Sequence record: OR352946.1
Reading direction: 5' to 3' (one strand)
From: Escherichia phage AV116
DNA: 64,000 bases
In this document: in pieces, positions 1 through 64,000 of the stretch
Position numbering within the stretch: the first letter of the stretch is position 1
Layout of the letters: each line of letters starts with the position of its first letter
The notes under the pieces: generated by a model
Told to the model about the DNA's origin: nothing
What the model saw: only the letters and a program-made list of their open reading frames with translations
Databases searched by the model: none
Program-made: the position numbers and the translations under genes

Positions 1-68
1 CGAAAGGCCACCGGGCAAAATTACTTAATGCACATGACGGCCACTTAAAATTGCTTCTTATTTCTAAT

Positions 69-287
69 TCAGACATCTTTAACACTTATAATTTCAATAT
101 CAGCCCAATGACCGTATCCAGGTATACGGTCTTCGATAGATAAATTTCCGTCATTTTTAGGCATTTTAATTGACGTAACGTATGGTTCTAGACGGTTTTC
201 TGCATAATACGGAAAAACGTCTGTTACACGATAAGTAACTTCGATCATTTCTGTACCCAACAATTTCTGAATTAATTTCTTTAACAT
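69..287 (-). CDS. hypothetical protein (gene 30.x-region small ORF)
   Basis: 72-aa ORF in the minus-strand early gene array; no recognisable domain. Confidence 0.4.
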   Translation of the reverse strand: MLKKLIQKLLGTEMIEVTYRVTDVFPYYAENRLEPYVTSIKMPKNDGNLSIEDRIPGYGHWADIEIISVKDV

Positions 288-288
288 A

Positions 289-483
289 TTATCCTCGCTT
301 TAAACATTTGATTACAGACAGTTCACCACCCATGCGAACGTCTTCAGTTCCATCGACCCATAGGACGGTGTAGGCTTCTTTAATAGTAGCATTACCTAAT
401 TTAAAAGCAGGTAAAACCTTTGAAATCATACCAGGAATACCTATACCTTTTAACTGGACAGTTTGTGATAAGAATAGATGCAT
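289..483 (-). CDS. hypothetical protein
   Basis: 64-aa ORF tightly packed with neighbours on the minus strand. Confidence 0.35.
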   Translation of the reverse strand: MHLFLSQTVQLKGIGIPGMISKVLPAFKLGNATIKEAYTVLWVDGTEDVRMGGELSVIKCLKRG

Positions 484-770
484 TAGAACCTCATCTGAAA
501 TCCGTGTGATTTAACATTACCGCCATAAATGTCAGAGGTATTGACTTCACGTGCGGCGCTAGGGTCGATGTTAATATCATGGTTGAGCTTAGTGATTGCT
601 AAGGTGTCACGACCGTTAACAGTACGGAATTCTACCGGGCACACATCATCAGCATAAGCCTTAATGGATTCATGAGTAGGTTGTTTGTCGACAGGAACGT
701 CTTTACCTGCTTTAGAGAAAACAACTTCACAGAAATTTTTACGGGTATCAAAATAAGTGGTCATAAACAT
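483..770 (-). CDS. hypothetical protein
   Basis: 95-aa ORF; AGGAGG-type RBS upstream; GC hairpin at 786..801 just upstream. Confidence 0.45.
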   Translation of the reverse strand: MFMTTYFDTRKNFCEVVFSKAGKDVPVDKQPTHESIKAYADDVCPVEFRTVNGRDTLAITKLNHDINIDPSAAREVNTSDIYGGNVKSHGFQMRF

Positions 771-785
771 AATATTTTCCTCAAA

Positions 786-801
786 GGAGGCCGAAGCCTC
801 C
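786..801. terminator. GC hairpin GGAGGC-CGAA-GCCTCC (stem-loop; T-run on plus strand)
   Basis: Perfect 6-bp stem with CGAA loop; lies between two minus-strand ORFs. Confidence 0.4.
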
Positions 802-811
802 TTTTTTAAGA

Positions 812-1177
812 TTAGATATCGAATTCGTTAAGAACTACATCAAAGATTGCTTCGAGATGTTCAGGTTTAGCTCGGTTACTCAGGATATGACGAATCCAAG
901 TTTTAACCAGAAGTTTACGATTAACACCGTTCCAGCAAGGATGAGTACCTAAATCACGTTGACGGAAATCATCATCTAATGCAATTTTGAAGTTGGAACC
1001 TTCCATCATGATTGAAACAGTAATGCCATTTTCAAATCGCATATAAACGTAATTAGGAGTCATATACTGCTCAATTTCACATACTGAACCATTTTTATGC
1101 TTCCACAAGCAAACCATGTCGATAGAACCAGCGATACCGTTAGAAACATATTTACGTTCGAAGTTGATGTAGTTCAT
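812..1177 (-). CDS. hypothetical protein
   Basis: 121-aa ORF with a T4-type early promoter immediately upstream (1215..1248). Confidence 0.5.
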   Translation of the reverse strand: MNYINFERKYVSNGIAGSIDMVCLWKHKNGSVCEIEQYMTPNYVYMRFENGITVSIMMEGSNFKIALDDDFRQRDLGTHPCWNGVNRKLLVKTWIRHILSNRAKPEHLEAIFDVVLNEFDI

Positions 1178-1214
1178 TTTATTCTCCGGATGTTTAAGTT
1201 GTTTGTTGGTACAA

Positions 1215-1248
1215 GTCTATAGTAACACATCCTACAGGAGAGTAAACA
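1215..1248 (-). promoter_or_regulatory. T4-type early promoter (GTTTAC... -10 TACTAT)
   Basis: Minus strand GTTTACTCTCCTGTAGGATGTGTTACTATAGAC; member of a family repeated more than 20 times before minus-strand ORFs. Confidence 0.55.
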
Positions 1249-1279
1249 TCTTTTTAAACTTTTTCTGCCCTAAACGCAC

Positions 1280-1301
1280 AAAAGGGAGACCGAAGTCTCC
1301 C
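1280..1301 (-). terminator. intrinsic terminator (GGGAGACCGAAGTCTCCC + U-run)
   Basis: 7-bp perfect stem with CGAAG-type loop followed by UUUU on the minus strand. Confidence 0.65.
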
Positions 1302-1306
1302 TAAAA

Positions 1307-1642
1307 TTATGCAACAACCTTTCCAAAACGAGAAGCATCATCTCGAAGAACTGCACGTGCTCTGCGCATGATCTTCTCAACTGTTTGATTAATACGAGAG
1401 TTCGACCCACGCTTGTATCCAGCGCGTTTAGAGGTACCATCAACTTTCTTTTCAACTGCTTTCTTTGCTTTAGCTTGTTTTGCCATTATAAATTTCTCTT
1501 TAAATGAAAATGCAGGACTTATTGACATTGCCTGCGCAAGCCCTCGAAGGGAACATAGGTTTTGGATATTTAACGACAGGATAACCATAAACCCGTCATC
1601 ATACCTACCATGACTTACACAGCTAACCTTTTGCTGACGCAT
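1307..1642 (-). CDS. small basic protein; true start probably the internal ATG near 1487 (about 60 aa)
   Basis: ORF ends just before the terminator hairpin at 1284..1301; Lys/Arg-rich C-terminal part MAKQAKAKKAVEKK... Confidence 0.35.
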   Translation of the reverse strand: MRQQKVSCVSHGRYDDGFMVILSLNIQNLCSLRGLAQAMSISPAFSFKEKFIMAKQAKAKKAVEKKVDGTSKRAGYKRGSNSRINQTVEKIMRRARAVLRDDASRFGKVVA

Positions 1643-1650
1643 GATAGCAA

Positions 1651-1899
1651 TTATTTCAAAGTAATAACAAAATGACGTACTGCTTTACGAGCTGCAGAAG
1701 CCAAAGGCTTAGCATATTTCAGTTCATCTTTTGCTTCCAGTTCAGAAGCCAAAGCTGCCTGGACCGGGTTCAGATGTTTGAAATAACGAAGGATTTCAAG
1801 AGCTTCGGCTTCAACATCAATAGATGCGCCATAGTTTTCATGACCATTATTCCATGCGTTTCGTTGCAGTTCAAGAGCGTGTTGTAATTGTTTAATCAT
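1651..1899 (-). CDS. rIII: lysis inhibition accessory protein rIII (probable)
   Basis: 82 aa, same length as T4 rIII and located directly downstream of gene 31 as in T4. Confidence 0.6.
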   Translation of the reverse strand: MIKQLQHALELQRNAWNNGHENYGASIDVEAEALEILRYFKHLNPVQAALASELEAKDELKYAKPLASAARKAVRHFVITLK

Positions 1900-2015
1900 T
1901 TTAAATTCTCAATTCGAGATAATATTTAGTAGCCACGTTCGTCTGAATTTCACCTTCTTTCGACAAGTCTCTCAGTTGTAGGCTACCGCTTAGAAGAGTG
2001 TTCTCTTCATATAGT

Positions 2016-2023
2016 TATTTATA
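2016..2023 (-). promoter_or_regulatory. late promoter TATAAATA (minus strand) upstream of rIII
   Basis: Exact TATAAATA on the minus strand. Confidence 0.5.
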
Positions 2024-2356
2024 TCACTTATAAAGACACGGAATAGCTTTATAGTGGCATGTTACGAATTTCTGTTTAATTTCTTTAGGTTGTTTAAGTC
2101 CTAAAGCCACAAATGGATGTGGAACATTTCGAATTTGTCCAACTGGTAGTGGAGTCAAATCACCGACTTCAACAAAACCTTCAGGAACATCAGGACCTAC
2201 AGAATGAACTACACATAGTTCAGGAACTTCACCTTGAACACGTTTACCAATCACAAGTCCTGATTCGGTAACTTCTTCATCACCTGCTTGAGCGGGTTCA
2301 GAAACCAGAATGACATATTCACCAACAGCACGAATTGGGAGTTGTACTTCAGACAT
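2024..2356 (-). CDS. 31: gp31 co-chaperonin (GroES analogue)
   Basis: 110 aa, [34 protein letters not shown]... matches recalled T4 gp31 nearly residue for residue. Confidence 0.85.
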
Positions 2357-2413
2357 CTTATTTCCTTGTTGTTTGACGATAGATTAATAATACCATACTA
2401 TTCGTAAAGCATA

Positions 2414-2722
2414 TTACATAAGAAGCAAACGTTCTACCGGAGTACCATCAACCGAAATTACTTTATCAAGGCGGAAAGAACGCCACTGACCTAACTTGGT
2501 ATCGAATGCTCGAACTGATTCACGAGGTTCAGAACGAACTTCTGTTGCTGGATTTCTATTTTCATATTTGACTTCAAGTTCATCACGGGAGGCAAACATC
2601 GTACGAACATCACCATTAGCCTTTTCAAATACAACACAATGAACACCTACAGACAGAATAGTTTTAATACGTTCACGAAGAACCATAGTTTCTTGTTCAG
2701 TTAAAATCATATTATTCACCAC
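2414..2722 (-). CDS. hypothetical protein
   Basis: 102-aa ORF between cd and 31. Confidence 0.45.
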   Translation of the reverse strand: MVNNMILTEQETMVLRERIKTILSVGVHCVVFEKANGDVRTMFASRDELEVKYENRNPATEVRSEPRESVRAFDTKLGQWRSFRLDKVISVDGTPVERLLLM

Positions 2723-3293
2723 AAAAGTTTCGAATTTGTTCCCAATTCAGAGAACGAAGATTATTACGAGAGTACTGAATTACTTCAATACCAGCTTGTT
2801 TTAGAATGTCTGCCCAATTTTCAGGAGACCGGTCATATAATTCTGCATATACAACCTTTTTAATGCCTGACTGTGTGATAGCTTTAGTGCAATCAGGACA
2901 TGGAGAAAGTGTCGTATATAACGTAGCACCTTCAATAGAATTACCTTTACGAGCTGCAAACAAAATTGCATTCAATTCCGCATGGATTTCGTTATTAGCA
3001 GACCATGCACTATGAGCAGCCCGATGTTCTTTAGCCAAAACAAAATTATCTGCCCGTCCAAATGCTGTAGTGCCTTCTTTATGTCCAGCAACGATGACCT
3101 GGCTTGGTTTATTCTTCAACCAGCCGTTTTCGGATGCATGTTCGCAACAGTTTGTACCACCTGAAGGAGAGCCATTATAACCTGTAGAAATAATGCGTCC
3201 ATCTTTTTCAATGACGGCACCAACTTTCCATGAACAACATTTTGATTCTTGAGAAATCAAATAAGCAATTTGAAGATATGTGCTAGCTTTCAT
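2712..3293 (-). CDS. cd: dCMP deaminase
   Basis: 193 aa; zinc-binding cytidine/dCMP deaminase motifs (HAE...PCxxC: CEHASENG, LSPCPDCTKA); same length as T4 Cd. Confidence 0.85.
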   Translation of the reverse strand: MKASTYLQIAYLISQESKCCSWKVGAVIEKDGRIISTGYNGSPSGGTNCCEHASENGWLKNKPSQVIVAGHKEGTTAFGRADNFVLAKEHRAAHSAWSANNEIHAELNAILFAARKGNSIEGATLYTTLSPCPDCTKAITQSGIKKVVYAELYDRSPENWADILKQAGIEVIQYSRNNLRSLNWEQIRNFCGE

Positions 3294-4285
3294 TATTGAA
3301 CCTTATTAATATAAGTTAACAGCTCTTTAGTTTGTTCCCAACTGATGCACGCATCGGTAACGGAAACGCCATAGGACATATTATCAGAAATTTTTTGATT
3401 TCCTTCATGTAGGAATGATTCTATCATAATTCCTTTGACCAAATCATTAGCTGCTAAATTTTTACCAATATCAATTTGATTGCTATAATGCCCAGCAGCG
3501 TTTGCATGGCTACAGTCAACCATTACATAATGATTCAGACCTACTGCCCTTGCTTTGTTAGAAGCTTCTTGAATATCAGAAGAATGATAGTTCGGGCCGT
3601 TAGTCCCGCCACGCAATACGATATGCGTATTCTGATTACCTTCAGCTTCAACAATGCCTACAGTACCATCGACGTCCATACCCATATACCGATGAGGCCG
3701 CGCGGCACTATACATCGCGTCTGTAGCTACTTTAATAGAACCATTGGTTGCGTTCTTGAAGCCTACGCACATCGGTAGACCTGAAGCAATTTCACGATGT
3801 GTCTGACTTTCAGTCGTACGGGCGCCAATAGCAACCCATGAGAAAATACCAGAAAGATACTTAATCGTGAATGGGTCTAATACTTCAGTTGCTAATGGAA
3901 GTCCCATACGTAGAAGTTTACGACACAATGTTCGTGCAACTATAAGACCGTGGTTCATATCAAAACTTCCGTCAAGATATGGATCATTTACAAGACCTTT
4001 CCAACCTACGGTAGTTCGAGGCTTTTCAAAATAAACGCGCATCACTAACAGAACATTAGGAAGACGAGTTTGAAGTTCAGCCAGACGTTTGCCGTATTCA
4101 ACAGCAGCAATAGGGTCATGAATTGAACAAGGACCTACAACAATAAGTTTGCGTGGGTCTTCACCGTTCATAATCGAATTAACTTGTTCGCGATGAGAAG
4201 CCACTTGTGATGCGTAAGCTTCCGACAAAGGAATAATCTCAGCCAGTTCTTTTGGAGAAATAAGTTTTCTGACGACAGGTAACAT
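3293..4285 (-). CDS. 3-deoxy-7-phosphoheptulonate (DAHP) synthase, class I AroG-like
   Basis: 330 aa; VMRVYFEKPRTTVGWKGLVNDP, WVAIGARTTESQTHRE and other blocks near-identical to E. coli AroG. Confidence 0.85.
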   Translation of the reverse strand: MLPVVRKLISPKELAEIIPLSEAYASQVASHREQVNSIMNGEDPRKLIVVGPCSIHDPIAAVEYGKRLAELQTRLPNVLLVMRVYFEKPRTTVGWKGLVNDPYLDGSFDMNHGLIVARTLCRKLLRMGLPLATEVLDPFTIKYLSGIFSWVAIGARTTESQTHREIASGLPMCVGFKNATNGSIKVATDAMYSAARPHRYMGMDVDGTVGIVEAEGNQNTHIVLRGGTNGPNYHSSDIQEASNKARAVGLNHYVMVDCSHANAAGHYSNQIDIGKNLAANDLVKGIMIESFLHEGNQKISDNMSYGVSVTDACISWEQTKELLTYINKVQ

Positions 4286-4405
4286 AACAATCCTTAGGAG
4301 ATATAAACAGATTCTGATTCAACAATACCTTTAACCGGATTAGACAGGCTAAGTTGGTAGTGCTCAGATTTATGACCATTCTCGATAGTAATGAGATAGC
4401 TCTCA

Positions 4406-4642
4406 TTATAGTGTTCCATATACTCGAGTTGCTTCAACAAGACCATCACTGCCTAATTTAAGATTAGTAATTTGGTCACCATCTTTAGGATTAACGATTA
4501 TGAGAAAAGAACGTGGAGATTCTTGAATAACTCGTAATGTTGCATCCTGGAAACGTTCAGACACTTTATTGATGAGTGCTTGAGCAAATTCTTTTACTTT
4601 AATCTGAAATTCGTGTACTGTAATTGGATTTTCACTTAGCAT
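4406..4642 (-). CDS. hypothetical protein
   Basis: 78-aa ORF; T4-type early promoter upstream at 4667..4698. Confidence 0.45.
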   Translation of the reverse strand: MLSENPITVHEFQIKVKEFAQALINKVSERFQDATLRVIQESPRSFLIIVNPKDGDQITNLKLGSDGLVEATRVYGTL

Positions 4643-4666
4643 TTCGATTTCCTCATTTTGGTAGAG

Positions 4667-4698
4667 TCATCATAACACAACTCTACAGTGTTGTAAAC
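4667..4698 (-). promoter_or_regulatory. T4-type early promoter
   Basis: GTTTACAACACTGTAGAGTTGTGTTATGATGAC on the minus strand. Confidence 0.5.
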
Positions 4699-4974
4699 TT
4701 AAATTGCAAAACATTTAATTTCTTGTGAATCGAAATCAACTTCACACTGAATTACTAGATCAGCATCAAGTCCAAACACAACAATCACATGAGCCGAGCT
4801 GGGCAACAACGTAACAGACACAGAATCCACTTGGTCAGGCACTAGTGTATTCAAAACGTAGAGTAGTTCAGAGTGGACCTTAAGCTCAGTAGCCGTATCC
4901 AGCTTATCAAAGAAATGATTTGCGATAATCTGACTAAAAACTACCTTTACAATTTCAGAATATTTAGGGAACAT
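4699..4974 (-). CDS. hypothetical protein
   Basis: 91-aa ORF. Confidence 0.4.
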   Translation of the reverse strand: MFPKYSEIVKVVFSQIIANHFFDKLDTATELKVHSELLYVLNTLVPDQVDSVSVTLLPSSAHVIVVFGLDADLVIQCEVDFDSQEIKCFAI

Positions 4975-4981
4975 AATTACC

Positions 4982-5206
4982 TCAGTGCACAGTATTTACT
5001 TTAACTCGAACAACAAATCGCTCGGTCGGTTCACCTACAGGAACAAACTCTACATGATATTCGCCTTTGTATCGAGTATTCAGGTCATTACGAATTCCCG
5101 CGAGTTTGTTGATTAATGTAGGACTCATATTAAGTCCAACTAGTTTACGAAGCATTTTGTATGCTTCATCTTCGATTTCATGATGTTTATCGTACATAGT
5201 TTTCAT
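4982..5206 (-). CDS. hypothetical protein
   Basis: 74-aa ORF. Confidence 0.4.
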   Translation of the reverse strand: MKTMYDKHHEIEDEAYKMLRKLVGLNMSPTLINKLAGIRNDLNTRYKGEYHVEFVPVGEPTERFVVRVKVNTVH

Positions 5207-5377
5207 TTAACCATTCAATTGCCTGGTCGACATTATCAAATATACCACCGTCCAAACGTTCTTCACGCTCATAGTCCATCACATCAATACCGAACTGTCC
5301 ATTTACTAAAGGCCAGGCTACAAACAAATATTCTTTATGATGTTCGATGGCCTCAATCACTTCATATAATCGTTTCA

Positions 5378-5378
<1 letters not shown>
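5187..5378 (-). CDS. hypothetical protein
   Basis: 63-aa ORF abutting pseT. Confidence 0.4.
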
Positions 5379-6464
<1,086 letters not shown>

Positions 6465-6465
<1 letters not shown>

Positions 6466-6764
6466 TATTTTATTCCTAAGAAAGTTTCAAGAATACGAAT
6501 GTTATGCTCGCGCCGGTCTTTATTAATTTCAGCAACGTTTTTATTGATTGACGTACTTCTAACGTTTGAAGAAATAAATTTAATCATATGACTTTTGAGT
6601 TGTTGCAAATCCAACCCTTTTTCTTTAGCAGCTTTACGAAGAGCTTTACCTGCTTCATCTAGTGCCTTTGCTGCATCTTTGTCATAATCGACAAGTGACA
6701 TTCCACGGCAGATATCAATATACTCATCAGACCGTTTGATGTAATTCTCTAGTATTGTTTTCAT
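6465..6764 (-). CDS. hypothetical protein (pseT.2 position)
   Basis: 99-aa ORF; early promoter at 6792..6822. Confidence 0.45.
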
Positions 6765-6791
6765 TTAGATTTCCTCAATTATCCATAGGAG

Positions 6792-6822
6792 CATTATACT
6801 CTGCTCCCGAGAGTTTGTAAAC
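6792..6822 (-). promoter_or_regulatory. T4-type early promoter
   Basis: GTTTACAAACTCTCGGGAGCAGAGTATAATGC on the minus strand. Confidence 0.55.
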
Positions 6823-7046
6823 TATTTTACTAAAGATTCAATATACTCATGAAGAGCTTTAGTCGCTACTGCCCACTTATTCTGATATTCATTTTTCAGA
6901 TTAGCACGAGACTGAACTAACAAGCGGTCATTAGTCGGAGGCAAAGATTCTAATCGTTGAATCTGGCGTCCATAAATCATAGCCGCCATTTCAGATTCAT
7001 AGATAAGCCCTTTAATGTATTCATGCTGTTCTTTAGTCATTGGCAT
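6822..7046 (-). CDS. hypothetical protein
   Basis: 74-aa ORF. Confidence 0.4.
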   Translation of the reverse strand: MPMTKEQHEYIKGLIYESEMAAMIYGRQIQRLESLPPTNDRLLVQSRANLKNEYQNKWAVATKALHEYIESLVK

Positions 7047-7327
7047 TTTTCCTCTTTTAAACCACTACGATAATAACATAACATAGTCTTCTGGTCATGT
7101 ATATATCTTTTTACGTCGTTTAACCAGATACGAAATTCTTGAGAGTCTTCAAATGGCATTCCAACCCACGGATTACCATCAATAACCTTTACTTGCCATT
7201 TCTGGTTGTATTCGGAAATAGGCGTAGGCCATGAAGGATGTAAAGTTTCTTTAGGGCTTACTGGCACATCCTGAGTACATCCAACTAGGAGACCAATAGA
7301 TAATACAGCCACAGTTAATTTAATCAT
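7037..7327 (-). CDS. putative lipoprotein
   Basis: 96 aa; signal peptide with lipobox LLVGC near N-terminus. Confidence 0.45.
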   Translation of the reverse strand: MIKLTVAVLSIGLLVGCTQDVPVSPKETLHPSWPTPISEYNQKWQVKVIDGNPWVGMPFEDSQEFRIWLNDVKRYIHDQKTMLCYYRSGLKEEKCQ

Positions 7328-7680
7328 TCTGAGAGCTTCCTGAGGTCTTCTGCAAAGGAATCGAAGGACCTGTTGATTTGTTTTTCGACCAATCCTGGCT
7401 TACTTGCCACCACGTTCTTCTTCTTCGAATCCTTACGGAGCTTTTCATTTTCGGCCTTAAGTTGGTCAACTAAAACACGGTTCTTATAAGTCATTTCTTC
7501 GATTGACTGATATTGAACCTTGAAGTCGTCTAATACTTTAGCATTGTTTTTAGCAGCCTCTTTGACAGAAGCTAATTCAGTATTCAACGAATCAACTTTG
7601 TTGTTTAAGACAACTATTGTTACAGTAGAAACTAGAGCAAAAGCGGCTACTATAGCGTAAATCGGATTTACTTTAAGCAT
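7324..7680 (-). CDS. hypothetical membrane-anchored coiled-coil protein
   Basis: 118 aa; N-terminal hydrophobic helix followed by K/E-rich heptad-like sequence. Confidence 0.4.
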   Translation of the reverse strand: MLKVNPIYAIVAAFALVSTVTIVVLNNKVDSLNTELASVKEAAKNNAKVLDDFKVQYQSIEEMTYKNRVLVDQLKAENEKLRKDSKKKNVVASKPGLVEKQINRSFDSFAEDLRKLSE

Positions 7681-8168
7681 GTTTTAATAATCTCAATGAT
7701 TTCATCTCGGGACAATCCATTGATAAGAACGGTTTTCAAACCATCGCACTGGATTTTGTATGATTCAAACAATACACACAACTCTTCTGCTGTATGATAC
7801 GGACTTGAAATTCCGAGGCGGTTGAATTTGTCGGTAAGAGGGTCGCAAATAATGTAGAATTTTATACCTGCGATATGTACGTTTGGTTGACTAATATTAA
7901 TGAACACATTAGCGTCGTATTTAGTCAAATTGTTTTGAAGAAATTCTACCATGGCATTAACTGCTTCCGGCATCGCTTCGCGTTTCTCTTCAGCGTATCG
8001 GGTGGAATACTCTTTTTGTTTTACTTTCTTTTTAAGATTTTTGGCCAGTGTAACACGTAGGTCGGTAAGATATCCAACTGGACGTCCTTTCTTAAAGACC
8101 CGGATTCCGTCTGTAGAATCACCAAATGCTGCTACAACCATATCGTTAGTAATCAATTGCATATTCAT
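7668..8168 (-). CDS. alc: Alc-like protein (inhibitor of host transcription), probable
   Basis: 166 aa ORF at the T4 alc position between pseT.x genes and rnlA; early promoter at 8197..8229. Confidence 0.55.
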   Translation of the reverse strand: MNMQLITNDMVVAAFGDSTDGIRVFKKGRPVGYLTDLRVTLAKNLKKKVKQKEYSTRYAEEKREAMPEAVNAMVEFLQNNLTKYDANVFINISQPNVHIAGIKFYIICDPLTDKFNRLGISSPYHTAEELCVLFESYKIQCDGLKTVLINGLSRDEIIEIIKTCLK

Positions 8169-8196
8169 AATTTTCTCCTCGTGTTATTGATAAAAG

Positions 8197-8229
8197 CCAT
8201 AGTAACACCATCCTTGGTGTTTGTAAACC
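8197..8229 (-). promoter_or_regulatory. T4-type early promoter (upstream of alc)
   Basis: GTTTACAAACACCAAGGATGGTGTTACTATGG on the minus strand. Confidence 0.55.
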
Positions 8230-8230
8230 A

Positions 8231-9364
<1,134 letters not shown>

Positions 9365-9382
9365 TCAGTTAGTTTTTTTTTA

Positions 9383-9413
9383 AATTGTACCACAATCCTT
9401 GTGGTATGTAAAC
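9383..9413 (-). promoter_or_regulatory. T4-type early promoter (upstream of rnlA)
   Basis: GTTTACATACCACAAGGATTGTGGTACAATT on the minus strand. Confidence 0.55.
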
Positions 9414-9823
9414 TACTTTTTCTTATGTTGGATATTCCAAGGCGGGTTGAACTTTTTGATAAAAAGTGGTTCTTCAAGGTCCATTGTTGCGATGGTCATT
9501 GAACCAAGTTCGTTGGTGACTGAAAGGTCAAAACATTGGCGGGCCCAGAATTCAACCTTTTTGCCTTGCATTAAGGCATCCAAAATCATAAGTGATTTTC
9601 TTGAATCTGAAGTCTGGTCTTTTCGATTTATGGCTGTTCGATAATAGTTAATGCGTTTCTTTAAATTCTTGGTTTTACCAATATACACAAGTTCGTCATC
9701 TATAGCAATAGCATATATAACATTTTTCTTATTAGGGGCATCAATGGTTTTAATTGTTGCATCTTCTAATAGCTCCAATTCTATATATTTAATAAAGGAA
9801 TATTCGGCGGCAATATCTTTCAT
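9413..9823 (-). CDS. denA: endonuclease II (GIY-YIG family)
   Basis: 136 aa, same as T4 EndoII; YAIAIDDELVYIGKT GIY-YIG-like motif. Confidence 0.75.
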   Translation of the reverse strand: MKDIAAEYSFIKYIELELLEDATIKTIDAPNKKNVIYAIAIDDELVYIGKTKNLKKRINYYRTAINRKDQTSDSRKSLMILDALMQGKKVEFWARQCFDLSVTNELGSMTIATMDLEEPLFIKKFNPPWNIQHKKK

Positions 9824-9831
9824 AATAAAGT

Positions 9832-9845
9832 GGGACCGAAGTCCC
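9832..9845. terminator. GC hairpin GGGAC-CGAA-GTCCC between nrdB and denA
   Basis: Perfect 5-bp stem with CGAA loop; weak U-tract. Confidence 0.35.
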
Positions 9846-9849
9846 GTCC

Positions 9850-10352
9850 TTAGAAATATTTTTTGTATGAATTGATTACATTTTGGTCTACATCATTATC
9901 AATTTGTGCGACAAGATAAGAACTGATTTCAACTTCCTGAGGAGCTGCTTGAACTAAATCAGAGTTCAGATATTCACGAATCCAAGGATAAGGATGTTTG
10001 GTCGGAGCATCAGTAATTGGACACGGCAAACCACACTGTTTCATACGAGACACAGTCAAGTAATCAACAAAAGCACACATACTCTGTGTATTGATACCTG
10101 GACATGTACCGTCTTTAAAGAGGTGTGCAGCCCATTCCTTCTCTTGACTATTTACTTCCATAAAAATGTCAACTGCTTCTTGTTCACATTCTTTAGCAAT
10201 TTGAACCCACTCATCACCATCAGTACCGGATTGAAGTTGACGGATAATGTACTGAGTACCCTTGAGATGGAGTTGTTCGTCACGAGCAATGAACTTCATA
10301 ATCTTTGCATTGCCTTCCATAATTTCCATATTCTTATGGAAATTAAATGTAC
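9850..10352 (-). CDS. nrdB: ribonucleotide reductase small subunit, exon 2
   Basis: ORF continues the RNR R2 fold; inferred 3' splice site after G at 10353 so that exon1 ...VSFA + C + TFNFHKNMEIMEGNAK reconstitutes the conserved FAC motif. Confidence 0.7.
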
Positions 10353-10944
10353 CGTTATGTTCGATTGAGCTCGCTAATTCTCAACCCGTTCTCTTATGAA
10401 CTGCTGCATATTACTATGCAGACCAGACTATATCACAATCCCGGAGGGATTCTCCCCATTTCGAGTCGCTTGACCCTACGTCCGAAGACTAGTCGTTGAA
10501 CCTTGCTTTGCAATTGTCGCCGTGCCATCGTTTATATGTCGATGGTGATAAATCTTTCTTTTCACAATATGGACAATTCAATTGAATTCTATTTGGATTT
10601 AATTTGCATCTGTCATTATGTTTTAGATAAAACCCAGGACCTTTACCAATGTGACCGCAGAAATCACATGTGATTTCTTTTTGTGCAGGATGGGTTCCGT
10701 TCTTAACCATTTCTAATGTTTTTGCTGATGTTCTTCCATCAGAATCTTTAGGTATAGGCCCGTTAGCATCCATCCAAATTTTTCTATAATTCAATTGTGC
10801 ATCCTCTTAAAAGTATAATCATATTTATTTTATAATATACTAATTAAAGGTGCAAGCAAAACCTTGGCTGCTAGTTTTCCTATAAAGGACTTTCCAGCAA
10901 TTAAAGGAGTTTTCGATAAACGTTACCGTTTAAAGGCGCATTTT
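10353..10944 (-). mobile_element. group I intron in nrdB (approx. 592 nt; boundaries inferred)
   Basis: Interrupts the conserved NrdB sequence exactly where T4 nrdB carries its intron; contains an endonuclease-like ORF. Confidence 0.65.
10489..10794 (-). CDS. truncated intron-encoded endonuclease (I-TevIII-like, zinc-finger containing)
   Basis: 101-aa ORF inside the nrdB intron with CxxC...CxxC pairs (CDFCGH, CPYCEK). Confidence 0.55.
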   Translation of the reverse strand: MNYRKIWMDANGPIPKDSDGRTSAKTLEMVKNGTHPAQKEITCDFCGHIGKGPGFYLKHNDRCKLNPNRIQLNCPYCEKKDLSPSTYKRWHGDNCKARFND

Positions 10945-11620
10945 ACGCAAAAGATACATAAAAACGAATAGCTTCCAATGCATTGATGACATGCAAACAA
11001 AGATAAAGAGATTTCATTAGGTCTCGTTTAGCTTCGGTCTCTTGTTTAATAGCTCGGTTTAAACGAAGGTCGGCATCAGGAGATTCTTTAGCTTGTTCTA
11101 CAAATTCTTTAGCATTTTCCCAATTACGAGTCTTGACTAGAACATCATCATAATATTTACCTATTGATTCAGCTCGTTTCATGATTGCTTCGTCTAATAC
11201 AATCTCATCAAATACTTTGGATGGATCGGTATAAAGATTTCGCATAATATGAGTATACGAACGAGAGTGAATAGTTTCACTGAATGTCCATGTTGCAACC
11301 CACGTATCTAATGAAGGGTCGGAAAGCAGTGCCATAAGTACCGCAGATGGGGCCCTGCCTTGGATAGAATCTAATAATGATTGATACTTAAGGTTGTTTG
11401 TAAAGATGTCCTGTTGGAACTGAGGAAGCTTATTGAACTGGGCCGAATCCAGCATCAGGTTTACTTCTTCTGGTCGCCAGAAAAACGACAATTGCTTTTC
11501 AATAAGTTCTTCAAAAACTTTATGTCGCTGAATATCATAACGTGCGAGGCCAAGACCAGAACCAAAGAACATTGGTTCATTCAAAACATCGACTTGTTGT
11601 GTGTTAAAAACTGTACTCAT
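10945..11620 (-). CDS. nrdB: ribonucleotide reductase small subunit, exon 1
   Basis: 225 codons of an R2-like protein (diiron ligand region ETIHSRSYTHI); apparent stop TAA belongs to the intron. Confidence 0.75.
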
Positions 11621-11675
11621 TATATTTTCTCACTTAGTTATTAACTCATCCATGAGTAAATTATAATCAAAAGTC

Positions 11676-13940
11676 TTAAAGCTTACAAGCAGAACAATCT
11701 TCAGCTTTAGGTGTTTCTAATTCATAGTCATCTGTACCTGACCCATCACGAGTGTTATGATAGTAGAGGTTTTTTCCGCCAAAGTACCAGAAGTAAAGCA
11801 GATCGTCAAGCATTACTGACATTGGCACTTTACCTTTCTCAAATACTGCAGGGTCATAGTAAGTATTAGCAGAAGCAGATTGGCACACCCATTTCAACAT
11901 GATAGCAACTTGGGTCAAATAAGGTTTATTACCTTTCTTAGCAAGTTTCCACGCGTAGTCGTAAAGACTCATGTTATGTTCTATATTAGGAACAACCTGT
12001 CGGAAGTTGCCTTCTTTAGATTCTTTAATACTTACAGGTCCACGAGGTGGTTCTATACCATTTGTGCTATTTGAGACTTGACTGCTTGACTCACAAGGCA
12101 TGAGTGCAGACAACGTTGAGTTACGAATTCCATGTTCTTTGAGTTCAGCTCGAAGTTCTTCCCAGTCACAGACATAGTTCGGGGCTGCGATTTGGTCAAT
12201 CTTTTTATTGTACCAGTCGATAGGTAATTCGCCTCTAGACCATTTAGTGTCTGAATAATACTCACAAGGTCCTTTTTCTTTGGCGAGTTTGATTGATGCT
12301 TTGATAAGGCCATATTGCAATCTCTCGAACAATTCATGGGTCAAATCGTTAGCGTCTTCATATGAAGCAAAGTTAGAAGCTAACCATGCAGCATAGTTCG
12401 TCACACCAACACCGAGATTTCGACGCTTTTTAGCTTTTAAAGCTTCTGGAACCGGATAATCTTGATAGTCTAACAGGTTATCAAGTGCACGTACTTGTAC
12501 TTCAGCAAGTTCATTAATTTTATCTTGGTCTTGCCAATCAAATTTATCTAATACAAAAGCAGATAATGTGCATAAACCAATTTCAGCATCAGGACCATTC
12601 ACATCATTAGTTGGAATAGCGATTTCACAACATAAGTTACTCTGACGAATTGGAGCTTTTTCACGAATAAACGGAGTGTAGTTATTCGTGTTATCAACAA
12701 ACTGTGGATAAATTCGAGCAGTGCCAGAACGTTCAGTCATGAACAATTCAAAGAGTTCTAGTGCTTTGATTCTTTTCTTTCTGATTGTTGGGTCTTTTTC
12801 AGCTTTCTCATAAAGCTCACGGAATTTATCTTGATCTTCAAAGAACGAGTAGTATAGTTCACCTGACATTTCGTGAGGGCTAAATAAAGTAATATAATCA
12901 TTTTTACCAAGGCGTTCCATCATAAGGTCATTAATCTGAATTCCGTAGTCCATATGTCGAATACGGTTTTCATCCACGCCTTTGTTATTTTTCAGAACTA
13001 ATAGGTTCTCTACTTCTAAGTGCCACATCGGATAATACGCTGTAGCAGCACCACCACGAATACCACCTTGAGAACAAGATTTTACTGCAGTTTGGAAATG
13101 TTTCCAGAATGGAATAACACCTGTATGTCGAACTTCACCCGTACCGATCTTAGAACCTTCTGCACGAAGCATACCAACGTTGATACCGATACCAGCTCGT
13201 TTAGAAATATATTCAATAATTGATGCTGAAGTTTTGTTAATAGATTTTAACGAATCACCTGCTTCAATAACTACACAACTAGAGAACTGGCGAGTTGGAG
13301 TACGAGCACCTGCCATAATTGGGGTTGGCAATGAAACTTGATGAGTAGAAACGGCATCATAAAAACGAATAATATGTTTCAAACGGTCATGAGTTTCGTC
13401 TTGGTGTAAGGCCATGCCAATAGCCATGATAGCAAACTGGGGAGTTTCATAAATCTTCCCAGTTGTTTTATCTTTAACTAGATATTTTTCTTTAAGCTGC
13501 ATAGCACCAGCATAAGTCAGGTCAAAGTCTCGTTCATGTTTAATCTGTGAATCGAGATAAATGATTTCTTCTGCTGAATATTGAGACAACAGCTCAGGGT
13601 CATATTTGCCTTCATTAACACAGTAAGAAATATGGTCTATAAAAGCAGGCGGTTCAAACTGCCCATATACATCTTTACGAAGTGCAAACATTAGCCCTTT
13701 GGCGGCGACATACTGATAATCAGGTTCTTCGACAGAAATCAAGTTAGCTGCAACTTTAATACAAATCTTCTGAATATCTTTGGTGCTCATCCCGTCGACA
13801 AGATGGGTCTTAATTTCTTCATACAATTCGTATGGGTCGATTTGTGTTCCTTCACACTGCCAAGTTAATACTTGAATAATTTTCTGTGCATCAAAATTTT
13901 GGGATACACCTGAATTTTTCACTACTTTAAAATTATACAT
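11676..13940 (-). CDS. nrdA: ribonucleotide reductase large subunit
   Basis: 754 aa (same as T4 NrdA); ATP-cone N-terminus and class Ia RNR catalytic core with NLCCEI active-site region. Confidence 0.9.
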   Translation of the reverse strand: MYNFKVVKNSGVSQNFDAQKIIQVLTWQCEGTQIDPYELYEEIKTHLVDGMSTKDIQKICIKVAANLISVEEPDYQYVAAKGLMFALRKDVYGQFEPPAFIDHISYCVNEGKYDPELLSQYSAEEIIYLDSQIKHERDFDLTYAGAMQLKEKYLVKDKTTGKIYETPQFAIMAIGMALHQDETHDRLKHIIRFYDAVSTHQVSLPTPIMAGARTPTRQFSSCVVIEAGDSLKSINKTSASIIEYISKRAGIGINVGMLRAEGSKIGTGEVRHTGVIPFWKHFQTAVKSCSQGGIRGGAATAYYPMWHLEVENLLVLKNNKGVDENRIRHMDYGIQINDLMMERLGKNDYITLFSPHEMSGELYYSFFEDQDKFRELYEKAEKDPTIRKKRIKALELFELFMTERSGTARIYPQFVDNTNNYTPFIREKAPIRQSNLCCEIAIPTNDVNGPDAEIGLCTLSAFVLDKFDWQDQDKINELAEVQVRALDNLLDYQDYPVPEALKAKKRRNLGVGVTNYAAWLASNFASYEDANDLTHELFERLQYGLIKASIKLAKEKGPCEYYSDTKWSRGELPIDWYNKKIDQIAAPNYVCDWEELRAELKEHGIRNSTLSALMPCESSSQVSNSTNGIEPPRGPVSIKESKEGNFRQVVPNIEHNMSLYDYAWKLAKKGNKPYLTQVAIMLKWVCQSASANTYYDPAVFEKGKVPMSVMLDDLLYFWYFGGKNLYYHNTRDGSGTDDYELETPKAEDCSACKL

Positions 13941-14580
13941 AATAATTCCATGTTGGATAATTTGATGATTTTAGACGGCGTCTAACCGTTTGGGTGCTCA
14001 TAGATAAAATTATTGACGCTTCATTTAATGTATCATATATTACGTCGTTTATAATTACTTTCTTTGCAAATGGATTCTTAGCTCCTATCATAGCGTTAGA
14101 AATAGCTTGCTTAGTTGATTCTTTTAATGGGACTCCTTTAGAAATTTTTGTTTTAATTTTTATATTGTATTGTCCGCGTTTTTTACCTAATAAAGAATTT
14201 CGTATCTTTTCTTTAGTCTCTTCAGATTTAACATGTCCTAGTTTGGAACGAGATATTTTATCTTTTGTTTTTTGGTCTAATTTTCGCCCTTTAAGCAAAT
14301 CAACCATTTTTGCTCTAGCCCATCCAAATTCTTTATTATTTCTAGAACTCATTAAATTAACCGCGGTTGCTAAACCTAAATTGTTCGGATATATTTTTAA
14401 TAAAAGAAGATGAGCCAAATAATGTTCTGAATATGTTAATTTAACTAGATTGTATGACTCATTGGTGCCACCTAAACATTTTGGGATTATATGATGCCAT
14501 TCACCATCGATATCTTCAAAATTTCTTTCTTTATTTACTAAGTTTTTATATATTTTTAAATAATCCATAGTATAATCCAC
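13933..14580 (-). CDS. free-standing HNH homing endonuclease (Mob-like); likely start at internal Met near 14568
   Basis: HHIIPK...GG...N...EH HNH motif; paralogous to ORF 41091..41903; overlaps nrdA start by 8 nt. Confidence 0.7.
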   Translation of the reverse strand: MDYTMDYLKIYKNLVNKERNFEDIDGEWHHIIPKCLGGTNESYNLVKLTYSEHYLAHLLLLKIYPNNLGLATAVNLMSSRNNKEFGWARAKMVDLLKGRKLDQKTKDKISRSKLGHVKSEETKEKIRNSLLGKKRGQYNIKIKTKISKGVPLKESTKQAISNAMIGAKNPFAKKVIINDVIYDTLNEASIILSMSTQTVRRRLKSSNYPTWNYYV

Positions 14581-14643
14581 TTTGTAGTATCAACGGGATA
14601 GTATTTATCCCGTTAATTTATTATACACTTTTAAACTGAAGCG

Positions 14644-14898
14644 TTAATTATCCTCAGCAATAATTTCTTCGTATTCTTTAGGTGTCAAGACCGTGATATT
14701 GAAATAAACCAACGGTTCTTTTTCCACACCGTAACCACCACAGAATTCACGATATTCATAAATTCGTTCATGTGAATAACAAATGAATCGTTCACCTTTA
14801 ACTATGATTTCACTATTCGGTGAAGGGATATCTAGTTCGGTAGGATTTTTCATTTCAAAAATTGTGGTGCCATATGAATTAATAAAACGTAAAATCAT
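14644..14898 (-). CDS. hypothetical protein (nrdA.1/td-adjacent small ORF)
   Basis: 84-aa ORF immediately downstream of td exon 2. Confidence 0.45.
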   Translation of the reverse strand: MILRFINSYGTTIFEMKNPTELDIPSPNSEIIVKGERFICYSHERIYEYREFCGGYGVEKEPLVYFNITVLTPKEYEEIIAEDN

Positions 14899-14899
14899 T

Positions 14900-15211
14900 T
14901 TATACCGCCATTTTAGCTTTGATAGCTGGATGTGATTCGTAATTTTTAAGAACGAAATCAGAATGTGTCATCGTTCCGGTAACCCAGTCCATTTGGATTT
15001 TTGTAGGCCAATTCTCAAAATTACTAGGCCAATTAATTTCAAGAGAACATAACTCTTTAGGTTCACGACGAAGAACTTCTTTGCATTGTTCTACATGATT
15101 GCTGTAGATATGCGTGTTGCCGCCTGAGAACACTAAATCACCTGGGATAAGGTTACACATCTTCGCTACAATATGTGTCAAGGCAGCGTACGAGGCGATG
15201 TTGAACGGTAG
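14900..15211 (-). CDS. td: thymidylate synthase, exon 2
   Basis: LPFNIASYAALTHIVAKMCNLIPGD... TS C-terminal region; the ORF's ATG is the last three nt of the intron (ends ...AATG). Confidence 0.85.
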   Translation of the reverse strand, partial: LPFNIASYAALTHIVAKMCNLIPGDLVFSGGNTHIYSNHVEQCKEVLRREPKELCSLEINWPSNFENWPTKIQMDWVTGTMTHSDFVLKNYESHPAIKAKMAV

Positions 15212-16227
15212 CATTATGTTCAGATAAGGTCGTTAATCTTATCCCGGAATTATATCCAGCTGCATGTCACCATGCAGAGCAGACTATATCTCCAACTTGT
15301 TAAAGCAAGTTGTCTATCGTTTCGAGTCACTTGACCCTACTCCCTAAAGGGATAGTCGTTAGGCATTTATGTAGAACCAATTCCACTTATCAGATTTTAC
15401 ACGGTAAGTAACTAATCCTGATGAAATTTCAAAATGTCTAGCCGCATCGGCTGCACATTCAAAAATAATCCCATCGCATGAAATCTTTTTGATGTTAGCT
15501 GGCTTTTTGCCTTTCATCTTTTCAGATAGTTTAGTTTTAGTTTTTTCTGAATGTTTGTGATTAAAGAACGGGTTATTTTCACCTGAACGTTTTCGGCACT
15601 TTCCACAAGTATCGGCCGAAGATGGTATGCGAACACCGCATTTACAAAACTTGTGGTTTTCTGGATTCCATCGGCCATTTTTACTTCCGTGTTTACCATA
15701 AAGAGCTTTCCGACCATCAGGACCAAGCTTAAGCATCTTAGCTTTAACAGTTTCAGCTCGTTTCTTAGCAATTTCTTCTTTTAATGGATGATTTGAAAGC
15801 ACATCGCCAAAAGACGCATCAGCAATATTATATCCATTAATTTTAGAATTTAGCTCTTTAATCCAAAAATTTTCTCGTTCAATAATCAAATCTTTCTCAT
15901 ATGGAATTTCTTCCAGTATAGAGCATTCAAAAACATTACCATGTTTATTAAAAGACCTTTGAAATTTTATAGAAGAGTGAACACCGTTTTCAAGGTCTTT
16001 AAAATGTCTCTTCCATCTTTTCTCAAAATCTTTAGCACTTCCAACATACACTTTACCGTTTAAAGTGTTTTTAATCTGATAAATTCCGCTTTTCATAAAC
16101 ACCTCTTTTTATATAGAAGTATTTATTAAAGGGTAGTCCTACAATTTAGCACGGGATTGTCTACTAGAGAGGTCCCCCGTTTAGATAGATTACAAGTATA
16201 AGTCACCTTATACCTAGGCCTAAATTA
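15212..16227 (-). mobile_element. td group I intron (1016 nt)
   Basis: 5' end TAATTTAGGCCTAGGTATAAGGTGACTTATACTTGTAATCTATCTAAACGGGG... matches the T4 td intron as recalled; length 1016 nt equals T4 td intron. Confidence 0.85.
15359..16102 (-). CDS. intron-encoded GIY-YIG homing endonuclease I-TevI
   Basis: 247 aa; SGIYQIKNTLNGKVYVGSA GIY-YIG motif, zinc finger CKCG...CGKC; matches recalled I-TevI (245 aa). Confidence 0.85.
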   Translation of the reverse strand: MFMKSGIYQIKNTLNGKVYVGSAKDFEKRWKRHFKDLENGVHSSIKFQRSFNKHGNVFECSILEEIPYEKDLIIERENFWIKELNSKINGYNIADASFGDVLSNHPLKEEIAKKRAETVKAKMLKLGPDGRKALYGKHGSKNGRWNPENHKFCKCGVRIPSSADTCGKCRKRSGENNPFFNHKHSEKTKTKLSEKMKGKKPANIKKISCDGIIFECAADAARHFEISSGLVTYRVKSDKWNWFYINA

Positions 16228-16776
16228 ACCTAAGAAAACATCTACACTGCGTTGATACCATTGTAAATCAAGATGACCATTACGCACATTGAACTGATAG
16301 AACATATGGCAAGGAGGAAGAGCCATTTGATTTATTTCAGCCGGATTCCAGGCAGAAACAATTTGACGACGATCAGTTGGTAATTTTTTAATACGGTCGA
16401 TTGTTTCAACTAATTGGTCTACACCACCAAAATCACGCCATTGCTTACCATAAATAGGACCAAGTTCGCCGCTATGATATCCAAGGTCTTTTGCCTGATT
16501 TTCATAGTTGTCGTCCCAAATAGTTTTACCTTGAATAAGACTACCATGAGTACGAATACGCAAATCATTAACATTGGTAGAACCAGACATGAACCACAGT
16601 AACTCGGCAATACAAGCTTTCCATGCTAATTTCTTAGTTGTTACTGCAGGAAATCCTTTAGTAAGGTCCCAACGTAATTTAGTTCCGAACAGGGCAATAG
16701 TGCCGGTACCTGTACGGTCGTCTGTTTCGTAGCCATTTTCTAAGATATCTTTAATCAGGTATTGGTATTGTTTCAT
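16228..16776 (-). CDS. td: thymidylate synthase, exon 1
   Basis: 183 codons ending ...QRSVDVFLG immediately before the intron; the apparent stop TAA is the first codon-length of the intron. Confidence 0.85.
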
Positions 16777-17360
16777 TTATATACGCTCTCAGTAATTTCG
16801 GTGAGTTCATCGATTCTGTAGTAATGAGATTCTACCATAGAACGTTGAAGCATAATATCTTGGACGAAATCTTTATCAAGTTGAACATCGGAATTAACAT
16901 GACATTTCTTAATGATTTTAGTCATCACGATTTCATCGGCATAAGGCAGTGCTTGTTTTAATAGAGCAGGGCCACCAATAATAGATACATCAACATGTTC
17001 AGTAGAAAGTTTAAACGGTACGTCAGTTGCAGGGCTAAACAGGTTAATTTCACCACCCGTTACCAAGGTAATAAATTCTGCTTGGGTGATATAGAACCGT
17101 GCAAGTTCGTTGGTTTTGGTCCTAGGCAGTTTTCTGGCCATATCAGTGACAACCACATGAGTACGATCCTGGAGTAGACGAGGTAATGATGCAAAAGTCT
17201 TAGCACCCATAACCATTACAGTGTTTTTAGTGCGAGCAACAAAGTTACTCATATCTTGTTTGATATGCTTCCATGGAAGTCCATCACCTAATCCAAAAGC
17301 ATATTCCAGTTTATCATCAACTGTTTTAGTCGGAGCGCATGCGAATACTAATTTAAGCAT
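16773..17360 (-). CDS. frd: dihydrofolate reductase
   Basis: 195 aa; MLKLVFACAP...GLGDGLPW DHFR N-terminal signature; overlaps td start by 4 nt as in T4. Confidence 0.85.
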   Translation of the reverse strand: MLKLVFACAPTKTVDDKLEYAFGLGDGLPWKHIKQDMSNFVARTKNTVMVMGAKTFASLPRLLQDRTHVVVTDMARKLPRTKTNELARFYITQAEFITLVTGGEINLFSPATDVPFKLSTEHVDVSIIGGPALLKQALPYADEIVMTKIIKKCHVNSDVQLDKDFVQDIMLQRSMVESHYYRIDELTEITESVYK

Positions 17361-17363
17361 TTT

Positions 17364-17675
17364 TTATTTCCTCAGATTTTTCTTAACAACTTTCCAATCA
17401 GCTTTAAACGATTCAACATCAGAGTGGTGAATCCAGAATCCTGCACTTTCACCATCTTCGTAGAGTGGACATCCATCGCATTCTTCGTTCCAACCCATTT
17501 CACGTAAAGCTTCTTCAGCTTGTTCAAGGAGTTCAGCGTCTTTACCAACGATGTTGAAGTACCATTTACCTCTAACTTCAGAATCTTTGATGCTCTGGCG
17601 TTGCAATCTCATTTTATTCTCCTTCACTTTTGATTTGATAGGGCTACTATAACATAACCCTATCTGATTATACAC
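17364..17675 (-). CDS. hypothetical protein (frd.1 position); true start probably Met at 17612
   Basis: An early promoter (17642..17680) lies inside the annotated 5' end; a GAAGGAG RBS precedes the internal ATG. Confidence 0.45.
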   Translation of the reverse strand: MYNQIGLCYSSPIKSKVKENKMRLQRQSIKDSEVRGKWYFNIVGKDAELLEQAEEALREMGWNEECDGCPLYEDGESAGFWIHHSDVESFKADWKVVKKNLRK

Positions 17676-18067
17676 TACTTTTTAAAAGTTTTTTGCAAAA
17701 GTTTGATGATTTCGTCGACGTTGGTTTCATCTACGATACAATGGATTTTTGTTACACCTAAAGTTATACCTTCGTTAGTAGGTTGAGGCTTTACTAAATC
17801 TACTTCAATAAAGTATTTGAACTCGTCAGGATAAATCTCGAAATAAGTTTCAATTTCACCACCGGCAGAACATACAGTACCGTCTTCCATAGTTACACTT
17901 ACTACGTTTGACGTATCGCTATCATAATCAGGTTCCATTCCGTTTACAACAAAACTAGGCCCGTGGAGTTCAATCAATTTTAACATCTTAGCGTTATTGT
18001 GTGGTGCTTCTTGAACAAAGTCGTCTTTAAATAAAGGGTTAATGATATAAGATTTTCCGATTTCCAT
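17675..18067 (-). CDS. hypothetical protein (frd.2/frd.3 position)
   Basis: 130-aa ORF with early promoter at 18093..18125. Confidence 0.45.
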   Translation of the reverse strand: MEIGKSYIINPLFKDDFVQEAPHNNAKMLKLIELHGPSFVVNGMEPDYDSDTSNVVSVTMEDGTVCSAGGEIETYFEIYPDEFKYFIEVDLVKPQPTNEGITLGVTKIHCIVDETNVDEIIKLLQKTFKK

Positions 18068-18092
18068 TTTGATTTCCTCATGTTGTTGATAG

Positions 18093-18125
18093 GTCTATAC
18101 TAACACATCCAGGTAAGAAGTAAAC
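18093..18125 (-). promoter_or_regulatory. T4-type early promoter
   Basis: GTTTACTTCTTACCTGGATGTGTTAGTATAGACC on the minus strand. Confidence 0.55.
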
Positions 18126-18152
18126 AACTTTTTCGGCAATTTACAGATACTC

Positions 18153-18174
18153 AAAAGGGAGACCGAAGTCTCCC
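18153..18174 (-). terminator. intrinsic terminator downstream of gene 32
   Basis: GGGAGACCGAAGTCTCCC hairpin followed by UUUU on the minus strand. Confidence 0.7.
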
Positions 18175-18180
18175 AATTTA

Positions 18181-19080
18181 TTATAGACCAGCTAACAGGT
18201 CATCGAGGTCACCATCGTCAGAAGACGAGGAACTCATGAAGTCATCTTCAGTTTTTGCAGAACCAAAGGCTTCCATGTCTTTATCAAAATCGTCAAGGTC
18301 AGAAGCAACTTTATCTGCAACAGAAGCTGCTGCGGCTGCTGCACCACCAAGAGCGGCAGTACCAAGAACTTGATTAAATTTAGTATTCAATTCTTCAAAC
18401 GATTTGAACTTATCTTTAGAAGTCATTTCAGAAAGGTCGACCATTTGTTCGAACAATTCTTTCTGGAAAGATTCATCATCAATGTTTGGAATCGCAGATT
18501 GATTCAGGAATTTAGATTCGTCGTAGTTACTGAAACCAGAAACCTGTTTAACTTTCAGCACAAAGTTAGCACCTTCCCACGGGCAAGTTACATCAACAGG
18601 AGTTTCACCCATTTCAGTATCGACTGCAATCATTGCATTGATTTTGTCCCAAATCTTTTTACCGAAACGATATTTGAATACTTTACCTTCATTATCTGGA
18701 GCTTGAGGGTCTTTAACAACCAGAATATTAGCCCAATAAGAAGTTTTACGTTTCAGTTGAGAATATTCAGTTTTGTTGGTATTGTACAGGTCATTTTTAC
18801 TAATGTACTGACATACAGGACAAGAGTCATAATCGCCGTGTGTAGATGAACAGGTTTCAATATACCATTTACCATTTTTCTTGAACCCGTGGTTAACAAG
18901 AATTGTAAACGGAAGTGCGTCATCTGTTTTTGCCGGCAGGAAACGAATTACCGCTTGACCATTACCGGATGCATCGAGTTTCAGCTTCCATTCACCTTTA
19001 TCTTCTGAAGAGAAACCTTTGTTACCATTCAGTTTAGCCATCTGAGCTGCGAGGTCTGCGGTACTTTTACGTTTAAACAT
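18181..19080 (-). CDS. 32: single-stranded DNA-binding protein gp32
   Basis: 299 aa; [36 protein letters not shown]... and acidic C-terminal tail match T4-type gp32. Confidence 0.9.
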
Positions 19081-19160
19081 TTTATTTGCCTTTATTTAGA
19101 TTATTAATTAAATTTTACAGTTGGTTGCTACGACACTTATACCTCGTAGCTGGTATGATT

Positions 19161-19168
19161 TATTTATA
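19161..19168 (-). promoter_or_regulatory. late promoter TATAAATA upstream of gene 32
   Basis: Exact TATAAATA on the minus strand about 80 nt upstream of the gene 32 ATG. Confidence 0.55.
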
Positions 19169-19197
19169 AAGTAATTTTAACACACAAGAAATAAAGC

Positions 19198-19851
19198 TTA
19201 ATACTTACATGATTTGATTGTTTCTATGAACAATTTCTTAGCAGCATTTCTATCGATTTGAAGTATTTTTCGATATGCCTTTAATTTGGTAGAATAATTT
19301 TGCCAGACTAAGTTATCGGTGAGTTCGTCGTGCTTATCTATAATATTCAAAAACGAGTCCAACAATAAGAAAGTCTCAAATGAAATTATATTGCTTTGTA
19401 GCAATTTGAATATGTAGCTCGACTGAACGTTGCTATTATAATCAAATATCTCTTGAAGCGCACTAACTTCAACTTTCTTACTGAAATAGTAGATGTTACG
19501 TACGTCTTCAGCAAACGTCTCCTTGGCTTGTTTGAGACGTCCAATATATTCCCTATAGAAAACTAATGCATCAGCGTCTGATATCTCACCAATCCATGCG
19601 TCTTGGTTAGCAACTAAGTTGCTTATGAATATCAAGGTGAGTTCCTTCAATTTATATTTCTCTGCTAGTTTTTCAAAGAAATATTTATCTCGGCGTTTTT
19701 GATACGCATTATCCGAAACACGCATGCACCAGTTATATTTGATTACGTCATACCGACCACCAAAGTGGTTTTTGCACATCAAGTATAGTTTATATACTGA
19801 TTTTCCATTAATATAACGTTCTCCGTCAGGAGGCATGCGTATTTTAATCAT
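19198..19851 (-). CDS. 59: helicase loader gp59
   Basis: 217 aa, same as T4 gp59; long blocks identical to recalled T4 sequence (KYNWCMRVSD, IFISNLVANQDAWIG). Confidence 0.85.
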   Translation of the reverse strand: MIKIRMPPDGERYINGKSVYKLYLMCKNHFGGRYDVIKYNWCMRVSDNAYQKRRDKYFFEKLAEKYKLKELTLIFISNLVANQDAWIGEISDADALVFYREYIGRLKQAKETFAEDVRNIYYFSKKVEVSALQEIFDYNSNVQSSYIFKLLQSNIISFETFLLLDSFLNIIDKHDELTDNLVWQNYSTKLKAYRKILQIDRNAAKKLFIETIKSCKY

Positions 19852-20528
19852 AGTTCCATCCAGGCCATTTTGAAGATTTAAGTCTATATGTAACTAAAGA
19901 CGCAGAAATATTAAAAACATTTGAAACTTCTTTACACGAGGCGTATTTTATACCATCAATAATTATAGGTTTTTGTTTTTTAATAGTTCTTTCTTTAGAA
20001 TGCGGCTTTGAATTTGCTATTCTAAGAGCTTCTTTGGTTGAATCAGGCATCGGCTTATTCGTTTTTCGCCCTTTTCGGACTTTACTCAAGGCCAATTTGT
20101 GAGCTTCAGATAGTTTCTTACCCTTATTAGGTGACGGTATTTTTCTTTCTAGTCTTGTTTTAGATACTTTAGCCTTAGTCTCTTCAGATCTAGGTTTACC
20201 TAATTTAGAAAGTGAAATAGGACCTTTTAGCTTCATCACTTTGTTTTTTACCAGGACCACCTTTACCACCGGGAACTAAGTTATAAGTATCATCTCGCAA
20301 AACAAAATCTTCATTAACCAATTCTGCTTCTTTTTTATAGGCGTCCTTGTCATTATCATATTCATAAAGAATTTCGGTATAAAAATTTTTTAGTCCATAT
20401 TTAGCTTTGGCCGCTAATATAGCGCGGCCTGATCCAATATACCAATCTTTCTCTTTATGTTTTTTGTGTACGCCTATATAAATTTTACCATTTATTTTAT
20501 TGGTAGTTTTATACACAACGTATTTCAT
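19844..20528 (-). pseudogene. GIY-YIG homing endonuclease (seg-like) split into two overlapping frames by a frameshift in an A6 run
   Basis: N-terminal ORF (107 aa) has VVYKTTNKINGKIYIGV GIY-YIG motif; C-terminal ORF (141 aa) carries the basic DNA-binding tail; frames overlap at 20205..20269. Confidence 0.6.
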
Positions 20529-20863
20529 AATAAGAAATCTAACGTATTAGTTTTTTCACCACGAGCAACTGATGGGCGAAGCATGTTTTCGTCAATTGCT
20601 TCGCTTGTAATTTTTTCAACAATTCCTGTAGGAATAAATTTAGCAAATTGTGTTTCTGGAATAGAATTTTCTTCCAAGAAAGCAGTTGTTGCTTCTAAAT
20701 AAGACATACCAAATTGTTCAACCATGGATTCGATAATGAATCCGTTTTCTTGTCGGTCAAGCAATTTAGCGATATCATCTTTATCGTGTTTTACTGCTAA
20801 TTCTTGTTCAGATAAACCGGCCTCATCAACCGGTTTAATATCACTTAGTGAAAACTGTGTCAT
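20525..20863 (-). CDS. 33: late transcription co-activator gp33
   Basis: 112 aa, same as T4 gp33; position between 59 and dsbA. Confidence 0.7.
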   Translation of the reverse strand: MTQFSLSDIKPVDEAGLSEQELAVKHDKDDIAKLLDRQENGFIIESMVEQFGMSYLEATTAFLEENSIPETQFAKFIPTGIVEKITSEAIDENMLRPSVARGEKTNTLDFLL

Positions 20864-21110
20864 AAAGCTCGACTACCTCTTCGTTTTCAGCTTCAAATTG
20901 GTCACGAGCGTCTTTATGATAAAGAGCTAACAAACGATTAAACATTTTTCCATCGACGCCAAGCTCTTCTTTAGCACGAGTACGAATGTCTTTAATCAGT
21001 TCATTATAACCAGAAATTTTAAGTTTGTTATCGGAAGCTTCTTTGACTAGTTTAGCCAGTTCTTCACCATGCACATCTTGATTAAATTCAACTGCTTCTT
21101 TCTTAGCCAT
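20841..21110 (-). CDS. dsbA: dsDNA-binding protein DsbA (late transcription enhancer); start taken at MAKKEAV
   Basis: MAKKEAVEFNQDVHGEELAKLVKEASDNKLKISGYNELIKD... matches recalled T4 DsbA (89 aa). Confidence 0.75.
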   Translation of the reverse strand: MAKKEAVEFNQDVHGEELAKLVKEASDNKLKISGYNELIKDIRTRAKEELGVDGKMFNRLLALYHKDARDQFEAENEEVVELYDTVFTK

Positions 21111-21117
21111 GTTTACC

Positions 21118-22035
21118 TCAGAATTCATTAATTACACTTGTTAATTTAGAAAGACCAGATTTTACAAAGTATGAATAAATCTTGCCTTTAGGTTGTGGTT
21201 TATATGAGTTATAATACTCTATAATGGTTGAAGCAATATTATCAGGGATATAATCAAAATCAATGAGAACCAAATTTTCTTGATACCGTTTATATTCTTC
21301 TGCACTTAATAATACTTCAGCTTGAGAACGGTCATTAGCAATTGCTTCAATAATCGTTGTTTTCATGCTCGGAGTTCGTTCACCATCAACTCTGGTAAAC
21401 CAGAAGTCACCACGAACTCGAACAGATGCAACGCCGTCTTTACGGTCACCTTTAAGAATTTTAGTCATGCAATCAATTTCAGCAGAACCGTTCTTAATTT
21501 TAACCCATTTTTTCTGTGGTGGCGACCACTGTTTAACGTTAGGATATTTGTGTAATTGTGTAAAGTCACCATCTGATGCAACAATACATACCTTATGACC
21601 GGCTAATGACAAATATTTAGTTAATACACCGATATGGTCATCCGCTTCATACTTGTCAATATCCATTACAACGTATGGCATGTATTTCTTAATCTCATCA
21701 ACAACTTGATGGAGTGCAGTAAAATATCCTTCCCAATCCCACTTTGAAGCTTCACGATCGGTTTTACGATTTTTCTTGTAATAGTAAGCAAAATCACGTC
21801 GCCAATAACCTGAAGTAGCATTATCCATACACAATACAAATTTTGTATAGCCTTGCTTACGGAACATCACTACGTTTTTACGAATTGAATTCAAGATTAC
21901 ATGGCGAACCATCGGAACAGTAATTTTATCGCCGTCTTCAAAGTTGTTTAATGCGGCTGCCAATGCAATGTTACTAAAGTCGGCAAGTGCAATACCTTCT
22001 TTGTAATCTTCATCCAACATCATTTCTAAATCCAT
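21118..22035 (-). CDS. rnh: RNase H (5'-3' exonuclease, FEN family)
   Basis: 305 aa, same as T4 RNase H; MDLEMMLDEDYKEG... and C-terminal ...KIYSYFVKSGLSKLTSVINEF match. Confidence 0.9.
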   Translation of the reverse strand: MDLEMMLDEDYKEGIALADFSNIALAAALNNFEDGDKITVPMVRHVILNSIRKNVVMFRKQGYTKFVLCMDNATSGYWRRDFAYYYKKNRKTDREASKWDWEGYFTALHQVVDEIKKYMPYVVMDIDKYEADDHIGVLTKYLSLAGHKVCIVASDGDFTQLHKYPNVKQWSPPQKKWVKIKNGSAEIDCMTKILKGDRKDGVASVRVRGDFWFTRVDGERTPSMKTTIIEAIANDRSQAEVLLSAEEYKRYQENLVLIDFDYIPDNIASTIIEYYNSYKPQPKGKIYSYFVKSGLSKLTSVINEF

Positions 22036-22063
22036 ATGAACCTCTTGTTCAGTTAGTCAACTT

Positions 22064-22097
22064 GTCTATAGTAACACACTCATTTGAAAGCGTAAAC
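22064..22097 (-). promoter_or_regulatory. T4-type early promoter (upstream of rnh)
   Basis: GTTTACGCTTTCAAATGAGTGTGTTACTATAGAC on the minus strand; back-to-back with the gene 34 late promoter. Confidence 0.55.
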
Positions 22098-22100
22098 TGG

Positions 22101-22108
22101 TATAAATA
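22101..22108 (+). promoter_or_regulatory. late promoter TATAAATA for gene 34
   Basis: Exact TATAAATA about 30 nt upstream of the gene 34 ATG. Confidence 0.65.
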
Positions 22109-22138
22109 AGTATTATTGAAACAATAAAGGAAAAACGA

Positions 22139-25100
22139 ATGGCCGACATCAAACGTAAGTTCAGAGCCGAAGACGGTCTGGACGCCGGTGGCGACAAGAT
22201 TGTTAACGTAGCATTAGCCGACCGTACAGTAGGTACTGATGGCGTAAACGTTGACTTCCTGGTACAAGAAAACACCGTTCAAGTATATGATTCTACGCGT
22301 GGATATAACAAAGGATTTGTTGTTCTTTATGACAACCGTTTATATCAAGCAATAAATGATATCGTGTCTCCTTCCGGGGCATTTAACCTTTTACAATGGC
22401 GTGCAGTTCGTACCGATGCACAATGGATAACTGTCGCTTCTGGGACTTATCAACTTTCTTCGGGTGAATCGATTTCGGTTAACACTGGTGCCGGCAATGA
22501 TATGGTTTTCACGTTGCCAAATACTCCTGTTGATGGTGATACTGTTGTTTTGGCTGATATTGGTGGAAGAACCGGGACAGTTAAAGTACAGATTAACGCG
22601 TCTGTACAGAGTATTTTAAACTTTAGAGGTGAACAAGTTCGTACGGTTTTAATGACGCGTCCGCGTTCACAACTATTGTTTGTGTTTAGTAATCGTTTGT
22701 GGCAGATGTATATTACCGATTATGGTAAAGAATCAATCACTGTTACACCTGCGACACCATATCAAGCACAAGCAAATGATTTTATCGTTCGTCGTTTTAC
22801 TAGTGCAGCACCAATCAACATTACACTTCCACGTAATGCTAACAATGGTGATATAATCCACCTAGTTGATTTAGATAAATTAAACCCACTGTATCATACA
22901 ATTGTTAAAACATTTGATGATACAACGTCTATTGGTGAAGTCGGGACTCATATTGCCGAAGGCAGAAATGACTCTGACGCGTTTTTTGTTTTTGATGCTG
23001 CAAATAGTTTATGGCGTATATGGGAAGGCGACCAGAAATCGCGTCTTCGTATTATCCGTGCGGATTCAAATATTCGTCCAAATGAAGAAGTTCTTATTTT
23101 TGGCACAAATAACGCTACAACCGGAACTATTAATCTTACGCTGCCTTCCGGAATTTTGTGTGGTGACACTGTTAAAATTTCAATGAACTACATGCGTAAA
23201 GGACAAACAGTAAAAATTAAAGCTGCCGAAGGTGATACAATTGCTTCTTCTGTTGCATTGCTTCAGTTCCCTAAACGTTCTGAATATCCACCTGATGCTC
23301 AATGGGTCTCTGTTACTGAACTAGAATTCAATGGCACTACTTCATATGTTCCTGTATTAGAATTAGCGTATATCGAAGACACCGTTGCTGGTACACGTTA
23401 TTGGGTTGTTCAACAAAACGTCCCAACTGTAGAACGTGTTGATGCTGGAACTGATGCTACACGAGCTCGTTTAGGTGTTATTGCTCTTGCTACTCAAGCG
23501 CAAGCAAATGTTGATTTAGAGAATACTCCAGCTAAAGAAGTGGCTATTACTCCTGAAACGTTGGCAAATCGTACAGCAACTGAAGCTCGACGTGGTATCG
23601 CTAAAATTGCTACAACAGCACAAGTTAACCAGAATTCCACAGCATCATTTGTGGACGATACTATTGTTACGCCTAAAAAACTAAATGAGCGTACAGCAAC
23701 TGAAACTCGTCGCGGTCTTGCAGAAATTGCTACTCAGGCCGAAACCGATGCTGGTCTTGATGACACAACGATTATTACACCTAAGAAATTGCAGGCACGT
23801 CAGGGTTCTGAAACACTATCGGGTATAGTTAAATATGTATCAACTACTTCTGCTACTCCTGCTGAAACTCGTGGGGCTGCAGGCACTAACGTTTATAATA
23901 AAACCGTAAATAATTTAACTATTTCTCCTAAAGCCCTTGACCAATATAAAGCAACTTATGCTCAACAAGGTGCAGTAATTTTAGCTGTTGAAAGTGAAGT
24001 AATTGCTGGTCAATCCCAAGCAGGTTATTCTCACGCTGTAGTAACTCCTGAAACACTACATAAGAAAACTTCTACTGATGGACGTATTGGTTTAATTGAA
24101 ATTGCTACGCAAGCAGAAACTAATGCTGGGACTGATTATACACGTGCAGTAACGCCTAAGACGTTAAATGATAGGAAAGCTACGGAAGGATTATCCGGCA
24201 TAGCCGAACTTGCTACGCAAGTCGAATTTGATACTGGAACTGATGATACTCGTATCTCGACTCCACTGAAAATTAAAACTCATTTTGATTCTTCTGACCG
24301 TACCAGTGTTAATTCTGATTCCGGACTTATTGAAGAAGGAACCTTGTGGAACCATTATACTCTTGATATTTCTAAAGCAAATGAAACACAACGTGGTACA
24401 CTTCGCGTAGCGACCCAGGCAGAATCTAATGCAGGAACTTTAGATGATGTTCTTATTACTCCTAAAAAGCTTTTAGGGACTAAGTCCACTGAAACGTCTG
24501 AAGGCGTAATTAAGGTTGCTACTCAGGCTGAAACTGTAACAGGAACTTCTGCTAATACTGCTGTATCTCCTAAGAATTTAAAATGGATTGTCCAGAAAGA
24601 ACCAACATGGGCTGCTACTACAGCAATTCGCGGATTCGTTAAAACTTCATCCGGTTCTATTACATTCGTTGGTAATGATACAGTCGGTTCTACCCAAGAT
24701 TTAGAACTGTATGAGAAAAATAGCTATGCAGTATCACCATATGAATTAAACCGTGTATTGGCAAATTATTTGCCGTTAAAAGCAAAAGCCGTAGATAGTA
24801 ATTTATTGGATGGTCTAGATTCATCTCAGTTCATTCGTAGGGACATCGCCCAGTCAGTTAATGGTTCACTAACCTTAACCCAACAAACGAATCTGAGTGC
24901 CCCTCTTGTATCATCTAGTACTGCTACGTTTGGTGGTTCAGTTTCGGCAAATAGTACATTAACTATTTCTAACTCTGGAACAGCTACTCGTCTGATTTTT
25001 GAAAAAGGACCTCAGTCCGGAACTAACCCAACACAGACGATGACTATCAGAGTTTGGGGAAATGAATTTGGTGGTGGTTCAGATACAACACGTTCTACTG

Positions 25101-26014
25101 TATTTGAAGTCGGTGATGAAACATCTAATCACTTTTATTCTCAACGTAATAAAGCCGGGAATATAACGTTTAGTATCAATGGTACTGTGATGCCAATAAA
25201 TGTTAACGCTTCAGGCACGTTAAATGCGAATGGTGTAGCAACATTTGGTCGTTCAGTTACAGCCAATGGTGAATTCATTAGCAAGTCTGCAAATGCTTTT
25301 AGAGCAATAAACGGTGATTATGGATTCTTTATTCGTAATGATGCCTCTAATACCTATTTTTTGCTCACTGCAGCCGGTGATCAGACTGGTGGTTTTAATG
25401 GATTACGCCCATTATTAATTAATAATCAATCCGGACAGATTACAATTGGTGAAGGCTTAATCATCGCCAAAGGTGTTACTATAAATTCAGGCGGTTTGAC
25501 TGTTAACTCGAGAATTCGTTCTCAGGGTATTAAAACATCTGATTTATATACTCGTGCGCCAACATCTGATACTGTAGGATTCTGGTCAATCGATATTAAC
25601 GATTCAGCCACTTATAACCAGTTCCCGGGTTATTTTAAAATGGTTGAAAAAACTAATGAAGTGACTGGGCTTCCATACTTAGAACGTGGCGAAGAAGTTA
25701 AATCTCCTGGTACATTGACTCAGTTTGGTAATACACTTGATTCACTTTACCAAGATTGGATTACTTATCCAACAACTCCAGAAGCACGTACAACCCGTTG
25801 GACTCGTACATGGCAGAAAACTAAAAATTCTTGGTCAAGTTTTGTTCAGGTATTTGATGGTGGAAACCCTCCTCAACCTTCTGATATTGGTGCTTTACCT
25901 TCTGATAATGCAACAATCGGAAACTTGACAATAAGGGATTTCTTAAGGATTGGTAATGTCCGCATTATTCCAGACCCTGTGAATAAATCTGTTAAATTCG
26001 AGTGGATTGAATAA
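22139..26014 (+). CDS. 34: long tail fibre proximal subunit gp34
   Basis: 1291 aa (T4 gp34 about 1289); preceded by TATAAATA late promoter and RBS; first gene of the 34-38 block. Confidence 0.85.
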   Translation: MADIKRKFRAEDGLDAGGDKIVNVALADRTVGTDGVNVDFLVQENTVQVYDSTRGYNKGFVVLYDNRLYQAINDIVSPSGAFNLLQWRAVRTDAQWITVASGTYQLSSGESISVNTGAGNDMVFTLPNTPVDGDTVVLADIGGRTGTVKVQINASVQSILNFRGEQVRTVLMTRPRSQLLFVFSNRLWQMYITDYGKESITVTPATPYQAQANDFIVRRFTSAAPINITLPRNANNGDIIHLVDLDKLNPLYHTIVKTFDDTTSIGEVGTHIAEGRNDSDAFFVFDAANSLWRIWEGDQKSRLRIIRADSNIRPNEEVLIFGTNNATTGTINLTLPSGILCGDTVKISMNYMRKGQTVKIKAAEGDTIASSVALLQFPKRSEYPPDAQWVSVTELEFNGTTSYVPVLELAYIEDTVAGTRYWVVQQNVPTVERVDAGTDATRARLGVIALATQAQANVDLENTPAKEVAITPETLANRTATEARRGIAKIATTAQVNQNSTASFVDDTIVTPKKLNERTATETRRGLAEIATQAETDAGLDDTTIITPKKLQARQGSETLSGIVKYVSTTSATPAETRGAAGTNVYNKTVNNLTISPKALDQYKATYAQQGAVILAVESEVIAGQSQAGYSHAVVTPETLHKKTSTDGRIGLIEIATQAETNAGTDYTRAVTPKTLNDRKATEGLSGIAELATQVEFDTGTDDTRISTPLKIKTHFDSSDRTSVNSDSGLIEEGTLWNHYTLDISKANETQRGTLRVATQAESNAGTLDDVLITPKKLLGTKSTETSEGVIKVATQAETVTGTSANTAVSPKNLKWIVQKEPTWAATTAIRGFVKTSSGSITFVGNDTVGSTQDLELYEKNSYAVSPYELNRVLANYLPLKAKAVDSNLLDGLDSSQFIRRDIAQSVNGSLTLTQQTNLSAPLVSSSTATFGGSVSANSTLTISNSGTATRLIFEKGPQSGTNPTQTMTIRVWGNEFGGGSDTTRSTVFEVGDETSNHFYSQRNKAGNITFSINGTVMPINVNASGTLNANGVATFGRSVTANGEFISKSANAFRAINGDYGFFIRNDASNTYFLLTAAGDQTGGFNGLRPLLINNQSGQITIGEGLIIAKGVTINSGGLTVNSRIRSQGIKTSDLYTRAPTSDTVGFWSIDINDSATYNQFPGYFKMVEKTNEVTGLPYLERGEEVKSPGTLTQFGNTLDSLYQDWITYPTTPEARTTRWTRTWQKTKNSWSSFVQVFDGGNPPQPSDIGALPSDNATIGNLTIRDFLRIGNVRIIPDPVNKSVKFEWIE

Positions 26015-26022
26015 GAGGTATT

Positions 26023-27150
26023 ATGGAAAAATTTATGGCTAAGTTTGGACAAGGATACGTCCAAACGCCATTTTTATCGGAAAGCAATTCAGTACGGTTT
26101 AAATTAAGCATAGCGGGCTCTTGCCCGCTATCAACATCTCCTGCTTATATTAAGTTCCAGGATAATCCGCTTGGGTCCCAGGTTTTTTCCGTTGGATTAA
26201 ACGTTCGTGTAATAAATCCTACAACAGGTGCAGTAGTTGAATCTAAGTCATATAATTTCTCTACTGAAAACGACGCCACGTCAAGTGCATTTGTTACTTT
26301 CATGGACACATATGCTTCTAATTTTATATTTGCTCTTGTTACTAACGCTAAGACAAACTTTCCACCAGAAGTTCTCACATGGTTTACTAAAGCTGGGAGT
26401 TCTGTTATTCCATTAGCTCAACAAGTTTTAAATATAGTGGACATTTCTTATTCTGCATTTTATATTTCTGGTAAGAATGCTATAGCACTAGAACATATTA
26501 AGTATAGTAATAAGAAAACTTCAACCGACTATAGTACACCACTTGATGTTGTGTACGACACTATCGATGATATTGGTGCTACCGGCTTCCCTAGTCGTAC
26601 GTACGAATCGACAGACACATTTTTATCTGCCATTGGAGGTACTAATAATGAAATTAAAAGGATGCCTACAACATCCATTATTACACCTCTCGCTGGGTAT
26701 AAATTGAAGCCTGGAGATTTCCTTTATATGAAATTCCAACTAATGGCCGATGCTGATTTGTTAGCACAAGGGACGACACGACTCTCTATTCGTTTCTTTA
26801 AATCTCCTTCTACTTCACCTATTTCATTTAAGGATATAAACTTTGATGGGGCTGCAGGTGAATGGAAGATATATGAAGACTACATAGAAATTCCTGCTGG
26901 TGCTGACGGGTTCACGATTTATTGTTATCGTACAGCTCCAGTCGGGCAAGGTGGATTAAGAAACGTTATATTCACTGAAGTATCATGTAATGGAAGCGTT
27001 TCAAAACCTGCTGAGTTTGGTATAAATGGTATTCGTGTAAATTATGTTTCAGAATCTTTAAGTGCCCCAGACATAATGACATTACCTACTCAATCTTCAA
27101 CTGATACCGGTAAGGTATTTGGACAAGAATTTAAAGAAGCATCAGAATAA
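26023..27150 (+). CDS. 35: long tail fibre hinge protein gp35
   Basis: 375 aa at the gp35 position, followed by terminator hairpin. Confidence 0.75.
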   Translation: MEKFMAKFGQGYVQTPFLSESNSVRFKLSIAGSCPLSTSPAYIKFQDNPLGSQVFSVGLNVRVINPTTGAVVESKSYNFSTENDATSSAFVTFMDTYASNFIFALVTNAKTNFPPEVLTWFTKAGSSVIPLAQQVLNIVDISYSAFYISGKNAIALEHIKYSNKKTSTDYSTPLDVVYDTIDDIGATGFPSRTYESTDTFLSAIGGTNNEIKRMPTTSIITPLAGYKLKPGDFLYMKFQLMADADLLAQGTTRLSIRFFKSPSTSPISFKDINFDGAAGEWKIYEDYIEIPAGADGFTIYCYRTAPVGQGGLRNVIFTEVSCNGSVSKPAEFGINGIRVNYVSESLSAPDIMTLPTQSSTDTGKVFGQEFKEASE

Positions 27151-27155
27151 ATTTA

Positions 27156-27180
27156 GGGAGACCGAAGTCTCCCATTTTTG
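27156..27180 (+). terminator. intrinsic terminator downstream of gene 35
   Basis: GGGAGACCGAAGTCTCCC hairpin followed by ATTTTT on the plus strand. Confidence 0.7.
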
Positions 27181-27188
27181 TATAAATA
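27181..27188 (+). promoter_or_regulatory. late promoter TATAAATA for gene 36
   Basis: Exact TATAAATA between the gp35 terminator and the gp36 RBS. Confidence 0.65.
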
Positions 27189-27212
27189 TGGTATACATAT
27201 AAGGAGACAACT

Positions 27213-27875
27213 ATGGCCGATTTAAAAGCTGGTAGTACAACTGGCGGTGCCGTTATATGGCATCAAGGTAATTTCCCTTTAATGCCAGCAGGTGATGACG
27301 TCCTGTATAAAACGTTTAAACTCTATTCAGAATATAATAAACCACAAGCTGCTGATAATGATTTCGTTTCTAAAGCTAATGGTGGTACTTACGCTGCAAC
27401 TGTTCGATTTAACGGAGGCGTACATGTTCCTACTGTAGGTAGTAGTCAACAGTGTGGTGTTTATCCAGGTAACGGTGATGCAGCTACTTTTGATATGGCA
27501 AATATTGACATCGTTTCGTGGAATGGTATTGGTTTTAAGTCATCACAAGGTTCAGCAGACCGAACTGTTGTTATTAACGCTCGTAATGGTGATATTAGTA
27601 CAAAAGGCGTTGTGACAGCAGTAGGTCAAGTAAGAAGCGATGCGACTTCTCCTATAGCAGCGAATGATCTCACAAGAAAAGATTATGTTGATGGACGAAT
27701 AAATATTGTTACGGATAACGCAAATTCCCGTGTATTGCGTAAAGGCGATACCATGACTGGTACTTTAACAGCACCAAACTTTTTCTCACAGAATCCGGCG
27801 TCTGAGGCTAATCATGTTCCTCGTTTCGACCAGATTGTAATTAAAGATTCTGTTCAAGATTTCGGCTATTATTAA
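27213..27875 (+). CDS. 36: long tail fibre distal connector gp36
   Basis: 220 aa; own TATAAATA late promoter at 27181..27188. Confidence 0.75.
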
Positions 27876-27883
27876 GAGGACTT

Positions 27884-30800
27884 ATGGCTACTTTAAAACA
27901 AATACAATTTAAAAGAAGCAAAACCGCAGGTGCACGTCCTGCTGCTTCAGTATTAGCCGAAGGTGAATTGGCTATAAACTTAAAAGATAGAACACTTTTT
28001 ACTAAAGATGATTCAGGAAATATCATTGATTTAAGCATTTCTGCTGGTGGTAATATCAGTGGAAACGTGACTATTGATGGAACTTTACGCGTCAATGGAC
28101 CAATAAACAATTTTGGAAATTTTTCCACAAGTGGCCAGATTACCGCTGGTAGTAGTATTTCAGCTCAAGTTTTTAGAGCATTGCAAGGTTCGTTTTATTC
28201 AAGAGCTTCAACCGGTGAAACAGCAAATGCCCATTTATGGTTTGAAAATGCCGATGGCACTGAACGAGGCGTTATATATGCTCGTCCTCAAACTACAACT
28301 GATGGTGAAATACGTCTTAGAGTTAGACAAGGAACAGGAAGCACCGTTAATAGCGAATTCTATTTCCGTTCTATAAACGGCGGTGAATTTCAAGCCAACC
28401 GTATTTTAGCATCAGATTCGTTAGTAACTAAACGCATTGCAGCTGATACAGTTATCCACGGTGGCAAAGCCTTTGGTGTATATGATACAGATTCATTAGT
28501 TAATTATGTATATCCAGGCACCGGCGAAACGAATGGTGTAAACTATCTTCGTAAAGTGCGAGCTAAATCCGGTGGTACAATGTATCATGAAATTGTTACT
28601 GCACAAACAGACCAGGCTGATGAAGTTTCTTGGTGGACTGGTAATACACCATCATTTAAATTATATGGTATTCGTAATGACGGCCGAATGATCGTCCGCA
28701 ATAGCATAGCCATCGGGACCGTGACTGCAGGATACCCGTCAAGCGACTATGGTAATGGTGCCGCTTTAGGATTCGGTGTTTATTTAGCTCTAGGCGATAA
28801 CGGGACGGGGCTATCATACAAAAAAACCGGTGTTTATGATTTAGTTGGTTCAGGGAATTCTGTCGCATCTATTACTCCTGATAGTTTCCGTAGTACCCGT
28901 AAAGCGATTTTTGGTCGTTCCGAGGACCAAGGTACAACATGGATTATGCCTGGAACCAACGCCGCATTTTTATCAGTTCAAACACAGGCTGATGAAAATA
29001 CTGCTGGAGACGGCCAGACGCATATTGGATATAATTCTGGCGGGAAAATGTCCCACTATTTCCGCGGTAAAGGCCAAACCAACATTAATACACAAGAAGG
29101 TATGGAAGTTAACCCTGGTATTTTGAAATTGGTAACTGGTTCTAATAACGTACAGTTTTATGCCGACGGAACAGTATCTTCAATACAAAGAATTAAATTT
29201 GATAACGGATTAGTTCTTACTGGTGCTAGACCCGACGGTATTCAACTTGACGCTCCTACAACAACAGATGGCACTAAAACTATACTGTGGGCCGGTGGTA
29301 CTCGCGAAGGTCAGAATAAAAATTATGTATCTATCAAAGCATGGGGTAATGCCTTTAACGCATCTGGTGATCGTTCCCGTGAAACAGTTTTTGAGGTAGG
29401 TGATGGCCAAGGTTATTATTTTTATGCGCAGCGTGTAGCTCCTGCAACAGGTTCGACTATCGGGTCAATTCAACTCCGTATTGGAGGCGCTTTATTAACT
29501 TCTGGTGGTATTACATCGTCTGGTTCTATTGTTACAGAATCTAGCCTGGTTGCAAATAACGGAATGTCTGTAAACGGCCAGGCTAAATTTGGCGGAACAG
29601 CAAATGCATTGAGAATTTGGAACGCCGAATATGGCGCTATTTTCCGTCGTTCAGAAACAGCATTGCACATTATTCCTACTCTTAAAGACCAAGGAGAAAA
29701 TGGTGAAATAGGTAATCTTCGTCCATTGAGCATCTCACTTCATAACGGTATGGTTCAAATGCGTCATTCTGTCACGTTAGGCGATGATGGTGCCGGCGGT
29801 AATATGATTACTGTAGACAACGATAACAAACTTGTTGTTGTTACTAGTAATAGTCGAATTTCTCCTAATTTCAGAATGCAGATAGGTCGGTCGGCATACA
29901 TTGATGCAGAATGTACTGATAGAGTACGGCCGGCTGGAGCGGGTTCTTTTGCTTCCCAAAATAATGAAAATGTACGTGCGCCGTTCTATATGAATATTGA
30001 TAGAACTGATATTAGTACATATGTTCCTATTTTTAAACAACGTTATGTTCAAGGAAATAGCTGTTATTCTTTAGGAACTCTAATTAATGGTGGTAACTTT
30101 AGAGTTCATTATCATGAAGGTGGTGATAATGATTCGACGGGCCCTTTAATTAAGAACTTCGCGTGGGAATTCAATAGAACAGGCGATTTTATTTCCCCTG
30201 GTAAATTGGGAGCTGGTACAGTTCGTATTGGTACTGATGGTAATATCACCGGTGGTTCTGGCAACTTTGCTAACTTGAATACCACAATAAATAACCTTAA
30301 GACGGATATTGTCTCAAGTTATCCTATTGGTGCTCCGATTCCTTGGCCTACTGATACACCTCCTGAAGGTTATGCCATCATGGAAGGTCAAACATTTGAT
30401 AAGTCTGCATACCCAAAATTGGCTATGGCTTACCCATCCGGCGTAATTCCTGATATGCGTGGTCAAACTATCAAGGGTAAACCATCTGGGCGTGCTGTAT
30501 TAAGTACAGAAGCAGATGGTGTTAAGTCACATAGCCATAGTGCAAGTGCATCAAGCACAGATTTGGGTACTAAAAACACATCAAGTTTTGATTATGGTAC
30601 TAAAACCTCTTCAAGCTTTGATTATGGTACGAAGACCAGTAATACCACTGGTGCTCATACGCATAGTTTGAGCGGTTCCACAAACACCACCGGTGCGCAT
30701 ACCCACTCAATGCAATTTGTTTCAGGTGGAACCAGCGGTACTCCAGGAAGTGGATCACCTGACTATTCTAAATACAATGCCAACACTTCTTCTGCGGGCG

Positions 30801-31015
30801 CTCATTCGCACTCTATATCTGGTACTGCTGCAAGCGCAGGCGCTCACGCACATACTGTCGGTATTGGTGCCCATACACATACTGTAGGTATAGGTGCTCA
30901 CACTCATACTGTAGCGATTGGTTCTCACGGACATACTATCACTGTAAATAATACAGGTAATACAGAAAACACGGTTAAAAACATTGCTTTTAACTATATC
31001 GTTCGTTTAGCATAA
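27884..31015 (+). CDS. 37: long tail fibre distal subunit / receptor-recognising tip gp37
   Basis: 1043 aa; C-terminal His-x-His boxes ([28 protein letters not shown]) and terminal ...[11 protein letters not shown] as in T4 gp37. Confidence 0.85.
30560..30960 (+). repeat. in-frame tandem repeats in the gp37 tip region (SFDYGTKT repeat and His-x-His boxes)
   Basis: Near-identical 24-nt unit repeated (TCAAGTTTTGATTATGGTACTAAAAC...), followed by reiterated GGTGCxCAxACxCA units encoding GAHTHT. Confidence 0.7.
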
Positions 31016-31020
31016 GGAGA

Positions 31021-31041
31021 AGGGACTTCGGTCCCTTTTTA
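31021..31041 (+). terminator. intrinsic terminator downstream of gene 37
   Basis: AGGGACTTCGGTCCCT hairpin followed by TTTTT. Confidence 0.7.
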
Positions 31042-31045
31042 TAAT

Positions 31046-31597
31046 ATGAAACTCTATCATTATTATTTTGACACTAAAGAATTTTACAAAGAAGAAAATT
31101 ATAAACCATTAAAAGGCGTAGGATTTCCGGCTCATTCAACACCAAAAAAACCTTTAGACCCTAAAGAAGGTTACGCTGTTGTATTTGACGAACGTGAACA
31201 AGAATGGGTATATATTGAAGACCATCGTGGAAAAACAGTATGGACTTATGATAAGCAAAAAATTGTTATTGACACTCCAGGTGCTCTTCAAAATGTTACT
31301 ACAGAAGAACCTGGTGAATTTGACATTTGGACCGACGACGGGTGGAAGGAAGATGAAGCGTATAAGCGGGTAGTTCAACGTGATAAGAAAATTCATGAAC
31401 TCTATAAATTATTCAGTGTTTTAAGTTCTCTTATTGATGCAGAGGTTGCTAATAGAGAAGAAAAACGAAAATTTAAAGAGCTCAAAAAATTCTTTGCCCT
31501 TTTAGAAAAACATGAACATCTTGGTGGTGAATTCCCTAAATTCCCTGACCTTGAAAACAAATCTATTTTCAAAGCGATTATAAATATCTTTAAGTAA
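31046..31597 (+). CDS. 38: tail fibre assembly chaperone gp38 (T4 type)
   Basis: 183 aa; MKLYHYYFDTKEFYKEENYKP... close match to recalled T4 gp38. Confidence 0.8.
   Translation: MKLYHYYFDTKEFYKEENYKPLKGVGFPAHSTPKKPLDPKEGYAVVFDEREQEWVYIEDHRGKTVWTYDKQKIVIDTPGALQNVTTEEPGEFDIWTDDGWKEDEAYKRVVQRDKKIHELYKLFSVLSSLIDAEVANREEKRKFKELKKFFALLEKHEHLGGEFPKFPDLENKSIFKAIINIFK
31579..31586 (+). promoter_or_regulatory. late promoter TATAAATA for holin gene t
   Basis: Exact TATAAATA about 20 nt upstream of the t ATG, inside the 3' end of gene 38. Confidence 0.6.
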
Positions 31598-31606
31598 GGA
31601 GGTATT

Positions 31607-32266
31607 ATGGCAACACCAAAAGTATCATTTTCACTTAGTGATATTCTATTTGGGTTGCTAGATCGTATTTTCAAAGATAACGCTACTGGAAAGGTTTTAA
31701 TGTCCCGAGTAGCGGTAATTATTCTTTTGTTCCTAATGGCACTAATATGGTACAAAGGAAGTATTTTGCTGGATTATTATGTAAGAGCTAAGTATGATAC
31801 TTATACCGAAATAATCCAAAAAGAACGAGCTTTACGTTTTGAATCTGCGGCTCTAGAACAACTGCAAATAGTTCATATCTCATCTGGTGCAGATTTTAGT
31901 GCTGTGTATTCTTTCAGACCTAAAAACTTAAATTATTTTGTCGACCTTATAGCTTATGAAGGCAAACTACCTAGCACAATTTCTGAAAAGTCCCTTGGCG
32001 GATTCCCAGTGGATAAAACGGCCAATGAATATATAATTCATTTAAGTGGCCGTCATTTCTCATCTAAATCAGAATTTGCATTTTTGCCTACAAAATCTAA
32101 GACTGCCGAACTTTCTTATATGTATAGTTGTCCATACTTTAATTTGGATAACATCTATGCTGGAACTGTGACGATGTATTGGTATAAGGGGAGTAATATA
32201 CTTGAGGAAGATCGCTTAGCGGCTATATGCAACCAAGCGATCCGAATACTAGGAAGGGCTAAATAA
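31607..32266 (+). CDS. t: holin (lysis/lysis-inhibition protein t)
   Basis: 219 aa; single N-terminal TM helix and long periplasmic domain; late promoter TATAAATA at 31579..31586. Confidence 0.85.
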   Translation: MATPKVSFSLSDILFGLLDRIFKDNATGKVLMSRVAVIILLFLMALIWYKGSILLDYYVRAKYDTYTEIIQKERALRFESAALEQLQIVHISSGADFSAVYSFRPKNLNYFVDLIAYEGKLPSTISEKSLGGFPVDKTANEYIIHLSGRHFSSKSEFAFLPTKSKTAELSYMYSCPYFNLDNIYAGTVTMYWYKGSNILEEDRLAAICNQAIRILGRAK

Positions 32267-32539
32267 TTAGTTGTTAGAATACATCGCTAAATGACGATAA
32301 ATATTTTCAAAACCTTCATTGAATTCACTAATCAGTGTTTTCTTTTCTTCGGCAGTTAAATTTGTAATTAGTTTTCTGAACGAATTCTGATTTAGCTGCC
32401 GACCATCTTTTTTAATTCCAATCTCATTCAAGAATCCGATGAAACTTGCTCGGTCTTCAACAATATCTTCCCTAGAGAATTTAATCAAAATAGAAGCAAT
32501 AGTAATAATTTCACGTACGATTTCAATGTCTTTATTCAT
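32267..32539 (-). CDS. asiA: anti-sigma-70 protein AsiA (start taken at MNKDIEIV...)
   Basis: REIITIASILIKFSREDIVEDRASFIGFLNEIG... matches T4 AsiA (90 aa); the longer ORF 32267..32584 has extra N-terminal residues. Confidence 0.8.
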   Translation of the reverse strand: MNKDIEIVREIITIASILIKFSREDIVEDRASFIGFLNEIGIKKDGRQLNQNSFRKLITNLTAEEKKTLISEFNEGFENIYRHLAMYSNN

Positions 32540-32586
32540 AACGTTTTTATTCATTCCACTTAATTGATAGGAGTATAGTACCATTA

Positions 32587-32802
32587 TCAGTGTTGATTGT
32601 AAACGGCTTTTTCTACGCTTTTAACGTAATTGGTATAGTCTTCCTGTTCGTACGAGTTTAAGGCTAAGAACAAAGCTAATAGTTCATTATAGACTAAAGC
32701 CTCACGCTCACGTTCGGCTTCTACTACGTTCTGAAGATTATGGCTCATATTGTTCCTTATAACTATCAATGTAGTCCTGTATGTCAAAGAATGACATTTC
32801 AT
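32587..32802 (-). CDS. hypothetical protein
   Basis: 71-aa ORF. Confidence 0.4.
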   Translation of the reverse strand: MKCHSLTYRTTLIVIRNNMSHNLQNVVEAEREREALVYNELLALFLALNSYEQEDYTNYVKSVEKAVYNQH

Positions 32803-33124
32803 ATTCTAGGACATTAAGAGCCTGTTCTTCAGTGTAGTCAGAACCAAATACGATAGTGATTTCACCGGGTTTAGAATGACTGAAATCAACACTAAACTCA
32901 ATTCGAGAACAGACTTCATCTTCCATATCTACGATAACACTACGACACACTTCTCGGTTAACCTGATAAAGCTCTGCAAGTTCTTCACATCGAATAACAA
33001 GTTCAGTGGCAGGATTTTCTTTGATTTTAGTAAGCATAGTCTTTACCCTTATGTTTTTGTTTGCGTTTAGATTGAAGTTCTGATTTCTTCTTGTCCTTAT
33101 GGACAGAAGCCTTATTGAAATCAT
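32738..33124 (-). CDS. hypothetical acidic protein (arn-region; possibly starts at internal Met)
   Basis: Strongly acidic C-terminal half; position equivalent to T4 arn/arn.x. Confidence 0.35.
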   Translation of the reverse strand: MISIRLLSIRTRRNQNFNLNANKNIRVKTMLTKIKENPATELVIRCEELAELYQVNREVCRSVIVDMEDEVCSRIEFSVDFSHSKPGEITIVFGSDYTEEQALNVLEYEMSFFDIQDYIDSYKEQYEP

Positions 33125-33339
33125 GTTTTGCTACAAGATTGTTCATAATGCTTTATAACCTCGTTTAAACATTTATCGGTAAAAGAAAACTTTTTAGCCA
33201 CAGAACATTCGATAATGTGCTCTTTCAAATCTTTAGAGTCGGTATATCCCATCTCAGTAATAAAGTGGCGAATTAAAGCTTTATTCTTATCATTAACAGA
33301 ATTAAAATAATCTGCTTTAGAATCAATTATTCTCATCAT
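33121..33339 (-). CDS. hypothetical protein
   Basis: 72-aa ORF. Confidence 0.4.
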   Translation of the reverse strand: MMRIIDSKADYFNSVNDKNKALIRHFITEMGYTDSKDLKEHIIECSVAKKFSFTDKCLNEVIKHYEQSCSKT

Positions 33340-33604
33340 CTAATTTCCTTAATTGATATTGCAACGAGCTAATAATTTCTTCGTTCATTTTAATATACAT
33401 GTCACGCAAGAAAGGTTTTAACCCATCACGAATAATTGCTAACGTATCACCTTTACATAAATTAACCAAATAAGGATGGTCTAAAGCGTCCCAACCAGGC
33501 TGATTAGCATACATACCATAGTTTTCTTCCATCATATGATTAAGACGTTTGATATCTTGGATACGTGATTCAATAGCATCTTTCTGGAGTTGTTTAATAT
33601 TCAT
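33323..33604 (-). CDS. hypothetical protein
   Basis: 93-aa ORF. Confidence 0.4.
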   Translation of the reverse strand: MNIKQLQKDAIESRIQDIKRLNHMMEENYGMYANQPGWDALDHPYLVNLCKGDTLAIIRDGLKPFLRDMYIKMNEEIISSLQYQLRKLDDENN

Positions 33605-34065
33605 TAATAAAGGTCCTCTGAATAAAGTTCTTTCTCACTTCCACCACGTTCAATACGTACCTGTCCAGCATACGTTGCAATAATCATTGCTTCTTCACGC
33701 GTCCAGTAATTAGAGTATTGGTCAATAAAGCCTTGGTCGTCACCACAAACTTGTTGCGAGACTAATTGAGGACCAACTATATCAAGTACTTCAGCCATAT
33801 CTTTAGAGTAATGACGAACTCCAGGAATAACTAGAGTTCCACCACTCTTCAATTTAAACCTATTAGCCGCACATACTATAACACGTTGAACTTTTTGGTC
33901 ATTATTCCAATAGCACGTTTGCCAACAGATTTCAGGAACTTCATTCATTATATCATCAGCAGAATAATTATAACCGTAGGACTGGAATTTTTCTGCTAGA
34001 CTTTCAGGAGTCTCACGAGACAAGGCCAAATCTAATAGCTCTAAACGTTCTTTAAATGATTTCAT
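33604..34065 (-). CDS. hypothetical protein
   Basis: 153-aa ORF. Confidence 0.4.
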
Positions 34066-34391
34066 TTAAACCATTCCTTAATACGTTGCCAAATAGATTT
34101 TTGTGCTTGTTTATTTACACCAATCGAACGAATAATCGGTTGTGACTGCTGATATTCTTTATAATCTTCTTTATAGATTTCGTAAGCGGCATCAACAAAT
34201 GAACTGATCGCTGCCATGTAGTTTTTACGAAGGCCAAATGGAGCGTCATTATTTTCACGAATAACCGTATATTGGCCTGCTTTAATCTTTACAATTGTCC
34301 CTAAATAAGCCCCGTGGTACCAAATATCCCATCCTTCCTGAGTAGGTTCTGCACATTTACGAAGTTCGTTAATAATATTCAGCTTATTCAT
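34062..34391 (-). CDS. hypothetical protein
   Basis: 109-aa ORF. Confidence 0.4.
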
Positions 34392-34401
34392 TATGTATTC
34401 C

Positions 34402-35034
34402 TCACAGTACGTTAGTTACAAGGGTAATGATTTCTTTGGACACATTAGGGAAGTCAATGTAAGTATATTTACCACCGATCTTAATCTTAACATCATTTTC
34501 AAGAGAAGTAAACAGCTTTGATTCAGTTTCTGACATGTTGTATGCAAAGATTCTAAGAGAACCATCTCGACGAATTTCGATCTGACGAATACCTAGAACT
34601 CGTTTTGCAAATCGAACTTCCAAGTTACTACGGTTTTCACCGATTTCTTTAACTTCAACTTTATCTTTAATATTTTCAAAAACAAAGTTTGCTAGTTCAT
34701 GCATTTCAGGAGTAACTCCACGTGCTTTTCTGGTGTTACGTTTCTGAAGAAGTTCTGGAGCATTTTCTTGAGCAAATAGGTCTGCAGCTTTTTGGATAAT
34801 ATCCATTGCTTCGCCTGTTGCTATAAGTCCATCACCAGATTTTTCGACTAAACCTTTCTTAATCAATACACCAATGTTAGAGTTAACAACCGATGCATTG
34901 TATTCTGCTTCCAGAGCTTCACGGACATTGGCAGCAGTGGTGAAGTTGTTCTTAATGATATAAACCATTATTGCAGCAGTTTTTTCATTCAGAGCGTTTT
35001 CAGAAGCTTTGATGATGTAAGTAACTTTAGACAT
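34402..35034 (-). CDS. motA: middle-transcription activator MotA
   Basis: 210 aa; MSKVTYIIKASENALNEKTAAI...VLIKKGLVEKSGDGLI matches T4 MotA (211 aa). Confidence 0.85.
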   Translation of the reverse strand: MSKVTYIIKASENALNEKTAAIMVYIIKNNFTTAANVREALEAEYNASVVNSNIGVLIKKGLVEKSGDGLIATGEAMDIIQKAADLFAQENAPELLQKRNTRKARGVTPEMHELANFVFENIKDKVEVKEIGENRSNLEVRFAKRVLGIRQIEIRRDGSLRIFAYNMSETESKLFTSLENDVKIKIGGKYTYIDFPNVSKEIITLVTNVL

Positions 35035-35070
35035 TTTATTTCTCCAATTTGGTTGTTTTGTTTTGATAGG

Positions 35071-35102
35071 TCTATAATATCATGTTTGAAGCATATGTAA
35101 AC
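35071..35102 (-). promoter_or_regulatory. T4-type early promoter (upstream of motA)
   Basis: GTTTACATATGCTTCAAACATGATATTATAGACC on the minus strand. Confidence 0.55.
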
Positions 35103-35123
35103 TGTTTTGTGAGAAAAATGCAC

Positions 35124-35143
35124 AAAAGGGAGCCGAAGCTCCC
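35124..35143 (-). terminator. intrinsic terminator downstream of gene 52
   Basis: GGGAGCCGAAGCTCCC hairpin followed by UUUU on the minus strand. Confidence 0.65.
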
Positions 35144-35219
35144 TAATCATGTTTGTCCAACCAATACAGCCAAATCACTAGTGCAGCTATTGCGCCGAGA
35201 AATCCTAAGGCTATGGCAC

Positions 35220-36545
35220 TCAAAGTGCCTCCAAGTCTTTAGTGTACTCTGTCACAACATCAGTAGACTTCCAATACTCATTTTCTTCTTTCTTAGCTTT
35301 AGCTTCTTCTGCTAGTTTACGTGCTTCATCGGAAGTGATATGGAAGATGTTAAGACCTACCAGTTTATCGACATGTTCTTTATACATTTCGATTTGTGCG
35401 AGCTCTTCAGTCAAAGCTTTACGAGTCTTGCCCTGAATCACAATTTCGCCGTTGATAACTTTTTTGATGAAGTGTGCCTTAGCAAAAGCCAGTTTAAATG
35501 CTTTTTCAGATTCAAGGATTTTGTTGTCAATACGTTTCTGAACGTAAGTCTTACGGACTTCAACAAAATCTTTGATTAAGTCCACTACGTTATCGTAGAC
35601 AGCTAATTTACCCTTTTCATTAATCACTGTGATGTTTTGTGAACGACGTTCGATGAGACTAAAATCTTTCATGATTTTTTCATGACGTAGCTCTTCATCA
35701 TCAGGAAGCGAGTACTCTTTACGGAACTTCACCTTAAACCCAAAGCCGTGTTCACCGCAATCATCTTCCCATGAGATTAGACCTTTGTCTTCCAACGGGT
35801 CAAGAACCTTACTCACATACGTTTCACGGTCGAATTTATATGGGATTTCAGTTATCTGCATTTGAGTGCGAGATGTGAACTTATATGTTCCGTGAATCTC
35901 ATAGCGCCCATCAACTTCATGTACTTCACCACGGAATTCCGGGAATTCAACTTTTGGCTTAGTGACATTTTTACCTTGAAGAGCTTGTAATACAGCCTTT
36001 TTGACTGATTTAAAACTATGAGGCAGAATATTTGTTGCGTAACCGGTTGCAATACCAGAGACGCCATTCAAAAGAACTGTCGGAATAATAGGAAGATAGA
36101 ATTTTGGTGGAATGTGTTCTTTATCTTCATGAGCTGGAGCATATTCAGTATCTTTATATACGTTATAGAAATTTTTACTTACACGAGCAAAAATATAACG
36201 AGATGCTGCAGCTTTTTGGACTGTTCTAGAACCAAAGTTGCCTTGGCCATCTAACAGTGGATAGTTGTTGTTCCATGTGTTAGCCATTAATGCACCTGCA
36301 TCTTGTGCAGAAGATTCACCATGGTGATAACCTAAATCTGCAACACCGCCTGCAATTGACGCAAGTTTATGAAATTTTTCTTTATTACCACGAGCCAAAT
36401 CTAACGCACGATGAACCACAAAACGTTGAACCGGCTTAAATCCATCAATCATGTTTGGGATTGCACGGTTTTCAACGGTGTACATAGCATATGCTAAGGC
36501 TTCGTTATCAATAATACTTTTTAGATTACGAGAATTCAATTGCAT
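35220..36545 (-). CDS. 52: DNA topoisomerase II medium subunit gp52
   Basis: 441 aa; GyrA-like active-site region (ASRYIFARVS); close match to recalled T4 gp52. Confidence 0.9.
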   Translation of the reverse strand: MQLNSRNLKSIIDNEALAYAMYTVENRAIPNMIDGFKPVQRFVVHRALDLARGNKEKFHKLASIAGGVADLGYHHGESSAQDAGALMANTWNNNYPLLDGQGNFGSRTVQKAAASRYIFARVSKNFYNVYKDTEYAPAHEDKEHIPPKFYLPIIPTVLLNGVSGIATGYATNILPHSFKSVKKAVLQALQGKNVTKPKVEFPEFRGEVHEVDGRYEIHGTYKFTSRTQMQITEIPYKFDRETYVSKVLDPLEDKGLISWEDDCGEHGFGFKVKFRKEYSLPDDEELRHEKIMKDFSLIERRSQNITVINEKGKLAVYDNVVDLIKDFVEVRKTYVQKRIDNKILESEKAFKLAFAKAHFIKKVINGEIVIQGKTRKALTEELAQIEMYKEHVDKLVGLNIFHITSDEARKLAEEAKAKKEENEYWKSTDVVTEYTKDLEAL

Positions 36546-36549
36546 ATTT

Positions 36550-36690
36550 TCACCATATTAATGAACGAATAACCATTATAACATCTGAAATGAAAAGCAC
36601 TACTTTGATTAGTCCAAACATCACACCGTAGTACAGAACCGTAAGCAACAACAAGAGCCCTAAGGCTCCTGCTAAGATTTTCTTAATCAT
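36550..36690 (-). CDS. small hydrophobic membrane protein (ac/52.1-like position)
   Basis: 46 codons, not in the supplied track (below its length cutoff); MIKKILAGALGLLLLLTVLYYGVMFGLIKVV...; TAATG overlap with upstream ORF. Confidence 0.35.
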   Translation of the reverse strand: MIKKILAGALGLLLLLTVLYYGVMFGLIKVVLFISDVIMVIRSLIW

Positions 36691-36834
36691 TACTCGCCTT
36701 TTAATACGTTAAGAAGAGCTAAGACCGCTAAGGTACCTTGTGATACGGCCTGTTGAAATACTGTTGTTTCGCCTGTAACTAAAGTGTTAACGAATAAAAA
36801 CGACCAACACAACAATGCAATAATCCATGCTACC
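36690..36834 (-). CDS. small hydrophobic membrane protein (ac/52.1-like position)
   Basis: 48 codons MVAWIIALLCWSFLFVNTLVTGETTVFQQAVSQGTLAVLALLNVLKGE; not in the supplied track. Confidence 0.35.
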
Positions 36835-36888
36835 ATTTTAATTACCTCAAAAATAAATTAAAGGCCCAACTTAATAGGCCTGTATAAA

Positions 36889-37335
36889 TTAGTAACTCTG
36901 CAGAATGAATTTGAAATTATCTGCCAGAAGACGGTTCATTTCAGTGAGTGTTTGATATTCTGATGTATGGTTGCGAGTGAATGCCAGAGCCAATTGTCCT
37001 TTACCATAACCAGTAGTCAGTGGTTTCATGTTCTTAGCTGCAACAAAGATTACATCATATTCAATATTGTTAGTGCCCATGGTACGGGCTAGTTGTGAAC
37101 GGCCTTGACGAATGTGAGAAAGAATTGCATCCAACCCTTGTTTAGAACGTTGACGTCCTACAAAGAATCGTGCTGCTACTTGTCGCCAATCAGATGAACC
37201 TTTAACAAAGAAGTAAAAACCTTCACGAGAACGAAACTCTTTAGAAACTTCAGAACCGTATTCACCATTACGAACTACTGCAACAACTTCACCGCCAACG
37301 GCCAGAAGGTCTTTACGAGTTAAATATTTGGACAT
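36889..37335 (-). CDS. ndd: nucleoid disruption protein Ndd
   Basis: 148 aa; ...[32 protein letters not shown]...[38 protein letters not shown] matches recalled T4 Ndd. Confidence 0.8.
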
Positions 37336-37377
37336 GCTAATTTCCTCAATTGATTAATGTTTTTGTAATCCATGAGA

Positions 37378-37409
37378 GCATTATACTCTGCTCTCAAGAG
37401 TTTGTACAA
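37378..37409 (-). promoter_or_regulatory. T4-type early promoter (upstream of ndd)
   Basis: TTGTACAAACTCTTGAGAGCAGAGTATAATGC on the minus strand. Confidence 0.5.
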
Positions 37410-37411
37410 TT

Positions 37412-37612
37412 TTATTCGGTTATATCAGAACGTTCAAAAAGCTCTTCAACAGTTAAACATTCAGTGTCATCTTCAATAAAGAATCGAGTCCAACACGTTG
37501 GGGCGATGCAGTTGTGAGTTTGTCCGGCTATAGAAGCTACACGAATAAGTTGCTGACCATTATTCAGGACAAATTTTTCACCAATTTCAACATCTTTAAA
37601 AAGCTTAGCCAT
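37412..37612 (-). CDS. hypothetical protein (ndd.x)
   Basis: 66-aa ORF with early promoter at 37639..37670. Confidence 0.45.
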   Translation of the reverse strand: MAKLFKDVEIGEKFVLNNGQQLIRVASIAGQTHNCIAPTCWTRFFIEDDTECLTVEELFERSDITE

Positions 37613-37638
37613 TTTGTGTTCCTCATGTTTCAGTAGGA

Positions 37639-37670
37639 CTACTATACCATAATCCTACCGTGATGTAAAC
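37639..37670 (-). promoter_or_regulatory. T4-type early promoter
   Basis: GTTTACATCACGGTAGGATTATGGTATAGTAG on the minus strand. Confidence 0.5.
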
Positions 37671-37862
37671 AATTAAATTACATTAAAATATGTTAAAGCC
37701 AACCATGTTCCAGTGAACGAACATGCAATGTAAAAACCAGTATCACAAATTGTTCTTAGTACAATAAGAAGTGCATTTTTCATAAGTACCTCAATGCAAT
37801 TGAAAATATTATACAAATCATAGGGATACTAAGCAACCATATTCCGATCCACATTTTAGAGC

Positions 37863-38126
37863 TCATATCTCAACTTCCGCGAGTTCCATATATCCTTTGT
37901 TGATAACCTCTTTAAGGTCTTTAGAAAGAATAACACCAAAATGGTCGTTCATATGTCCATTAACTAAACGAGTTATTTCGGCTTCAGATGACATATAAGG
38001 CACGTCTGAGTCCCAATGAGATAGTCCCAAATGGGTATAAATCATCCCTTCGTCATCTGCAGTGTTGTACATTGAAACAAATTCGCCTGTTACTTTATGT
38101 TTTGCGTAGAAAAATTTAAATTTCAT
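37863..38126 (-). CDS. hypothetical protein (ndd.x)
   Basis: 87-aa ORF with early promoter at 38148..38182. Confidence 0.45.
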   Translation of the reverse strand: MKFKFFYAKHKVTGEFVSMYNTADDEGMIYTHLGLSHWDSDVPYMSSEAEITRLVNGHMNDHFGVILSKDLKEVINKGYMELAEVEI

Positions 38127-38147
38127 GATGTTATCCTCTTTTAGATA

Positions 38148-38182
38148 GGACTACTATATCATAGTCCTACTTAGTTGTAAAC
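38148..38182 (-). promoter_or_regulatory. T4-type early promoter
   Basis: GTTTACAACTAAGTAGGACTATGATATAGTAGTCC on the minus strand. Confidence 0.5.
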
Positions 38183-38194
38183 ACTTTTATGAAA

Positions 38195-38815
38195 TTAAAG
38201 ATGAAGATACCACCCGTTGTAGTTGCTCTTGCGGACGATTTTCTTTAGGTCTTCATGGTCTCCCACGAACTTTATAGAATAAGAGAAGACGTCAGGTGAG
38301 GTTTCTTTGACATCTAATATAATAATGCAATCTGCGACTCGATGGTTCAAGAAGGGCCCTATATTGATTCCATTACCACCAGGATAATCACCACTGTATC
38401 CTGTGGTAACCGAAATCCATTTAGAATCTATCTGGTGCGTCTTGACTTCGACACGCAACCCGCAGTATTTAGGATGAGCTAACACGTCCCATGCATACGT
38501 GTACGGGTCTTCTACGTCTTCATTACCTTTATTAACATATCCGTCTAGCCAATTTGCTACTACATACTCTGCAAAGACTGCAACCTTACAACGTCGAACA
38601 ACGTCTTCTTTTATTTGACCTGGATCTTGTTTCAACGAGTACCGAGCAGTGTCAGCAATCTTCACCTTCATTTCACTAGTCAAAAACTCATTCGACAGGA
38701 TAAATGTCGGAAGATTCTTCAGCCTCAACAGCCCCAAGTTCGTCTTTACCATAGATACCTCTGATGTGTAGTTCGCCAAAATAAATGCGGTCACCTTCTT
38801 CAAGATATTCTGCAT
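38195..38815 (-). CDS. hypothetical protein; possibly the distal part of a disrupted rII-region gene (rIIB C-terminal part or denB)
   Basis: 206-aa ORF in a third frame directly downstream of the rIIA-like fragment; in-frame TAG immediately before its ATG. Confidence 0.4.
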   Translation of the reverse strand: MQNILKKVTAFILANYTSEVSMVKTNLGLLRLKNLPTFILSNEFLTSEMKVKIADTARYSLKQDPGQIKEDVVRRCKVAVFAEYVVANWLDGYVNKGNEDVEDPYTYAWDVLAHPKYCGLRVEVKTHQIDSKWISVTTGYSGDYPGGNGINIGPFLNHRVADCIIILDVKETSPDVFSYSIKFVGDHEDLKKIVRKSNYNGWYLHL

Positions 38816-38832
38816 CTACAGGCGGAATTTCA

Positions 38833-39642
38833 TTAACAACTTCGTCGCATTCTAACCAGCCGTAGTGTGCATCGCGTCATCATCCATGTTTGTTCTTTAA
38901 TAACACTTCCGATTGGATATACAATACCACCATAAACAGCCATGATATTACCACGTTCACCCCATGGAGCTTCCTTGGCCAAATATACATCGTCAAATTC
39001 TGGGAAGTATTTAATATCTTTAACACCACGAACTTCTGCAATATCACCTAGAGGACGCATAACATAAGCAATTTCGGATGCGAACTTTTCAAAATCTTCT
39101 GGGTTAACAGGCACAACTACTTCAACGCCGGTCCGGTCATCAGGACCCATCTTATCTACGAAGGTTGGCTTAATCTGTGGACCCGTGTCATCTTGGTAGA
39201 TTACGTAACCACGAACTTCACCGTTGTGATAAGACGTAAGGTTAAACGTATCGGTATATGCTAATGGAGCTTTAGAGCCGAGTCCGAATCCACCAATGAA
39301 ATCGTTACTCGATGTTTTAGTTGAAGCAAAATATGAGTTATAGATTCCTGGCTCTTCGTCATTACCTCGAATGGTGAAATCACTCATACCAGGACCAAAG
39401 TCTCGAACTACAAAACGTGGGTCTAAACGACCTGGAGCCTGAACAATAAACTTATCAGTGCAACCATTAAGAATTTGTCCATCGATACAGTTTGTGATTA
39501 ATTCACGTACACAAGCCAATTCTTTGTTTGTATAAAGGTCATTAGACAAAATCTTATAAACTTTGCTATTGCCTTGAATAGTAAATGCTGTGCTCTTACC
39601 GCCTGAACCAATAATCGTTTCTTTAGCCGTTTCGATAATCAT
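38833..39642 (-). pseudogene. rIIA: rIIA-like protein, N-terminal GHKL-ATPase region only (premature stop / frame change)
   Basis: Bergerat-fold motifs [27 protein letters not shown]; ORF stops after 269 codons and protein-like sequence continues in the +1 frame (38691..38876). Confidence 0.5.
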
Positions 39643-39654
39643 GTTTTTCTCTCA

Positions 39655-39885
39655 TCACAAGTTACGTTTAAAAATTTCTGCCACTTCGAGAAGTTCTTCT
39701 TTAGTAGCTGTGTCGGTTTGTATTTTATATCGAATTTCCTTAAAGCGTTCTTTAAAGGCTTCAGCTGATTCGATATCAAAAAATCTTTGGATAAGCCGGA
39801 ATTCCCGGAGCACTGCTTTATCAAAAAGTTCCAAGTCCACGTTATATGTTCTCATAATATTCTCTTCAGTAGATTCCTGAGGCAC
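39655..39885 (-). CDS. hypothetical protein (rIIA.1 position)
   Basis: 76-aa ORF immediately upstream of the rIIA-like ORF. Confidence 0.4.
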   Translation of the reverse strand: MPQESTEENIMRTYNVDLELFDKAVLREFRLIQRFFDIESAEAFKERFKEIRYKIQTDTATKEELLEVAEIFKRNL

Positions 39886-39947
39886 TATTACTAAAGACCA
39901 TATAATCTATCATCTTATGTGTAATAGTGCCTCAGGCGATTCAGGAT

Positions 39948-41048
39948 TTACGCTGTGAAGATTTTATCCCACATCGCAACAACTGCATCTCGATTATACT
40001 TCTTCCATACTGCTTCAGCACGTTTAACTCGAGCTTCGTATGTGTCAGTGAATTCTAATACAGCTTTTGTGTAAAGCGCAACTACTTCTTTCTTAGGAGT
40101 AGAGGAATCAATTTCTACACGCACAGTATCTGGGTCGTATTCGAATGTCGCATGAGGATAATCCTTAAAAACTAACTGGATTACAGGGACACCTTTAGAG
40201 ATGGCTTCAATAGAACTATTCTCTACCGTACCTGTGTCAGGACACGTATTAATAAGTGCTTTAGCTGTTTTAAGACGTTCCATGATTTCACTATGTGGAG
40301 CATCAATAATAACAGGATACTTAGCCGGTGGTGCCCATTTACTAGGACAGTATCCTGCACCATTTTCGCCTAGTGCTTTAATCGCTTCAAGAGCAACATC
40401 AGTGCGACGCATTTTAGTGTCATAACGTTGGGCACTAATAATCAAATCAGTTGCTGGGAGAACTTCTGGCTTTTCGGTCAAACAAATAACCGGGTAGTCA
40501 TCATGTTCAAATAATGGATTTTCACGCCAGTAATCATAATCAATGCTATCAGTAAGAGCTGAAGTCATATGGCAATATTTACGTTCAAATTCACGGAATG
40601 CTTTAGTAGGAGCATAGCTCTTACCACCGTATTTGTGGGTAAGAATAGTTTGTTTCCAAATTTCTACAATACCGCGAGATACAGGCTCAAATGGAGTTGC
40701 CATAAAATTTCTATGAACACTGGATAAACCGGCATCTTTAATTGCGTTAACAGTTAGTTTAGTCGGTTCCATAGTAACAACAAAATCGTATTCATGGATG
40801 CCGGCTAGTTCAACAATCTTACGAGCCATAGTATAACTCATACCTAGACTGAATTTAGTCAGATGACCAACAGGATGATGATTAACTTTCCAGTCACCAA
40901 ACGTGTCATTATCAAAGCCGATATAATCAATATCAGCACCGATGGACACAAGATATTTCAACACATTTAAATGTACTGCTTCAAGGCCACCTTGTACACG
41001 GTCAGGATTAAATGGGACTGCACGAGATGGGATAAACATAACTTTCAT
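39948..41048 (-). CDS. putative GT-B fold glycosyltransferase
   Basis: 366 aa; C-terminal ENSSIEAISKGVPVIQ resembles the GT-B E-x(n)-E/A-x-x-G-x-PV donor-binding motif; no counterpart at this position in T4. Confidence 0.5.
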   Translation of the reverse strand: MKVMFIPSRAVPFNPDRVQGGLEAVHLNVLKYLVSIGADIDYIGFDNDTFGDWKVNHHPVGHLTKFSLGMSYTMARKIVELAGIHEYDFVVTMEPTKLTVNAIKDAGLSSVHRNFMATPFEPVSRGIVEIWKQTILTHKYGGKSYAPTKAFREFERKYCHMTSALTDSIDYDYWRENPLFEHDDYPVICLTEKPEVLPATDLIISAQRYDTKMRRTDVALEAIKALGENGAGYCPSKWAPPAKYPVIIDAPHSEIMERLKTAKALINTCPDTGTVENSSIEAISKGVPVIQLVFKDYPHATFEYDPDTVRVEIDSSTPKKEVVALYTKAVLEFTDTYEARVKRAEAVWKKYNRDAVVAMWDKIFTA

Positions 41049-41059
41049 AATTAAGCCTT

Positions 41060-41092
41060 ATTAAAATTAAAATGAAGCTCCCGAAGGAGCTT
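41060..41092 (-). terminator. intrinsic terminator downstream of HNH endonuclease gene
   Basis: AAGCTCCTTCGGGAGCTT hairpin followed by U-rich tract on the minus strand. Confidence 0.55.
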
Positions 41093-41888
41093 AGGACATC
41101 CAACACATTTTATAACCTTTGCAGGTTCTGTTAGGATTATTTAATGCTTTCAATATATTAGAAGACCCTATATCTAAATACTCCCTTAATTCATAAAGAT
41201 AGTTAAAATCAATAGTTTCACCTGTTTTTACACTTGTGATTCTTATAGGCCTTCTTTCATATTTAGATTTATACAACTCTCTAGTCTTAGCTTTAGTTTC
41301 TTCTGACCTAGGAGTGTATGGTTTAAATCCTTTTGTTTTAAATGTTTCCATTCTTGATTTAGTTATTTTATCCTGGTGTTCTTTTGTTTTTACAGGTGCT
41401 TTTCGCCCATTCTCCCAAGATAACTTGTTGGCCTGTATTATTTTATCTATTGCTTCTTGCGTATGAGTTTTACCATAAAATGGATTTAATTCGCCTATAC
41501 GTTGTGAAGCAATATGTGACATTAATTCTCTTGTTGCTTTAGTATGTTTTTTACCTTTAAATGGATTGCCATTTTTAGCAATCCATTCTTTCATAAATCT
41601 AGAGTGCTCTTTAGAGAATTCTTGTTTAAGCCAATCATAATCTCTAGAATTTCTAGCTCCCATGTAAAAAGCTCTAATAGCCATAAGCATAGAACGGTTC
41701 TTATGAATTTTATAAAGCAATAAATGGGCGATAAAATGCTCTCTAGGGGTCATTTTAACTAGATTTGATTTAGCATTACTCCCACCCATAGATTTAGGCA
41801 AAATATGGTGAGTTTCAGTATAATTAGGAATAGTGCTGCGGTTTTTAGCCGCAGCGATAAGTTTATCATAAATTTTACGATAATTCAT
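41091..41888 (-). CDS. HNH homing endonuclease (MobA-like); start taken at MNYRKIY, TAATG-coupled to gene 39 stop
   Basis: THHILPKSMGG...N...REHFIAH HNH motif; paralogue of ORF 13933..14568. Confidence 0.7.
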   Translation of the reverse strand: MNYRKIYDKLIAAAKNRSTIPNYTETHHILPKSMGGSNAKSNLVKMTPREHFIAHLLLYKIHKNRSMLMAIRAFYMGARNSRDYDWLKQEFSKEHSRFMKEWIAKNGNPFKGKKHTKATRELMSHIASQRIGELNPFYGKTHTQEAIDKIIQANKLSWENGRKAPVKTKEHQDKITKSRMETFKTKGFKPYTPRSEETKAKTRELYKSKYERRPIRITSVKTGETIDFNYLYELREYLDIGSSNILKALNNPNRTCKGYKMCWMS

Positions 41889-43711
41889 TATCCTAGCATC
41901 CAATCTTTACGGAGTTCAGGGTCGTTACCCATGAGCATTTCAAATAGTTCTTTCCAATTTTCAGGAAGTTTAACTACGTCGTACACAGGGTTTTGAATCA
42001 TTTCTTTATATTCATCCCGCTGAAGTGAGCCCAATCCCTTGATGTATCGAATACTATGCTTAGGCAGTGTATCTTTAACTTCTTCATACTCAGCTACAGT
42101 ATAAAACCATTTTTGAGTTTTGCCAATTTGTGCAATAATTACAGGCGTTTTAACAAAGCGAATACGTCCTTGTTCAAACAATTCAGGCCAATTACTAAAG
42201 AAAGCAAGCAAAGCCGGATAAATACTTCCAAGGCCGTCATGATCGGCATCGGTCATAATTGCAATATTACGGTAGTTCGTATTCTCTGCCTTTTCACCAA
42301 GAATAAGACCCGTGATAGCACAGATATCAAAGAGCTCTTTGTTCTTCATCATATCGGCATATGACATACCCCAGCTATTCATCACCTTACCACGTAATGG
42401 GAATCCGCCGTGTAGTTCACGGTCACGAACATCAATGAGATAACCAATTGCCGAATCACCTTCTGTTAAAAACAATGTCGTATCTGCATCTTTACCACAT
42501 TGGTTAGCTTTAATATGCTTATGAACCTTAGCTTTAGTTGCCTTTTTAGCTGCTTTAGTTTCTGCAGCCTTTTCTGCTGCCAATTTACGAGCTAATGCGG
42601 CTTCAATTATAGGCATTAAAACTGCGTCAGAATTCAAAATATTTTTTGCCAATTTTTTTGTATCTAATTTAATATGCGTCCGAATTTCGCCATAAGGACT
42701 TGTTAAACGCTCTTTGGTTTGGGAATCAAAACGAAGGTTCTTCATTCCACGAACGAACATTAAGAGAGTGAGACATTCCTTGATTCGCGCTTTAGTCACG
42801 TCGATTTTATATTTGCGTTTAATAGCCGGAATTAATTCTTCGCTAATGTCGTCCATCACACATTCAATGTGATGACCACCGTTTTTGGTATGGATGTTAT
42901 TCACATAAGTTAAATGACGGAAGCCATCTGGTGACCGTCCAATGGCAATAGAGCATCCGTCTTGTTCTTGAATGATGGTCTCTTCATCAAATTGTTTAGC
43001 AAACTTCTTAAAGTTACCTTGAATCTTTTTGCCATTAAATTTAAATTCAATACCAGGATAAACGACCGCCAATGTTTGGAGCCGGTCTATAGTAATATCT
43101 TGGTATATTTTTTCAAATTGATTCATTTCAAAATGTGAGAAATCAGGAATAAACTCGACCTTAGTACCGTTGTTTTTAGACGGCTTAGATTTCCAAGAAA
43201 TATTATCAGCGTTATTAGAACAATTAACGGTCAATTCATTTTTACCATCTGAAGTAGTGCCAACAAAAGAGACAGAAAAAATATTTGTTAATGAAGAACC
43301 GACACCGTTTTGTCCACCCGTAACACGTTCTTTGTCGTCACCAAAGTTGCCACCGGCTTTTGTACGTGTCCACGCCGCAACTGGTCCTGGAATTTCTTCT
43401 CCTTCAGGAGTAATAACTGTTTCTTGAGGAATACCTCGACCATTATCTTCAACAGTCACTTTATTAGAATTTAAATCAATACTAACGGAAATTTTATTAG
43501 CATATTTGAAATTGGTTCGAATAGCTTCGTCTACTGAGTTGTCAATAATTTCATCAATTAATTTGAGAACACCTGCAACATATTTAACCTTTTTAAATTC
43601 ACCGAATAGGAAACGTTCTTGTTCTTCATTGGCAACACTTCCAATATACATGCCAGGACGCTTCAAACAATGCTCTTTATCAGATAGCATTTCAATTTTA
43701 TTATCAATCAT
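41888..43711 (-). CDS. 39: DNA topoisomerase II large subunit gp39, unsplit (includes the region encoded by T4 gene 60)
   Basis: GHKL ATPase motifs (LIDEIIDNSVDE, DNGRGIP) plus C-terminal TOPRIM region IMTDADHDGLGSIYPALLAFFSNWPELFEQGRIRFVKTP matching recalled T4 gp60. Confidence 0.85.
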   Translation of the reverse strand: MIDNKIEMLSDKEHCLKRPGMYIGSVANEEQERFLFGEFKKVKYVAGVLKLIDEIIDNSVDEAIRTNFKYANKISVSIDLNSNKVTVEDNGRGIPQETVITPEGEEIPGPVAAWTRTKAGGNFGDDKERVTGGQNGVGSSLTNIFSVSFVGTTSDGKNELTVNCSNNADNISWKSKPSKNNGTKVEFIPDFSHFEMNQFEKIYQDITIDRLQTLAVVYPGIEFKFNGKKIQGNFKKFAKQFDEETIIQEQDGCSIAIGRSPDGFRHLTYVNNIHTKNGGHHIECVMDDISEELIPAIKRKYKIDVTKARIKECLTLLMFVRGMKNLRFDSQTKERLTSPYGEIRTHIKLDTKKLAKNILNSDAVLMPIIEAALARKLAAEKAAETKAAKKATKAKVHKHIKANQCGKDADTTLFLTEGDSAIGYLIDVRDRELHGGFPLRGKVMNSWGMSYADMMKNKELFDICAITGLILGEKAENTNYRNIAIMTDADHDGLGSIYPALLAFFSNWPELFEQGRIRFVKTPVIIAQIGKTQKWFYTVAEYEEVKDTLPKHSIRYIKGLGSLQRDEYKEMIQNPVYDVVKLPENWKELFEMLMGNDPELRKDWMLG

Positions 43712-44387
43712 TAGATTTTCTCTCAAATTGCATGACTATATTTTTGTATGAACCTTCCGGAAATCCACGTTTAATGCTTTCTTTAGCAAATTTCCCAACC
43801 TTTGGTTTATCCAATTCTAACCATAATTTATATAAAGCAGATTCATATTCCCATACAGGACTTTTACGATTTTTAAGCCCACACTTTATAAGCGCTTCCT
43901 TTGTATGTTTCTTATTATAAAATGGATTGTTTTTGCCACTCATTGCTTTAGAATGTTCCGGGCGCTTAATTCCATACATCGGATTAAGATCGCCTTTCTT
44001 GATAACGGATTGTAGTTCAATAGTTTCTTCAGAGTGATTGTGTCCATAAAATGGATTTAACTCTTTTGAAACATCCATACCAAAGCACCCATCGACTGTG
44101 GCATAAGACATGTTGAAAAATTTTTCAGATTTAACCACATTATGCAATTTCTGGTAATACAACTCACAAAACGTCGCTTCTTCCCGTGTATCAAATTCGC
44201 CAATAATACATGAATCAAATAAATGAGGATTATCTTTTATCTCTTTATCATAAATTTGTTTATATTTTTTCGACTTTACCGTACCATGATAGTGATTGTT
44301 TGTATGTTTATCAAGATAAGTAGACCCTATATAAAACGGTGGCAACTTATCGCCTGTGTATATTGTTAAGTATGTTATGTATTTCAT
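43704..44387 (-). CDS. GIY-YIG homing endonuclease (Seg-like)
   Basis: 227 aa; YITYLTIYTGDKLPPFYIGST motif and three NPFYG/NPMYG repeats typical of Seg/I-TevI DNA-binding modules; overlaps gene 39 start. Confidence 0.65.
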   Translation of the reverse strand: MKYITYLTIYTGDKLPPFYIGSTYLDKHTNNHYHGTVKSKKYKQIYDKEIKDNPHLFDSCIIGEFDTREEATFCELYYQKLHNVVKSEKFFNMSYATVDGCFGMDVSKELNPFYGHNHSEETIELQSVIKKGDLNPMYGIKRPEHSKAMSGKNNPFYNKKHTKEALIKCGLKNRKSPVWEYESALYKLWLELDKPKVGKFAKESIKRGFPEGSYKNIVMQFERKSND

Positions 44388-44416
44388 AAAGGTATTCTAT
44401 CATCCGAAATCTAAAG

Positions 44417-44435
44417 CAAAAAGGGCCGAAGCCCT
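44417..44435 (-). terminator. intrinsic terminator
   Basis: AGGGCTTCGGCCCT hairpin followed by UUUUU on the minus strand. Confidence 0.6.
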
Positions 44436-44857
44436 TATTTAAATTTAATTTTCTGAAGTGCATCAATTGCAGCCAAACGCCCTTGTTCACTTTTAACTGT
44501 AACGACCACATCGCCTGATACGATCACCGAACCATCAACAAATTCTATAGAGCCTTTTTTGAAATCGACAGCTGTATCTGGTTCCGGAACTTCTTCAAAG
44601 AATTTAAATTCTGCACCATAAAGCAGAATATCACCTTGCATACTAATGATTGTACGTCCAGGTCCATCGGTTTCAGCGGCAATAATCGAAACGCCGTAAC
44701 CAATCATCTCTTCCACAATAAAATCTTTGGACAATAAAGTAGTATGCAGATTAGTATTAAGACGTTTACCAGTCGTATTAAGAATTCTCAAGAAATTATC
44801 TTCCTGTCCTTTGATAATACGATATTTCTTACCAACTTCAAAACCTTTAAAAGCCAT
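44435..44857 (-). CDS. hypothetical protein
   Basis: 140-aa ORF followed by terminator hairpin 44422..44435. Confidence 0.45.
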   Translation of the reverse strand: MAFKGFEVGKKYRIIKGQEDNFLRILNTTGKRLNTNLHTTLLSKDFIVEEMIGYGVSIIAAETDGPGRTIISMQGDILLYGAEFKFFEEVPEPDTAVDFKKGSIEFVDGSVIVSGDVVVTVKSEQGRLAAIDALQKIKFK

Positions 44858-44859
44858 AA

Positions 44860-45039
44860 TTAACCCTTCTTAAGTAAGTCGTAAAAACCACCGTTCACAT
44901 GTTTAGGAGCAGAAACCCGACGAGTAGACAGACGATGACATTCAGGGCAAACATCGGTTTCTCGTTCAGAAATTCTTTTAATTTTTTCATATTCATGACC
45001 ACAATCTTCAGATTGGCATTTATAGTCGTATAACGGCAT
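44860..45039 (-). CDS. small zinc-ribbon protein (FmdB-like)
   Basis: 59 codons [18 protein letters not shown]...DVCPECHRLSTRRV with two Cys pairs; TAATG overlap with upstream ORF; not in the supplied track. Confidence 0.5.
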   Translation of the reverse strand: MPLYDYKCQSEDCGHEYEKIKRISERETDVCPECHRLSTRRVSAPKHVNGGFYDLLKKG

Positions 45040-45470
45040 TATTGTTCCTTAAAGCGAGCTTTCAACATTTGATACAAAGACCATGCCTGGTCGTTATTTT
45101 CGATAGTAATCGTCATCACCGGAAATTCAGACAATTCGTCAAGTTCACCAGAATCTTGCTCTTCGGACTCTTGATATGGATTTCCAACTTCGTCAAAGAA
45201 CTCTGCTTCATTCGTGGAGAGCCAGATAAAGTTTTCATCAAGGATATCACCGCCTGTTGCGTATCCAACCGTGCCAGTAGATGTCACAATTTTAGTAGGA
45301 CGACCAAGATGGTCAACATCTAATACTTTAAATGGTTCCATGCCAAGACGTCGTGCATAAATCCCATTATCAGTGTGGTTTTTAATAAACTCTTCTTGGG
45401 CACGTTTATCTTTAAATTGGTACCATGAGTTAACGTGGAATTTATTAGCCATTAGTAAGTTTCCTTCCAA
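45039..45470 (-). CDS. hypothetical protein
   Basis: 143-aa ORF. Confidence 0.45.
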
Positions 45471-45679
45471 TAAGTTGTACCGTTTTCAGTGATTTCACGG
45501 AAGATACCATAGATAGGCATTTCATCGCCGAGTTTTTCGTAAACGTAAACCACTTCGGTGTAGCATAAAAATTCGGTCCAGTTTTTCTGTACAACAACTA
45601 AATCAGGATTAAACAGAACATCTTCAAACTCATCGATGTTTGAATCAGTAGTTACGTTTTTAATGATTTGACGTTTCAT
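45452..45679 (-). CDS. hypothetical protein (start moved to internal Met after early promoter)
   Basis: Early promoter 45703..45736 lies inside the longer ORF; AAGAGGAG RBS precedes the ATG at 45679. Confidence 0.45.
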
Positions 45680-45736
45680 AATATTCTCCTCTTGTTTTGA
45701 TAGGTCTATAGTATCATAGACCATAGTTGTTGTACA

Positions 45737-46261
45737 TCATTTTAGCAAAATAAAATCAACTTGTTCTGCCAATGAACGTCTAAACATTAATTGACAACTT
45801 CCGAGGATGAAATCAGGTGCTTCATAGACCGCGATGTAGTATCCTTTAGCTTTCAAGAGTTCAACATCCACCTGGTCATCAAACCATGCATAAACCGCAT
45901 CAACACTTTCAAATCCAAAATAGAACCCTTGAGCCCAATCTTCGTTCAATTCAAATGTGTGCTCAATTCTATAGTATCTTAAGATATTTTGTTCAAGGAG
46001 TTTGTCTTCATTTACTGTAGGACGATTAGGGACATTATAGTTGTCGCCGTGATGGTAGAAGTTACCTGAGAGTATTCCATGCTTATCAAGGAACTCCCAT
46101 GTTTCTTCAGAGTTGTCGGTGCCCGACCAACCGTATGGCGAGCGAGGTTCTTTATTCCAAGAGGTTTCCCAAATTCTGACGGCTTTACCATCTTCGATAG
46201 CAATTCCTGGTAATGATTCACGTTGAGTACAAAAACTACGTTCTACGCGATAAACTAACAT
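45737..46261 (-). CDS. hypothetical protein
   Basis: 174-aa ORF with early promoter at 46284..46316. Confidence 0.45.
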   Translation of the reverse strand: MLVYRVERSFCTQRESLPGIAIEDGKAVRIWETSWNKEPRSPYGWSGTDNSEETWEFLDKHGILSGNFYHHGDNYNVPNRPTVNEDKLLEQNILRYYRIEHTFELNEDWAQGFYFGFESVDAVYAWFDDQVDVELLKAKGYYIAVYEAPDFILGSCQLMFRRSLAEQVDFILLK

Positions 46262-46283
46262 ATTATTCTCCTCTGGTTGATAT

Positions 46284-46316
46284 GGTTATAATATCAAAAC
46301 CAAAGGAGAAGTAAAC
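46284..46316 (-). promoter_or_regulatory. T4-type early promoter
   Basis: GTTTACTTCTCCTTTGGTTTTGATATTATAACC on the minus strand. Confidence 0.5.
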
Positions 46317-46320
46317 AATT

Positions 46321-46740
46321 TTATGCGAAAGCAACTGGGCTATATTTTTTAATTTGGAATTCAGGAACTACCATGAACTGACCAGCGAAAACGATGTTAT
46401 AAAGCTTAATACCGTCTTCTACCCAACGGTCGCTAATAAATCCGGCGATTTGCTTAGTTTTCCACGGTGTTCCATCAGTTGCCGCAGCAATAGTGAATTC
46501 ATGGTCTTTTTCAACAGAAACTGATCTGCATAGTCCCCATTTGAACGCTTTTTCTTCCGGTTCAATGAATTGGCTTTTAACGTAACCAATGTTACCATCG
46601 GCGTCACGAACTTTAACTTCGTTACGTCCAAAAACCGGATCACTCACAGAAAGAACTTCAACCAACTTCCCGGCAACTTTAGAGCGAGAAGCAACAGATA
46701 CATATACGTAATCACCTGTAGAGAGATTTACAATATTCAT
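46321..46740 (-). CDS. MotB-like protein, paralogue 2
   Basis: 139 aa; shares SxASRSKxAGKLVEV and ISDxWVEDGxKLYNIVFxG blocks with the adjacent ORF. Confidence 0.5.
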   Translation of the reverse strand: MNIVNLSTGDYVYVSVASRSKVAGKLVEVLSVSDPVFGRNEVKVRDADGNIGYVKSQFIEPEEKAFKWGLCRSVSVEKDHEFTIAAATDGTPWKTKQIAGFISDRWVEDGIKLYNIVFAGQFMVVPEFQIKKYSPVAFA

Positions 46741-46749
46741 AATAATTCC

Positions 46750-47214
46750 TTAAGCTTTACGAGGAGACACATAGCGAGTGATTTCAGATTCTTTAACAAC
46801 TCGGAAGTCACCTAAGAATACGATATTGTATAACTTTTCACCATCTTCAACCCATTGGTCACTAATGAAGCCACACATGGTATCAGTTGTGCTTGGATAA
46901 CCGTATTCGTCGATGTAATCAAATTCTTTATCGGTTATAAATTCAACGCCTTTGCAAAGGGCCCATTTGAACTGTGTAGTAGGCTCAACGATATCGCTTG
47001 AAGCAAAGTGGGCACTTACACGAGTTTCCAAGAATTTAGGACTTACATAGGCGAACTGAGTTTCAGTTTTTCCAGAACTAGGAATGATTCGAACTTTAAC
47101 TTCTTTAATACGGCCCATGCCATTAGTACGAAGTCCTACTACTTCAACCAGCTTTCCTGCAGCTTTAGAACGAGACGCTGTCGATACACGTTTAATTTCA
47201 CCAATATTAATCAT
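46750..47214 (-). CDS. motB: MotB-like protein (start at internal Met after early promoter)
   Basis: Position corresponds to T4 motB next to dexA; early promoter 47245..47274; RBS AAAGAGAG before the ATG at 47214. Confidence 0.5.
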   Translation of the reverse strand: MINIGEIKRVSTASRSKAAGKLVEVVGLRTNGMGRIKEVKVRIIPSSGKTETQFAYVSPKFLETRVSAHFASSDIVEPTTQFKWALCKGVEFITDKEFDYIDEYGYPSTTDTMCGFISDQWVEDGEKLYNIVFLGDFRVVKESEITRYVSPRKA

Positions 47215-47244
47215 ATTTTTTCTCTCTTTGTTTAAGTTAAATTC

Positions 47245-47274
47245 ATTATACTCCAACCATCCTTGGTTGTAAAC
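47245..47274 (-). promoter_or_regulatory. T4-type early promoter (motB-like gene)
   Basis: GTTTACAACCAAGGATGGTTGGAGTATAATGA on the minus strand. Confidence 0.5.
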
Positions 47275-47279
47275 TGGTT

Positions 47280-47957
47280 TTATCGCTGTTTTACACTTAA
47301 CGGGTCAGGATTCTCAGGTACATCTTCAAGGCCAAGCGCATAACGCTGAGCATATTTTAACATCAAAATATCTTTAGCACAATCATGAATACTATCATGG
47401 GCAACGAATCCTTTTAGCGTACCCATCGGTAATGGACACATACTTAATCCTCGTGTCAACGAGTAAGCTTCGATTGCCGTACGAATATCGCGATGAGCCC
47501 AGAATTTAACCGGTTCTAATTTATCAGTATCAATATCTGGTTCAAGAACACCTTCATCACGATAGAGGTCACGAATCAAATCGACCAATATCGGGAAGTC
47601 AAAGCTCATACCACGGCACCACATCTGTGATTTCCGTTGGTCAACTTTATTAGCTCGGCAATAATCTAAAAAGATTTTAATGCCTTCAAGCGTAGTGACA
47701 TCGTCTTCAGACGGAGCCAAGTTTTTACGTGCTTCAGCTGATTGTTCTTTCCACCATTTCATAGTGGATTTAGCGAAAACTCGCTTCCCTTTCTGAGAAG
47801 CTAAATTAAATTTAATTCGCTTACCTCGTTGAACAAGTTCTTCAAACGATTCAACAACTTCAGGGTCTGAATTATATGCAATAACCGCAAGGTCAATAAC
47901 AGCCGCTTTTGATGTATTGCCGAATGTTTCAAAATCTATAATAACATCAGTGCTCAT
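47280..47957 (-). CDS. dexA: exonuclease A (DnaQ-like 3'-5' exonuclease)
   Basis: 225 aa; DEDDh-type motifs (IIDFETFG, HDSIHDCAKD); position next to dda. Confidence 0.8.
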   Translation of the reverse strand: MSTDVIIDFETFGNTSKAAVIDLAVIAYNSDPEVVESFEELVQRGKRIKFNLASQKGKRVFAKSTMKWWKEQSAEARKNLAPSEDDVTTLEGIKIFLDYCRANKVDQRKSQMWCRGMSFDFPILVDLIRDLYRDEGVLEPDIDTDKLEPVKFWAHRDIRTAIEAYSLTRGLSMCPLPMGTLKGFVAHDSIHDCAKDILMLKYAQRYALGLEDVPENPDPLSVKQR

Positions 47958-47966
47958 AATTTTCTC

Positions 47967-49280
47967 TCAAATAAAATGGACGTCAAAACGACCACGAGTT
48001 GTGCCGACATACAATAACTGTTTAGCTAGTTCTGAATCGGCATAATGGATACACGGTGTATAAACAAAGGCAGTGTCAACAGACATACCCTGGGCCTTAT
48101 GGAAGGTTGATACTGGTAGTGCCTTCACCTTAGTGAACATACGTTTAGCATCCCAGAATTCGCTCCATGGAGCTTTACCACCTTTATTCCAGAATTTGTA
48201 TGTTTCTGCGGTCTTAGCCAAAAACAAATTGAATTTATAAAGCTCTTCTTCAGAAGAAATAACCTTTATATCTTCGCGGATGTATTCTTCATCATCCCCA
48301 TATGTTTCTACTGTAAGATTCCAGTATCGTATCATATATTCGCCTGAAACACCACGTGCTTTAACGAATGTAGACGTTTCTACAGCATCTCGAATACGAA
48401 CGAATTGCCCATTATTGAAAAGCATTTCGGTCATATTTTTACCATCTAGCTTATATGTCTTAGTAAACGGCTCTTGTAGAACAATGACTTCGTCTTTAAT
48501 AAATGGTTTTTCTGTTTCAAGAAGTTTTCGGCGAATAATTGAATTTAACTTGTCCACCGACTTATTTGTGAATGCCATCATTCGATTTTCAAAAAGGTCT
48601 TCAGGAGTTTTAACGACATTAAAATAGTTCGTCATATACGATTTAAGGTCTGTATATCCATGAACACCATGTCCGTCAACTACTTTATCGTAAATCCATT
48701 TGCCATTACGAATATCAGTTGCAACATCAATAATTGGTGCATTGCTACGTTTAACTTCTGTAAGGTTGCATTGCACAAAGTCTTTGTGAGTGAAGAAAGG
48801 ACTTAGATACGCGGTTGATTCGCCTAGGTCTACCGGACGAATCTGGCATCGGTCGCCGATTCCAATTACTGTGCACCATTTAGGGATACTAGCTAACATT
48901 ATTTTAAACAGAGAACGGTCGCACATTGACGCTTCATCAAATAACAGTACACGACACAAGGCTAAGTCGGGAACCTTTTTCTGTTCAAACAATACGTTTT
49001 CTTCGTATGTAGTTGGGTTGATTTTAAGAATGCTATGAATAGTCGATGCTTCTTGACCGGCAAGTTTGCTTAGAACCTTTTTAGCGGCATGTGTTGGTGC
49101 TGCTAAAATAATACCTGATTCTCCAGAAGAAATAAGAGCTTCAACGATAAATCTAGTAAGGGTTGTTTTACCTGTACCGGCAGGCCCATTAATAGTTACG
49201 TGATGTTTCTTTTCTTTAATAGCTTTCATAACAACGTTGAAGGCGTTTTTCTGGCCTTCAGTCAAATCATCAAATGTCAT
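47967..49280 (-). CDS. dda: DNA helicase Dda (SF1B)
   Basis: 437 aa; Walker A GPAGTGKTT, Walker B LLFDEASM. Confidence 0.9.
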   Translation of the reverse strand: MTFDDLTEGQKNAFNVVMKAIKEKKHHVTINGPAGTGKTTLTRFIVEALISSGESGIILAAPTHAAKKVLSKLAGQEASTIHSILKINPTTYEENVLFEQKKVPDLALCRVLLFDEASMCDRSLFKIMLASIPKWCTVIGIGDRCQIRPVDLGESTAYLSPFFTHKDFVQCNLTEVKRSNAPIIDVATDIRNGKWIYDKVVDGHGVHGYTDLKSYMTNYFNVVKTPEDLFENRMMAFTNKSVDKLNSIIRRKLLETEKPFIKDEVIVLQEPFTKTYKLDGKNMTEMLFNNGQFVRIRDAVETSTFVKARGVSGEYMIRYWNLTVETYGDDEEYIREDIKVISSEEELYKFNLFLAKTAETYKFWNKGGKAPWSEFWDAKRMFTKVKALPVSTFHKAQGMSVDTAFVYTPCIHYADSELAKQLLYVGTTRGRFDVHFI

Positions 49281-49588
49281 CGTAAAGTCCCTGCAATTGG
49301 AATACTAACAATACGGCCTGTGTCCAGGATTCGTTGATACAATCTTTGTGTCTCCGCATCTAGTTTAACGTGTTTCATTTCAAGCTTATTAAACCAGAAC
49401 TTACGCGGAGTTTCGACCATTCTTAGAACTCCCATTTTTAAATCTGTTTTATACTGTGTTTTCAAAGTATCGAAAACTTTATCTGCAATATCCTTTCTAA
49501 AAAATACTGCAGGACGATGCTCATCAAGTGGAACCGGGACAGTAAATCCTTCCATATCTCGATAAACTATTGCATATACATAAACCAT
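49277..49588 (-). CDS. hypothetical protein (dda.1 position)
   Basis: 103-aa ORF overlapping dda start by 4 nt. Confidence 0.45.
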   Translation of the reverse strand: MVYVYAIVYRDMEGFTVPVPLDEHRPAVFFRKDIADKVFDTLKTQYKTDLKMGVLRMVETPRKFWFNKLEMKHVKLDAETQRLYQRILDTGRIVSIPIAGTLR

Positions 49589-49590
49589 AA

Positions 49591-50337
49591 TTAACCTTTA
49601 ATCAGTTGGAATAATGATGCGCTAAGTGGTAAGCCACGTTTCAATTTTAATTTACCAATGAAACCAATCTTTTCAAAACGTTGCAGACCTTGGATAACTT
49701 TATCATATGTATCGAAAAGCGATTCAGCGTCAGTTAATTTAGTTTTAGTTTTCCAGTCAGAGCCTTTAAGAAGAACGTTGAGTTTAGTAAGTTCATGGCC
49801 TTCTGCTTGATGTGAGCCATTAATGCGTGCTTTCAAAGCAACAATTCTAAGTTTAGACTCATTAGATAAAGGTTGATTTTTCATCATGTTCGCCATATGC
49901 TTAACACGGTTTTCACGTTTTGCTCGGATTTTTAAAATAGTACCATAAACCTTTTTAATTTGGGCCCATTTCTTCTCGTCGAGATTAAGTTTCTCTACTT
50001 TACGAGCAGAAGGATTAGCGATACGTCTTGCAATAGCATCACGTTTCTCAATAAGTTCTTCTAATGTTAAATCAGAACGAGCCGTGTTATATTTTTTCTT
50101 AACTGGGATAACATTACCTTTAATGTAGCCTATATCATTATTAAAACGTTCTAAGGATAATTTCTCACCTTCAACAGAGTTATTAAAAGATTCACCTGAG
50201 TAAGCGCAGACCTTTTGATCAAGAATGTTTTTAATGTAATTAAAGTCTAAGTTAAAATCCTTAGAGCGTCTCTTCGCAGAAGCTCTGGTGTGGTCAAGAC
50301 GACGATTGATTTTGTTAATTTTATTATTTGATAACAT
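49591..50337 (-). CDS. srd: Srd-like protein (sigma decoy), probable
   Basis: 248-aa ORF at the T4 srd position between dda.1 and modA; early promoter 50382..50414. Confidence 0.55.
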   Translation of the reverse strand: MLSNNKINKINRRLDHTRASAKRRSKDFNLDFNYIKNILDQKVCAYSGESFNNSVEGEKLSLERFNNDIGYIKGNVIPVKKKYNTARSDLTLEELIEKRDAIARRIANPSARKVEKLNLDEKKWAQIKKVYGTILKIRAKRENRVKHMANMMKNQPLSNESKLRIVALKARINGSHQAEGHELTKLNVLLKGSDWKTKTKLTDAESLFDTYDKVIQGLQRFEKIGFIGKLKLKRGLPLSASLFQLIKG

Positions 50338-50381
50338 AATATTTTCCTCTGTCTTACGGACGTTAGGTCATTTAGCTGATA

Positions 50382-50414
50382 AGCTTATAATATCATGCCC
50401 TCAGGTAGTGTACA
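50382..50414 (-). promoter_or_regulatory. T4-type early promoter (upstream of srd)
   Basis: GTGTACACTACCTGAGGGCATGATATTATAAGC on the minus strand. Confidence 0.5.
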
Positions 50415-50489
50415 CTCTTTTTTCATAAAATGCTTTAATTTTTTATGTGTTATAATGGTTCTGAGTTCCATCCGGTTATTCCAATTCAG

Positions 50490-51098
50490 TCAGTAACTGA
50501 CAATAGACAGATTCCAGATTGTATAACGTCCATCTTGAATAATAGAATCTACACGCAGTGTAGTCCCTATAGGGAGCATAAATTCACATTCGTCAGATAT
50601 AAGTCTAGCATTAGACCGTCTTGTCGCTTCAGGGAAAGCTCCATTGAACTCACAAGATGGCGCAGCCAGAATCATGTTAAGCATATGTTCACGGAAGTTG
50701 AAAGCAAATGGTGCATCTTTGATGCAGAACATATTAAATGTTCCGTAAAAATTATACGAAGCAAAGTTACGTGCTACACCGAACACTGGGCTGAAGCTCA
50801 TTACTCTGTCAAATTTAATAATACTACCAATGCCTTTATCATCGAGTGTGGCCATAGTTTTCTTAGAGATTCCACGATACATTGTCTCAGGAACAGAAGA
50901 CGACCAATTTCTACGAACAATTGCACTTAAATCTTGTTGGATGCTATCGGGCTTGTTTTCCATACACTGCCACAGTACACTTTGTTCAATGTCGCTGAAT
51001 TGCTCATCGATTTTGTACTGAAGCATATCTTGATAATCTGGGCATTGAGCACGACGAACCATTTCTTCAATTTCACACTCGTTATACGGCATAAACAT
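50490..51098 (-). CDS. modA: ADP-ribosyltransferase ModA
   Basis: 202 aa; YRGIS...S...E arrangement typical of R-S-E ADP-ribosyltransferases; paralogous to next ORF. Confidence 0.7.
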   Translation of the reverse strand: MFMPYNECEIEEMVRRAQCPDYQDMLQYKIDEQFSDIEQSVLWQCMENKPDSIQQDLSAIVRRNWSSSVPETMYRGISKKTMATLDDKGIGSIIKFDRVMSFSPVFGVARNFASYNFYGTFNMFCIKDAPFAFNFREHMLNMILAAPSCEFNGAFPEATRRSNARLISDECEFMLPIGTTLRVDSIIQDGRYTIWNLSIVSY

Positions 51099-51123
51099 TT
51101 AGGTTTCTCCTGTGGTTGATAAA

Positions 51124-51156
51124 GGTATAGTATCATCATCGGAAGAGTTTGTACAC
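51124..51156 (-). promoter_or_regulatory. T4-type early promoter (upstream of modA)
   Basis: GTGTACAAACTCTTCCGATGATGATACTATACC on the minus strand. Confidence 0.5.
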
Positions 51157-51737
51157 TAAAAATTCAACATTTTTAAATGAATGATTTTGTATAATCGAGA
51201 TAAAGGGTCATATTCTAAGTCTTCAATTTCCACAATCTCAAATCTAGAGATACCTGAGACCATATACTCTTGTTCAGATTCAATCATATCTAGGACGTCA
51301 ACACGCGTTTCTTCCATAACATGCTTAGGGTTCTTTCCGGCAAGTACAATGTTAACCATGTTTTGGTAGTAATCAAAAATGAATGGAGCATTCCTGAGAC
51401 TAAGAATAGTGTACGTCTGATATTCCCATCTCCCGGAGAATTGACGAGCTGTACTGAAATCAGTTGTGAACGATGTTACTCGTCCAGGAGACCAATGACA
51501 TCCAACAGAAAGAAGGGAAAGACGTTCTACTTCTTCTGGAGTTACACCACGGTAGAGTTCTACTGGTACTGTAGAAGTCATATGCTTACGAACAAGATGG
51601 TCTAATTCATAGTGGAAATCCGGGTCTTCCTTAGAATCGGTGCAAGCCCAGAGAATGTTTTGTTCTTGGCGGGTGAATTTGCTATCAATCAGATTTGTTA
51701 GGTATTCACGTTCTTGAAGTTCAGATTGACATGTCAT
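51156..51737 (-). CDS. modB: ADP-ribosyltransferase ModB
   Basis: 193 aa; YRGVT motif; tandem paralogue of modA; early promoter 51761..51793. Confidence 0.7.
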   Translation of the reverse strand: MTCQSELQEREYLTNLIDSKFTRQEQNILWACTDSKEDPDFHYELDHLVRKHMTSTVPVELYRGVTPEEVERLSLLSVGCHWSPGRVTSFTTDFSTARQFSGRWEYQTYTILSLRNAPFIFDYYQNMVNIVLAGKNPKHVMEETRVDVLDMIESEQEYMVSGISRFEIVEIEDLEYDPLSRLYKIIHLKMLNF

Positions 51738-51760
51738 GATAGACCTCCATTTAAAGATAA

Positions 51761-51793
51761 GCCTATCATAACACGAGAGGAGGGAATGTAAAC
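51761..51793 (-). promoter_or_regulatory. T4-type early promoter (upstream of modB)
   Basis: GTTTACATTCCCTCCTCTCGTGTTATGATAGG on the minus strand. Confidence 0.5.
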
Positions 51794-51953
51794 TACTTTT
51801 TAAGCTTTCCTGCTAAAGGTCCATCAGGACCAGGTTGTTCTAACATGAATAACGATGCTTTAAAAAGCAATGTCAACCCTTTCACCATTCGATACCATGT
51901 CTCAAAGTCTTTTTCCTTGATTTCTAGTAAGAATTTCTCTTTCAATTTCTCTT

Positions 51954-52142
51954 TCATTTCCAAGGACTCCATGGTGGAGGGTCGTCATAATAAGAGGCAA
52001 GGTCTTTCAGGGCTTCAACAGGTAAACTAAAGCCGTGTCGTTGTATAATACTATCTAGTTCATCAACAAGTTCACTACGATGCACTTTAGGAGCCTCAAC
52101 TTCAGGCTCGTCAAACATACTCATAAGGTCCATATTATTCAC
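51954..52142 (-). CDS. hypothetical acidic protein
   Basis: 62-aa ORF. Confidence 0.4.
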   Translation of the reverse strand: MNNMDLMSMFDEPEVEAPKVHRSELVDELDSIIQRHGFSLPVEALKDLASYYDDPPPWSPWK

Positions 52143-52599
52143 CTAAATAAAAACTAGGCTGCTCGGAGAATGTTTCTAGCGCTACACCTTTTGTCTTAAA
52201 AAATTTCCAAATAGCTCGTTGCAAATGGATTAAATCTGCTAATGATGTAATAAAGTATTTTTTGGCAAAATACTTATGGTCTCGCTTTTCAAACAAGTCT
52301 AAACGCTTTTCAGGATTCACATAAACTGCATTTTCCGTAGATTCATAACCTAAGTCCTTTATGCCTTCTTCAAGACTAAACGGAGAATTTTTAGAACGAG
52401 TAATAGCTCCAACTCGCTCTACACGAATTTTGTAACCTTTAGGAATCTGCAATTTGCAGAATTCTTCTATGATATATTGCGGATTATTTAGACTTTTGTT
52501 AATGAGAATAGCTATTTCTAGTGGAGTCTTATCTTCCACTGGTATATGTTTAAATGACTTGGCTTCAAGCAAATACATTTTAAATAACATAGCATCCAT
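52135..52599 (-). CDS. hypothetical protein (mrh-region)
   Basis: 154-aa ORF. Confidence 0.4.
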   Translation of the reverse strand: MDAMLFKMYLLEAKSFKHIPVEDKTPLEIAILINKSLNNPQYIIEEFCKLQIPKGYKIRVERVGAITRSKNSPFSLEEGIKDLGYESTENAVYVNPEKRLDLFEKRDHKYFAKKYFITSLADLIHLQRAIWKFFKTKGVALETFSEQPSFYLGE

Positions 52600-52805
52600 T
52601 ATAATTTCCTCGATGGTTCACCCATATAAAGTTTTACAATATGTTCGCCTTCATCTTCGACGAGCTTTTCTTCATGTTTCTGGAATTCTTTAGCCATATT
52701 CTCTTCAAGAACATCCAGCCAATCTTCTGGACCGACACCATCGTCCCAGCTTTTAAACCATTTAACTATCTTGTTCATTCGCAGCTCCCTGAGCTTGAAC
52801 CACAA
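52599..52805 (-). CDS. hypothetical protein
   Basis: 68-aa ORF. Confidence 0.4.
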   Translation of the reverse strand: MWFKLRELRMNKIVKWFKSWDDGVGPEDWLDVLEENMAKEFQKHEEKLVEDEGEHIVKLYMGEPSRKL

Positions 52806-53086
52806 TCAGAATAACTTGACCCAGAATCACCAGGCCAAGACGATACGTATGAATGATTATAATCGGAAGAGCTTGAAGCAGACTTAGGACGAATAACTTC
52901 TTCCATCATGCCGTCACCAATGTATTCCCAACTTTTTTCGTGTGTATCAGGAATAGGCATCATACCTTCGCCTGGTTTAACAGCAAACAACTTCTTCAGC
53001 ATCGTAAGCATTAATTGTTCCTCGAACAAAACGAACACCACCGTCATCCCAACGGATTTCGACATTAAATTTGACGTCTTCACCAT
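52775..53086 (-). CDS. hypothetical protein with Ser/Gly/Cys-rich C-terminal tail
   Basis: 103-aa ORF; low-complexity tail SASSSSDYNHSYVSSWPGDSGSSYSDCGSSSGSCE. Confidence 0.35.
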   Translation of the reverse strand: MVKTSNLMSKSVGMTVVFVLFEEQLMLTMLKKLFAVKPGEGMMPIPDTHEKSWEYIGDGMMEEVIRPKSASSSSDYNHSYVSSWPGDSGSSYSDCGSSSGSCE

Positions 53087-53204
53087 CCATCATGAATGAG
53101 TGTACGACTACATCATCGTAATATCCAAGACCGTATTTCAACGAAACTTCTTGAGCAATCAAAGCACCTAATGTGTTATTAGGTTTAATCCAACGATTTA
53201 ACAT
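52977..53204 (-). CDS. hypothetical protein (start moved to internal Met)
   Basis: Early promoter 53231..53262 lies inside the longer ORF; AAGAGGAG RBS precedes the ATG at 53204. Confidence 0.4.
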   Translation of the reverse strand: MLNRWIKPNNTLGALIAQEVSLKYGLGYYDDVVVHSFMMDGEDVKFNVEIRWDDGGVRFVRGTINAYDAEEVVCC

Positions 53205-53270
53205 ATTGTTCTCCTCTTGAGTAAGTAAGAATATCTTAACACAGTTTTTAGTGGTTGTAAACTGTAGAAA

Positions 53271-53297
53271 CAAAAAAAGGAATCCCGAAGGATTCCT
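53271..53297 (-). terminator. intrinsic terminator downstream of soc
   Basis: AGGAATCCTTCGGGATTCCT hairpin followed by UUUUUUU on the minus strand. Confidence 0.7.
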
Positions 53298-53305
53298 TAA
53301 ATTAT

Positions 53306-53542
53306 TTAACCACTTACTGATGTAGGGGTAAACATTGCAGCGTTCTTAGTTTTCCAAGTTGCTGCATCAGAAACGACATCAGAATAAGCTGCCTTTTCTG
53401 ACGGAAAGATTTGGTAATGAGAATCTGCAATCCGATGTTCGTTTGAATAAATCTCAAACGGTACAGAAACTTCCATACCTTTGACTTCTTTGCCTTCACC
53501 AGCCGGACGTGTAAAGGTTTTGATATTAACGTAACCACCCAT
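53306..53542 (-). CDS. soc: small outer capsid protein Soc
   Basis: 78 aa; GYVNIKTF and YQIFPSEKAAYS blocks match recalled T4 Soc; TATAAATA late promoter at 53574..53581; terminator downstream. Confidence 0.8.
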   Translation of the reverse strand: MGGYVNIKTFTRPAGEGKEVKGMEVSVPFEIYSNEHRIADSHYQIFPSEKAAYSDVVSDAATWKTKNAAMFTPTSVSG

Positions 53543-53573
53543 AATTAACTCCTTTGTTGTTTAATTACAGGTG

Positions 53574-53581
53574 TATTTATA
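53574..53581 (-). promoter_or_regulatory. late promoter TATAAATA upstream of soc
   Basis: Exact TATAAATA on the minus strand about 30 nt upstream of the soc ATG. Confidence 0.6.
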
Positions 53582-53587
53582 ACTTAA

Positions 53588-54109
53588 TCAGTAACCATTA
53601 TCCTGACGTTCAAAGTTGTGTTGGTTTTTCAAGTAGTAAAGTTTAAAGATTTCTTCAGCGGAAAGACCCAAACCTTGGAACATATTCAGAACAAAGTGGA
53701 GAATATCAATCATCTCGAATTTAATTTCAAGCTGGTCTTCAGGAGACAGTTCATCGATACGACGATTACGATATTCAGCATGTTGTGCTTTCCATGGCTT
53801 CCACACAGAGCTGGCAGCTTTTTCACCGTTGGACATACCACCGAGTGAAGTCAGCAGTTCACGGAATTCATCATCAATATAATCTTTCTGATTACGCAGC
53901 CAATCAACAACATCACCGGCAGTAGCCAATTCATCAGGATGTTTGTTATGTTCAGGCTTGTCATTTGCCAGACGAACCTGTAAAGATTTCTGCATATCAA
54001 GCATTACCTGCAGTGGGTCTTTATCTTCGTGAATCAGAGCATTAAAATAAGCTTCTTCTGCTTTATCAACACCAGAAATAAGTTGTGAACATTCGTTAAA
54101 GTGTGCCAT
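53588..54109 (-). CDS. 56: dCTP pyrophosphatase gp56 (MazG-like); start at MAHFNECSQL
   Basis: MAHFNECSQLISGVDKAEEAY...SPEDQLEIKFEMIDILHFVLNMF matches recalled T4 gp56. Confidence 0.8.
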   Translation of the reverse strand: MAHFNECSQLISGVDKAEEAYFNALIHEDKDPLQVMLDMQKSLQVRLANDKPEHNKHPDELATAGDVVDWLRNQKDYIDDEFRELLTSLGGMSNGEKAASSVWKPWKAQHAEYRNRRIDELSPEDQLEIKFEMIDILHFVLNMFQGLGLSAEEIFKLYYLKNQHNFERQDNGY

Positions 54110-54198
54110 TATTTTTCCTTTCAATTCAGTATAAGAGAGTTAATTCTAACATTAATTTTATAAAGCGTAATAAATAATAAGGTAACTAAGGAGATATT

Positions 54199-54396
54199 AT
54201 GTTTAAACTTCCATCGTTAATCAACGCTATTAAAGGCAATAAAAAGAAAACTGCTATCGCTGCAATAGTTGTAGGTGGCATTATTTCATGGAACTTCGGG
54301 ATTGCACCATTGTTAGTTGCCAATGGTATTATAGTTCCTTCTGTTCCATTGGATACTGTAGTTGATTTGGCCTTTGCTATTATAGGGCTTGTTTAA
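54199..54396 (+). CDS. small hydrophobic protein on the opposite strand between genes 56 and 61
   Basis: 65 codons; strong RBS TAAGGAGATATTATG; predicted TM segments (IAAIVVGGIISWNFGIAPLLVANGIIV). Confidence 0.4.
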   Translation: MFKLPSLINAIKGNKKKTAIAAIVVGGIISWNFGIAPLLVANGIIVPSVPLDTVVDLAFAIIGLV

Positions 54397-55415
54397 ATCT
54401 TCGAATAACGAGATAATCTCATTTTAGCATGCAACCCACTTGAAATATTCTGTTTCATATATTCTAAAATTTCTTGTGGTGTTGCATTTTCTTTCATTAC
54501 CATATCATTCACATCCTTTGAACTCCATGGAGCTCGGTCCCAGAACATGACACGTTCGCCTGCATCAACTAATCGCTTCATGCGAGCTATAGTATCCGGA
54601 TGCCTAGGTTCATTATCCATTACCCATACCCGACGTTCTTTAAATGGTACCACATCTAAATCTATCGAGCCGCCTGTAATAGCGATTGCATTGGGTATGA
54701 ATAAACTATCAATAGGGCCTTCCATTACCCAGACGTCCCCTTCCTTAACACGTTCAACACCATAAATTTTTGTTGCAGACTCAAACGCTTTAATAGTGAT
54801 ATATTTCTGAGGAGCATCTTTACGAAGTGCACGTCCTTGGAATGACTCGGCCTTCCCATCTTTATTAAAAATAGGAATAACTAAACGTGGTTCGGGAATC
54901 TCTTTCTTATACGTACCAGGTTGAATCTTGTTGACCAATTTGGGCCATTCTAATGTGAACCATAATCTGTTCCATGATTCTTTAGGAATACACCGAGACT
55001 TAACATATTTCACAATAGGATGCTCTTCAGGCAACTTGTCTAGACGAGAACAAGACGGCAAAGAATTTATAGTCTTTTTCTCCGGTTCTGGTTTATGTTC
55101 AGGAACCTTTTCAATCTTTGGTTCCATTCTAGCTTTTTCTTTACGAACTTCCATTAGATATTCGCGATAAAGCTCTTCATCATACTCTTTTAAGTATCCG
55201 GAAATTGTATTATGGTATTGACAGTTATAGCAATGTACATTACCAGGAGTACCGCCATAATACCAACCGCGAGCTTTCATTGCATCTGTCTGAGAGTCGC
55301 CACAAACTGGACATCGAAATGTTAATTTAAATGTGCTTGAATTATTGATTTGTCTAAAACGAGGTAGGTGAGAAAACGCACGATAAGCAAATTCATTATC
55401 TATCCATTCAGCCAT
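54393..55415 (-). CDS. 61: DNA primase gp61
   Basis: 340 aa; N-terminal zinc ribbon CPVCGDS...CYNC; close match to recalled T4 gp61. Confidence 0.9.
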   Translation of the reverse strand: MAEWIDNEFAYRAFSHLPRFRQINNSSTFKLTFRCPVCGDSQTDAMKARGWYYGGTPGNVHCYNCQYHNTISGYLKEYDEELYREYLMEVRKEKARMEPKIEKVPEHKPEPEKKTINSLPSCSRLDKLPEEHPIVKYVKSRCIPKESWNRLWFTLEWPKLVNKIQPGTYKKEIPEPRLVIPIFNKDGKAESFQGRALRKDAPQKYITIKAFESATKIYGVERVKEGDVWVMEGPIDSLFIPNAIAITGGSIDLDVVPFKERRVWVMDNEPRHPDTIARMKRLVDAGERVMFWDRAPWSSKDVNDMVMKENATPQEILEYMKQNISSGLHAKMRLSRYSKI

Positions 55416-55454
55416 AGTATTCTCCAGAGGCCTTAAATTAATAAGGCCATCTTA

Positions 55455-55949
55455 TCACAACTTATTAATATTTACTTTAATTCGCTTTCTTTTCTTGGAA
55501 GGAATTTGTTCTGGACCTTTATTTACGACTGCACCTGTAGTAGTTCCTGATGCAATAGCTTGAGGGCTGCCACCTGAATCACCAGCAACCATATCCTCAA
55601 ATAAAGGGAGTTCTTTAAATATTTCTTTCTGTTGTTCTTCAGTAATGTTATAGCGTGAAGCTACAGCACTCCAAGCAGACATCATTGAGGCCATTCCATT
55701 AAGACCCGGAACAGTGCTCATCATTCGCTTCATTGAACGAACTGAAGCATGAAAAGGTGTATAAGCCGCTTTCTCTTCAGGAGTAGAAGGACGTTTAAGA
55801 ACACTTCCACGTTCATCGATGATTTTGGCTTCGTATGCTTTCCATTCGGTAAAAGGTTTTTGCATTAGTCGAATAAACTTATATGCATAAACAGAATCTA
55901 TTGCAGTGTTAATAATACCCATAGGTACCTCCTGAGTATATTTAATCAA
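55455..55949 (-). CDS. hypothetical protein (61.1 position)
   Basis: 164-aa ORF. Confidence 0.45.
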   Translation of the reverse strand: MIKYTQEVPMGIINTAIDSVYAYKFIRLMQKPFTEWKAYEAKIIDERGSVLKRPSTPEEKAAYTPFHASVRSMKRMMSTVPGLNGMASMMSAWSAVASRYNITEEQQKEIFKELPLFEDMVAGDSGGSPQAIASGTTTGAVVNKGPEQIPSKKRKRIKVNINKL

Positions 55950-56139
55950 TTACAAAGATTGCTTTGTCACCATTTATATCTGTGACTTCATATGTAGTGC
56001 CTTCATACTGTGGAATATTCCAAATTACACCGTCATTAGCTTTTACGCTAATATGGCATTGGTGTTTTGAAACAACTTCATAATCTTCAAAACTTGTAAA
56101 AACACTAATTTTAGAACCAGTGCAAATTGCAGTAGTCAT
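55942..56139 (-). CDS. hypothetical protein
   Basis: 65-aa ORF. Confidence 0.4.
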   Translation of the reverse strand: MTTAICTGSKISVFTSFEDYEVVSKHQCHISVKANDGVIWNIPQYEGTTYEVTDINGDKAIFVID

Positions 56140-56140
56140 T

Positions 56141-56800
56141 TTAACCTCGATTCATAAATGCATTAAATATTTGGTCATCAACAGAAATTTCTAATTCGAC
56201 TTCAATTGCTTCAGCCTTTTCTTCAGGTGGTAATTCGTATCCACACACTACAATTTTTTCATCGATATCAAAATATACAGAAGCAATACGATTAATGTTA
56301 TTTTCAGTTAAGTCTAAATCAACATCAACATCTTTTTGATCTACACTTAAAGGATAACTAATACGGGTTATTTTATTATCTTTAACAAAGAGTCCGCCAA
56401 CGTACTCTGTACTACGTTTGAAGTTTACACGTTTCCGAATTGAAAGATATGATACATCTTTACCGTGAGCTCGGCTCATAGGACATAATGAATAGCTAGA
56501 ATAAGAGATGTCAAATCCTACACCTTCAATATGAGCCAACGTGTCATGATTAAACCAATTATAATCATATGCCAAATCCATTATATTGTAATATGTGAAA
56601 GGCACAGGATTAACATCATATGTTGTACCTTTAAAATCTGCCCAGGCAACGATTTCGTTATCTTTAACAATTACAAAAATTACACCAATATGGTATCCGT
56701 TATTATTTTCATTCGGCGTTATATTATAACATTGTGCATTAGGAAATTTACCATATTTAAATGGCGCATTTTTGTGCATATAATAAATCATATTATTCAC
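56141..56800 (-). CDS. hypothetical protein
   Basis: 219-aa ORF. Confidence 0.45.
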   Translation of the reverse strand: MNNMIYYMHKNAPFKYGKFPNAQCYNITPNENNNGYHIGVIFVIVKDNEIVAWADFKGTTYDVNPVPFTYYNIMDLAYDYNWFNHDTLAHIEGVGFDISYSSYSLCPMSRAHGKDVSYLSIRKRVNFKRSTEYVGGLFVKDNKITRISYPLSVDQKDVDVDLDLTENNINRIASVYFDIDEKIVVCGYELPPEEKAEAIEVELEISVDDQIFNAFMNRG

Positions 56801-57086
56801 CTGTGATTTCGGTTACGATATCTTTGTTATCGAAATTAGGGTCACAATACAAAACATAGTTGTACTGCATGATACCGCCAGACTTAAGTTGTTCAACAAC
56901 TTTATTAACCATATTAGGACGGTCTCGTTTAGTGATGTTCATGATATCAGAGAAGATTTGTTGTTCAACATCTTCTTGATTTGCAGTCATTGACCACTCA
57001 CAGAGGTCTTTATCATAACCTGCCGTAACTGGAGCCGGTGCACATGATACTGCAAGTAAGATTGCTGCCAATGATAACTTTTTCAT
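56793..57086 (-). CDS. sp: spackle periplasmic protein (superinfection exclusion, inhibitor of gp5 lysozyme)
   Basis: 97 aa with signal peptide; AGYDKDLCEWSMTA...KRDRP...LKSGG.MQYNYVLYCD matches recalled T4 Sp. Confidence 0.75.
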   Translation of the reverse strand: MKKLSLAAILLAVSCAPAPVTAGYDKDLCEWSMTANQEDVEQQIFSDIMNITKRDRPNMVNKVVEQLKSGGIMQYNYVLYCDPNFDNKDIVTEITGE

Positions 57087-57111
57087 TTTAACTCCTTAGT
57101 TGATTTGATAG

Positions 57112-57145
57112 GACTACTATACTATAGTCCATCTATAATGTAAAC
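57112..57145 (-). promoter_or_regulatory. T4-type early promoter (upstream of sp)
   Basis: GTTTACATTATAGATGGACTATAGTATAGTAG on the minus strand. Confidence 0.5.
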
Positions 57146-57149
57146 AAGT

Positions 57150-57398
57150 TTATTCTTTTTCGCGAATAATAATTACTTGTTGAGGCTGCTGAGCAGATTT
57201 CTTTTCGGCAACGATAGACCAAATTAAAGTTCCAATCCAACCAATCATCGTCCAGTTAAAGAGTAAAGATACAAAGAAGATTGCTGTTGTGCTTTTTGTG
57301 CCACGAATAAGTGCTATTACCCAAGGCAACATGTAAATGATGATTGAACCAATACCTGCGATTAAAACTGCTACTGAACTAGCTACGAATAATTCCAT
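57150..57398 (-). CDS. superinfection-immunity (Imm) family membrane protein
   Basis: 82 aa, two TM helices; YMLPWVIALIRGTK...LFNWTMIGWIGTLIWSI resembles the Imm_superinfect family consensus. Confidence 0.55.
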   Translation of the reverse strand: MELFVASSVAVLIAGIGSIIIYMLPWVIALIRGTKSTTAIFFVSLLFNWTMIGWIGTLIWSIVAEKKSAQQPQQVIIIREKE

Positions 57399-57402
57399 GT
57401 TA

Positions 57403-57436
57403 ATTTCCTCTTGATTTGTTATGTTTATAGTATCTT
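57403..57436 (-). promoter_or_regulatory. T4-type early promoter (upstream of imm-like gene)
   Basis: GTTTACACCAAAGTTAAAACAAGATACTATAAAC on the minus strand. Confidence 0.5.
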
Positions 57437-57459
57437 GTTTTAACTTTGGTGTAAACCAA

Positions 57460-57828
57460 TTAATTAAATTTGTTTAAACGTTCAATACACTGGACGTAGT
57501 TATTCGCGATTTGTTTCTGGGTAGGCTCTTTACCAGTTGTTTCAACATAGCGAATGAATGCGATTTCAGTAGCCTGTAAACAATGCTCTTTAACACGTTG
57601 TTCTTTTGACATAGCTACAGTATCAGAATCACGATAACGTTGAGCATGAGCATCAGCTTGAATCATTCGATTACCTACAGTAACCGGGTCTTCCACTTCA
57701 ACTTTAGGTTGGTCGTACTGTTTAACATTCGGATTGTAAATCAGTTGGCCGACGTTATTAGGGATAAAGCCATGAGCACCACATCCGGTTAATCCAAATA
57801 CCATTGCTAAAGCGATTAATTTTTTCAT
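57460..57828 (-). CDS. putative lipoprotein
   Basis: 122 aa; signal peptide with lipobox LTGC. Confidence 0.5.
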   Translation of the reverse strand: MKKLIALAMVFGLTGCGAHGFIPNNVGQLIYNPNVKQYDQPKVEVEDPVTVGNRMIQADAHAQRYRDSDTVAMSKEQRVKEHCLQATEIAFIRYVETTGKEPTQKQIANNYVQCIERLNKFN

Positions 57829-57853
57829 TTCAATTTCCTCTGTAGTTGATAGA

Positions 57854-57886
57854 AAGATAGTAACACAGTATGTGGGGCTTGTAAAC
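57854..57886 (-). promoter_or_regulatory. T4-type early promoter
   Basis: GTTTACAAGCCCCACATACTGTGTTACTATCTT on the minus strand. Confidence 0.5.
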
Positions 57887-57899
57887 AGTTATTTTAAAA

Positions 57900-58088
57900 T
57901 TATCGAAAATCTGCTTCGAAAACTTTCTCATCATTAACAAATGCTTTAACTAATGCGTTGTTCACTTCAGCAAGTTGTACCGCAACCCACTCGATTTCTT
58001 CACGATCACCTGATAACATGATATCTTTAGTGAACATCTCGCCGCTTTTAAACCAACCGATAAAAGTAACTTTAGTTAATTTGCTCAT
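57900..58088 (-). CDS. dmd: Dmd antitoxin (discriminator of mRNA degradation); start at MSKLTKV
   Basis: VTFIGWFKSGEMFTKDIM...AEVNNALVKAFVNDEKV matches recalled T4 Dmd (60 aa). Confidence 0.65.
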   Translation of the reverse strand: MSKLTKVTFIGWFKSGEMFTKDIMLSGDREEIEWVAVQLAEVNNALVKAFVNDEKVFEADFR

Positions 58089-58402
58089 ATTTCCTCGCAA
58101 AATGCCCATTCAGCGTGATAAACTGTAGCACCTTTAGTGTCATTCATTTGAACTACATCTACCGGAGAAATTACTCGATAGAGACGTGGTTCACCTCCAT
58201 AAGAGCGTGCTGCTCGTCCTGCATAAATCTTTGCTAAACCGATATCTTCAGTAAAGAATACACGATCCAAGTTTTTCTTACGTCCAGTTTCAGACAGAAC
58301 TCCTGTTTCTTCAGGAGGACAAAGCATGTTTTCGATGTTAGCTGAACTACTTGAACCGTGATAAAAAATCTTAAATTCTGCTTTACAATCGATGGTTTTC
58401 AT
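58085..58402 (-). CDS. hypothetical protein
   Basis: 105-aa ORF with early promoter 58423..58457. Confidence 0.45.
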   Translation of the reverse strand: MKTIDCKAEFKIFYHGSSSSANIENMLCPPEETGVLSETGRKKNLDRVFFTEDIGLAKIYAGRAARSYGGEPRLYRVISPVDVVQMNDTKGATVYHAEWAFCEEI

Positions 58403-58422
58403 TTTGTTCTCCAGTAGTTGAT

Positions 58423-58457
58423 AGGTCTATAATAACACAACTACTGGAGAAGTAAAC
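58423..58457 (-). promoter_or_regulatory. T4-type early promoter
   Basis: GTTTACTTCTCCAGTAGTTGTGTTATTATAGACC on the minus strand. Confidence 0.5.
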
Positions 58458-58832
58458 TTAAAAACGTAATTTAGATATATCTGCGTTGATTTCGTTTTGG
58501 TTTGCGTCGTATGCAATTAAACGAACCGCTTTAGATGGGTCATTCAATGCATAGAAATGATGGAACATTGCTCGAACGATATCACCATTTACGAGTTCTA
58601 CCTGGATAGGAGAACCTTTTTCGAGTTGGAAATGTTCATAAGCTTTGATGGTTCGTAGATAATCAAGTTTTTGATTTCCGGCTCCAACTATTTGTACGAT
58701 ACGTTTGCCCATGTTTTCCATACGAGATACAATAGTTTTAGGAGCAAGAATAACGTAGGTTGCCAGCGGAGAAACTACTTCAACAGTTGTGTTTTCGGTG
58801 ATTGCAGTAAAAATTGCTTGAGACATATTCAT
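58458..58832 (-). CDS. hypothetical protein
   Basis: 124-aa ORF with early promoter 58858..58891. Confidence 0.45.
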   Translation of the reverse strand: MNMSQAIFTAITENTTVEVVSPLATYVILAPKTIVSRMENMGKRIVQIVGAGNQKLDYLRTIKAYEHFQLEKGSPIQVELVNGDIVRAMFHHFYALNDPSKAVRLIAYDANQNEINADISKLRF

Positions 58833-58897
58833 AATGTTTTCCTCTTGGTTGGTGTAAGTACATCATATCATGCCTAGAGGAAGATGTAAACCCCGAA

Positions 58898-58915
58898 AGG
58901 AGACCGAAGTCTCCT
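58898..58915. terminator. GC hairpin AGGAGACCGAAGTCTCCT immediately downstream of gene 41
   Basis: Same hairpin family; U-run is stronger on the plus strand, so orientation of function is ambiguous. Confidence 0.45.
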
Positions 58916-58920
58916 TTTTA

Positions 58921-60363
58921 TTAAAATTTTAACTCGTTGGCTAAGCTATCTAGGTCAGCACGTGTTGCTTTGGCTTTACCTACGCGTTCCGTACGATTCA
59001 CCTCTGCCTGACGCATCTGAGCACCTGCGTTTTCATTTACTGTGTTAGGTGTGTTCATGCCTTCTTGCTCAATCTCAACCCATTTCTGATTGCCTTTACG
59101 TACACCCATCAGGAATTTATTCCACTTATTCTTATCACCATATCGTGATTTGATTTGTTTGATAAGTTGTTGTTCAGCTTGTGCAAGTTCTTCGGTTTCA
59201 ATTACGGCCAACATGAAATCTGCCGTTGCTGGTAAACCTGCTGATTCTGCAATATCACTCATGTTCATGTCTGAAGCATCCCATGCTGCACGTCCTACTT
59301 GAGCTGCAGTCCATAGAACTGTTTCAGATTCTACTGCTAATGCACGAAGTTCTTCTGCGATAGCTTTAACTAATGTGTAGCTATTTTCAGTGTAAACTCT
59401 GATACGACAAGACCCACAAATACCTAAGTAATCAACCATGATTACAGATGGCACAAAGTTCTTCTTGAGTTTCAATTCATTAAGCAATGCACGGAATGTA
59501 TTAGCATTAGCTCCGCCAGTAGGATACTGTTTAACTACTAAACGTCCTAATGTGGATTTTGAACGCCATTTTTCCATCTTGGCTTTATATTCAGCATAAG
59601 ATACGTTACCATCATCAATATCATCGAGCGATACGTCAAGCATGTTTGCATCTATACGCTTAGCACAAACTTCTTCAGCCATTTCCATAGAAATATAAAG
59701 AACATTATGACCTGTTTGAAGATAATCTGCAGCAAGTGAACAAAGGCCTAAAGATTTACCAACGTTAACACCGGCCATTAAAACATTCAGTGTACCGGTT
59801 TCAGCACCACCTTTAGTGATTTTATTCAAAATGTTTAATTTGAACGGGACCTTACGTGCTTTGTTCAGATAAGAAAGCCAGCGTGCTTCATAGTCTTCCA
59901 TCCAGTCATGTCCAACATAACTATCGAACGAAATTGAAAGTGCTTGACGCATAATATCAGGAATAGCTCCTACGTCAGGCATTTTCTTGTTACGTTGTTC
60001 TGGAGGTAGTTCAGCATTAGACTGAATCTCAATGATTTTGGACGTAGCATTATACATCGCTTTTTGCTGGACATATTTCTCAGTTTCTTTAACCAACCAT
60101 TCATGGTCTTCAGGAATATCAGCCAATTTTTCAATTAGGTCTGAAGTTCCTTTATATTCGGCTTCAGTTAAAGAACTGTTATCTAAAGCCACCTTTAATG
60201 CATTGATAGATGGCATTGCATTATATTCATTAACGTGGCTCTTTATAATTTTAAAGACGTTTTTTGCCGGTCCACGCTCAAAATACTCAGAATCCATATA
60301 AGGCCATACCTTAGAAAAATAAGCCTGGTCGTATACTAGATGAGACAAAATAATTTCTACCAC
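58921..60363 (-). CDS. 41: replicative DNA helicase gp41 (DnaB family)
   Basis: 480 aa; Walker A GVNVGKS; matches recalled T4 gp41. Confidence 0.9.
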   Translation of the reverse strand: MVEIILSHLVYDQAYFSKVWPYMDSEYFERGPAKNVFKIIKSHVNEYNAMPSINALKVALDNSSLTEAEYKGTSDLIEKLADIPEDHEWLVKETEKYVQQKAMYNATSKIIEIQSNAELPPEQRNKKMPDVGAIPDIMRQALSISFDSYVGHDWMEDYEARWLSYLNKARKVPFKLNILNKITKGGAETGTLNVLMAGVNVGKSLGLCSLAADYLQTGHNVLYISMEMAEEVCAKRIDANMLDVSLDDIDDGNVSYAEYKAKMEKWRSKSTLGRLVVKQYPTGGANANTFRALLNELKLKKNFVPSVIMVDYLGICGSCRIRVYTENSYTLVKAIAEELRALAVESETVLWTAAQVGRAAWDASDMNMSDIAESAGLPATADFMLAVIETEELAQAEQQLIKQIKSRYGDKNKWNKFLMGVRKGNQKWVEIEQEGMNTPNTVNENAGAQMRQAEVNRTERVGKAKATRADLDSLANELKF

Positions 60364-60372
60364 GATAACTCC

Positions 60373-60735
60373 TTAAAAGAATTTAAATTTTTTCTTGGTT
60401 CGTTCATTAAAAGCTTGTTGTACTTGCATTGTAACACATTTTTCAACATGTGGTGCAAGTTCTGCTTTTCTGTCCTGGTCAAGAACTGCAAAGTCCATTA
60501 CGATTTTACCATCAACCCAGTCTAGTTTTGTAATATAGACTATATGATGGGAACCGTCTTCAAGTGTAATCAGAATCTCTTGAATGACATTTTCCATTGC
60601 TGAACGGATAATTTTAAGAGATTCATTAAACACTCGTTCTTTGCGAATGTCCTCCCCTTCCGAAGAAGGGGATTCATCAACGATTTCTAGATTTAAATCA
60701 TCGAGATTATTCATCGAAATCTTCCATTTCGTCAA
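60373..60735 (-). CDS. 40: gp40-like protein (head assembly accessory), probable
   Basis: 120-aa ORF between uvsX and 41 as in T4. Confidence 0.55.
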   Translation of the reverse strand: MTKWKISMNNLDDLNLEIVDESPSSEGEDIRKERVFNESLKIIRSAMENVIQEILITLEDGSHHIVYITKLDWVDGKIVMDFAVLDQDRKAELAPHVEKCVTMQVQQAFNERTKKKFKFF

Positions 60736-61879
60736 GGTCGTTTTCTATATCTGCTGCAGACGGAGCATCAGAAGTTTTAACCGGAACTTTAGTTGTTGCT
60801 TTGCAATTAATAAGGTCGTTAACAGCGTCATCAACTTCTTTAATAGAAGAGATAGCACCTAGTTTATATTTAGTTTCAATTGCATCTCGGAAAGGTTTGT
60901 GTTTAAACAAAGGTCCCCAGAATTCTACACAATCAGTAGCTTTAGCACGCCATGATTTTTCTTCACGAATCATTTCACCTGTTTCTTCGTCAAGGAATTC
61001 ACGAGCATACCAACCGGCTTTAGGCTTAACTACAAAACCAATTTCAGTTGCCATTTCTAACAAGCCACTGAATGGGTCAATACCGCCATCAAAATTAACC
61101 GTGATCGGGAAAGTAGATTTCTCTTTAACTGTACGAGATTTTTCCGCTTTCAACGTGAAGTCATAACCGGTCAATTCTGTACCTTCTTTAACCTGACGTT
61201 TAGAGATAAAAAATACCGTGTTGGCAGAATAAAGAATACCTGTACCACCGCCCATAATCTCTTTAGGATACAATCCGCCGATTTCCATTGCTGTATGGTT
61301 AATTGCAACACATGGAATATCTTTAATAGTCAGATAAGGAGTCACAATGCGGAACAGAGATTTAAGTGCCTTAGCACGAGACATATCACCTACAACTTTC
61401 TCGTTCAACGCATCTTCGGTTTCTTTCTTAGATGCAGTATTACCGATTGAATCGATAAAGATAATAACTTTATCACCGCGTTCAATAGCGTCAAGCTGAT
61501 TAGTCATATCAACTTTAAGTTGTTCGACAGATTGAATCGGAGTATGAACTACACGGTCTAAATCAACACCCATTGAACGAAAATAAGATTCTGAAGCACC
61601 GAATTCTGAGTCATAAAACAAACAGATTGCATCTTTATATTTCTTCATATACGCTGCAACCATAGTTAGTCCAAACAACGTTTTAAAGTGTTTAGAAGGA
61701 GCAGCAAAAATAGTTAAGCCTGATTGCAATCCTGCATTCAGAGCACCACCTAATGCAATATTCAACATCGGAATACGAGTAGGGACTTCATCACGATTAT
61801 TAAACAGCTTAGACTTAGTCAAGTCTGCAGTCATTTTAGAAGTAGAAGCTTTAATCAGACGAGATTTTAAATCAGACAT
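60707..61879 (-). CDS. uvsX: recombinase UvsX (RecA/Rad51 family)
   Basis: 390 aa; MSDLKSRLIKASTSKMTADL... and RecA-fold core match T4 UvsX (391 aa). Confidence 0.9.
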   Translation of the reverse strand: MSDLKSRLIKASTSKMTADLTKSKLFNNRDEVPTRIPMLNIALGGALNAGLQSGLTIFAAPSKHFKTLFGLTMVAAYMKKYKDAICLFYDSEFGASESYFRSMGVDLDRVVHTPIQSVEQLKVDMTNQLDAIERGDKVIIFIDSIGNTASKKETEDALNEKVVGDMSRAKALKSLFRIVTPYLTIKDIPCVAINHTAMEIGGLYPKEIMGGGTGILYSANTVFFISKRQVKEGTELTGYDFTLKAEKSRTVKEKSTFPITVNFDGGIDPFSGLLEMATEIGFVVKPKAGWYAREFLDEETGEMIREEKSWRAKATDCVEFWGPLFKHKPFRDAIETKYKLGAISSIKEVDDAVNDLINCKATTKVPVKTSDAPSAADIENDLDEMEDFDE

Positions 61880-61932
61880 TGTATTTTTCCATAGGCATCA
61901 TTATATTTTACTCATGTTTAAAAGATAAGATG

Positions 61933-61960
61933 ATTATATACTAAGGGTTATACAGCATTT
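61933..61960 (-). promoter_or_regulatory. candidate MotA-dependent middle promoter upstream of uvsX
   Basis: Minus strand AAATGCTGTATAACCCTTAGTATATAATC: MotA-box-like TGCTGTA about 12 nt before a TATAAT -10. Confidence 0.35.
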
Positions 61961-61977
61961 AAAACTTTAAATGGCTC

Positions 61978-62526
61978 TTAACGAGCCCATTTGATAATTT
62001 CTGTAATCAAATAATTACGTTCGCTTGCATTAAATCCTATAACTTTGTTAGCACCATCATGATTAAGTAATTGATACGTTTGGATTTTGTTATGAATTGC
62101 AAACTCTTCAAAATGTGAAATGACTGTATTAAAACCGAATGAAGACAAAGTAATAAGGTCGTCTTCAAAACTTTCAGTCATTTCGTTACGTGTTAAAATA
62201 ATTGTGAACACATCATGGTTTTGGCAAAGACGAACATAATCCTGTTCATAAACGTCAAGAACCGAGTCCGCATCTTGTCGAATACGTCCATAAACCCAGT
62301 TACTAATATATCCACGGTCTAATAGATAAATCTTAGTAGGGTCTAAATAATTCAACATTGTTTCGAAACAGCCAACTTCATTTCGAGACTTAACATCGAA
62401 ACGTCCATCAACCGTTCGTTTAGGGAAATCAATCTTTACATATCTTTCACTAATTTCCATTATGTCATTAATGAAAGTTGTTTTACCAGCATTATCTGGG
62501 CCATCTACTAAAATAATTTTAGCCAT
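61978..62526 (-). CDS. P-loop nucleotide/nucleoside kinase-like protein
   Basis: 182 aa; Walker A DGPDNAGKTT at N-terminus and LDRGY motif reminiscent of thymidylate/deoxynucleoside kinases. Confidence 0.5.
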   Translation of the reverse strand: MAKIILVDGPDNAGKTTFINDIMEISERYVKIDFPKRTVDGRFDVKSRNEVGCFETMLNYLDPTKIYLLDRGYISNWVYGRIRQDADSVLDVYEQDYVRLCQNHDVFTIILTRNEMTESFEDDLITLSSFGFNTVISHFEEFAIHNKIQTYQLLNHDGANKVIGFNASERNYLITEIIKWAR

Positions 62527-62527
62527 T

Positions 62528-63427
62528 TTATTCCTCGATTACGACATCTTCGTATTTAGGTATATTATACGGTGAAGAAATTAAAGCGTTAAAGTAGATG
62601 AACTCACCAAGACCTGGATGGAATACTTCTTCAGGATTTTCGAAATATTGAATCTTCGGACGTCCTTTAAGAATTTGATAGTACTCAGTTTTAGTTGGTT
62701 TAAAAATTCGAATCAACGCTTCTTCAGGATACTTATTTCTGTCGAAGCTATTATTTGGATCGGTTATATAAAGCGGTTGGCCTAATTGAATTGCACATTC
62801 AACCACTTGTTCAAAACGATAGCACGGGTCACTAATTCGAAATGGATGAAAAATACCATCTAGATGAATAGGAGCCAAATCACCTACAAGACGCTGCATG
62901 ATGGAAGGACGTATAACTTTCTGCGTTACGATAATCTTATTACCATCTGCACCTGCGTTAACCAGCACTTCTTTTTGACGTTCATTCAACACAGTAGTTT
63001 GAAGTGAACGATTAACCGACAACATATCAGTTTTTAAGAATTCGTCAATATAAAAACGTGGTTTATTAGGGTCTGCAGTGATATTGAAATTGAATTCTAC
63101 ATCAAAAGCGCCGTCATATCCAGTGATATCTGTGATTAGAAAATCACAATCATAATAAGCAATTAATGAATCAACCACAAATTCATTTTCAGACCAGAAA
63201 TATTTACGAGTGTTATACGCGTTATCTTTATACCATAATGGAACAAACTTAAATTCTGGAAAAAGACGTTCGCATTCTTTAATATCAGATGCATTACGTG
63301 GATATGTAATCACATCACCCGGATTAGCACGGTGCAAATGAAGTTGGAAGTTGCCATCCTTAAGGATAGCATACTGTCCAGTTTCATAAGACCGCATACT
63401 CAAGATAGGTACGCGGAAAATAGCCAT
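62528..63427 (-). CDS. hypothetical protein occupying the locus where T4 has beta-glucosyltransferase
   Basis: 299-aa ORF between uvsX and gene 42; no similarity to recalled T4 Bgt. Confidence 0.45.
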   Translation of the reverse strand: MAIFRVPILSMRSYETGQYAILKDGNFQLHLHRANPGDVITYPRNASDIKECERLFPEFKFVPLWYKDNAYNTRKYFWSENEFVVDSLIAYYDCDFLITDITGYDGAFDVEFNFNITADPNKPRFYIDEFLKTDMLSVNRSLQTTVLNERQKEVLVNAGADGNKIIVTQKVIRPSIMQRLVGDLAPIHLDGIFHPFRISDPCYRFEQVVECAIQLGQPLYITDPNNSFDRNKYPEEALIRIFKPTKTEYYQILKGRPKIQYFENPEEVFHPGLGEFIYFNALISSPYNIPKYEDVVIEE

Positions 63428-64000
63428 TAGTCAAGGAATCCTTTAACATAATCAAAATCACGTTCAAACACATGGGCACTTACCATGGTATGAGTATAAT
63501 CACCAACTTCTACACCACATTCGTTAGCGATATAATGAAGTAATTTTCCTTGGAGATAAAAATCCAACTGCATAACAACAGCACAGTTCTGGGAACGCAT
63601 ATGACAGTGGGTATAAAGCTTACCGTCACGAATATAATAGGTCACTGAGTCAGTACATGGATATTCAAGCGTTTCGTCTGAATCAAGCAAAGCCTGATCA
63701 GAACTTTCTAGAATTTGGAACACAACTCTTCGGGAGTTAGGCTTCTCTTTAAGTTCTTTTAGAAGAGCTGGTAATTGAGCCGCAATGCGAGGACCATAGA
63801 AAGTGTTGAAGTTCGCCGGCAAAACATCTGATTTTGGTTTAGAAATAAATTTAGCGACATTAGGATATGCCTTAAACGCTTCTTCTGCATTGGTACCACC
63901 AGAAATCATAAACTTCCAGAAGTCTTCGGCATATTCATAAGAGATGCGGTTAATACGTGGGTCGGTCATTTTGAATGATGATGGAGTGTCAACAACTACT
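63427..64000 (-). CDS. 42: dCMP hydroxymethylase gp42 (3' portion; ORF runs off the window end)
   Basis: Thymidylate synthase-family motifs RRVVFQ and YPCTDSVTYYIRDGKLYTHCHMRSQN; reading frame stays open to position 64000. Confidence 0.7.
   Translation of the reverse strand, partial: VVVDTPSSFKMTDPRINRISYEYAEDFWKFMISGGTNAEEAFKAYPNVAKFISKPKSDVLPANFNTFYGPRIAAQLPALLKELKEKPNSRRVVFQILESSDQALLDSDETLEYPCTDSVTYYIRDGKLYTHCHMRSQNCAVVMQLDFYLQGKLLHYIANECGVEVGDYTHTMVSAHVFERDFDYVKGFLD

Follow-up and report, generated by a model that had tools for sequence, protein, structure and literature searches.

A DAHP synthase of T4-like phages with clade-specific replacements in its feedback-inhibition pocket

The 64,000-nucleotide stretch of Escherichia phage AV116 analysed here (OR352946.1; hereafter, the window) codes for a DAHP synthase, the first enzyme of the shikimate pathway to the aromatic amino acids, in which the pocket for feedback inhibitors carries six replacements fixed throughout its phage clade. 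The gene itself is already known, as a catalogued member of PHROG 5045 with homologs in 212 phage records; what is added here is the regulatory-site observation. The first-pass annotation had allowed that the gene might be ubiquitous and already characterized in T4-like phages. It is indeed common and annotated there, but in the literature, in which subscription journals were thinly covered, we found passing mentions only (PMC8022965, PMC11845039), and neither a biochemical characterization nor a published regulatory-site analysis of a phage DAHP synthase. We favour, with moderate confidence, a reading in which the protein would be a catalytically competent, AroF-like type I-alpha enzyme, long resident in these phages, which is expressed early, escapes feedback and sustains the flow into chorismate.

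The 330-codon reading frame (3293..4285, minus strand) opens with an ATG and is present as first called. Its product matches Pfam DAHP_synth_1 (PF00793; E = 6e-76, 255 bits against a cut-off of 25.5) and the NCBIfam models TIGR00034 (aroFGH; 431 bits against 173) and NF009395 (458 bits against 343), and a full-length profile match extends over residues 1-330 (E = 1.8e-181). These profiles, together with the intact catalytic residues described below, uphold the initial assignment to the class I DAHP synthases; the blocks quoted in its support, VMRVYFEKPRTTVGWKGL and AIGARTTESQ, are identical in Escherichia coli AroG and AroF. The label 'AroG-type', however, does not fit. The phage protein fails the AroG equivalog NF006723 (367 bits against 568), as well as the AroH model NF009396 (388 bits against 463); its best solved match is E. 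coli AroF (6AGM; about 54% identity over the full length, E = 8e-105), as compared to 47% identity to AroG and 47% to AroH; and it has a Gly at AroG position 211, as does AroF, whereas AroG and AroH have a Ser. Judged by its sequence, the phage protein resembles AroF more closely than AroG. The profiles and an AF2 model (pLDDT 95.5) agree on the type I-alpha family: the model superimposes on solved Neisseria meningitidis and E. coli DAH7PS structures with a TM score of 0.95 and an rmsd of 1.4-1.6 Å, so that the fold is that of AroF (6AGM/6AGL), AroG (1KFL) and AroH. The beta6a/beta6b regulatory hairpin of the (beta/alpha)8 barrel (strands 198-203 and 209-214 in the model) is also common to the phage and E. 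coli enzymes. Unlike the E. coli isoenzymes, the phage protein is shorter at the N-terminus by about 10 residues and has two short deletions, of 5 and 3 residues, in C-terminal loops, in addition to the replacements in the pocket.

The active site is unaltered. The four metal ligands, Cys53 (AroG Cys61; 4127..4129), His260 (AroG His268; 3506..3508), Glu289 (AroG Glu302; 3419..3421) and Asp311 (AroG Asp326; 3353..3355), all encoded on the minus strand and located by alignment, are invariant in 129 of 129 aligned sequences, and the KPRT motif that binds PEP and E4P (K88-P89-R90-T91, AroG K97-T100; 4013..4024, minus strand) shows no variation among the phage and cellular homologs aligned. The complete set of invariant residues, in AroG numbering, is C61, R92, K97, P98, R99, T100, G163, A164, R165, K186, R234, H268, E302 and D326. 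Those binding PEP and E4P (R92, KPRT, G163-A164-R165, K186 and R234) are all conserved in the phage protein, which is identical to the E. coli isoenzymes at the metal, PEP and E4P residues; the earlier concern that catalytic residues might be missing is thus answered by their presence. The phage enzyme is accordingly of a kind that can be predicted, from these residues, to be catalytically competent and to condense PEP with erythrose 4-phosphate.

It had also been proposed that the enzyme acts on a different sugar phosphate, for which the intact KPRT motif gives no support. In its most explicit form, the proposal would have the enzyme use, for instance, arabinose 5-phosphate, like KdsA, and supply a sugar pathway, for example the one by which RB69-like phages modify their DNA with arabinosyl groups. 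KdsA has a KANRS-type motif where DAHP synthases have KPRT; E. coli DAHPS is weakly active on five-carbon sugar phosphates, which counts in favour of the proposal. In addition, Mosigvirus phages do arabinosylate their DNA, diverting ribulose 5-phosphate to arabinose 5-phosphate (PMC6024577, PMC13326640). However, the KPRT motif and the E4P and PEP contacts are all canonical, no KdsA-specific model in NCBIfam matches the phage protein, which hits DAHP synthase models only, and RB69 makes arabinosylated DNA without a DAHP synthase gene. Moreover, the gene is absent from the papers on the arabinosylation pathway (PMC6024577, PMC13326640), and those on RB69, Bas46/47 and DLP3 are silent on DAHP synthase. 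We therefore rejected a link to arabinosyl DNA modification, and consider the use of another sugar phosphate very improbable.

The regulatory pocket is where the phage enzyme departs from its relatives. Within the segment encoded by 3644..3865 (minus strand), alignment reveals six clade-specific residues, I141, K142, G146, P171, Y200 and A214, which correspond to AroG P150, Q151, D155, S180, F209 and T223 (AroG numbering is used hereafter for the replacements). A set of 98 cellular homologs has 120 positions with conservation of 90% or more; at only six of these has the phage clade (30 members) fixed a different residue, namely P150I, Q151K, D155G, S180P, F209Y and T223A. Four of the six belong to a list of ten published feedback-resistance positions taken beforehand from the literature (Fisher p = 6e-5; PMC9529685), and D155 has been linked to the inhibitor site (PMC9529685). 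The canonical inhibitor residues P150, Q151, S180 and F209, kept in 92-97% of cellular homologs, are replaced by I, K, P and Y in the phage protein; in AroG, P150L alone or S180F alone abolishes inhibition (PMC9529685). Furthermore, the residues equivalent to AroG 2-10 are missing throughout the phage clade, and no in-frame upstream start exists for the phage reading frame. In the E. coli enzymes, as seen in the 1KFL structure and in N-terminal mutants of AroF, the N-terminal arm (AroG residues 6-10, approximately) closes the inhibitor pocket of the neighbouring subunit. Because the Tyr/Phe/Trp pocket is rebuilt and this arm is missing, the phage enzyme most likely ignores feedback by aromatic amino acids; to the extent that residues can tell, it is probably free of the host's normal feedback brake. 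Inspection of the feedback-inhibition site had been suggested in the first-pass annotation and, of the checks proposed there, proved the informative one.

Engineered feedback-resistant aroG(fbr) and aroF(fbr) alleles carry P150L, S180F, F209A/S or Gln151 variants, in AroG numbering (PMC9529685, PMC4174253). The same positions are changed in the phage enzyme, and DAHP synthesis unchecked by aromatic amino acids would likewise be expected. Unlike the engineered alleles, the phage enzyme is natural, combines several changes with the loss of the N-terminal residues, and conserves its new residues; its resistance is a prediction.

The conservation of the new residues bears on what the pocket now does. 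The phage genera that carry the gene have DAHP synthases only 58-77% identical overall, but within the phage clade the mean per-site identity is 0.93 in the pocket as compared to 0.66 for the whole protein; this counts against simple loss, after which the site ought to drift. Conceivably, although in our estimate improbably, the enzyme is still allosteric through a re-specified pocket, which would respond to a different effector (for example, a metabolite of the phage period) or bind an aromatic amino acid anew, so that entry into the shikimate pathway would be tuned and not just unlocked. The near-invariance across genera of the six replaced residues and their neighbours would suit such a pocket, as would the retention of the beta6a/beta6b hairpin in the model and of D146, G178, L179 and Gly211; the Lys at AroG position 151 (K142) could still bind the carboxylate of a ligand. 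Against it, either P150L or S180F suffices to abolish inhibition of AroG (PMC9529685), the N-terminal arm is gone, and the conservation could be purely structural, since the pocket lies at the dimer interface.

Overlapping changes occur in other viral lineages. The group of Aeromonas phage HJ05 carries P150A, Q151H, D155P, S180P and F209V, its cellular relatives being at least 90% canonical, and a homolog on a 261-kb IMG/VR viral contig has Q151N, D155H, S180P, F209Y and T223S; changes at residues 150, 151 and 180 are found across HJ05, the 261-kb contig and contigs of pandoravirus size. The HJ05 group and the 261-kb contig keep the catalytic residues despite these pocket changes, whereas about 60 copies from giant-virus MAGs have a canonical pocket. 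Like the window protein, all of these enzymes (HJ05, the 261-kb contig, pandoravirus-size genomes and giant-virus MAGs) are of type I-alpha with intact catalytic residues; unlike it, they lie in different genomic contexts, and they are only 38-48% identical to it. More speculatively still, the DAHP synthases of phages may be a natural class of enzymes with re-wired allostery: the conserved new pocket of the T4-like clade (I-K...G...P...Y...A) would sense a different ligand, peculiar to infected cells, and related solutions would have arisen independently in other viral lineages.

The gene is widespread and, across genera, under constraint. The reading frame is intact in 212 of 212 phage records; the window protein is 100% identical to an annotated protein of AV118 and 98-99% identical to other copies from Mosigvirus, which occupy the same slot. 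Further carriers are Shf125875, JS09, PhAPEC2, Bas46/47 and the Kanagawavirus KLB31. The slot between pseT and cd is the same in Mosigvirus, Kanagawavirus, Marfavirus, Winklervirus and Bragavirus, and in a metagenomic T4-like contig, and the divergence of the DAHP synthase between genera parallels that of the neighbouring core genes. With dN/dS between genera of 0.14-0.25, the gene has been under long-term purifying selection. Within the genus, about 139 of about 150 Mosigvirus records have the gene, RB69 and some 10 others (about 7%) lack it, and it is thus dispensable; among Mosigvirus alleles, 9 of 13 variable codons are non-synonymous; and 3255..4604 is a block of 97-100% identity within Mosigvirus, amid flanks that fall to 63-91%, which suggests recent exchange. 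These three features, absence from RB69 and its like, the near-identical block, and few allelic differences that are mostly non-synonymous, would fit a near-neutral passenger (a moron) spread by recombination and with little role in infection. A passenger would not be expected to show an intact frame in every record, invariant catalytic residues, the low dN/dS between genera, and the same slot in at least five genera with equally diverged neighbours; in turn, polymorphism that selection has not yet purged would leave an excess of non-synonymous differences at very shallow divergence. We view a passenger as unlikely, and long residence in T4-like phages of Enterobacterales as the best explanation. 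A 'putative homing endonuclease' of Bas46 is a 99-aa reading frame 2.2 kb away; it was considered as the cause of the low diversity of the gene and rejected as too weak.

Acquisition from a host had been proposed because parts of the gene looked GC-richer than the flanking DNA. The local rise is real (56.7% GC at 3661..3720) and the gene, at 41.2% GC, exceeds the window (37.5%) and the gene mean (37.3%), but the excess is modest (z = 1.3, which ranks the gene sixth of 85) and comes from codon positions 1 and 2 only. The gene's GC3 (29.3%) matches the phage mean of 29.0% (z = 0.06), and the codon fit is equally phage-typical (z = 0.11), whereas E. coli aroF, aroG and aroH have a GC3 of 50-57%. 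When 5,426 E. coli genomes were searched at the DNA level, aroG was matched over just 120 nt, at 74%; the nearest cellular protein shares only about 54% identity with the phage protein, and 87 of 100 bootstraps of a neighbour-joining tree recover the phage clade as monophyletic. The idea that a host aro gene was captured recently, for which the overall GC and the local peak would speak, is contradicted by composition, DNA search and phylogeny alike, as well as by the slot shared by five genera with neighbour-like divergence; we rejected it as extremely unlikely.

The placement in the cd.x region noted at first is correct: the gene lies between cd and cd.2, at the position of cd.1 in T4, and the corresponding T4 region has no DAHP synthase, as the first-pass annotation had stated. 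In RB69, the position corresponds to nothing, the gene and an adjacent 41-aa reading frame (4294..4419, minus strand; annotated as hypothetical in AV109, HX01, ZQ3 and Bas46) forming a segment of about 1.1 kb that is missing there. Upstream lies the cd.2 homolog (DUF7320 by profile match; 4406..4642, minus strand), and directly downstream, as described initially, the dCMP deaminase gene cd (2712..3293, minus strand), the start of which overlaps the DAHP synthase stop in a TAATG (3291..3295, minus strand); this overlap suggests translational coupling of the two genes. The ATG is preceded, at a distance of 5 nt, by a Shine-Dalgarno sequence, AAGGA (4291..4295, minus strand), which overlaps the stop codon of the 41-aa frame. 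Between cd.3 and cd.2, a sigma-70-type early-promoter-like site (TTTACA, a 17-nt spacer, TG and TATGAT; 4669..4697, minus strand) is homologous to an annotated T4 early promoter in a region conserved with T4; the promoter scan overall was not above chance (10 sites found against 13.9 expected). No terminator-like site was found on the minus strand ahead of the gene, and neither a MotA box nor a late-promoter motif immediately before it. The conserved promoter upstream of cd.2 probably drives early transcription of the DAHP synthase gene. An Rfam scan of the window gave no match to RNA families.

AroG and AroF are fully inhibited at about 0.1 mM effector and subject to TyrR/TrpR repression, and deregulated DAHPS is the key lever for aromatic overproduction (PMC4174253). 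In the mechanism that we favour, the phage gene would be transcribed early and translated together with cd; in the infected cell, where the host isoenzymes would be feedback-inhibited and new host transcription blocked, the phage enzyme, ignoring feedback, would keep carbon moving into chorismate, and from there into aromatic amino acids and possibly pABA/folate and quinones. The annotation of AV109, over the 65 kb equivalent to the window, lists no further gene of the shikimate pathway, so that any benefit would depend on downstream host enzymes. The first-pass suggestion of an auxiliary metabolic gene is a reasonable one, already made for PHROG 5045 and for the KLB31 copy, proposed to serve aromatic amino acid synthesis (PMC11845039).

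The product that matters could instead be chorismate-derived cofactors, chiefly pABA/folate for thymidylate and modified-dCMP synthesis, or, in a variant, the enzyme could serve as a PEP/E4P sink redirecting central carbon; we give this a low probability. Coupling to dCMP deaminase, in the arm that also carries the nucleotide-metabolism genes td, frd and nrdAB, would be in line with it, and a thymidylate kinase gene adjoins the homolog in the unrelated 261-kb viral contig. This support consists of adjacency, however, and early metabolic genes of T4-like genomes cluster whatever the pathway; folate is required in catalytic amounts, and the window-equivalent AV109 annotation has no pab or fol biosynthesis genes. 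In other genera, the genes between the DAHP synthase and cd are small reading frames, coding for a homing-endonuclease-like protein or without a family match, and no partner gene was found among them.

The prediction of feedback insensitivity, which would be cheap to test, does not open a long-standing question, but it concerns an auxiliary metabolic gene of a phage group widely used in therapy and as a model system. If the enzyme is feedback-insensitive, nature would have supplied an optimised feedback-resistant DAHP synthase ready for use, and the phage solution would be the one chosen by metabolic engineers; lytic coliphages would then seize the supply of amino acids or cofactors at the single control point of the pathway.

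The ORF at 3293..4285 on the minus strand, of 330 amino acids, is present as the first-pass annotation described it, and that observation is confirmed; the peptide blocks quoted there are identical in E. coli AroG and AroF. The predicted product matched Pfam DAHP_synth_1 (E = 6e-76) and the NCBIfam models TIGR00034, the aroFGH equivalog (431 bits; cut-off 173), and NF009395 (458 bits; cut-off 343). An AlphaFold model, for which 44 homologs were used (pLDDT 95.5), contains the beta6a/beta6b hairpin and superimposes on solved type I-alpha enzymes with a TM of 0.95 and an rmsd of 1.4-1.6 Å. The metal ligands (C61, H268, E302 and D326; AroG numbering is used throughout unless the window protein is specified) are all invariant, as are the PEP and E4P residues R92, K97-P98-R99-T100, G163-A164-R165, K186 and R234. 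Profile scores, fold and catalytic residues thus agree with the original identification as a DAHP synthase. The further assignment to the AroG type did not hold: the protein scored below the cut-off of both the AroG-specific (367 bits; cut-off 568) and the AroH-specific model (388 bits; cut-off 463), and the closest solved structure, matched over the full length, is the Tyr-sensitive AroF of E. coli (6AGM; E = 8e-105), so that the enzyme is better described as AroF-like. Use of an alternative substrate was also considered; the KPRT motif, however, favours E4P over pentose phosphate.

The window phage is a Mosigvirus, an RB69-like relative of T4, and Escherichia phages AV109 and AV114 match the 5 kb surrounding the gene at 99.1% identity. 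A Shine-Dalgarno sequence, AAGGA (4291..4295, minus strand), lies 5 nt ahead of the ATG and makes a good ribosome-binding site; at the 3′ end, the TAA stop and the ATG of cd, encoding dCMP deaminase (2712..3293, minus strand), overlap as TAATG. The order in T4 is cd, cd.1, cd.2, cd.3, cd.4, cd.5 and pseT, with DAHP synthase absent, and in RB69, the type phage of Mosigvirus, cd abuts cd.2 directly. In the window, an extra segment of about 1.1 kb separates cd.2 from cd and is formed by the DAHP synthase gene and, between it and cd.2, a 41-residue ORF (MEHYNESYLITIENGHKSEHYQLSLSNPVKGIVESESVYIS; 4294..4419, minus strand). AV109, HX01, ZQ3 and Bas46 list the small ORF as a hypothetical protein; RB69 lacks it, and nothing corresponds to it at this place in the Kanagawavirus records. 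A near-identical 13-nt direct repeat (4397..4409 and 3284..3296; ATAATGAGAGCTA and ATAATGAAAGCTA) forms the stop/ATG junction at either end of the segment; recombination at the cd.2/cd junction could have inserted or deleted the segment in this way. A sigma-70-type site (TTTACA, 17-nt spacer, TG, TATGAT; 4697..4669, minus strand) in the cd.3-cd.2 intergenic region aligns with the T4 region bearing an annotated early promoter. No terminator-like site was found on the minus strand ahead of the gene, and no MotA box or late-promoter motif directly upstream of it; we infer that it is co-transcribed early with cd.2 and cd.

Other features of the window deserve mention. The gp31.1 homolog (2414..2722, minus strand), a WYL_2/SH3 beta-barrel protein (PF10902), carries the label "tail fibers protein" in several phage entries, AV109 among them, probably through annotation carry-over. 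On the minus strand, both nrdB (9850..11620) and td (14900..16776) are split into two ORFs around intervening segments that may be introns; these hold ORFs (10489..10794 and 15359..16102, respectively) given as homing endonucleases in the AV109 annotation. At gathering thresholds, however, Rfam models detected neither a group I intron nor any other family across the window.

The gene is already known and annotated, and its novelty is therefore low. By tblastn, 212 phage records carry a homolog, every one full length: E. coli and Shigella Mosigvirus copies, among them a 100% match in AV118, account for 139 at 95% identity or more, a further 47 show 60-80% identity, and 26 fall below 60%. About 139 of some 150 Mosigvirus-like records have the gene, and the same pseT-cd interval holds it in Kanagawavirus, Marfavirus, Winklervirus, Bragavirus and a metagenomic T4-like contig. 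It is variously labelled AroG, aroF, DAHP synthetase, "putative aldolase" or hypothetical. The copy of Kanagawavirus KLB31 was put forward as an AMG for aromatic amino acids (PMC11845039), and a DAHP synthase domain was mentioned for phiC120 (PMC8022965); we found no biochemical or genetic characterisation in the literature searched.

The first-pass annotation took raised GC as a sign of acquisition from a host. GC in the gene is 41.2%, where the genes average 37.3% (z = 1.3), but its GC3 (29.3%, with a mean of 29.0%; z = 0.06) and codon fit (z = 0.11) are average for the phage, E. coli aroF, aroG and aroH have a GC3 of 50-57%, and DNA likeness to E. coli aroG is confined to 120 nt at 74%. The best-scoring cellular homologs are only 50-55% identical (about 54% at the top) and come from unrelated phyla. 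Recent host capture was accordingly rejected, and the GC bump is an effect of amino acid composition; of the initial interpretation, a DAHP synthase and plausible AMG stands. In a neighbour-joining tree the 30 T4-like sequences group together as a single clade (87 of 100 bootstraps), with the AroF type as its nearest neighbour; between genera they share 58-77% amino acid identity, in line with the values for cd, gp31 and pseT. Phage-like codon usage, distant cellular homologs and divergence in step with the neighbouring genes make the gene an old, fully adapted phage resident.

The gene varies unusually little within Mosigvirus: DNA identity reaches 99% or more in 108 of the 139 copies, and the lowest value among the matches listed is 98.8%. 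For the adjacent gp31-cd segment those matches show 95.6-97.3%. Pairwise dS to the window copy amounts to 0.004-0.013 for the gene and 0.18-0.30 for cd. The block 3255..4604 (DAHP synthase, the 41-residue ORF and most of cd.2) is 97-100% identical in DNA to Shf125875, ZQ3 and HX01, against 87-91% for the 5′ part of cd and 63-75% for cd.3 and mid-pseT. Alleles differ at few positions, mostly by non-synonymous changes and away from functional sites. This pattern suggests that one allele spread recently by recombination, in a sweep or by cassette exchange.

The first-pass annotation had proposed checking for loss of the feedback site, and the inhibitor pocket is indeed changed. Among 120 positions conserved in at least 90% of 98 cellular homologs, the 30 phage sequences have fixed a different residue at only six: P150I, Q151K, D155G, S180P, F209Y and T223A (I141, K142, G146, P171, Y200 and A214 in the window protein). 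Four of the six fall on a list, fixed before the comparison, of ten feedback-resistance positions (D146, M147, P150, Q151, L175, L179, S180, A202, F209 and V221; PMC9529685; Fisher p = 6e-5), and D155 has been placed at the inhibitor site (PMC9529685). No catalytic residue is altered in the phage clade. The equivalents of AroG residues 2-10 are missing across the clade, with no upstream start codon available; from the 1KFL structure and AroF N-terminal mutants, we take this arm to help seal off the partner subunit's inhibitor pocket.

Overlapping changes occur in other viral lineages, with catalytic residues intact. The group of Aeromonas phage HJ05 has P150A, Q151H, D155P, S180P and F209V, while 117 of the cellular relatives nearest to it are at least 90% canonical. 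Neighbour joining places the HJ05 enzyme with the T4-like clade, but at only 38% identity to the window protein the grouping may come from long-branch attraction. HJ05 is a 79-kb phage unrelated to T4, and its gene, in the region 3899..5546, lies immediately upstream of one with an Acb2/Tad1 hairpin domain (anti-CBASS/anti-Thoeris sponge family). A 261-kb IMG/VR viral contig has Q151N, D155H, S180P, F209Y and T223S; in the region 1249..4663, its gene (PHROG 5045) sits between a topoisomerase-IB-like gene and thymidylate kinase, a second instance beside a pyrimidine-nucleotide enzyme. The changes in the T4-like phages, HJ05 and this contig are possibly convergent and may follow independent acquisitions. 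About 60 type I-alpha copies from IMG/VR giant-virus MAG contigs, putatively viral, keep the canonical pocket; three pandoravirus-size genomes (L082, L092 and L099; 1.8-2.0 Mb) have D146S, P150A, Q151P and S180G/P. A bacterial group, from Cobetia, has D146Q, P150A, Q151A, S180G and F209H, so pocket remodelling is not confined to viruses.

A near-neutral passenger would fit poorly with a dN/dS between genera of 0.14-0.25, which indicates long-term purifying selection. Per-site identity within the phage clade is 0.93 for the pocket against 0.66 for the whole protein, so the pocket is constrained rather than decaying; mainly for this reason we retain the possibility that the allosteric site was re-specified for a new effector. 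The enzyme could also serve cofactor supply or act as a carbon sink. On balance, as judged from sequence, the product is probably a DAHP synthase with normal catalysis, made early and free of feedback by Tyr, Phe and Trp, a proposal that parallels the aroG(fbr)/aroF(fbr) alleles of metabolic engineering. What is new here, of moderate interest and cheap to test, is that the feedback site was rebuilt specifically and possibly convergently. Effector at about 0.1 mM is enough to inhibit the host isoenzymes, whose synthesis is under TyrR/TrpR repression (PMC4174253); in an infected cell these enzymes would be both inhibited and repressed, with transcription no longer adjustable. The phage enzyme would then keep carbon entering the shikimate pathway during infection, and aromatic amino acids, pABA/folate and quinones are candidates for the useful products downstream.

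Follow-up and report, generated by a model that had tools for sequence, protein, structure and literature searches.

Results

The window, by which we mean the whole stretch of 64,000 nucleotides from Escherichia phage AV116 (OR352946.1) that was analysed, comes from a T-even-type coliphage whose closest genomes place it in Mosigvirus (RB69-like); a 24-kb query found its best genome match in Escherichia phage AV118 (99.1% over 91% of the query). AV116 was isolated from pig waste in Denmark. The region of interest reads on the minus strand through rnh (21118..22035), dsbA (20841..21128) and gene 33 (20525..20863), which encodes the late-transcription accessory protein, into a Seg-like, free-standing GIY-YIG homing endonuclease gene (19844..20528; 685 bp), and continues with gene 59 (19198..19851), encoding the helicase loader, and gene 32 (18181..19080). 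The endonuclease gene overlaps both of its neighbours: at its upstream end its ATG shares bases with the TGA of gene 33 (ATGA), and at its downstream end its stop codon overlaps the ATG of gene 59, which lies 8 nt inside the end of the seg gene.

In AV116 the endonuclease gene is frameshifted and appears as two ORFs. ORF A (20205..20528, minus strand, 107 aa) carries the GIY-YIG catalytic domain and comprises native residues 1-103 plus an out-of-frame tail, YFTF, before its stop codon. ORF B (19844..20269, minus strand, 141 aa) carries NUMOD3 repeats and an I-TevI-type helix-turn-helix DNA-binding domain; it lies in the +1 frame relative to ORF A, which it overlaps at 20205..20269. The original prediction, made from the letters and their reading frames, had described this pair with the same lengths, the same difference in frame and the same overlap, all of which are confirmed here. 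Intact orthologues measure 684 bp and encode 227 aa. Candidate start codons for ORF B are GTG at 20269, GTG at 20260 and ATG at 20236, and by eye no Shine-Dalgarno sequence is evident before any of them, so ORF B is probably poorly translated. Read from the second GTG, ORF B corresponds to a 138-aa 'hypothetical protein' CDS (WPK35497.1) that includes the out-of-frame leader; this CDS belongs to AV116 itself (OR352946), and its match to the window is therefore not independent confirmation. The exact products of ORF A and ORF B are both absent from the gene-position collection.

ORF A matches Pfam SegE_GIY-YIG with 25.0 bits, a score equal to the cut-off, and PHROG 314 'homing endonuclease' with an E-value of 9e-37; ORF B matches Pfam I-TevI_DNA-bd (E 3.6e-12) and NUMOD3. 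These domain matches show that the split is real and that the two ORFs are not a chance pair, and taken with the neighbouring genes they uphold the earlier assignment of a Seg-like GIY-YIG endonuclease gene between genes 33 and 59. The C-terminus also matches the I-TevI DNA-binding domain (PDB 1i3j), both by sequence and by fold. A sequence search of the PDB with the N-terminal domain alone returned only chance matches, so that a fold search was needed to reveal the relationship of this domain to the I-TevI catalytic domain.

The model used for this was built by AlphaFold for an intact orthologue (P0001) of 98% identity, rather than for the window's own sequence, with 56 homologues in the alignment. 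It has a mean pLDDT of 90.4, with a dip at residues 91-100; it begins with an alpha/beta domain (residues 1 to about 90), continues with a series of helices, the NUMOD3 region, and closes with a small domain at the C-terminus. Its best fold matches in the PDB are the I-TevI DNA-binding domain (1i3j), the I-TevI catalytic domain (1mk0; probability 1.00, TM 0.65 on the target) and I-HmuI. Residues Y6, Y17, G19, E67 and N83, which occupy the GIY, YIG, Glu and Asn motif positions, are invariant in the 56 homologues. In the segment that corresponds to the conserved catalytic R27 (motif B) of I-TevI, where the alignment to I-TevI is unreliable, no Arg is invariant, and H21, D28 and K43 are nearly invariant. 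From the sequence matches and the model, the intact 227-aa enzyme is predicted to be composed of an N-terminal GIY-YIG nuclease, NUMOD3 repeats and a C-terminal I-TevI-type helix-turn-helix. The frameshift lies where the first NUMOD3 helix begins, directly behind the nuclease domain. AV116 thus has both the nuclease and the DNA-binding module, but in different frames, whereas the ten orthologues that were translated have them fused.

Where exactly does the frame change? Base-level alignments and a repair test place the lesion at 20220..20221 (minus strand), where the window has CC and each intact orthologue aligned at base level has one C. The extra C hits codon 103, converting the TCT or GCT of intact orthologues into TCCT (TAGAC into TAGGAC on the plus strand), and among the four intact genes aligned it accounts for the sole length difference, with GGTCTATT or GGGCTATT in the relatives and GGTCCTATT in the window. 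Its context is not a homopolymer run. Deleting the extra C yields a 684-bp gene with 100% nucleotide identity, that is zero differences, to the gene of sister phage AV109. Codon 103 (20220..20222, minus strand) is itself polymorphic among intact orthologues, encoding either Ser (TCT) or Ala (GCT).

The original prediction had located the lesion in a run of six As, which forms codons K94-K95. This run lies at 20244..20249 (minus strand), one base away from the coordinates first given for it (20245..20250), and it has the same length in intact orthologues. The accompanying arithmetic was right, in that removal of one A gives one continuous ORF of about 227 codons; a one-base deletion anywhere in the ORF overlap likewise gives 227 codons. 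We nevertheless reject the A6 run as the lesion, as all four intact orthologues that were aligned base by base have six As and as the repair at this position, while producing a single ORF, leaves 8 residues within 95-103 wrong relative to the orthologues. Because the run is unchanged in intact orthologues, five As would be abnormal, and the proposal that reads with five As would reveal an intact gene was aimed at the wrong position. What stands is a single-base frameshift that splits the catalytic domain from the DNA-binding tail; its site is the extra C at 20220/20221 instead of the A6 run.

In all 28 database records that contain the whole gene, the matched span has one base fewer than in the window (1000 versus 1001 bp, or 672 versus 673). 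Ten of them were translated and each gave a single 227-aa protein; with the other 18 judged from the one-base-shorter span, the gene appears to be intact at 227 aa in all 28. The frameshifted allele is a singleton among 29 known copies. Mosigvirus orthologues annotated as 'Seg-like homing endonuclease' (WPK33662.1 of AV109, AIM50821.1 of Shf125875 and YP_010093289.1 of phi25-307) share with the AV116 gene its locus, its orientation and the overlaps with both neighbours, at 94.7-99.9% nucleotide identity; they are intact at 227 aa, and the window copy differs from them in having the extra C. Between divergent Mosigvirus pairs dN/dS is 0.06-0.10 in both halves of the gene, showing that the full-length protein is the selected form and is under purifying selection.

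More distant homologues (50-57% identity), again intact, occupy the 33/59 junction of Dhakavirus AnYang (L017, 1486..2172) and Winklervirus CHI14 (L016, 1486..2094). Behind gene 59, where T4 has segG, AnYang possesses another endonuclease gene. Neither a 30-mer of the mutant allele nor a pattern covering both alleles had a match in IMG/VR or the JGI metagenomes; with neither allele present, these collections are uninformative on allele frequency. In the literature we found no paper characterising this seg lineage, and located no biochemical or homing data on it.

The distribution of the gene is that of a mobile cassette at a fixed intergenic site: it is free-standing and polymorphic for presence and absence, with 139 of the 167 matching records containing the flanks only and 28 carrying the gene. 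In the two empty sites that were inspected, those of phages a20 and F2, the gene 33 stop codon overlaps the gene 59 start (ATGA). Relative to these seg-less genomes, the insertion (19848..20529, minus strand) amounts to 677 bp here and 676 bp in intact copies, and it is bounded by a 5-nt direct repeat, TATGA (20525..20529 and 19848..19852). The first bases of seg (ATGAAATACG, 20519..20528) resemble the start of gene 59 (ATGATTAAAATACG, 19838..19851; both minus strand), and this resemblance and the TATGA repeat may be a trace of cassette insertion.

A search for a late promoter (TATAAATA) that could serve seg found none nearer than the gene 32 promoter at 19161..19168, and sigma-70-like matches around seg are at background level only. 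The seg gene thus fits the promoterless cassette type to which several T4 seg and mob genes belong, segG being listed among those that depend on an upstream transcript (PMC2988022). At the start of gene 59 we found no RNA structure beyond that of shuffled sequences.

Among known systems, I-TevI of the T4 td intron (1mk0/1ln0 and 1i3j) provides the best sequence and fold match for the seg modules. It shares with seg the order of an N-terminal GIY-YIG nuclease, an extended linker and a C-terminal helix-turn-helix, as well as the motif residues Y, Y, G, E and N. In contrast to intron-encoded I-TevI, seg is free-standing, has a linker of NUMOD3 repeats and lacks a zinc finger, and the two are about 31% identical in the alignment. 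T4 SegG belongs to the same enzyme family and sits one gene away in the same neighbourhood, as its gene is inserted between genes 59 and 32, a position given both by a review of T4 (PMC2988022) and by the T4 record, and its target is gene 32. Orthology with T4 SegG was considered and rejected: BLASTP gives E = 3.6, and the site is 33/59 and not 59/32. The 59/32 spacer of the window is empty, with no segG.

In 2005, Sandegren et al. reportedly described SegH of the T4 group as replacing mobC at nrdG/nrdD. SegH is likewise a member of the GIY-YIG Seg family, and its genomic site (PMC2988022 Table 1) differs from the one described here. In the record of Shf125875 the gene is noted as similar to RB3 SegH, and in that of CHI14 the homologue goes by the label segD; because the genomic site differs, these labels reflect best-hit naming and not orthology. 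With respect to the lesion, the closest parallels are gp115-gp116 of ICP1 (HNH and AP2), whose modules are separated by a small mutation in one isolate with relatives intact (PMC10448857), and the deletion remnant of I-TevIII in T4, in which a module was lost through a small mutation (PMC2988022). The AV116 case differs from these in endonuclease family and host phage, and in that its allele comes from a single isolate and is without further decay.

Discussion

We consider it probable that the split gene in AV116 represents a genuine and very recent loss-of-function frameshift of a free-standing GIY-YIG homing endonuclease gene. That the mutation would be very recent follows from the rest of the gene, which is base-for-base identical to intact sister copies. 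From family membership we infer that the intact enzyme cleaves DNA and homes: its C-terminal helix-turn-helix would tether the nuclease to the target and, by analogy with the T4 Seg enzymes, the protein would during mixed infection cleave genomes lacking seg close to the 33/59 junction, after which the cassette would be copied in by recombinational repair. In AV116 the extra C in codon 103 shifts the frame such that translation ends after the nuclease domain and four foreign residues, and the DNA-binding module is left in another frame, one without an evident ribosome-binding site. The expected outcome is loss of site-specific cleavage, that is, a newly dead homing endonuclease gene. I-TevI offers a precedent for this expectation, as its cleavage needs both domains in concert and its DNA-binding domain alone acts only as a repressor (PMC2988022). 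Frameshifted homing endonuclease genes in which the nuclease is split from the DNA-binding domain are a recognised signature in phages (PMC10448857), and degeneration is a step in the life cycle of homing endonuclease genes according to a T4 review (PMC2988022). The AV116 case is in this respect ordinary, an expected degeneration step that follows a pattern already described.

The change may also reach beyond the endonuclease itself. Ribosomes that translate ORF A now terminate 354 nt short of the gene 59 ATG, whereas in the intact gene termination overlaps that ATG, so translational coupling into gene 59 may be weakened or, possibly, lost. Such a loss might be costly; a natural allele that is fixed would then be less expected, which in that sense counts against a genuine mutation. 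Strong purifying selection elsewhere similarly argues that loss of the gene is not simply neutral in nature. Moreover, AV116 shows no second degenerative mutation in the gene, which is how a consensus error would also look.

Is the extra C then present in the phage? The main rival to a genuine mutation is an artefact of sequencing or assembly, with a phage that really has TCT and an intact gene, and the singleton status of the allele as well as the 100% identity of the remainder of the gene to intact copies are in line with it. We regard this as unlikely. The change from C to CC sits in mixed sequence and is not a change in homopolymer length, and on the Illumina MiSeq 2x250 platform consensus indels are rare. 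The AV phages were sequenced on this platform, although the genomes were assembled de novo with CLC and no read-level check is reported (PMC10844046). A comparison of indels between the window and AV118, covering about 62 kb, also speaks against an artefact: no other window gene reads as frame-broken relative to AV118, coding indels either have lengths divisible by three or are compensated a few bases away (with the exception of two uncompensated-looking gaps near 28013, at the divergent end of a tail-fibre alignment), and every other single-base indel lies between genes, the pattern that real variation under selection should give. Only two differences break a frame, and both are in homing endonuclease genes. 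The second of these genes, a free-standing HNH and NUMOD3 homing endonuclease gene that adjoins gene 39 (topoisomerase II large subunit; 41091..41903, minus strand), is intact here with 270 aa, whereas the copy of sister isolate AV118 is split by an analogous frameshift, A6 to A7 near 41547, right after the nuclease domain (GKKH becomes GKKTY and a stop). Among 27 records this HNH gene deviates in length in 2: AV118 is confirmed as broken, and ECO111 5-P is one base shorter as judged from match length only. Random errors would mostly land in the ~95% of sequence that consists of ordinary genes and would not strike endonuclease genes twice, and this, combined with the sequence context and the platform, leads us to prefer a genuine mutation. 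Three options had been put forward originally, namely a decaying homing endonuclease, a slippage-prone site and a homopolymer sequencing error; the first of these fits best, and slippage at the A6 run and a homopolymer error both fit poorly, given that the change is outside a homopolymer and the reads come from an Illumina MiSeq.

That the broken allele is not dead, either by virtue of slip-made full-length enzyme (RS to GP) or because the DNA-binding module alone shields the 33/59 site, seems to us highly improbable. In the former case, to which we give only a slim chance, the frameshift would be real but leaky: a pause at the rare AGG would let tRNA-Lys on AAA slip by +1 (AAA-A) and so supply some full-length enzyme, so that activity is tuned down and not abolished. 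P-site slippage next to codons that are hungry or rare is well established, for instance at Ty1 CUU-AGG-C and at E. coli AGG-AGG sites. Directly before the insertion stands the heptad A-AAA-AGG, whose AAA-AGG part (Lys101, Arg102; 20223..20228, minus strand) ends 2 nt short of the inserted base. Of the Arg codons, AGG is the one used least in the window genes (1.7 per 1000 codons), and in silico the +1 slip product would differ from wild type at 2 residues only, RS102-103 being replaced by GP. A search of the window for tRNA genes that might decode AGG found none. However, AAA-AGG is not specific to the broken allele, as each of the four aligned intact genes has it too, and there a slip would do harm. 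AAA-AGG pairs number 1 in the window genes against 1.4 expected, at which size a test for avoidance is uninformative. A slippery P-site and a slow codon, as in programmed +1 frameshifting of the prfB/Ty1 type, are found here, but conservation and a stimulatory element are not: by eye there is no Shine-Dalgarno-like stimulator upstream, the RNA fold of 20170..20290 has a z of -0.29 relative to shuffles, and the frameshift is conserved in no relative, the 28 records being one base shorter and the ten translated ones a single ORF. Less credible still, and in our view barely plausible, is a functional two-gene arrangement, with the nuclease and the DNA-binding domain synthesised separately and the latter working on its own, for example as a repressor or by protecting the 33/59 site, in the manner of the I-TevI domain at its operator. 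The split does fall exactly at the domain boundary, where the pLDDT dip at residues 91-100 lies, and the DNA-binding domain of I-TevI works independently of the nuclease as an autorepressor (PMC2988022). Against this arrangement, the GTG and ATG candidates of ORF B have no Shine-Dalgarno sequence evident upstream by eye, two ORFs are unique to one genome, and selection elsewhere keeps a single ORF. Were slippage to take place after all, the single-base insertion would amount to an expression 'dimmer' for a toxic selfish nuclease.

With recent loss of function as the preferred reading, the two short 'hypothetical' ORFs are best annotated as one frameshifted Seg-like pseudogene with the frameshift at codon 103, and beyond annotation the significance is slight. 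AV116, with its broken copy, and AV109, AV114 and AV118, with the same gene intact, do however constitute a natural near-isogenic pair, which could be used to probe Seg homing at the 33/59 junction and the effect of its loss on gene 59 expression.

Other genes of mobile elements occur elsewhere in the window, all on the minus strand. A 101-aa ORF at 10489..10794, between two nrdB coding segments and where AV118 has an annotated homing endonuclease, is possibly an I-TevIII-like remnant. A 215-aa HNH endonuclease is encoded downstream of nrdA (13933..14580), and an apparently intact orthologue of I-TevI lies between two thymidylate synthase (td) segments (15359..16102).

What the first reader, a model, noticed from the sequence alone, without database searches (positions are those of the whole stretch)
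38195..39642. rIIA-like gene stops after its GHKL ATPase domain, with two successive +1 frame switches; rIIB-sized coding capacity is missing
ORF 38833..39642 has clear Bergerat-fold motifs as expected for the rIIA N-terminus but ends after 269 codons. Protein-like sequence continues in the +1 frame (open from 38876 to 38691, 62 codons) and then in the third frame (206-aa ORF 38195..38815). The whole interval between rIIA.1 and ndd is about 2.3 kb, far less than the roughly 3.1 kb needed for T4-sized rIIA plus rIIB, with no room for denB. This looks like a deletion or frameshift scar in the classic rII locus, or a sequencing error in a real gene.
Basis: partly seen in the sequence, partly recalled or inferred. 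Interest (0 to 1): 0.7.

Follow-up and report, generated by a model that had tools for sequence, protein, structure and literature searches.

The report
Natural rII deletion in phage AV116
This RB69-like coliphage has lost about 2.5 kb of the classic rII locus (two thirds of rIIA, all of rIIB and the start of a small neighbouring gene) through a deletion between two 9-base repeats, so it is a naturally isolated rII-null phage and not a frameshifted or mis-sequenced gene.

Summary
The window is Escherichia phage AV116, a Mosigvirus from Danish pig waste. It runs collinear with RB69 and with its near-twin AV114, apart from one clean gap. That gap is 2,524 bp against AV114 and 2,533 bp against RB69. 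Its ends are two copies of GCGATGCAC, and one copy remains at 38867..38875.

The deletion removes rIIA codons 260-737, all of rIIB and the first 34 codons of a DUF7418 gene (RB69ORF272c). The surviving rIIA' ORF (38833..39642) encodes 259 native residues plus 10 out-of-frame residues. The native part is a complete GHKL/Hsp90-like ATPase domain.

The "+1 frame" stretch is the startless 61-codon remnant of the DUF7418 gene. The 206-aa ORF is intact DenB, whose true start is 38752 (185 aa). So denB is present, and the second "frame switch" is a normal gene boundary.

Phage FL18 (Danish piglet faeces, about 95% identical) has the identical junction on a different flanking haplotype. This means either one allele spread by recombination or a recurrent hotspot. 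About 150 other Mosigvirus genomes keep full-length rIIA.

I predict growth on Rex-free hosts and exclusion by lambda RexAB. It is an ordinary kind of lesion in an unusual, natural setting.

The parts
39655..39885 (-). rIIA.1, intact, immediately upstream of rIIA'
   Evidence: Pfam T4_RIIA1 E 6e-30. Same position as rIIA.1 in RB69 and AV114.
38833..39642 (-). rIIA' truncated ORF, 269 codons plus TAA. Residues 1-259 are identical in kind to native RIIA; residues 260-269 ([10 protein letters not shown]) are out-of-frame DUF7418-gene sequence.
   Evidence: An identical 269-aa protein is recorded as WPK35523.1 'rIIA lysis inhibitor [Escherichia phage AV116]'.
38875..39642 (-). Native part of rIIA', a complete GHKL (Bergerat-fold, Hsp90-like) ATPase domain
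   Evidence: Motif conservation. Pfam HATPase_c_3 on homologue P0003, 38.6 bits against a cutoff of 25. AF2 pLDDT 86.5. Foldseek hits to GRP94, TRAP1, Hsp90 and Topo VI-B, E 4.5e-11 to 1e-9, 200-245 aligned columns.
38867..38875 (-). Deletion junction: the single retained copy of the 9-bp direct repeat GCGATGCAC (coding strand)
   Evidence: The two BLAST segments against RB69 and against AV114 overlap by exactly these 9 bases. Base-by-base view. Every other Mosigvirus record breaks at the same 9-bp overlap.
38688..38873 (-). Remnant of the DUF7418 gene (RB69ORF272c homologue): codons 35-95 plus stop. It has no start codon, and two in-frame TGA codons lie just upstream.
   Evidence: tblastn residues 35-95, 98% identity. 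Translation. Pfam DUF7418 and phrog_2237 on the intact homologue.
38195..38752 (-). denB (endonuclease IV), intact, 185 aa. The mechanical ORF extends to 38815.
   Evidence: phrog_1360 E 1.2e-88 aligns residues 22-205 of the 206-aa ORF to profile positions 1-188. AGAGG lies 5 nt before the ATG at 38752 (sequence). FL18 annotates the 185-aa form.
38833..38833 (.). The only substitution between AV116 and AV114 in 37880..39356. It turns TAT into the TAA stop of rIIA', and is I to N in the DUF7418 frame.
   Evidence: SNP table. FL18, RB69, AV114 and ChristianSchoenbein all carry the other base.
36889..37335 (-). ndd, intact; the downstream landmark of the interval
   Evidence: Pfam Phage_T4_Ndd E 4.3e-89.

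Best explanation
This is a genuine deletion in the rII locus of a natural RB69-like phage, Escherichia phage AV116. It is 2,524 bp measured against AV114 and 2,533 bp against RB69.

Shown. The endpoints are two copies of the 9-bp direct repeat GCGATGCAC, one in rIIA codons 256-259 and one in codons 34-37 of the DUF7418 gene downstream of rIIB. One copy is retained and no foreign DNA is inserted. This is the signature of microhomology-mediated deletion (replication slippage, template switching or single-strand annealing). The deletion removes RIIA residues 260-737, the rIIA-rIIB spacer, all of rIIB, and the promoter-proximal 100 nt of the DUF7418 gene. Its length is 3n+1, so rIIA' reads 10 further codons in the wrong frame and stops. 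The DUF7418 remnant has no start codon. denB and everything downstream are untouched.

Inferred. The phage is rII-null. It should plate normally on Rex-free hosts, as it did at isolation. It should be excluded by lambda RexAB, and it should escape defences that sense RIIB. A free-standing GHKL ATPase fragment of RIIA is probably still made from the intact rIIA promoter and ribosome-binding site. denB should now be transcribed directly from the rIIA promoters.

Origin. The same junction occurs in phage FL18 on a different flanking haplotype. I favour a single deletion allele circulating among Mosigviruses in the Danish pig sector, with its flanks overwritten by recombination with intact phages (about 0.55-0.65). 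The alternative is independent recurrence at a hotspot (about 0.25-0.3). The confidence value given applies to the structural claim (a real microhomology deletion producing an rII-null genotype), not to the origin sub-claim.
For: Collinearity. Window 36800..38875 matches RB69 164399..166474 at 97.5%, and 38867..41100 matches RB69 1439..3672 at 94.9%. Against AV114, 35000..38875 matches at 98.97% and 38867..44500 at 99.82%, both gapless. AV114 carries rIIA (2214 nt), rIIB (927 nt) and the 288-nt DUF7418 gene between those points.

Junction at base level, showing the 9-bp overlap.

Identity of the three pieces.

The deleted DNA and proteins are absent from the rest of the window.

Independent genome. 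FL18 aligns gaplessly over 4,301 bp at 95.35% with the same junction.

Source record. The 269-aa product is deposited as AV116 WPK35523.1.

Rarity. 150 of 155 Mosigvirus records carry full-length rIIA DNA, and only FL18 spans the junction.

Phenotype basis. Knock-down of RIIA or RIIB in the Mosigvirus MM02 does not impair infection of Rex-free E. coli but lowers EOP on RexAB (PMC11879866). T6 rIIB-null mutants escape a RIIB-triggered gasdermin/CARD system and become RexAB-sensitive (bioRxiv 10.1101/2023.05.28.542683).
Against: I could not inspect reads, so a mixed stock cannot be excluded. Nor can I rule out a deletion that arose during plaque purification.

Only 64 kb of the 167.8-kb genome was available, so an rIIB copy elsewhere in the genome is not formally excluded.

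No phenotype data exist. Neither source paper mentions rII.

On origin, AV116 is identical to AV114 from 37880 to 39356 apart from the deletion and one SNP. FL18's flanks match other intact phages: G2469 on the rIIA side to within 12 bp of the junction, and ChristianSchoenbein on the other side to within about 45 bp. Read at face value, this pattern suggests two recent independent deletions.

The junction 29-mer and 22-mer were not found in IMG/VR or in JGI metagenome contigs.
Confidence: 0.9

Rival explanations
1. Recurrent hotspot. The same 9-bp repeat pair recombined independently in the AV116 lineage and in the FL18 lineage. In each case rII loss was then fixed by selection, for example by hosts with RIIB-sensing defences, or by plaque picking.
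For: AV116's flanks are AV114-identical for about 1 kb on one side and 0.5 kb on the other, right up to the junction. FL18's flanks match different intact phages up to 12 bp and about 45 bp from the junction. The shared core without haplotype-informative differences is at most 60 bp. The repeat is conserved in all 158 other records. Each carrier has one private substitution 21-34 bp beyond the junction on the same side, which could be a trace of error-prone synthesis after a template switch. Other rII deletion alleles exist in RB69-like assemblies.
Against: The 9-mer is not exceptional. There are at least 60 direct-repeat families of 9 nt or more in the same 4.4 kb, including exact 10-mers, so chance reuse of the same pair is unlikely. 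Frameshift and nonsense mutations are the usual route to rII loss: 6 of 6 T6 escapers, and the homopolymer contingency site in T4 rIIA. Both carriers come from one country, one animal sector and one laboratory, while about 140 genomes from elsewhere lack the deletion. A universal sequence hotspot does not explain that pattern.
Confidence: 0.28
2. Laboratory artefact of propagation. An r-type deletion mutant overgrew or was picked during the three rounds of plaque purification, so the wild phage in the sample had an intact rII.
For: Apart from the deletion, AV116 differs from AV114 by one base in 1.48 kb around the site, so the deletion could be very recent. Both carriers were purified in the same laboratory by similar protocols. 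r mutants are classically enriched by picking large plaques (general knowledge).
Against: Twelve other Mosigviruses from the same laboratory and protocols keep rII: AV109-115, AV117 and AV118, and JM10 and FL31. The two carriers were isolated on different hosts, ESBL188 and MG1655. The same rare deletion arose twice rather than the far commoner point or frameshift r mutations.
Confidence: 0.12
3. Sequencing or assembly error: a full-length rIIA-rIIB is really present and indels or mis-assembly broke the frames.
For: None beyond the frame changes themselves. Reads could not be examined.
Against: The difference from relatives is a clean absence of 2,524 bp, with no scattered indels. Both flanking alignments are gapless. 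A 9-bp repeat is far too short to collapse an assembly. The identical junction occurs in an independently sequenced, 5%-divergent genome. The switch near 38690 is a conserved gene boundary in all relatives.
Confidence: 0.02
4. Functional short architecture. The free-standing GHKL ATPase domain of RIIA (259 aa) has been retained because it does something useful on its own, for example as a decoy or a partial counter-defence, and the deletion is a remodelling.
For: The break falls just after a complete, confidently modelled GHKL domain. The promoter, RBS and start codon are intact. Two other deletion alleles in public assemblies also keep the RIIA N-terminus, residues 1-294 and 1-166. Many database homologues are 250-380-aa proteins, although most sit on short contigs and may be fragments.
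Against: The 166-residue allele cuts inside the domain. Any deletion that preserves transcription into denB must keep the rIIA 5' end, so retention needs no function. The synonymous-biased divergence between the AV116 and FL18 copies is inherited from intact haplotypes and is uninformative. There is no experimental support.
Confidence: 0.06

Closest known systems
Classical T4 rII deletion mutants (r1589, r1272, r638, rH88; region-D deletions NB5060, NB3157, Sa-delta)
   Same: They are deletions inside or spanning rIIA-rIIB in a T-even phage, viable on non-restrictive hosts and excluded by lambda rex. Endpoints at short direct repeats are the known rule for T4 deletions (general knowledge). The mutants are listed in PMC12115623, and an r1589-like fusion was sequenced in PMC8594841.
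   Different: This one is found in environmental isolates of a different genus (Mosigvirus), not in a laboratory mutant hunt. The endpoints are new: rIIA codon 259 to codon 34 of a DUF7418 gene that lies between rIIB and denB. Unlike r1589 it is out of frame and leaves no rIIB. Unlike NB5060 it spares denB and ndd.
T6 rIIB-null escapers of the Lysobacter/Pedobacter gasdermin-CARD defence (bioRxiv 10.1101/2023.05.28.542683)
   Same: Loss of RIIB function. The predicted trade-off is the same: escape from RIIB-sensing immunity against sensitivity to RexAB.
   Different: Those are laboratory-selected frameshift or nonsense mutations in rIIB only. Here the lesion is a 2.5-kb deletion that also removes two thirds of rIIA, and no selecting defence system has been identified.
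Escherichia phage FL18 (PP400780.1) rII locus
   Same: It has an identical junction and the same three pieces (rIIA' of 270 aa, DUF7418 remnant, denB), in a gapless alignment.
   Different: It is about 95% identical overall. Its flanking haplotypes are different, G2469-like and ChristianSchoenbein-like. It has one more tail codon, because it lacks the 38833 substitution. It lacks the homing endonuclease next to gene 39.
RIIA(1-294)::RIIB(196-308) in-frame fusion in RB69-like assemblies (protein P0006, Logan)
   Same: It is another microhomology deletion (6-bp GTTGCA, about 1,926 bp) in the same locus of the same phage group, and it keeps the GHKL domain.
   Different: It is in frame and retains the RIIB C-terminus, so it is r1589-like. 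Its endpoints are different. Its genomic context could not be retrieved.

Membership tests
T4-type rII module (rIIA + rIIB) | Full-length RIIA (about 725-740 aa) | tested here: not met
   The ORF is 269 aa, of which only residues 1-259 are native. The PHROG match covers profile positions 1-257 of 725. AV114 RIIA is 737 aa.
T4-type rII module (rIIA + rIIB) | An rIIB gene immediately downstream of rIIA | tested here: not met
   tblastn with AV114 RIIB and blastn with the deleted 2,515-bp segment find nothing in the 64-kb window. The rest of the genome was not available.
GHKL / Bergerat-fold ATPases (N-terminal domain of RIIA) | N-box (ExxxNxxD), G1 box (DxGxG) and G2 box (GxxGxG) | tested here: met
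   E47/N51/D54, D81-F-G83-P-G85 and G117..G120-L-G122 are invariant or nearly so in 57 homologues.
GHKL / Bergerat-fold ATPases (N-terminal domain of RIIA) | The fold itself | tested here: met
   AF2 model with pLDDT 86.5 and pTM 0.84. Foldseek top 50 are all Hsp90-family or Topo VI-B, probability 1.00, TM about 0.5 on the query. Pfam HATPase_c_3 is above cutoff on homologue P0003. The AV116 sequence itself has no Pfam hit.
GHKL / Bergerat-fold ATPases (N-terminal domain of RIIA) | ATP binding or hydrolysis | not testable with these tools
   Biochemical property.
DenB (T4 endonuclease IV) | Full-length match to the DenB family at the syntenic position upstream of ndd | tested here: met
   phrog_1360 E 1.2e-88, residues 22-205 on profile positions 1-188 of 203. 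It is annotated denB / endonuclease IV at the same position in RB69, FL18, AV114 and ChristianSchoenbein.
Microhomology-mediated (short direct repeat) deletion | Both endpoints in the intact relative carry the same short repeat, one copy remains, and there is no filler DNA | tested here: met
   GCGATGCAC is present at both sites in RB69 and AV114, and a single copy remains at 38867..38875 in AV116 and FL18. A chance 9-bp overlap has probability of about 4e-6.
r1589-type rIIA-rIIB fusion | In-frame junction joining the RIIA N-terminus to the RIIB C-terminus | tested here: not met
   The deletion length is 3n+1 and rIIB is entirely gone. The fusion type exists in a different assembly, P0006.
Programmed +1 frameshift or split gene | Downstream frame continuous with the same protein family, with an open path between frames | tested here: not met
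   The downstream frames belong to DUF7418 and DenB, not RIIA. Two TGA codons close the DUF7418 frame just 5' of the junction. No Rfam element lies in 36000..42000.

The most novel reading that the evidence does not exclude
The deletion is an adaptive allele and not a neutral scar. On this reading, a defence-escape rII-null variant is maintained and moved between divergent Mosigvirus backgrounds in the Danish pig reservoir, or is regenerated at a hotspot. The selective agent would be local E. coli carrying RIIB-sensing immunity (gasdermin/CARD-NLR-like or similar) while rarely carrying rexAB. That would be the first field example of the RIIB trigger-versus-RexAB trade-off shaping natural T-even genomes.
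Probability: 0.2. Interest if true: 0.6.

Novelty: new member of a known kind. Interest (0 to 1): 0.35.

Why it matters
rII is the textbook conditional-lethal locus. RIIA and RIIB are kept by virtually all T-even coliphages: 150 of 155 Mosigvirus records here carry full-length rIIA DNA.

Two environmental isolates that lack the module, with the same junction on different haplotypes, show that rII-null phages persist outside the laboratory. They provide a ready-made natural pair, AV116 and AV114, about 99% identical around the locus. That pair could be used to test what rII costs and buys in real hosts, including the recently described RIIB-triggered defences.

There is also a practical point. 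The AV phages were collected for biocontrol of ESBL E. coli. An rII-null member is predicted to fail on hosts that carry lambda-type rexAB prophages.

Two annotation points follow. The 'rIIA lysis inhibitor' label on the 269-aa product hides a truncated gene. The RB69-style denB start appears to be 27 codons too short.

Tried and rejected
(1) Frameshift or sequencing error. Rejected: the flanks are gapless and 2.5 kb is missing.

(2) Programmed frameshift or fusion of rIIA' to the next frame. Rejected: the frames belong to different protein families, and two stops close the frame.

(3) Insertion of a mobile element or homing endonuclease splitting rIIA. Rejected: there is no extra DNA at the junction.

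(4) Relocation of rIIB within the window. Rejected.

(5) An FL18-like introgression tract in AV116. The only non-AV114 patch to the right of the junction (39357..39484) looked FL18-like. It turned out to be the common Mosigvirus haplotype, with 70 records at 99% or more, so it says nothing about origin.

(6) Repeat length as an explanation for a hotspot. Rejected: many equal or longer repeats lie nearby. An imperfect inverted repeat in AV114 (L004 4874-4896 / 7139-7161) lies 86 and 143 nt inside the two endpoints. It is only 78% complementary and is one of 65 such pairs, so I did not pursue it.

(7) Searches for the junction in IMG/VR (29-mer) and JGI metagenome contigs (22-mer). Both gave zero hits.

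(8) First structure prediction, from a 3-sequence alignment. It was unusable at pLDDT 36 and was repeated with 57 sequences.

OR352946 is not in the phage collection.

(10) The supplementary table of the FL18 paper is not held.

(11) The divergent tails of cluster members P0011, P0013 and P0014 could not be placed.
Full report
WHAT THE WINDOW IS.
The region is the gene 39 to gene 52 segment of a T-even phage. Reading on the minus strand, the genes are:
- gp39 (41888..43726)
- an HNH homing endonuclease (41091..41903)
- an RB69ORF003c-like gene (39948..41048)
- rIIA.1 (39655..39885)
- the flagged interval
- small ORFs, then ndd (36889..37335), ac, 52.1 and gp52 (35220..36545).

Megablast places the window in the genus Mosigvirus, the RB69 group. 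The 269-aa product of the flagged ORF is identical to WPK35523.1, 'rIIA lysis inhibitor [Escherichia phage AV116]', on a 167,816-bp contig. So the window is phage AV116 (OR352946). AV116 was isolated on E. coli ESBL188 from Danish pig waste (PMC10844046). That record is not in the phage collection I could search.

THE OBSERVATION.
(i) 38833..39642 is the N-terminus of RIIA (phrog_612, E 6.7e-116, residues 1-256 on profile positions 1-257 of 725).
(ii) The '+1' stretch 38873..38691 is residues 35-95 of the homologue of RB69ORF272c, a 95-aa protein of Pfam family DUF7418.
(iii) The 206-aa ORF 38195..38815 is DenB, endonuclease IV (phrog_1360, E 1.2e-88).

The DenB family profile starts at residue 22 of that ORF. 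This is the ATG at 38752, preceded by AGAGG, and it gives the 185-aa size that FL18 annotates. The second 'frame switch' near 38690 is therefore the ordinary boundary between the DUF7418 gene and denB. It is annotated as two adjacent genes in RB69, AV114 and ChristianSchoenbein, and with the 38752 start the two genes overlap by 65 nt. The statement that there is no room for denB is wrong.

THE LESION.
Against RB69:
- window 36800..38875 aligns to 164399..166474 at 97.5%
- window 38867..41100 aligns to 1439..3672 at 94.9%.

Against AV114, from the same Danish collection, the two segments are 98.97% and 99.82% identical and gapless. In both comparisons the two segments overlap by exactly nine bases, 38867..38875, which read GCGATGCAC on the coding strand.

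In the intact phages one copy of this 9-mer lies in rIIA, in the sequence ...ATG ATG ACG CGA TGC ACT ACA.... The other lies in the DUF7418 gene, in ...CCT GGC GAT GCA CAC TAC GGC.... AV116 has a single copy and nothing else between them. The missing segment is 2,524 bp relative to AV114, made up of:
- 1,438 nt of rIIA
- the 9-nt spacer
- rIIB, 927 nt
- a 41-nt spacer
- 100 nt of the DUF7418 gene
- one repeat copy.

Relative to RB69 it is 2,533 bp, because RB69 rIIB is 9 nt longer. The length is 3n+1. So rIIA' runs 259 native residues, then [10 protein letters not shown], then stop. The DUF7418 remnant is preceded by two in-frame TGA codons and has no ATG, GTG or TTG. A 9-bp match at random endpoints has probability of about 4e-6, so this is a microhomology-mediated deletion. 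No RIIA C-terminus, RIIB or deleted DNA exists elsewhere in the window.

THE REMAINING RIIA FRAGMENT.
- The AV116 sequence itself has no Pfam hit.
- phmmer finds only marginal matches to GRP94, at the N-box and the G2 box.
- A profile search returns 95 homologues, most of them carrying HATPase_c or HATPase_c_3. One of them passes the Pfam cutoff when rescanned.
- The catalytic-motif residues are invariant.
- An AlphaFold2 model built on 57 sequences has pLDDT 86.5. Its best PDB neighbours are Hsp90-family proteins and Topo VI-B, at E about 1e-10.

The break falls just after this domain. Whether the fragment is stable or active is unknown.

IS IT REAL, AND HOW COMMON IS IT?
A 9-bp repeat cannot collapse an assembly. 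Escherichia phage FL18 (PP400780.1; piglet faeces, Denmark; isolated on MG1655; PMC12032242) aligns to window 36800..41100 without a single gap at 95.35%, and it has the same junction. Its rIIA' is 270 aa.

Among 155 Mosigvirus records with rIIA, 150 carry the full 2.2-kb gene in one piece. All 158 other records break at the same 9-bp overlap when queried with the FL18 junction. So the repeat is conserved and the deletion is rare. The junction sequence is absent from IMG/VR and from JGI metagenome contigs. Neither source paper mentions rII.

ONE ORIGIN OR TWO?
AV116 is identical to AV114 from 37880 to 39356, except for the deletion and one substitution at 38833. FL18 differs from AV116 at about 60 sites in 38300..39450. 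Its rIIA-side flank is the haplotype of G2469 (Germany) up to 12 bp from the junction. Its other flank is the haplotype of ChristianSchoenbein (Basel) up to about 45 bp from it. So each carrier has 'normal' local haplotypes right up to the junction, and the shared core is at most 60 bp.

This can be read in two ways.

(a) Two independent deletions at a hotspot. Against this:
- The 9-mer is unremarkable among at least 60 repeat families in the locus.
- Point and frameshift mutations are the usual way to lose rII.
- Both carriers come from the same country, animal sector and laboratory, while about 140 genomes from elsewhere lack the deletion.

(b) One allele whose flanks were overwritten by recombination with intact phages. 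T-even phages recombine intensely, and short mosaic patches are visible here between AV116 and AV114. Heteroduplex extension must stop at the heterology boundary, so conversion tracts that end exactly at the junction are expected. This last step is my inference and is not shown.

I weight (b) at about 0.55-0.65 and (a) at about 0.25-0.3. A purification artefact takes part of the remainder.

One oddity remains. Each carrier has one private substitution (38833 in AV116, 38846 in FL18), and both fall within the 33-nt out-of-frame tail, 21-34 bp past the junction on the same side. Both are non-synonymous in the DUF7418 frame. With n = 2 this may be chance, relaxed constraint, or a trace of error-prone synthesis at a template switch.

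OTHER rII DELETIONS IN THE GROUP.
The 90%-identity cluster of the 269-aa protein holds further truncated forms.
- P0006 (407 aa; three Logan contigs, the longest 157,639 bp) is RIIA 1-294 joined in frame to RIIB 196-308 across a 6-bp GTTGCA microhomology. That is a deletion of about 1,926 bp, an r1589-like fusion.
- P0009 joins RIIA 1-166 out of frame to rIIB near codon 204.

I could not retrieve their contigs, so whether they are environmental or laboratory-derived is unknown.

LIKELY CONSEQUENCES (INFERRED).
In the Mosigvirus MM02, knock-down of RIIA or RIIB does not affect infection of Rex-free E. coli but lowers plating on RexAB (PMC11879866). None of the wild-type T-even phages tested in the BASEL study (PMC8594841) is RexAB-sensitive, whereas a T4 rIIAB fusion mutant is. 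AV116 should therefore grow on Rex-free hosts, as it evidently does, and be excluded by lambda-type rexAB.

Conversely, RIIB is the trigger of a gasdermin/CARD defence, and rIIB-null T6 escapes it. That is a possible advantage, but no such system has been identified in AV116's hosts.

denB keeps its start codon and Shine-Dalgarno sequence. It now lies 81 nt downstream of the rIIA' stop, so it is presumably transcribed from the rIIA promoters. The internal promoters that lie in the rIIA 3' region in T4 would be gone (general knowledge; not tested).

VERDICT.
This is a real microhomology deletion that makes AV116 a natural rII-null phage. This kind of lesion is classical. The natural occurrence, the identical junction in a second divergent isolate, and the near-isogenic intact partner AV114 give it moderate interest.

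Noticed in passing
not in the window; protein P0006 (Logan assemblies), mapped on L004 (AV114) rIIA codon 294 / rIIB codon 196: A different rII deletion allele exists in RB69-like phage assemblies. It is an in-frame RIIA(1-294)::RIIB(196-308) fusion across a 6-bp GTTGCA microhomology (about 1,926 bp deleted), reminiscent of T4 r1589. It occurs on three contigs of up to 157,639 bp.
   Followed up: partly
not in the window; protein P0009 (Logan, 6,087-bp contig): A third allele: RIIA residues 1-166 continue into the tail GIFMHGK*. That tail is the rIIB 'DGHFYAWK' region read in another frame, with one mismatch to AV114. This implies an out-of-frame rIIA-rIIB deletion. The tails of P0011, P0013 and P0014 could not be placed.
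   Followed up: partly
window 38833 and 38846: The only AV116-private base in 1.48 kb (38833) and an FL18-private base (38846) both fall in the 33-nt out-of-frame tail just past the junction, on the same side. Both are non-synonymous in the DUF7418 frame. 38833 creates the TAA that ends rIIA' one codon earlier than in FL18.
   Followed up: partly
window 41091..41903 (-) and 41888..43726 (-): An HNH-type homing endonuclease gene (phrog_655, E 2.9e-56) sits between the ORF003c-like gene and gene 39 and overlaps the gene 39 stop by 16 nt. It is present in AV114 but absent from RB69 and FL18. Gene 39 next to it is only 81% identical to FL18, against 95-98% elsewhere.
   Followed up: partly
window 40400..40799, inside ORF 39948..41048 (-): The RB69ORF003c-like gene (phrog_8302, unknown function) has a 400-bp patch only about 82% identical to FL18, while its flanks are 96-99% identical. 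This is a locally hypervariable segment.
   Followed up: no
window 38688..38752; L002 (RB69) 7371..7388: The RB69, AV114 and ChristianSchoenbein records start denB at the third in-frame ATG (158 aa). The family profile, the 185-aa form annotated in FL18 and an AGAGG Shine-Dalgarno support the ATG at 38752. With that start, the denB 5' end overlaps the DUF7418 gene 3' end by 65 nt.
   Followed up: partly
window 28027..31580: Besides the rII deletion, the only large difference between AV116 and AV114 in 57 kb is the distal tail-fibre region. AV116 has a 1,043-aa gp37 plus a 183-aa gp38. The source paper states that AV116 has a T4-type gp37 and chaperone, while AV114 has a T2-type gp38 adhesin.
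   Followed up: partly
L004 (AV114) 4874-4896 and 7139-7161: An imperfect inverted repeat (23 nt, 78% complementary) lies 86 and 143 nt inside the two deletion endpoints. It could in principle bring the 9-bp repeats together on single-stranded DNA, but it is one of 65 such pairs in the region.
   Followed up: no
L004 (AV114) 4930..5856, RIIB residues 7-50: The RIIB N-terminus gives weak, sub-threshold helix-turn-helix matches (Pfam HTH_23, E 4.4e-05, 23.6 bits against a cutoff of 24.6).
   Followed up: no

Follow-up and report, generated by a model that had tools for sequence, protein, structure and literature searches.

The nature of arabinosylated 5-hydroxycytosine, a hypermodified base of phage DNA, has recently been clarified. 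The modification guards T4-like phages against restriction enzymes, the DNA glycosylase Brig1 and type I CRISPR-Cas; it also affects the use of phages in therapy and in sequencing. Arabinose was reported in the DNA of phage RB69 in 2018, and ORF003c was then nominated as the arabinosyltransferase by HMM and Phyre (Thomas et al. 2018; PMC6024577). A 2026 NAR paper (PMC13326640) gives the RB69 base as beta-D-Araf-(1-3)-alpha-D-Araf-O-5-hydroxy-2'-deoxycytidine, proposes gp46:47 as the first (alpha) arabinosyltransferase, lists gp3 as "beta-arabinosyltransferase 2", and describes the RB69-type homologue of T4 gene 42 (RB69 gp48) as a flavin-containing 5-hydroxy-dCMP synthase. The gp3-type glycosyltransferase is proposed to be one of the two transferases that build the modification. 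Among other phages of the genus, Bas46 and Bas47 are reported to be doubly arabinosylated, and Mosigvirus NP to carry mono- and di-arabinosyl-dC at 1:4 (2026 AEM paper). Deleting the Bas46 arabinosyltransferase Aat, the putative counterpart of bas47_0105, reportedly sensitises Bas46 to a defence system. The mono-arabinosylated phage Thanatos is reported with a single ara-GT, of the AraT1 (gp46:47) type (PMC13326640).

Here we analysed a window of 64,000 nucleotides from Escherichia phage AV116 (OR352946.1), in which the initial annotation had pointed to a gene for a 366-aa glycosyltransferase beside the rII locus. The gene is present with the extent and N-terminus given there, and it lies on the minus strand, which had not been named (Table 1). 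It is a real, intact gene and not a chance ORF, since PHROG 8302 matches it over residues 1-366 in a profile search (E 4.8e-218), full-length homologues occur in 209 of the 211 matching phage records, dN/dS against the orthologues of Bas47 and FL18 is 0.10-0.12 (purifying selection), and a Shine-Dalgarno sequence precedes the start codon. The protein is 100% identical in Escherichia phages AV109, AV114 and AV115, and about 96% identical in some 140 further Mosigvirus (RB69-like) phages. The UUCG-loop hairpin just upstream of the ORF has the same sequence in phages with and without an adjoining homing endonuclease. A scan for sigma-70 promoters found 14 sites against 18.6 expected; given this lack of enrichment, we claim no promoter.

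Table 1. Features of the AV116 window discussed in the text (positions in the 64,000-nt window)
Feature	Position	Strand	Remarks
alc homologue	7680..8168		
Truncated rIIA	38833-39642		269-aa ORF with short out-of-frame tail
Perfect 16-bp inverted repeat, CCTGAGGCACTATTAC / GTAATAGTGCCTCAGG	39876..39936	minus	29-nt spacer; between the glycosyltransferase stop codon and rIIA.1
GT-B glycosyltransferase ORF	39948..41048	minus (41048->39948)	366 codons, ATG start; N-terminus MKVMFIPS
Donor-binding helix of C-terminal domain, ENSSIEAISKGVPVIQ	40176..40223	minus	Codons 276-291
Shine-Dalgarno, AAGG	41056..41059	minus	8-11 nt upstream of the glycosyltransferase ATG; read from sequence
UUCG-loop hairpin, then T-rich run	41075..41092	minus	Terminator-like; just upstream of the glycosyltransferase ORF
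Intact HNH + NUMOD3 homing endonuclease	41091..41888	minus	PHROG 655, E 1e-55; between gene 39 and the glycosyltransferase
Second homing-endonuclease-like gene	43704..44387	minus	227 aa; three NUMOD3 motifs; PHROGs 10820 and 314
dCTP pyrophosphatase, gene 56 homologue	53588..54109	minus	Excludes dC from phage DNA
Thymidylate-kinase-like nucleotide kinase, RB69 gp45-like	61978..62526	minus	182 aa; PHROG 761; in arabinosylation cluster (PMC13326640)
AraT1, RB69 gp46:47 orthologue	62528..63427	minus	299 aa; candidate first (alpha) arabinosyltransferase; PHROG 3891 (PMC13326640)
Thymidylate-synthase-family gene, T4 gene 42 counterpart	63427..64000	minus	3' 191 codons; runs off the window end

Judged by sequence match, the gene is one already known, corresponding to RB69 ORF003c/gp3 and to the crystallised HY126 glycosyltransferase. 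RB69 ORF003c/gp3 (NP_861693; 2529-3620 in RB69) and bas47_0105 of Bas47 are its orthologues, at about 96% identity, and both lie, as it does, between rIIA.1 and topoisomerase gene 39. The maps of Bas47 and AV109 give the order rIIB, rIIA, rIIA.1, glycosyltransferase, an HNH homing endonuclease in some phages, and gene 39. The AV116 gene thus shares with the PHROG 8302 family both full-length homology and the Mosigvirus slot. In T4 the interval from rIIA.1 to gene 39 holds only 60, 60.1 and a defective mobA remnant, in agreement with the statement in the initial annotation that T4 has no gene of this size there; the arabinosyltransferase that it gave as reported at about this map position in RB69-type phages is the one that Thomas et al. 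(2018) proposed for ORF003c.

The ORF is 95.6% identical to the chain of PDB 9IQZ (apo) and 9IR0 (with UDP), "phage HY126 glycosyltransferase", both released on 2025-07-16; UDP binding is taken from the PDB title. The two proteins differ at 16 residues, all at variable columns of the family and 13 of them within the stretch 101-191, which belongs to the acceptor-side N-terminal domain. The HY126 structure is probably the one published by He et al. (Nat Chem Biol 2026). A direct assay of this orthologue was not found in the literature searched, which did not take in that paper or Mahler et al. 2025 (Cell Host Microbe). Since the glycosyltransferase was flagged in 2018, its structure has been solved and several papers appeared in 2025-26, another Mosigvirus copy adds no new biology. 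The practical value lies in annotation: the labels carried by most records ("hypothetical protein", "hmC-arabinosyltransferase", "DNA alpha-glucosyltransferase") are outdated, the Bas47 copy being annotated "putative hmC-arabinosyltransferase", and so is the label "dCMP hydroxymethylase" on the neighbouring enzyme.

The Pfam scan of the ORF returned no family at E<=10, the gathering score of PF00534 not being reached, and a scan of 11 family members matched no glycosyltransferase model, with a single sub-threshold GT4-conflict match (E 0.0028); placement of the family therefore rests on structure. Structure comparison of an AlphaFold model built on an 11-sequence alignment (with six sequences aligned, the model was unusable at pLDDT 60) assigned the protein a GT-B fold of two Rossmann domains, closest to GT4 structures, in which the C-terminal domain is the one for UDP, like that of the HY126 structure. 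The nearest solved structures outside the family are PimA, BshA, WaaG and sucrose-phosphate synthase. Word-indexed homologue searches and an exhaustive HMMER search of 1.84 billion representatives recovered only about 10 true family clusters, and gave neither a deep alignment nor a bacterial ancestor of the family.

The C-terminal block ENSSIEAISKGVPVIQ, whose resemblance to a GT-B donor-binding motif had been noticed from the letters alone, is the nucleotide-sugar-binding helix, since a genuine Pfam Glycos_transf_1 protein found as a weak match (P0016) aligns its VSTWPDE-SFGITALEALSRGVP with INTCPDTGTVENSSIEAISKGVP of the ORF. In this alignment E281 falls on the second Glu of EX7E, the motif of GT4 enzymes, and the position of the first Glu is taken by T272, plus a one-residue insertion; E276 lies five residues ahead of E281. 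Across the family, E276, G20-G21 and R208 vary little or not at all. With its first Glu absent, the ORF falls outside the EX7E definition of CAZy GT4 / PF00534. The replaced Glu distinguishes the phage protein from bacterial GT4 enzymes (BshA, PimA, WaaG, MshA and sucrose-phosphate synthase), from which it also differs in its acceptor, presumably a DNA-bound sugar.

The genes listed in the initial annotation as hydroxymethyl-dC machinery (gene 56, alc and the 3' part of gene 42) are all in the window; the hydroxymethyl chemistry there ascribed to them is not supported, RB69 gp48 having been shown to make 5-hydroxy-dCMP. The gene-42 counterpart matches Pfam Thymidylat_synt (E 1e-15). The ORF list gives a complete 180-aa ORF from an internal ATG, yet no stop codon interrupts the frame up to base 63999, and in AV109 the gene encodes 238 aa. 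In many database records this gene is still labelled dCMP hydroxymethylase or thymidylate synthase. A T4-like beta-gt is absent from its usual locus, as had been observed: the slot from uvsX to the gene-42 counterpart holds the 182-aa kinase-like ORF and the 299-aa AraT1 ORF, the latter with no match in Pfam. The remainder of the arabinose cluster, up to the arabinose-5-phosphate isomerase, is found in the near-identical phage AV109. The glycosyltransferase thus co-occurs with a 5-hydroxy-dCMP synthase/UDP-arabinose cluster, of which the window has AraT1, the kinase and the ThyA-like gene.

The two transferase families are distributed differently. AraT1 homologues occur in 348 phage records, from phages of Escherichia, Klebsiella, Serratia, Enterobacter, Acinetobacter and others, whereas the 211 records with the glycosyltransferase family are all of Mosigvirus or Acinetobacter phages, with no Shewanella phages among them. 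Because AraT1 is found in more records and in many more genera, it behaves as the general enzyme, and the gp3-type family as an add-on. The number of copies of the latter matches the length of the arabinose chain: one copy and two arabinoses in RB69, Bas46/47 and NP, two copies and three arabinoses in DLP3 (PMC13326640, PMC12923530, PMC13390438). The tri-arabinosylating Lazarusviruses of Acinetobacter likewise have two copies in tandem.

From these data, we consider it likely that the ORF encodes the second, chain-extending DNA arabinofuranosyltransferase, acting on arabinosylated 5-hydroxycytosine. The soluble GT-B enzyme would bind a UDP-sugar in its C-terminal Rossmann domain and act after replication on DNA whose cytosine is replaced by 5-hydroxycytosine bearing one alpha-arabinofuranose. 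It would add a second arabinofuranose from UDP-Araf, giving the di-arabinosyl-5-hydroxycytosine typical of Mosigvirus DNA, a modification that makes the DNA resistant to restriction enzymes, DNA glycosylases and CRISPR nucleases. Orthology, the GT-B fold, conserved donor-site residues, purifying selection, linkage to the cluster and phage distribution are all seen in our analysis; we infer that this protein takes its sugar from UDP-Araf, acts on DNA and carries out the second step, UDP-Araf and DNA being the known donor and acceptor of its homologues DLP3 gp76 + gp77 (PMC13326640). The initial annotation had proposed a sugar transferase for hmC-DNA. A GT-B arabinosyltransferase involved in DNA modification is supported, but not its hmC substrate nor a role in modifying the base itself, which is 5-hydroxycytosine, with AraT1 as the candidate first enzyme.

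Some observations count against the second-step role. The 366-aa protein is mildly acidic, has no recognisable DNA-binding motif and lacks the first Glu of EX7E. The DLP3 glycosyltransferases are inactive singly, gp76 and gp77 being required together (PMC13326640), and RB69 gp3 is not the specific counterpart of gp77. In addition, the GT4 enzymes that come nearest in structure are retaining, but to form a beta linkage, as proposed, from alpha-linked UDP-D-Araf might need inversion. We speculate that the absent first Glu of EX7E, together with the invariant D88, E94 and E276, could be candidates for the difference between retaining and inverting enzymes.

The original proposal of 2018, with which the annotation "hmC-arabinosyltransferase" also fits, made this protein the primary DNA arabinosyltransferase, placing the first arabinose directly on the modified cytosine. 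We find this unlikely: AraT1 stands beside the ThyA-like gene in about 137 more phage records than have the glycosyltransferase family, the mono-arabinosylated Thanatos is reported to have the AraT1-type enzyme only, copy number of the glycosyltransferase rises with the arabinose chain, and the base is 5-hydroxycytosine, not hmC (PMC13326640, PMC13390438).

An acceptor other than DNA (a lipid or polysaccharide of the host envelope, a small molecule or a protein), with no relation to DNA modification, would fit the mildly acidic pI of the protein (6.15), the lipids, small molecules and polysaccharides used by the enzymes nearest in structure outside the family, and the distance of about 21 kb between the Mosigvirus gene and the arabinose cluster. 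It is nonetheless very improbable, given that every phage found with the family is T4-like and bears the arabinose/5-hydroxy-dCMP cluster as well, that in Acinetobacter phages and in a metagenomic contig its genes lie inside the cluster, and that two homologues, gp76 and gp77, transfer arabinose to DNA in vitro (PMC13326640).

Least of all is the protein a counterpart of T4 alpha-gt or beta-gt that glucosylates hmC-DNA, a scarcely credible reading for which the GT-B fold common to the ORF and both T4 enzymes and the label "DNA alpha-glucosyltransferase" on homologues in HX01 and several Acinetobacter phage records may be cited, but these labels are automatic, the sugar in RB69 DNA is arabinose, with no glucose present (PMC6024577), Mosigvirus cytosine has no hydroxymethyl group (PMC13326640, PMC13390438), and a PDB sequence search at E<=1 detected no similarity of the ORF to T4 alpha-gt or beta-gt. 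The T4 enzymes (GT72 and GT63, respectively) transfer glucose to 5-hydroxymethylcytosine, whereas gp3-type proteins would transfer arabinofuranose in DNA with 5-hydroxycytosine; the T4 acceptor is the base substituent and that of the gp3 type probably a sugar hydroxyl. The map positions differ as well.

The biochemical evidence for an arabinosyltransferase role is indirect and comes from homologues in Acinetobacter phages, where purified DLP3 gp76 + gp77 with UDP-Araf convert RB69 DNA to a tri-arabinosyl form in vitro (PMC13326640), in contrast to the two sugars of Mosigvirus. These two proteins (DLP2_048 and DLP2_047 in DLP2) belong to the same family, with 41-44% identity to the AV116 protein over the full length, 41-42% for the DLP2 counterparts, and, unlike the single Mosigvirus gene, they are tandem paralogues inside the arabinose cluster. 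In DLP2 they span 7001-9296 and are 57% identical to each other. In a neighbour-joining tree the Acinetobacter paralogues group together, and the duplication postdates the split from the Mosigvirus lineage. A published label implies that gp3 is the specific orthologue of DLP3 gp77; we rejected this on the tree and on the identities (42-44% to both paralogues, against 57% between them). Because the Acinetobacter paralogues pair together both in the tree and by identity, gp3 is not one-to-one with gp77 but co-orthologous to both gp76 and gp77. For the paralogues of Acinetobacter T4-like phages, some records give "DNA alpha-glucosyltransferase" and others a hypothetical protein. One of the Acj9 paralogues is split into p082 (222 aa) and p081 (147 aa); possible explanations are a frameshift, a pseudogene and an error in sequencing.

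The DLP2 cluster consists of arabinose-5-P isomerase, pyrophosphorylase/kinase, phosphatase, the ThyA-like gene, AraT1, kinase and the two glycosyltransferases. In the metagenomic contig L007 a family member lies directly ahead of homologues of AraT1 (48%) and of the kinase (48%). Since family members close the DLP2 cluster and adjoin AraT1 and kinase homologues in the contig, the position of the Mosigvirus gene beside rII looks like the relocation of a cluster gene.

Within the AV116 gene, divergence from other Mosigvirus alleles is unevenly spread. Codons 91-240 (about 40329-40778) have a dS of 0.5-0.7, against 0.04-0.15 in the flanks, that is, roughly 4-12 times the synonymous divergence. 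Nucleotide identity to other Mosigvirus alleles is 78-90% in this central segment and 97-100% in the 5' quarter and the UDP-binding 3' third. Positive selection was considered as a cause of the clustered substitutions and rejected, dN/dS being about 0.10 in the divergent segment; for the same reason codons 91-240 are taken as a recombined old allele under purifying selection, and the gene is a mosaic. The AV116 allele of the gene is shared only by AV109, AV114, AV115 and AV118; its older acceptor-side segment could change acceptor or linkage specificity with respect to RB69 and HY126, a possibility to which we give a slim chance. If true, these phages would decorate their DNA differently, for example in mono:di ratio, in linkage or with a third sugar, and the altered specificity would be one more move in their arms race against nucleases that depend on modification.

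The intact HNH homing endonuclease is present in AV109 and absent from Bas47 and FL18, where nothing of the kind separates the glycosyltransferase from gene 39. In the latter two phages gene 39 ends with the same last 12 nucleotides, TGGATGTCCTAA, and is followed by the same 42-nt spacer. At the equivalent position T4 has its defective HNH remnant, mobA. The second homing-endonuclease-like gene is located immediately upstream of gene 39, overlapping its start; its N-terminus is GIY-YIG-like by eye, and AV109 labels it a hypothetical protein.

The window has a 2,524-bp deletion relative to AV109, with its junction at 38867-38875, between 9-bp direct repeats (GCGATGCAC). Lost are the part of rIIA that starts at about codon 257, the whole of rIIB and ~100 nt at the start of the rIIB.1/denB.1 homologue; tblastn with T4 RIIB found no match within the window. 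FL18 (PP400780; Denmark, pig faeces) alone has the identical junction. Since 71 of 1,901 flanking bases nevertheless differ, this suggests either a recurrent microhomology deletion or the spread of the allele by recombination.

Finally, the perfect inverted repeat downstream of the glycosyltransferase gene is predicted to form an RNA hairpin of -36 kcal/mol (z -6.5 against shuffles). It is not a canonical terminator, because no U-run follows. Its arms are identical in Bas47. The GTG start of rIIA.1 annotated in AV109 falls in the 3' arm of the repeat, and Bas47 annotates an ATG 30 nt downstream.
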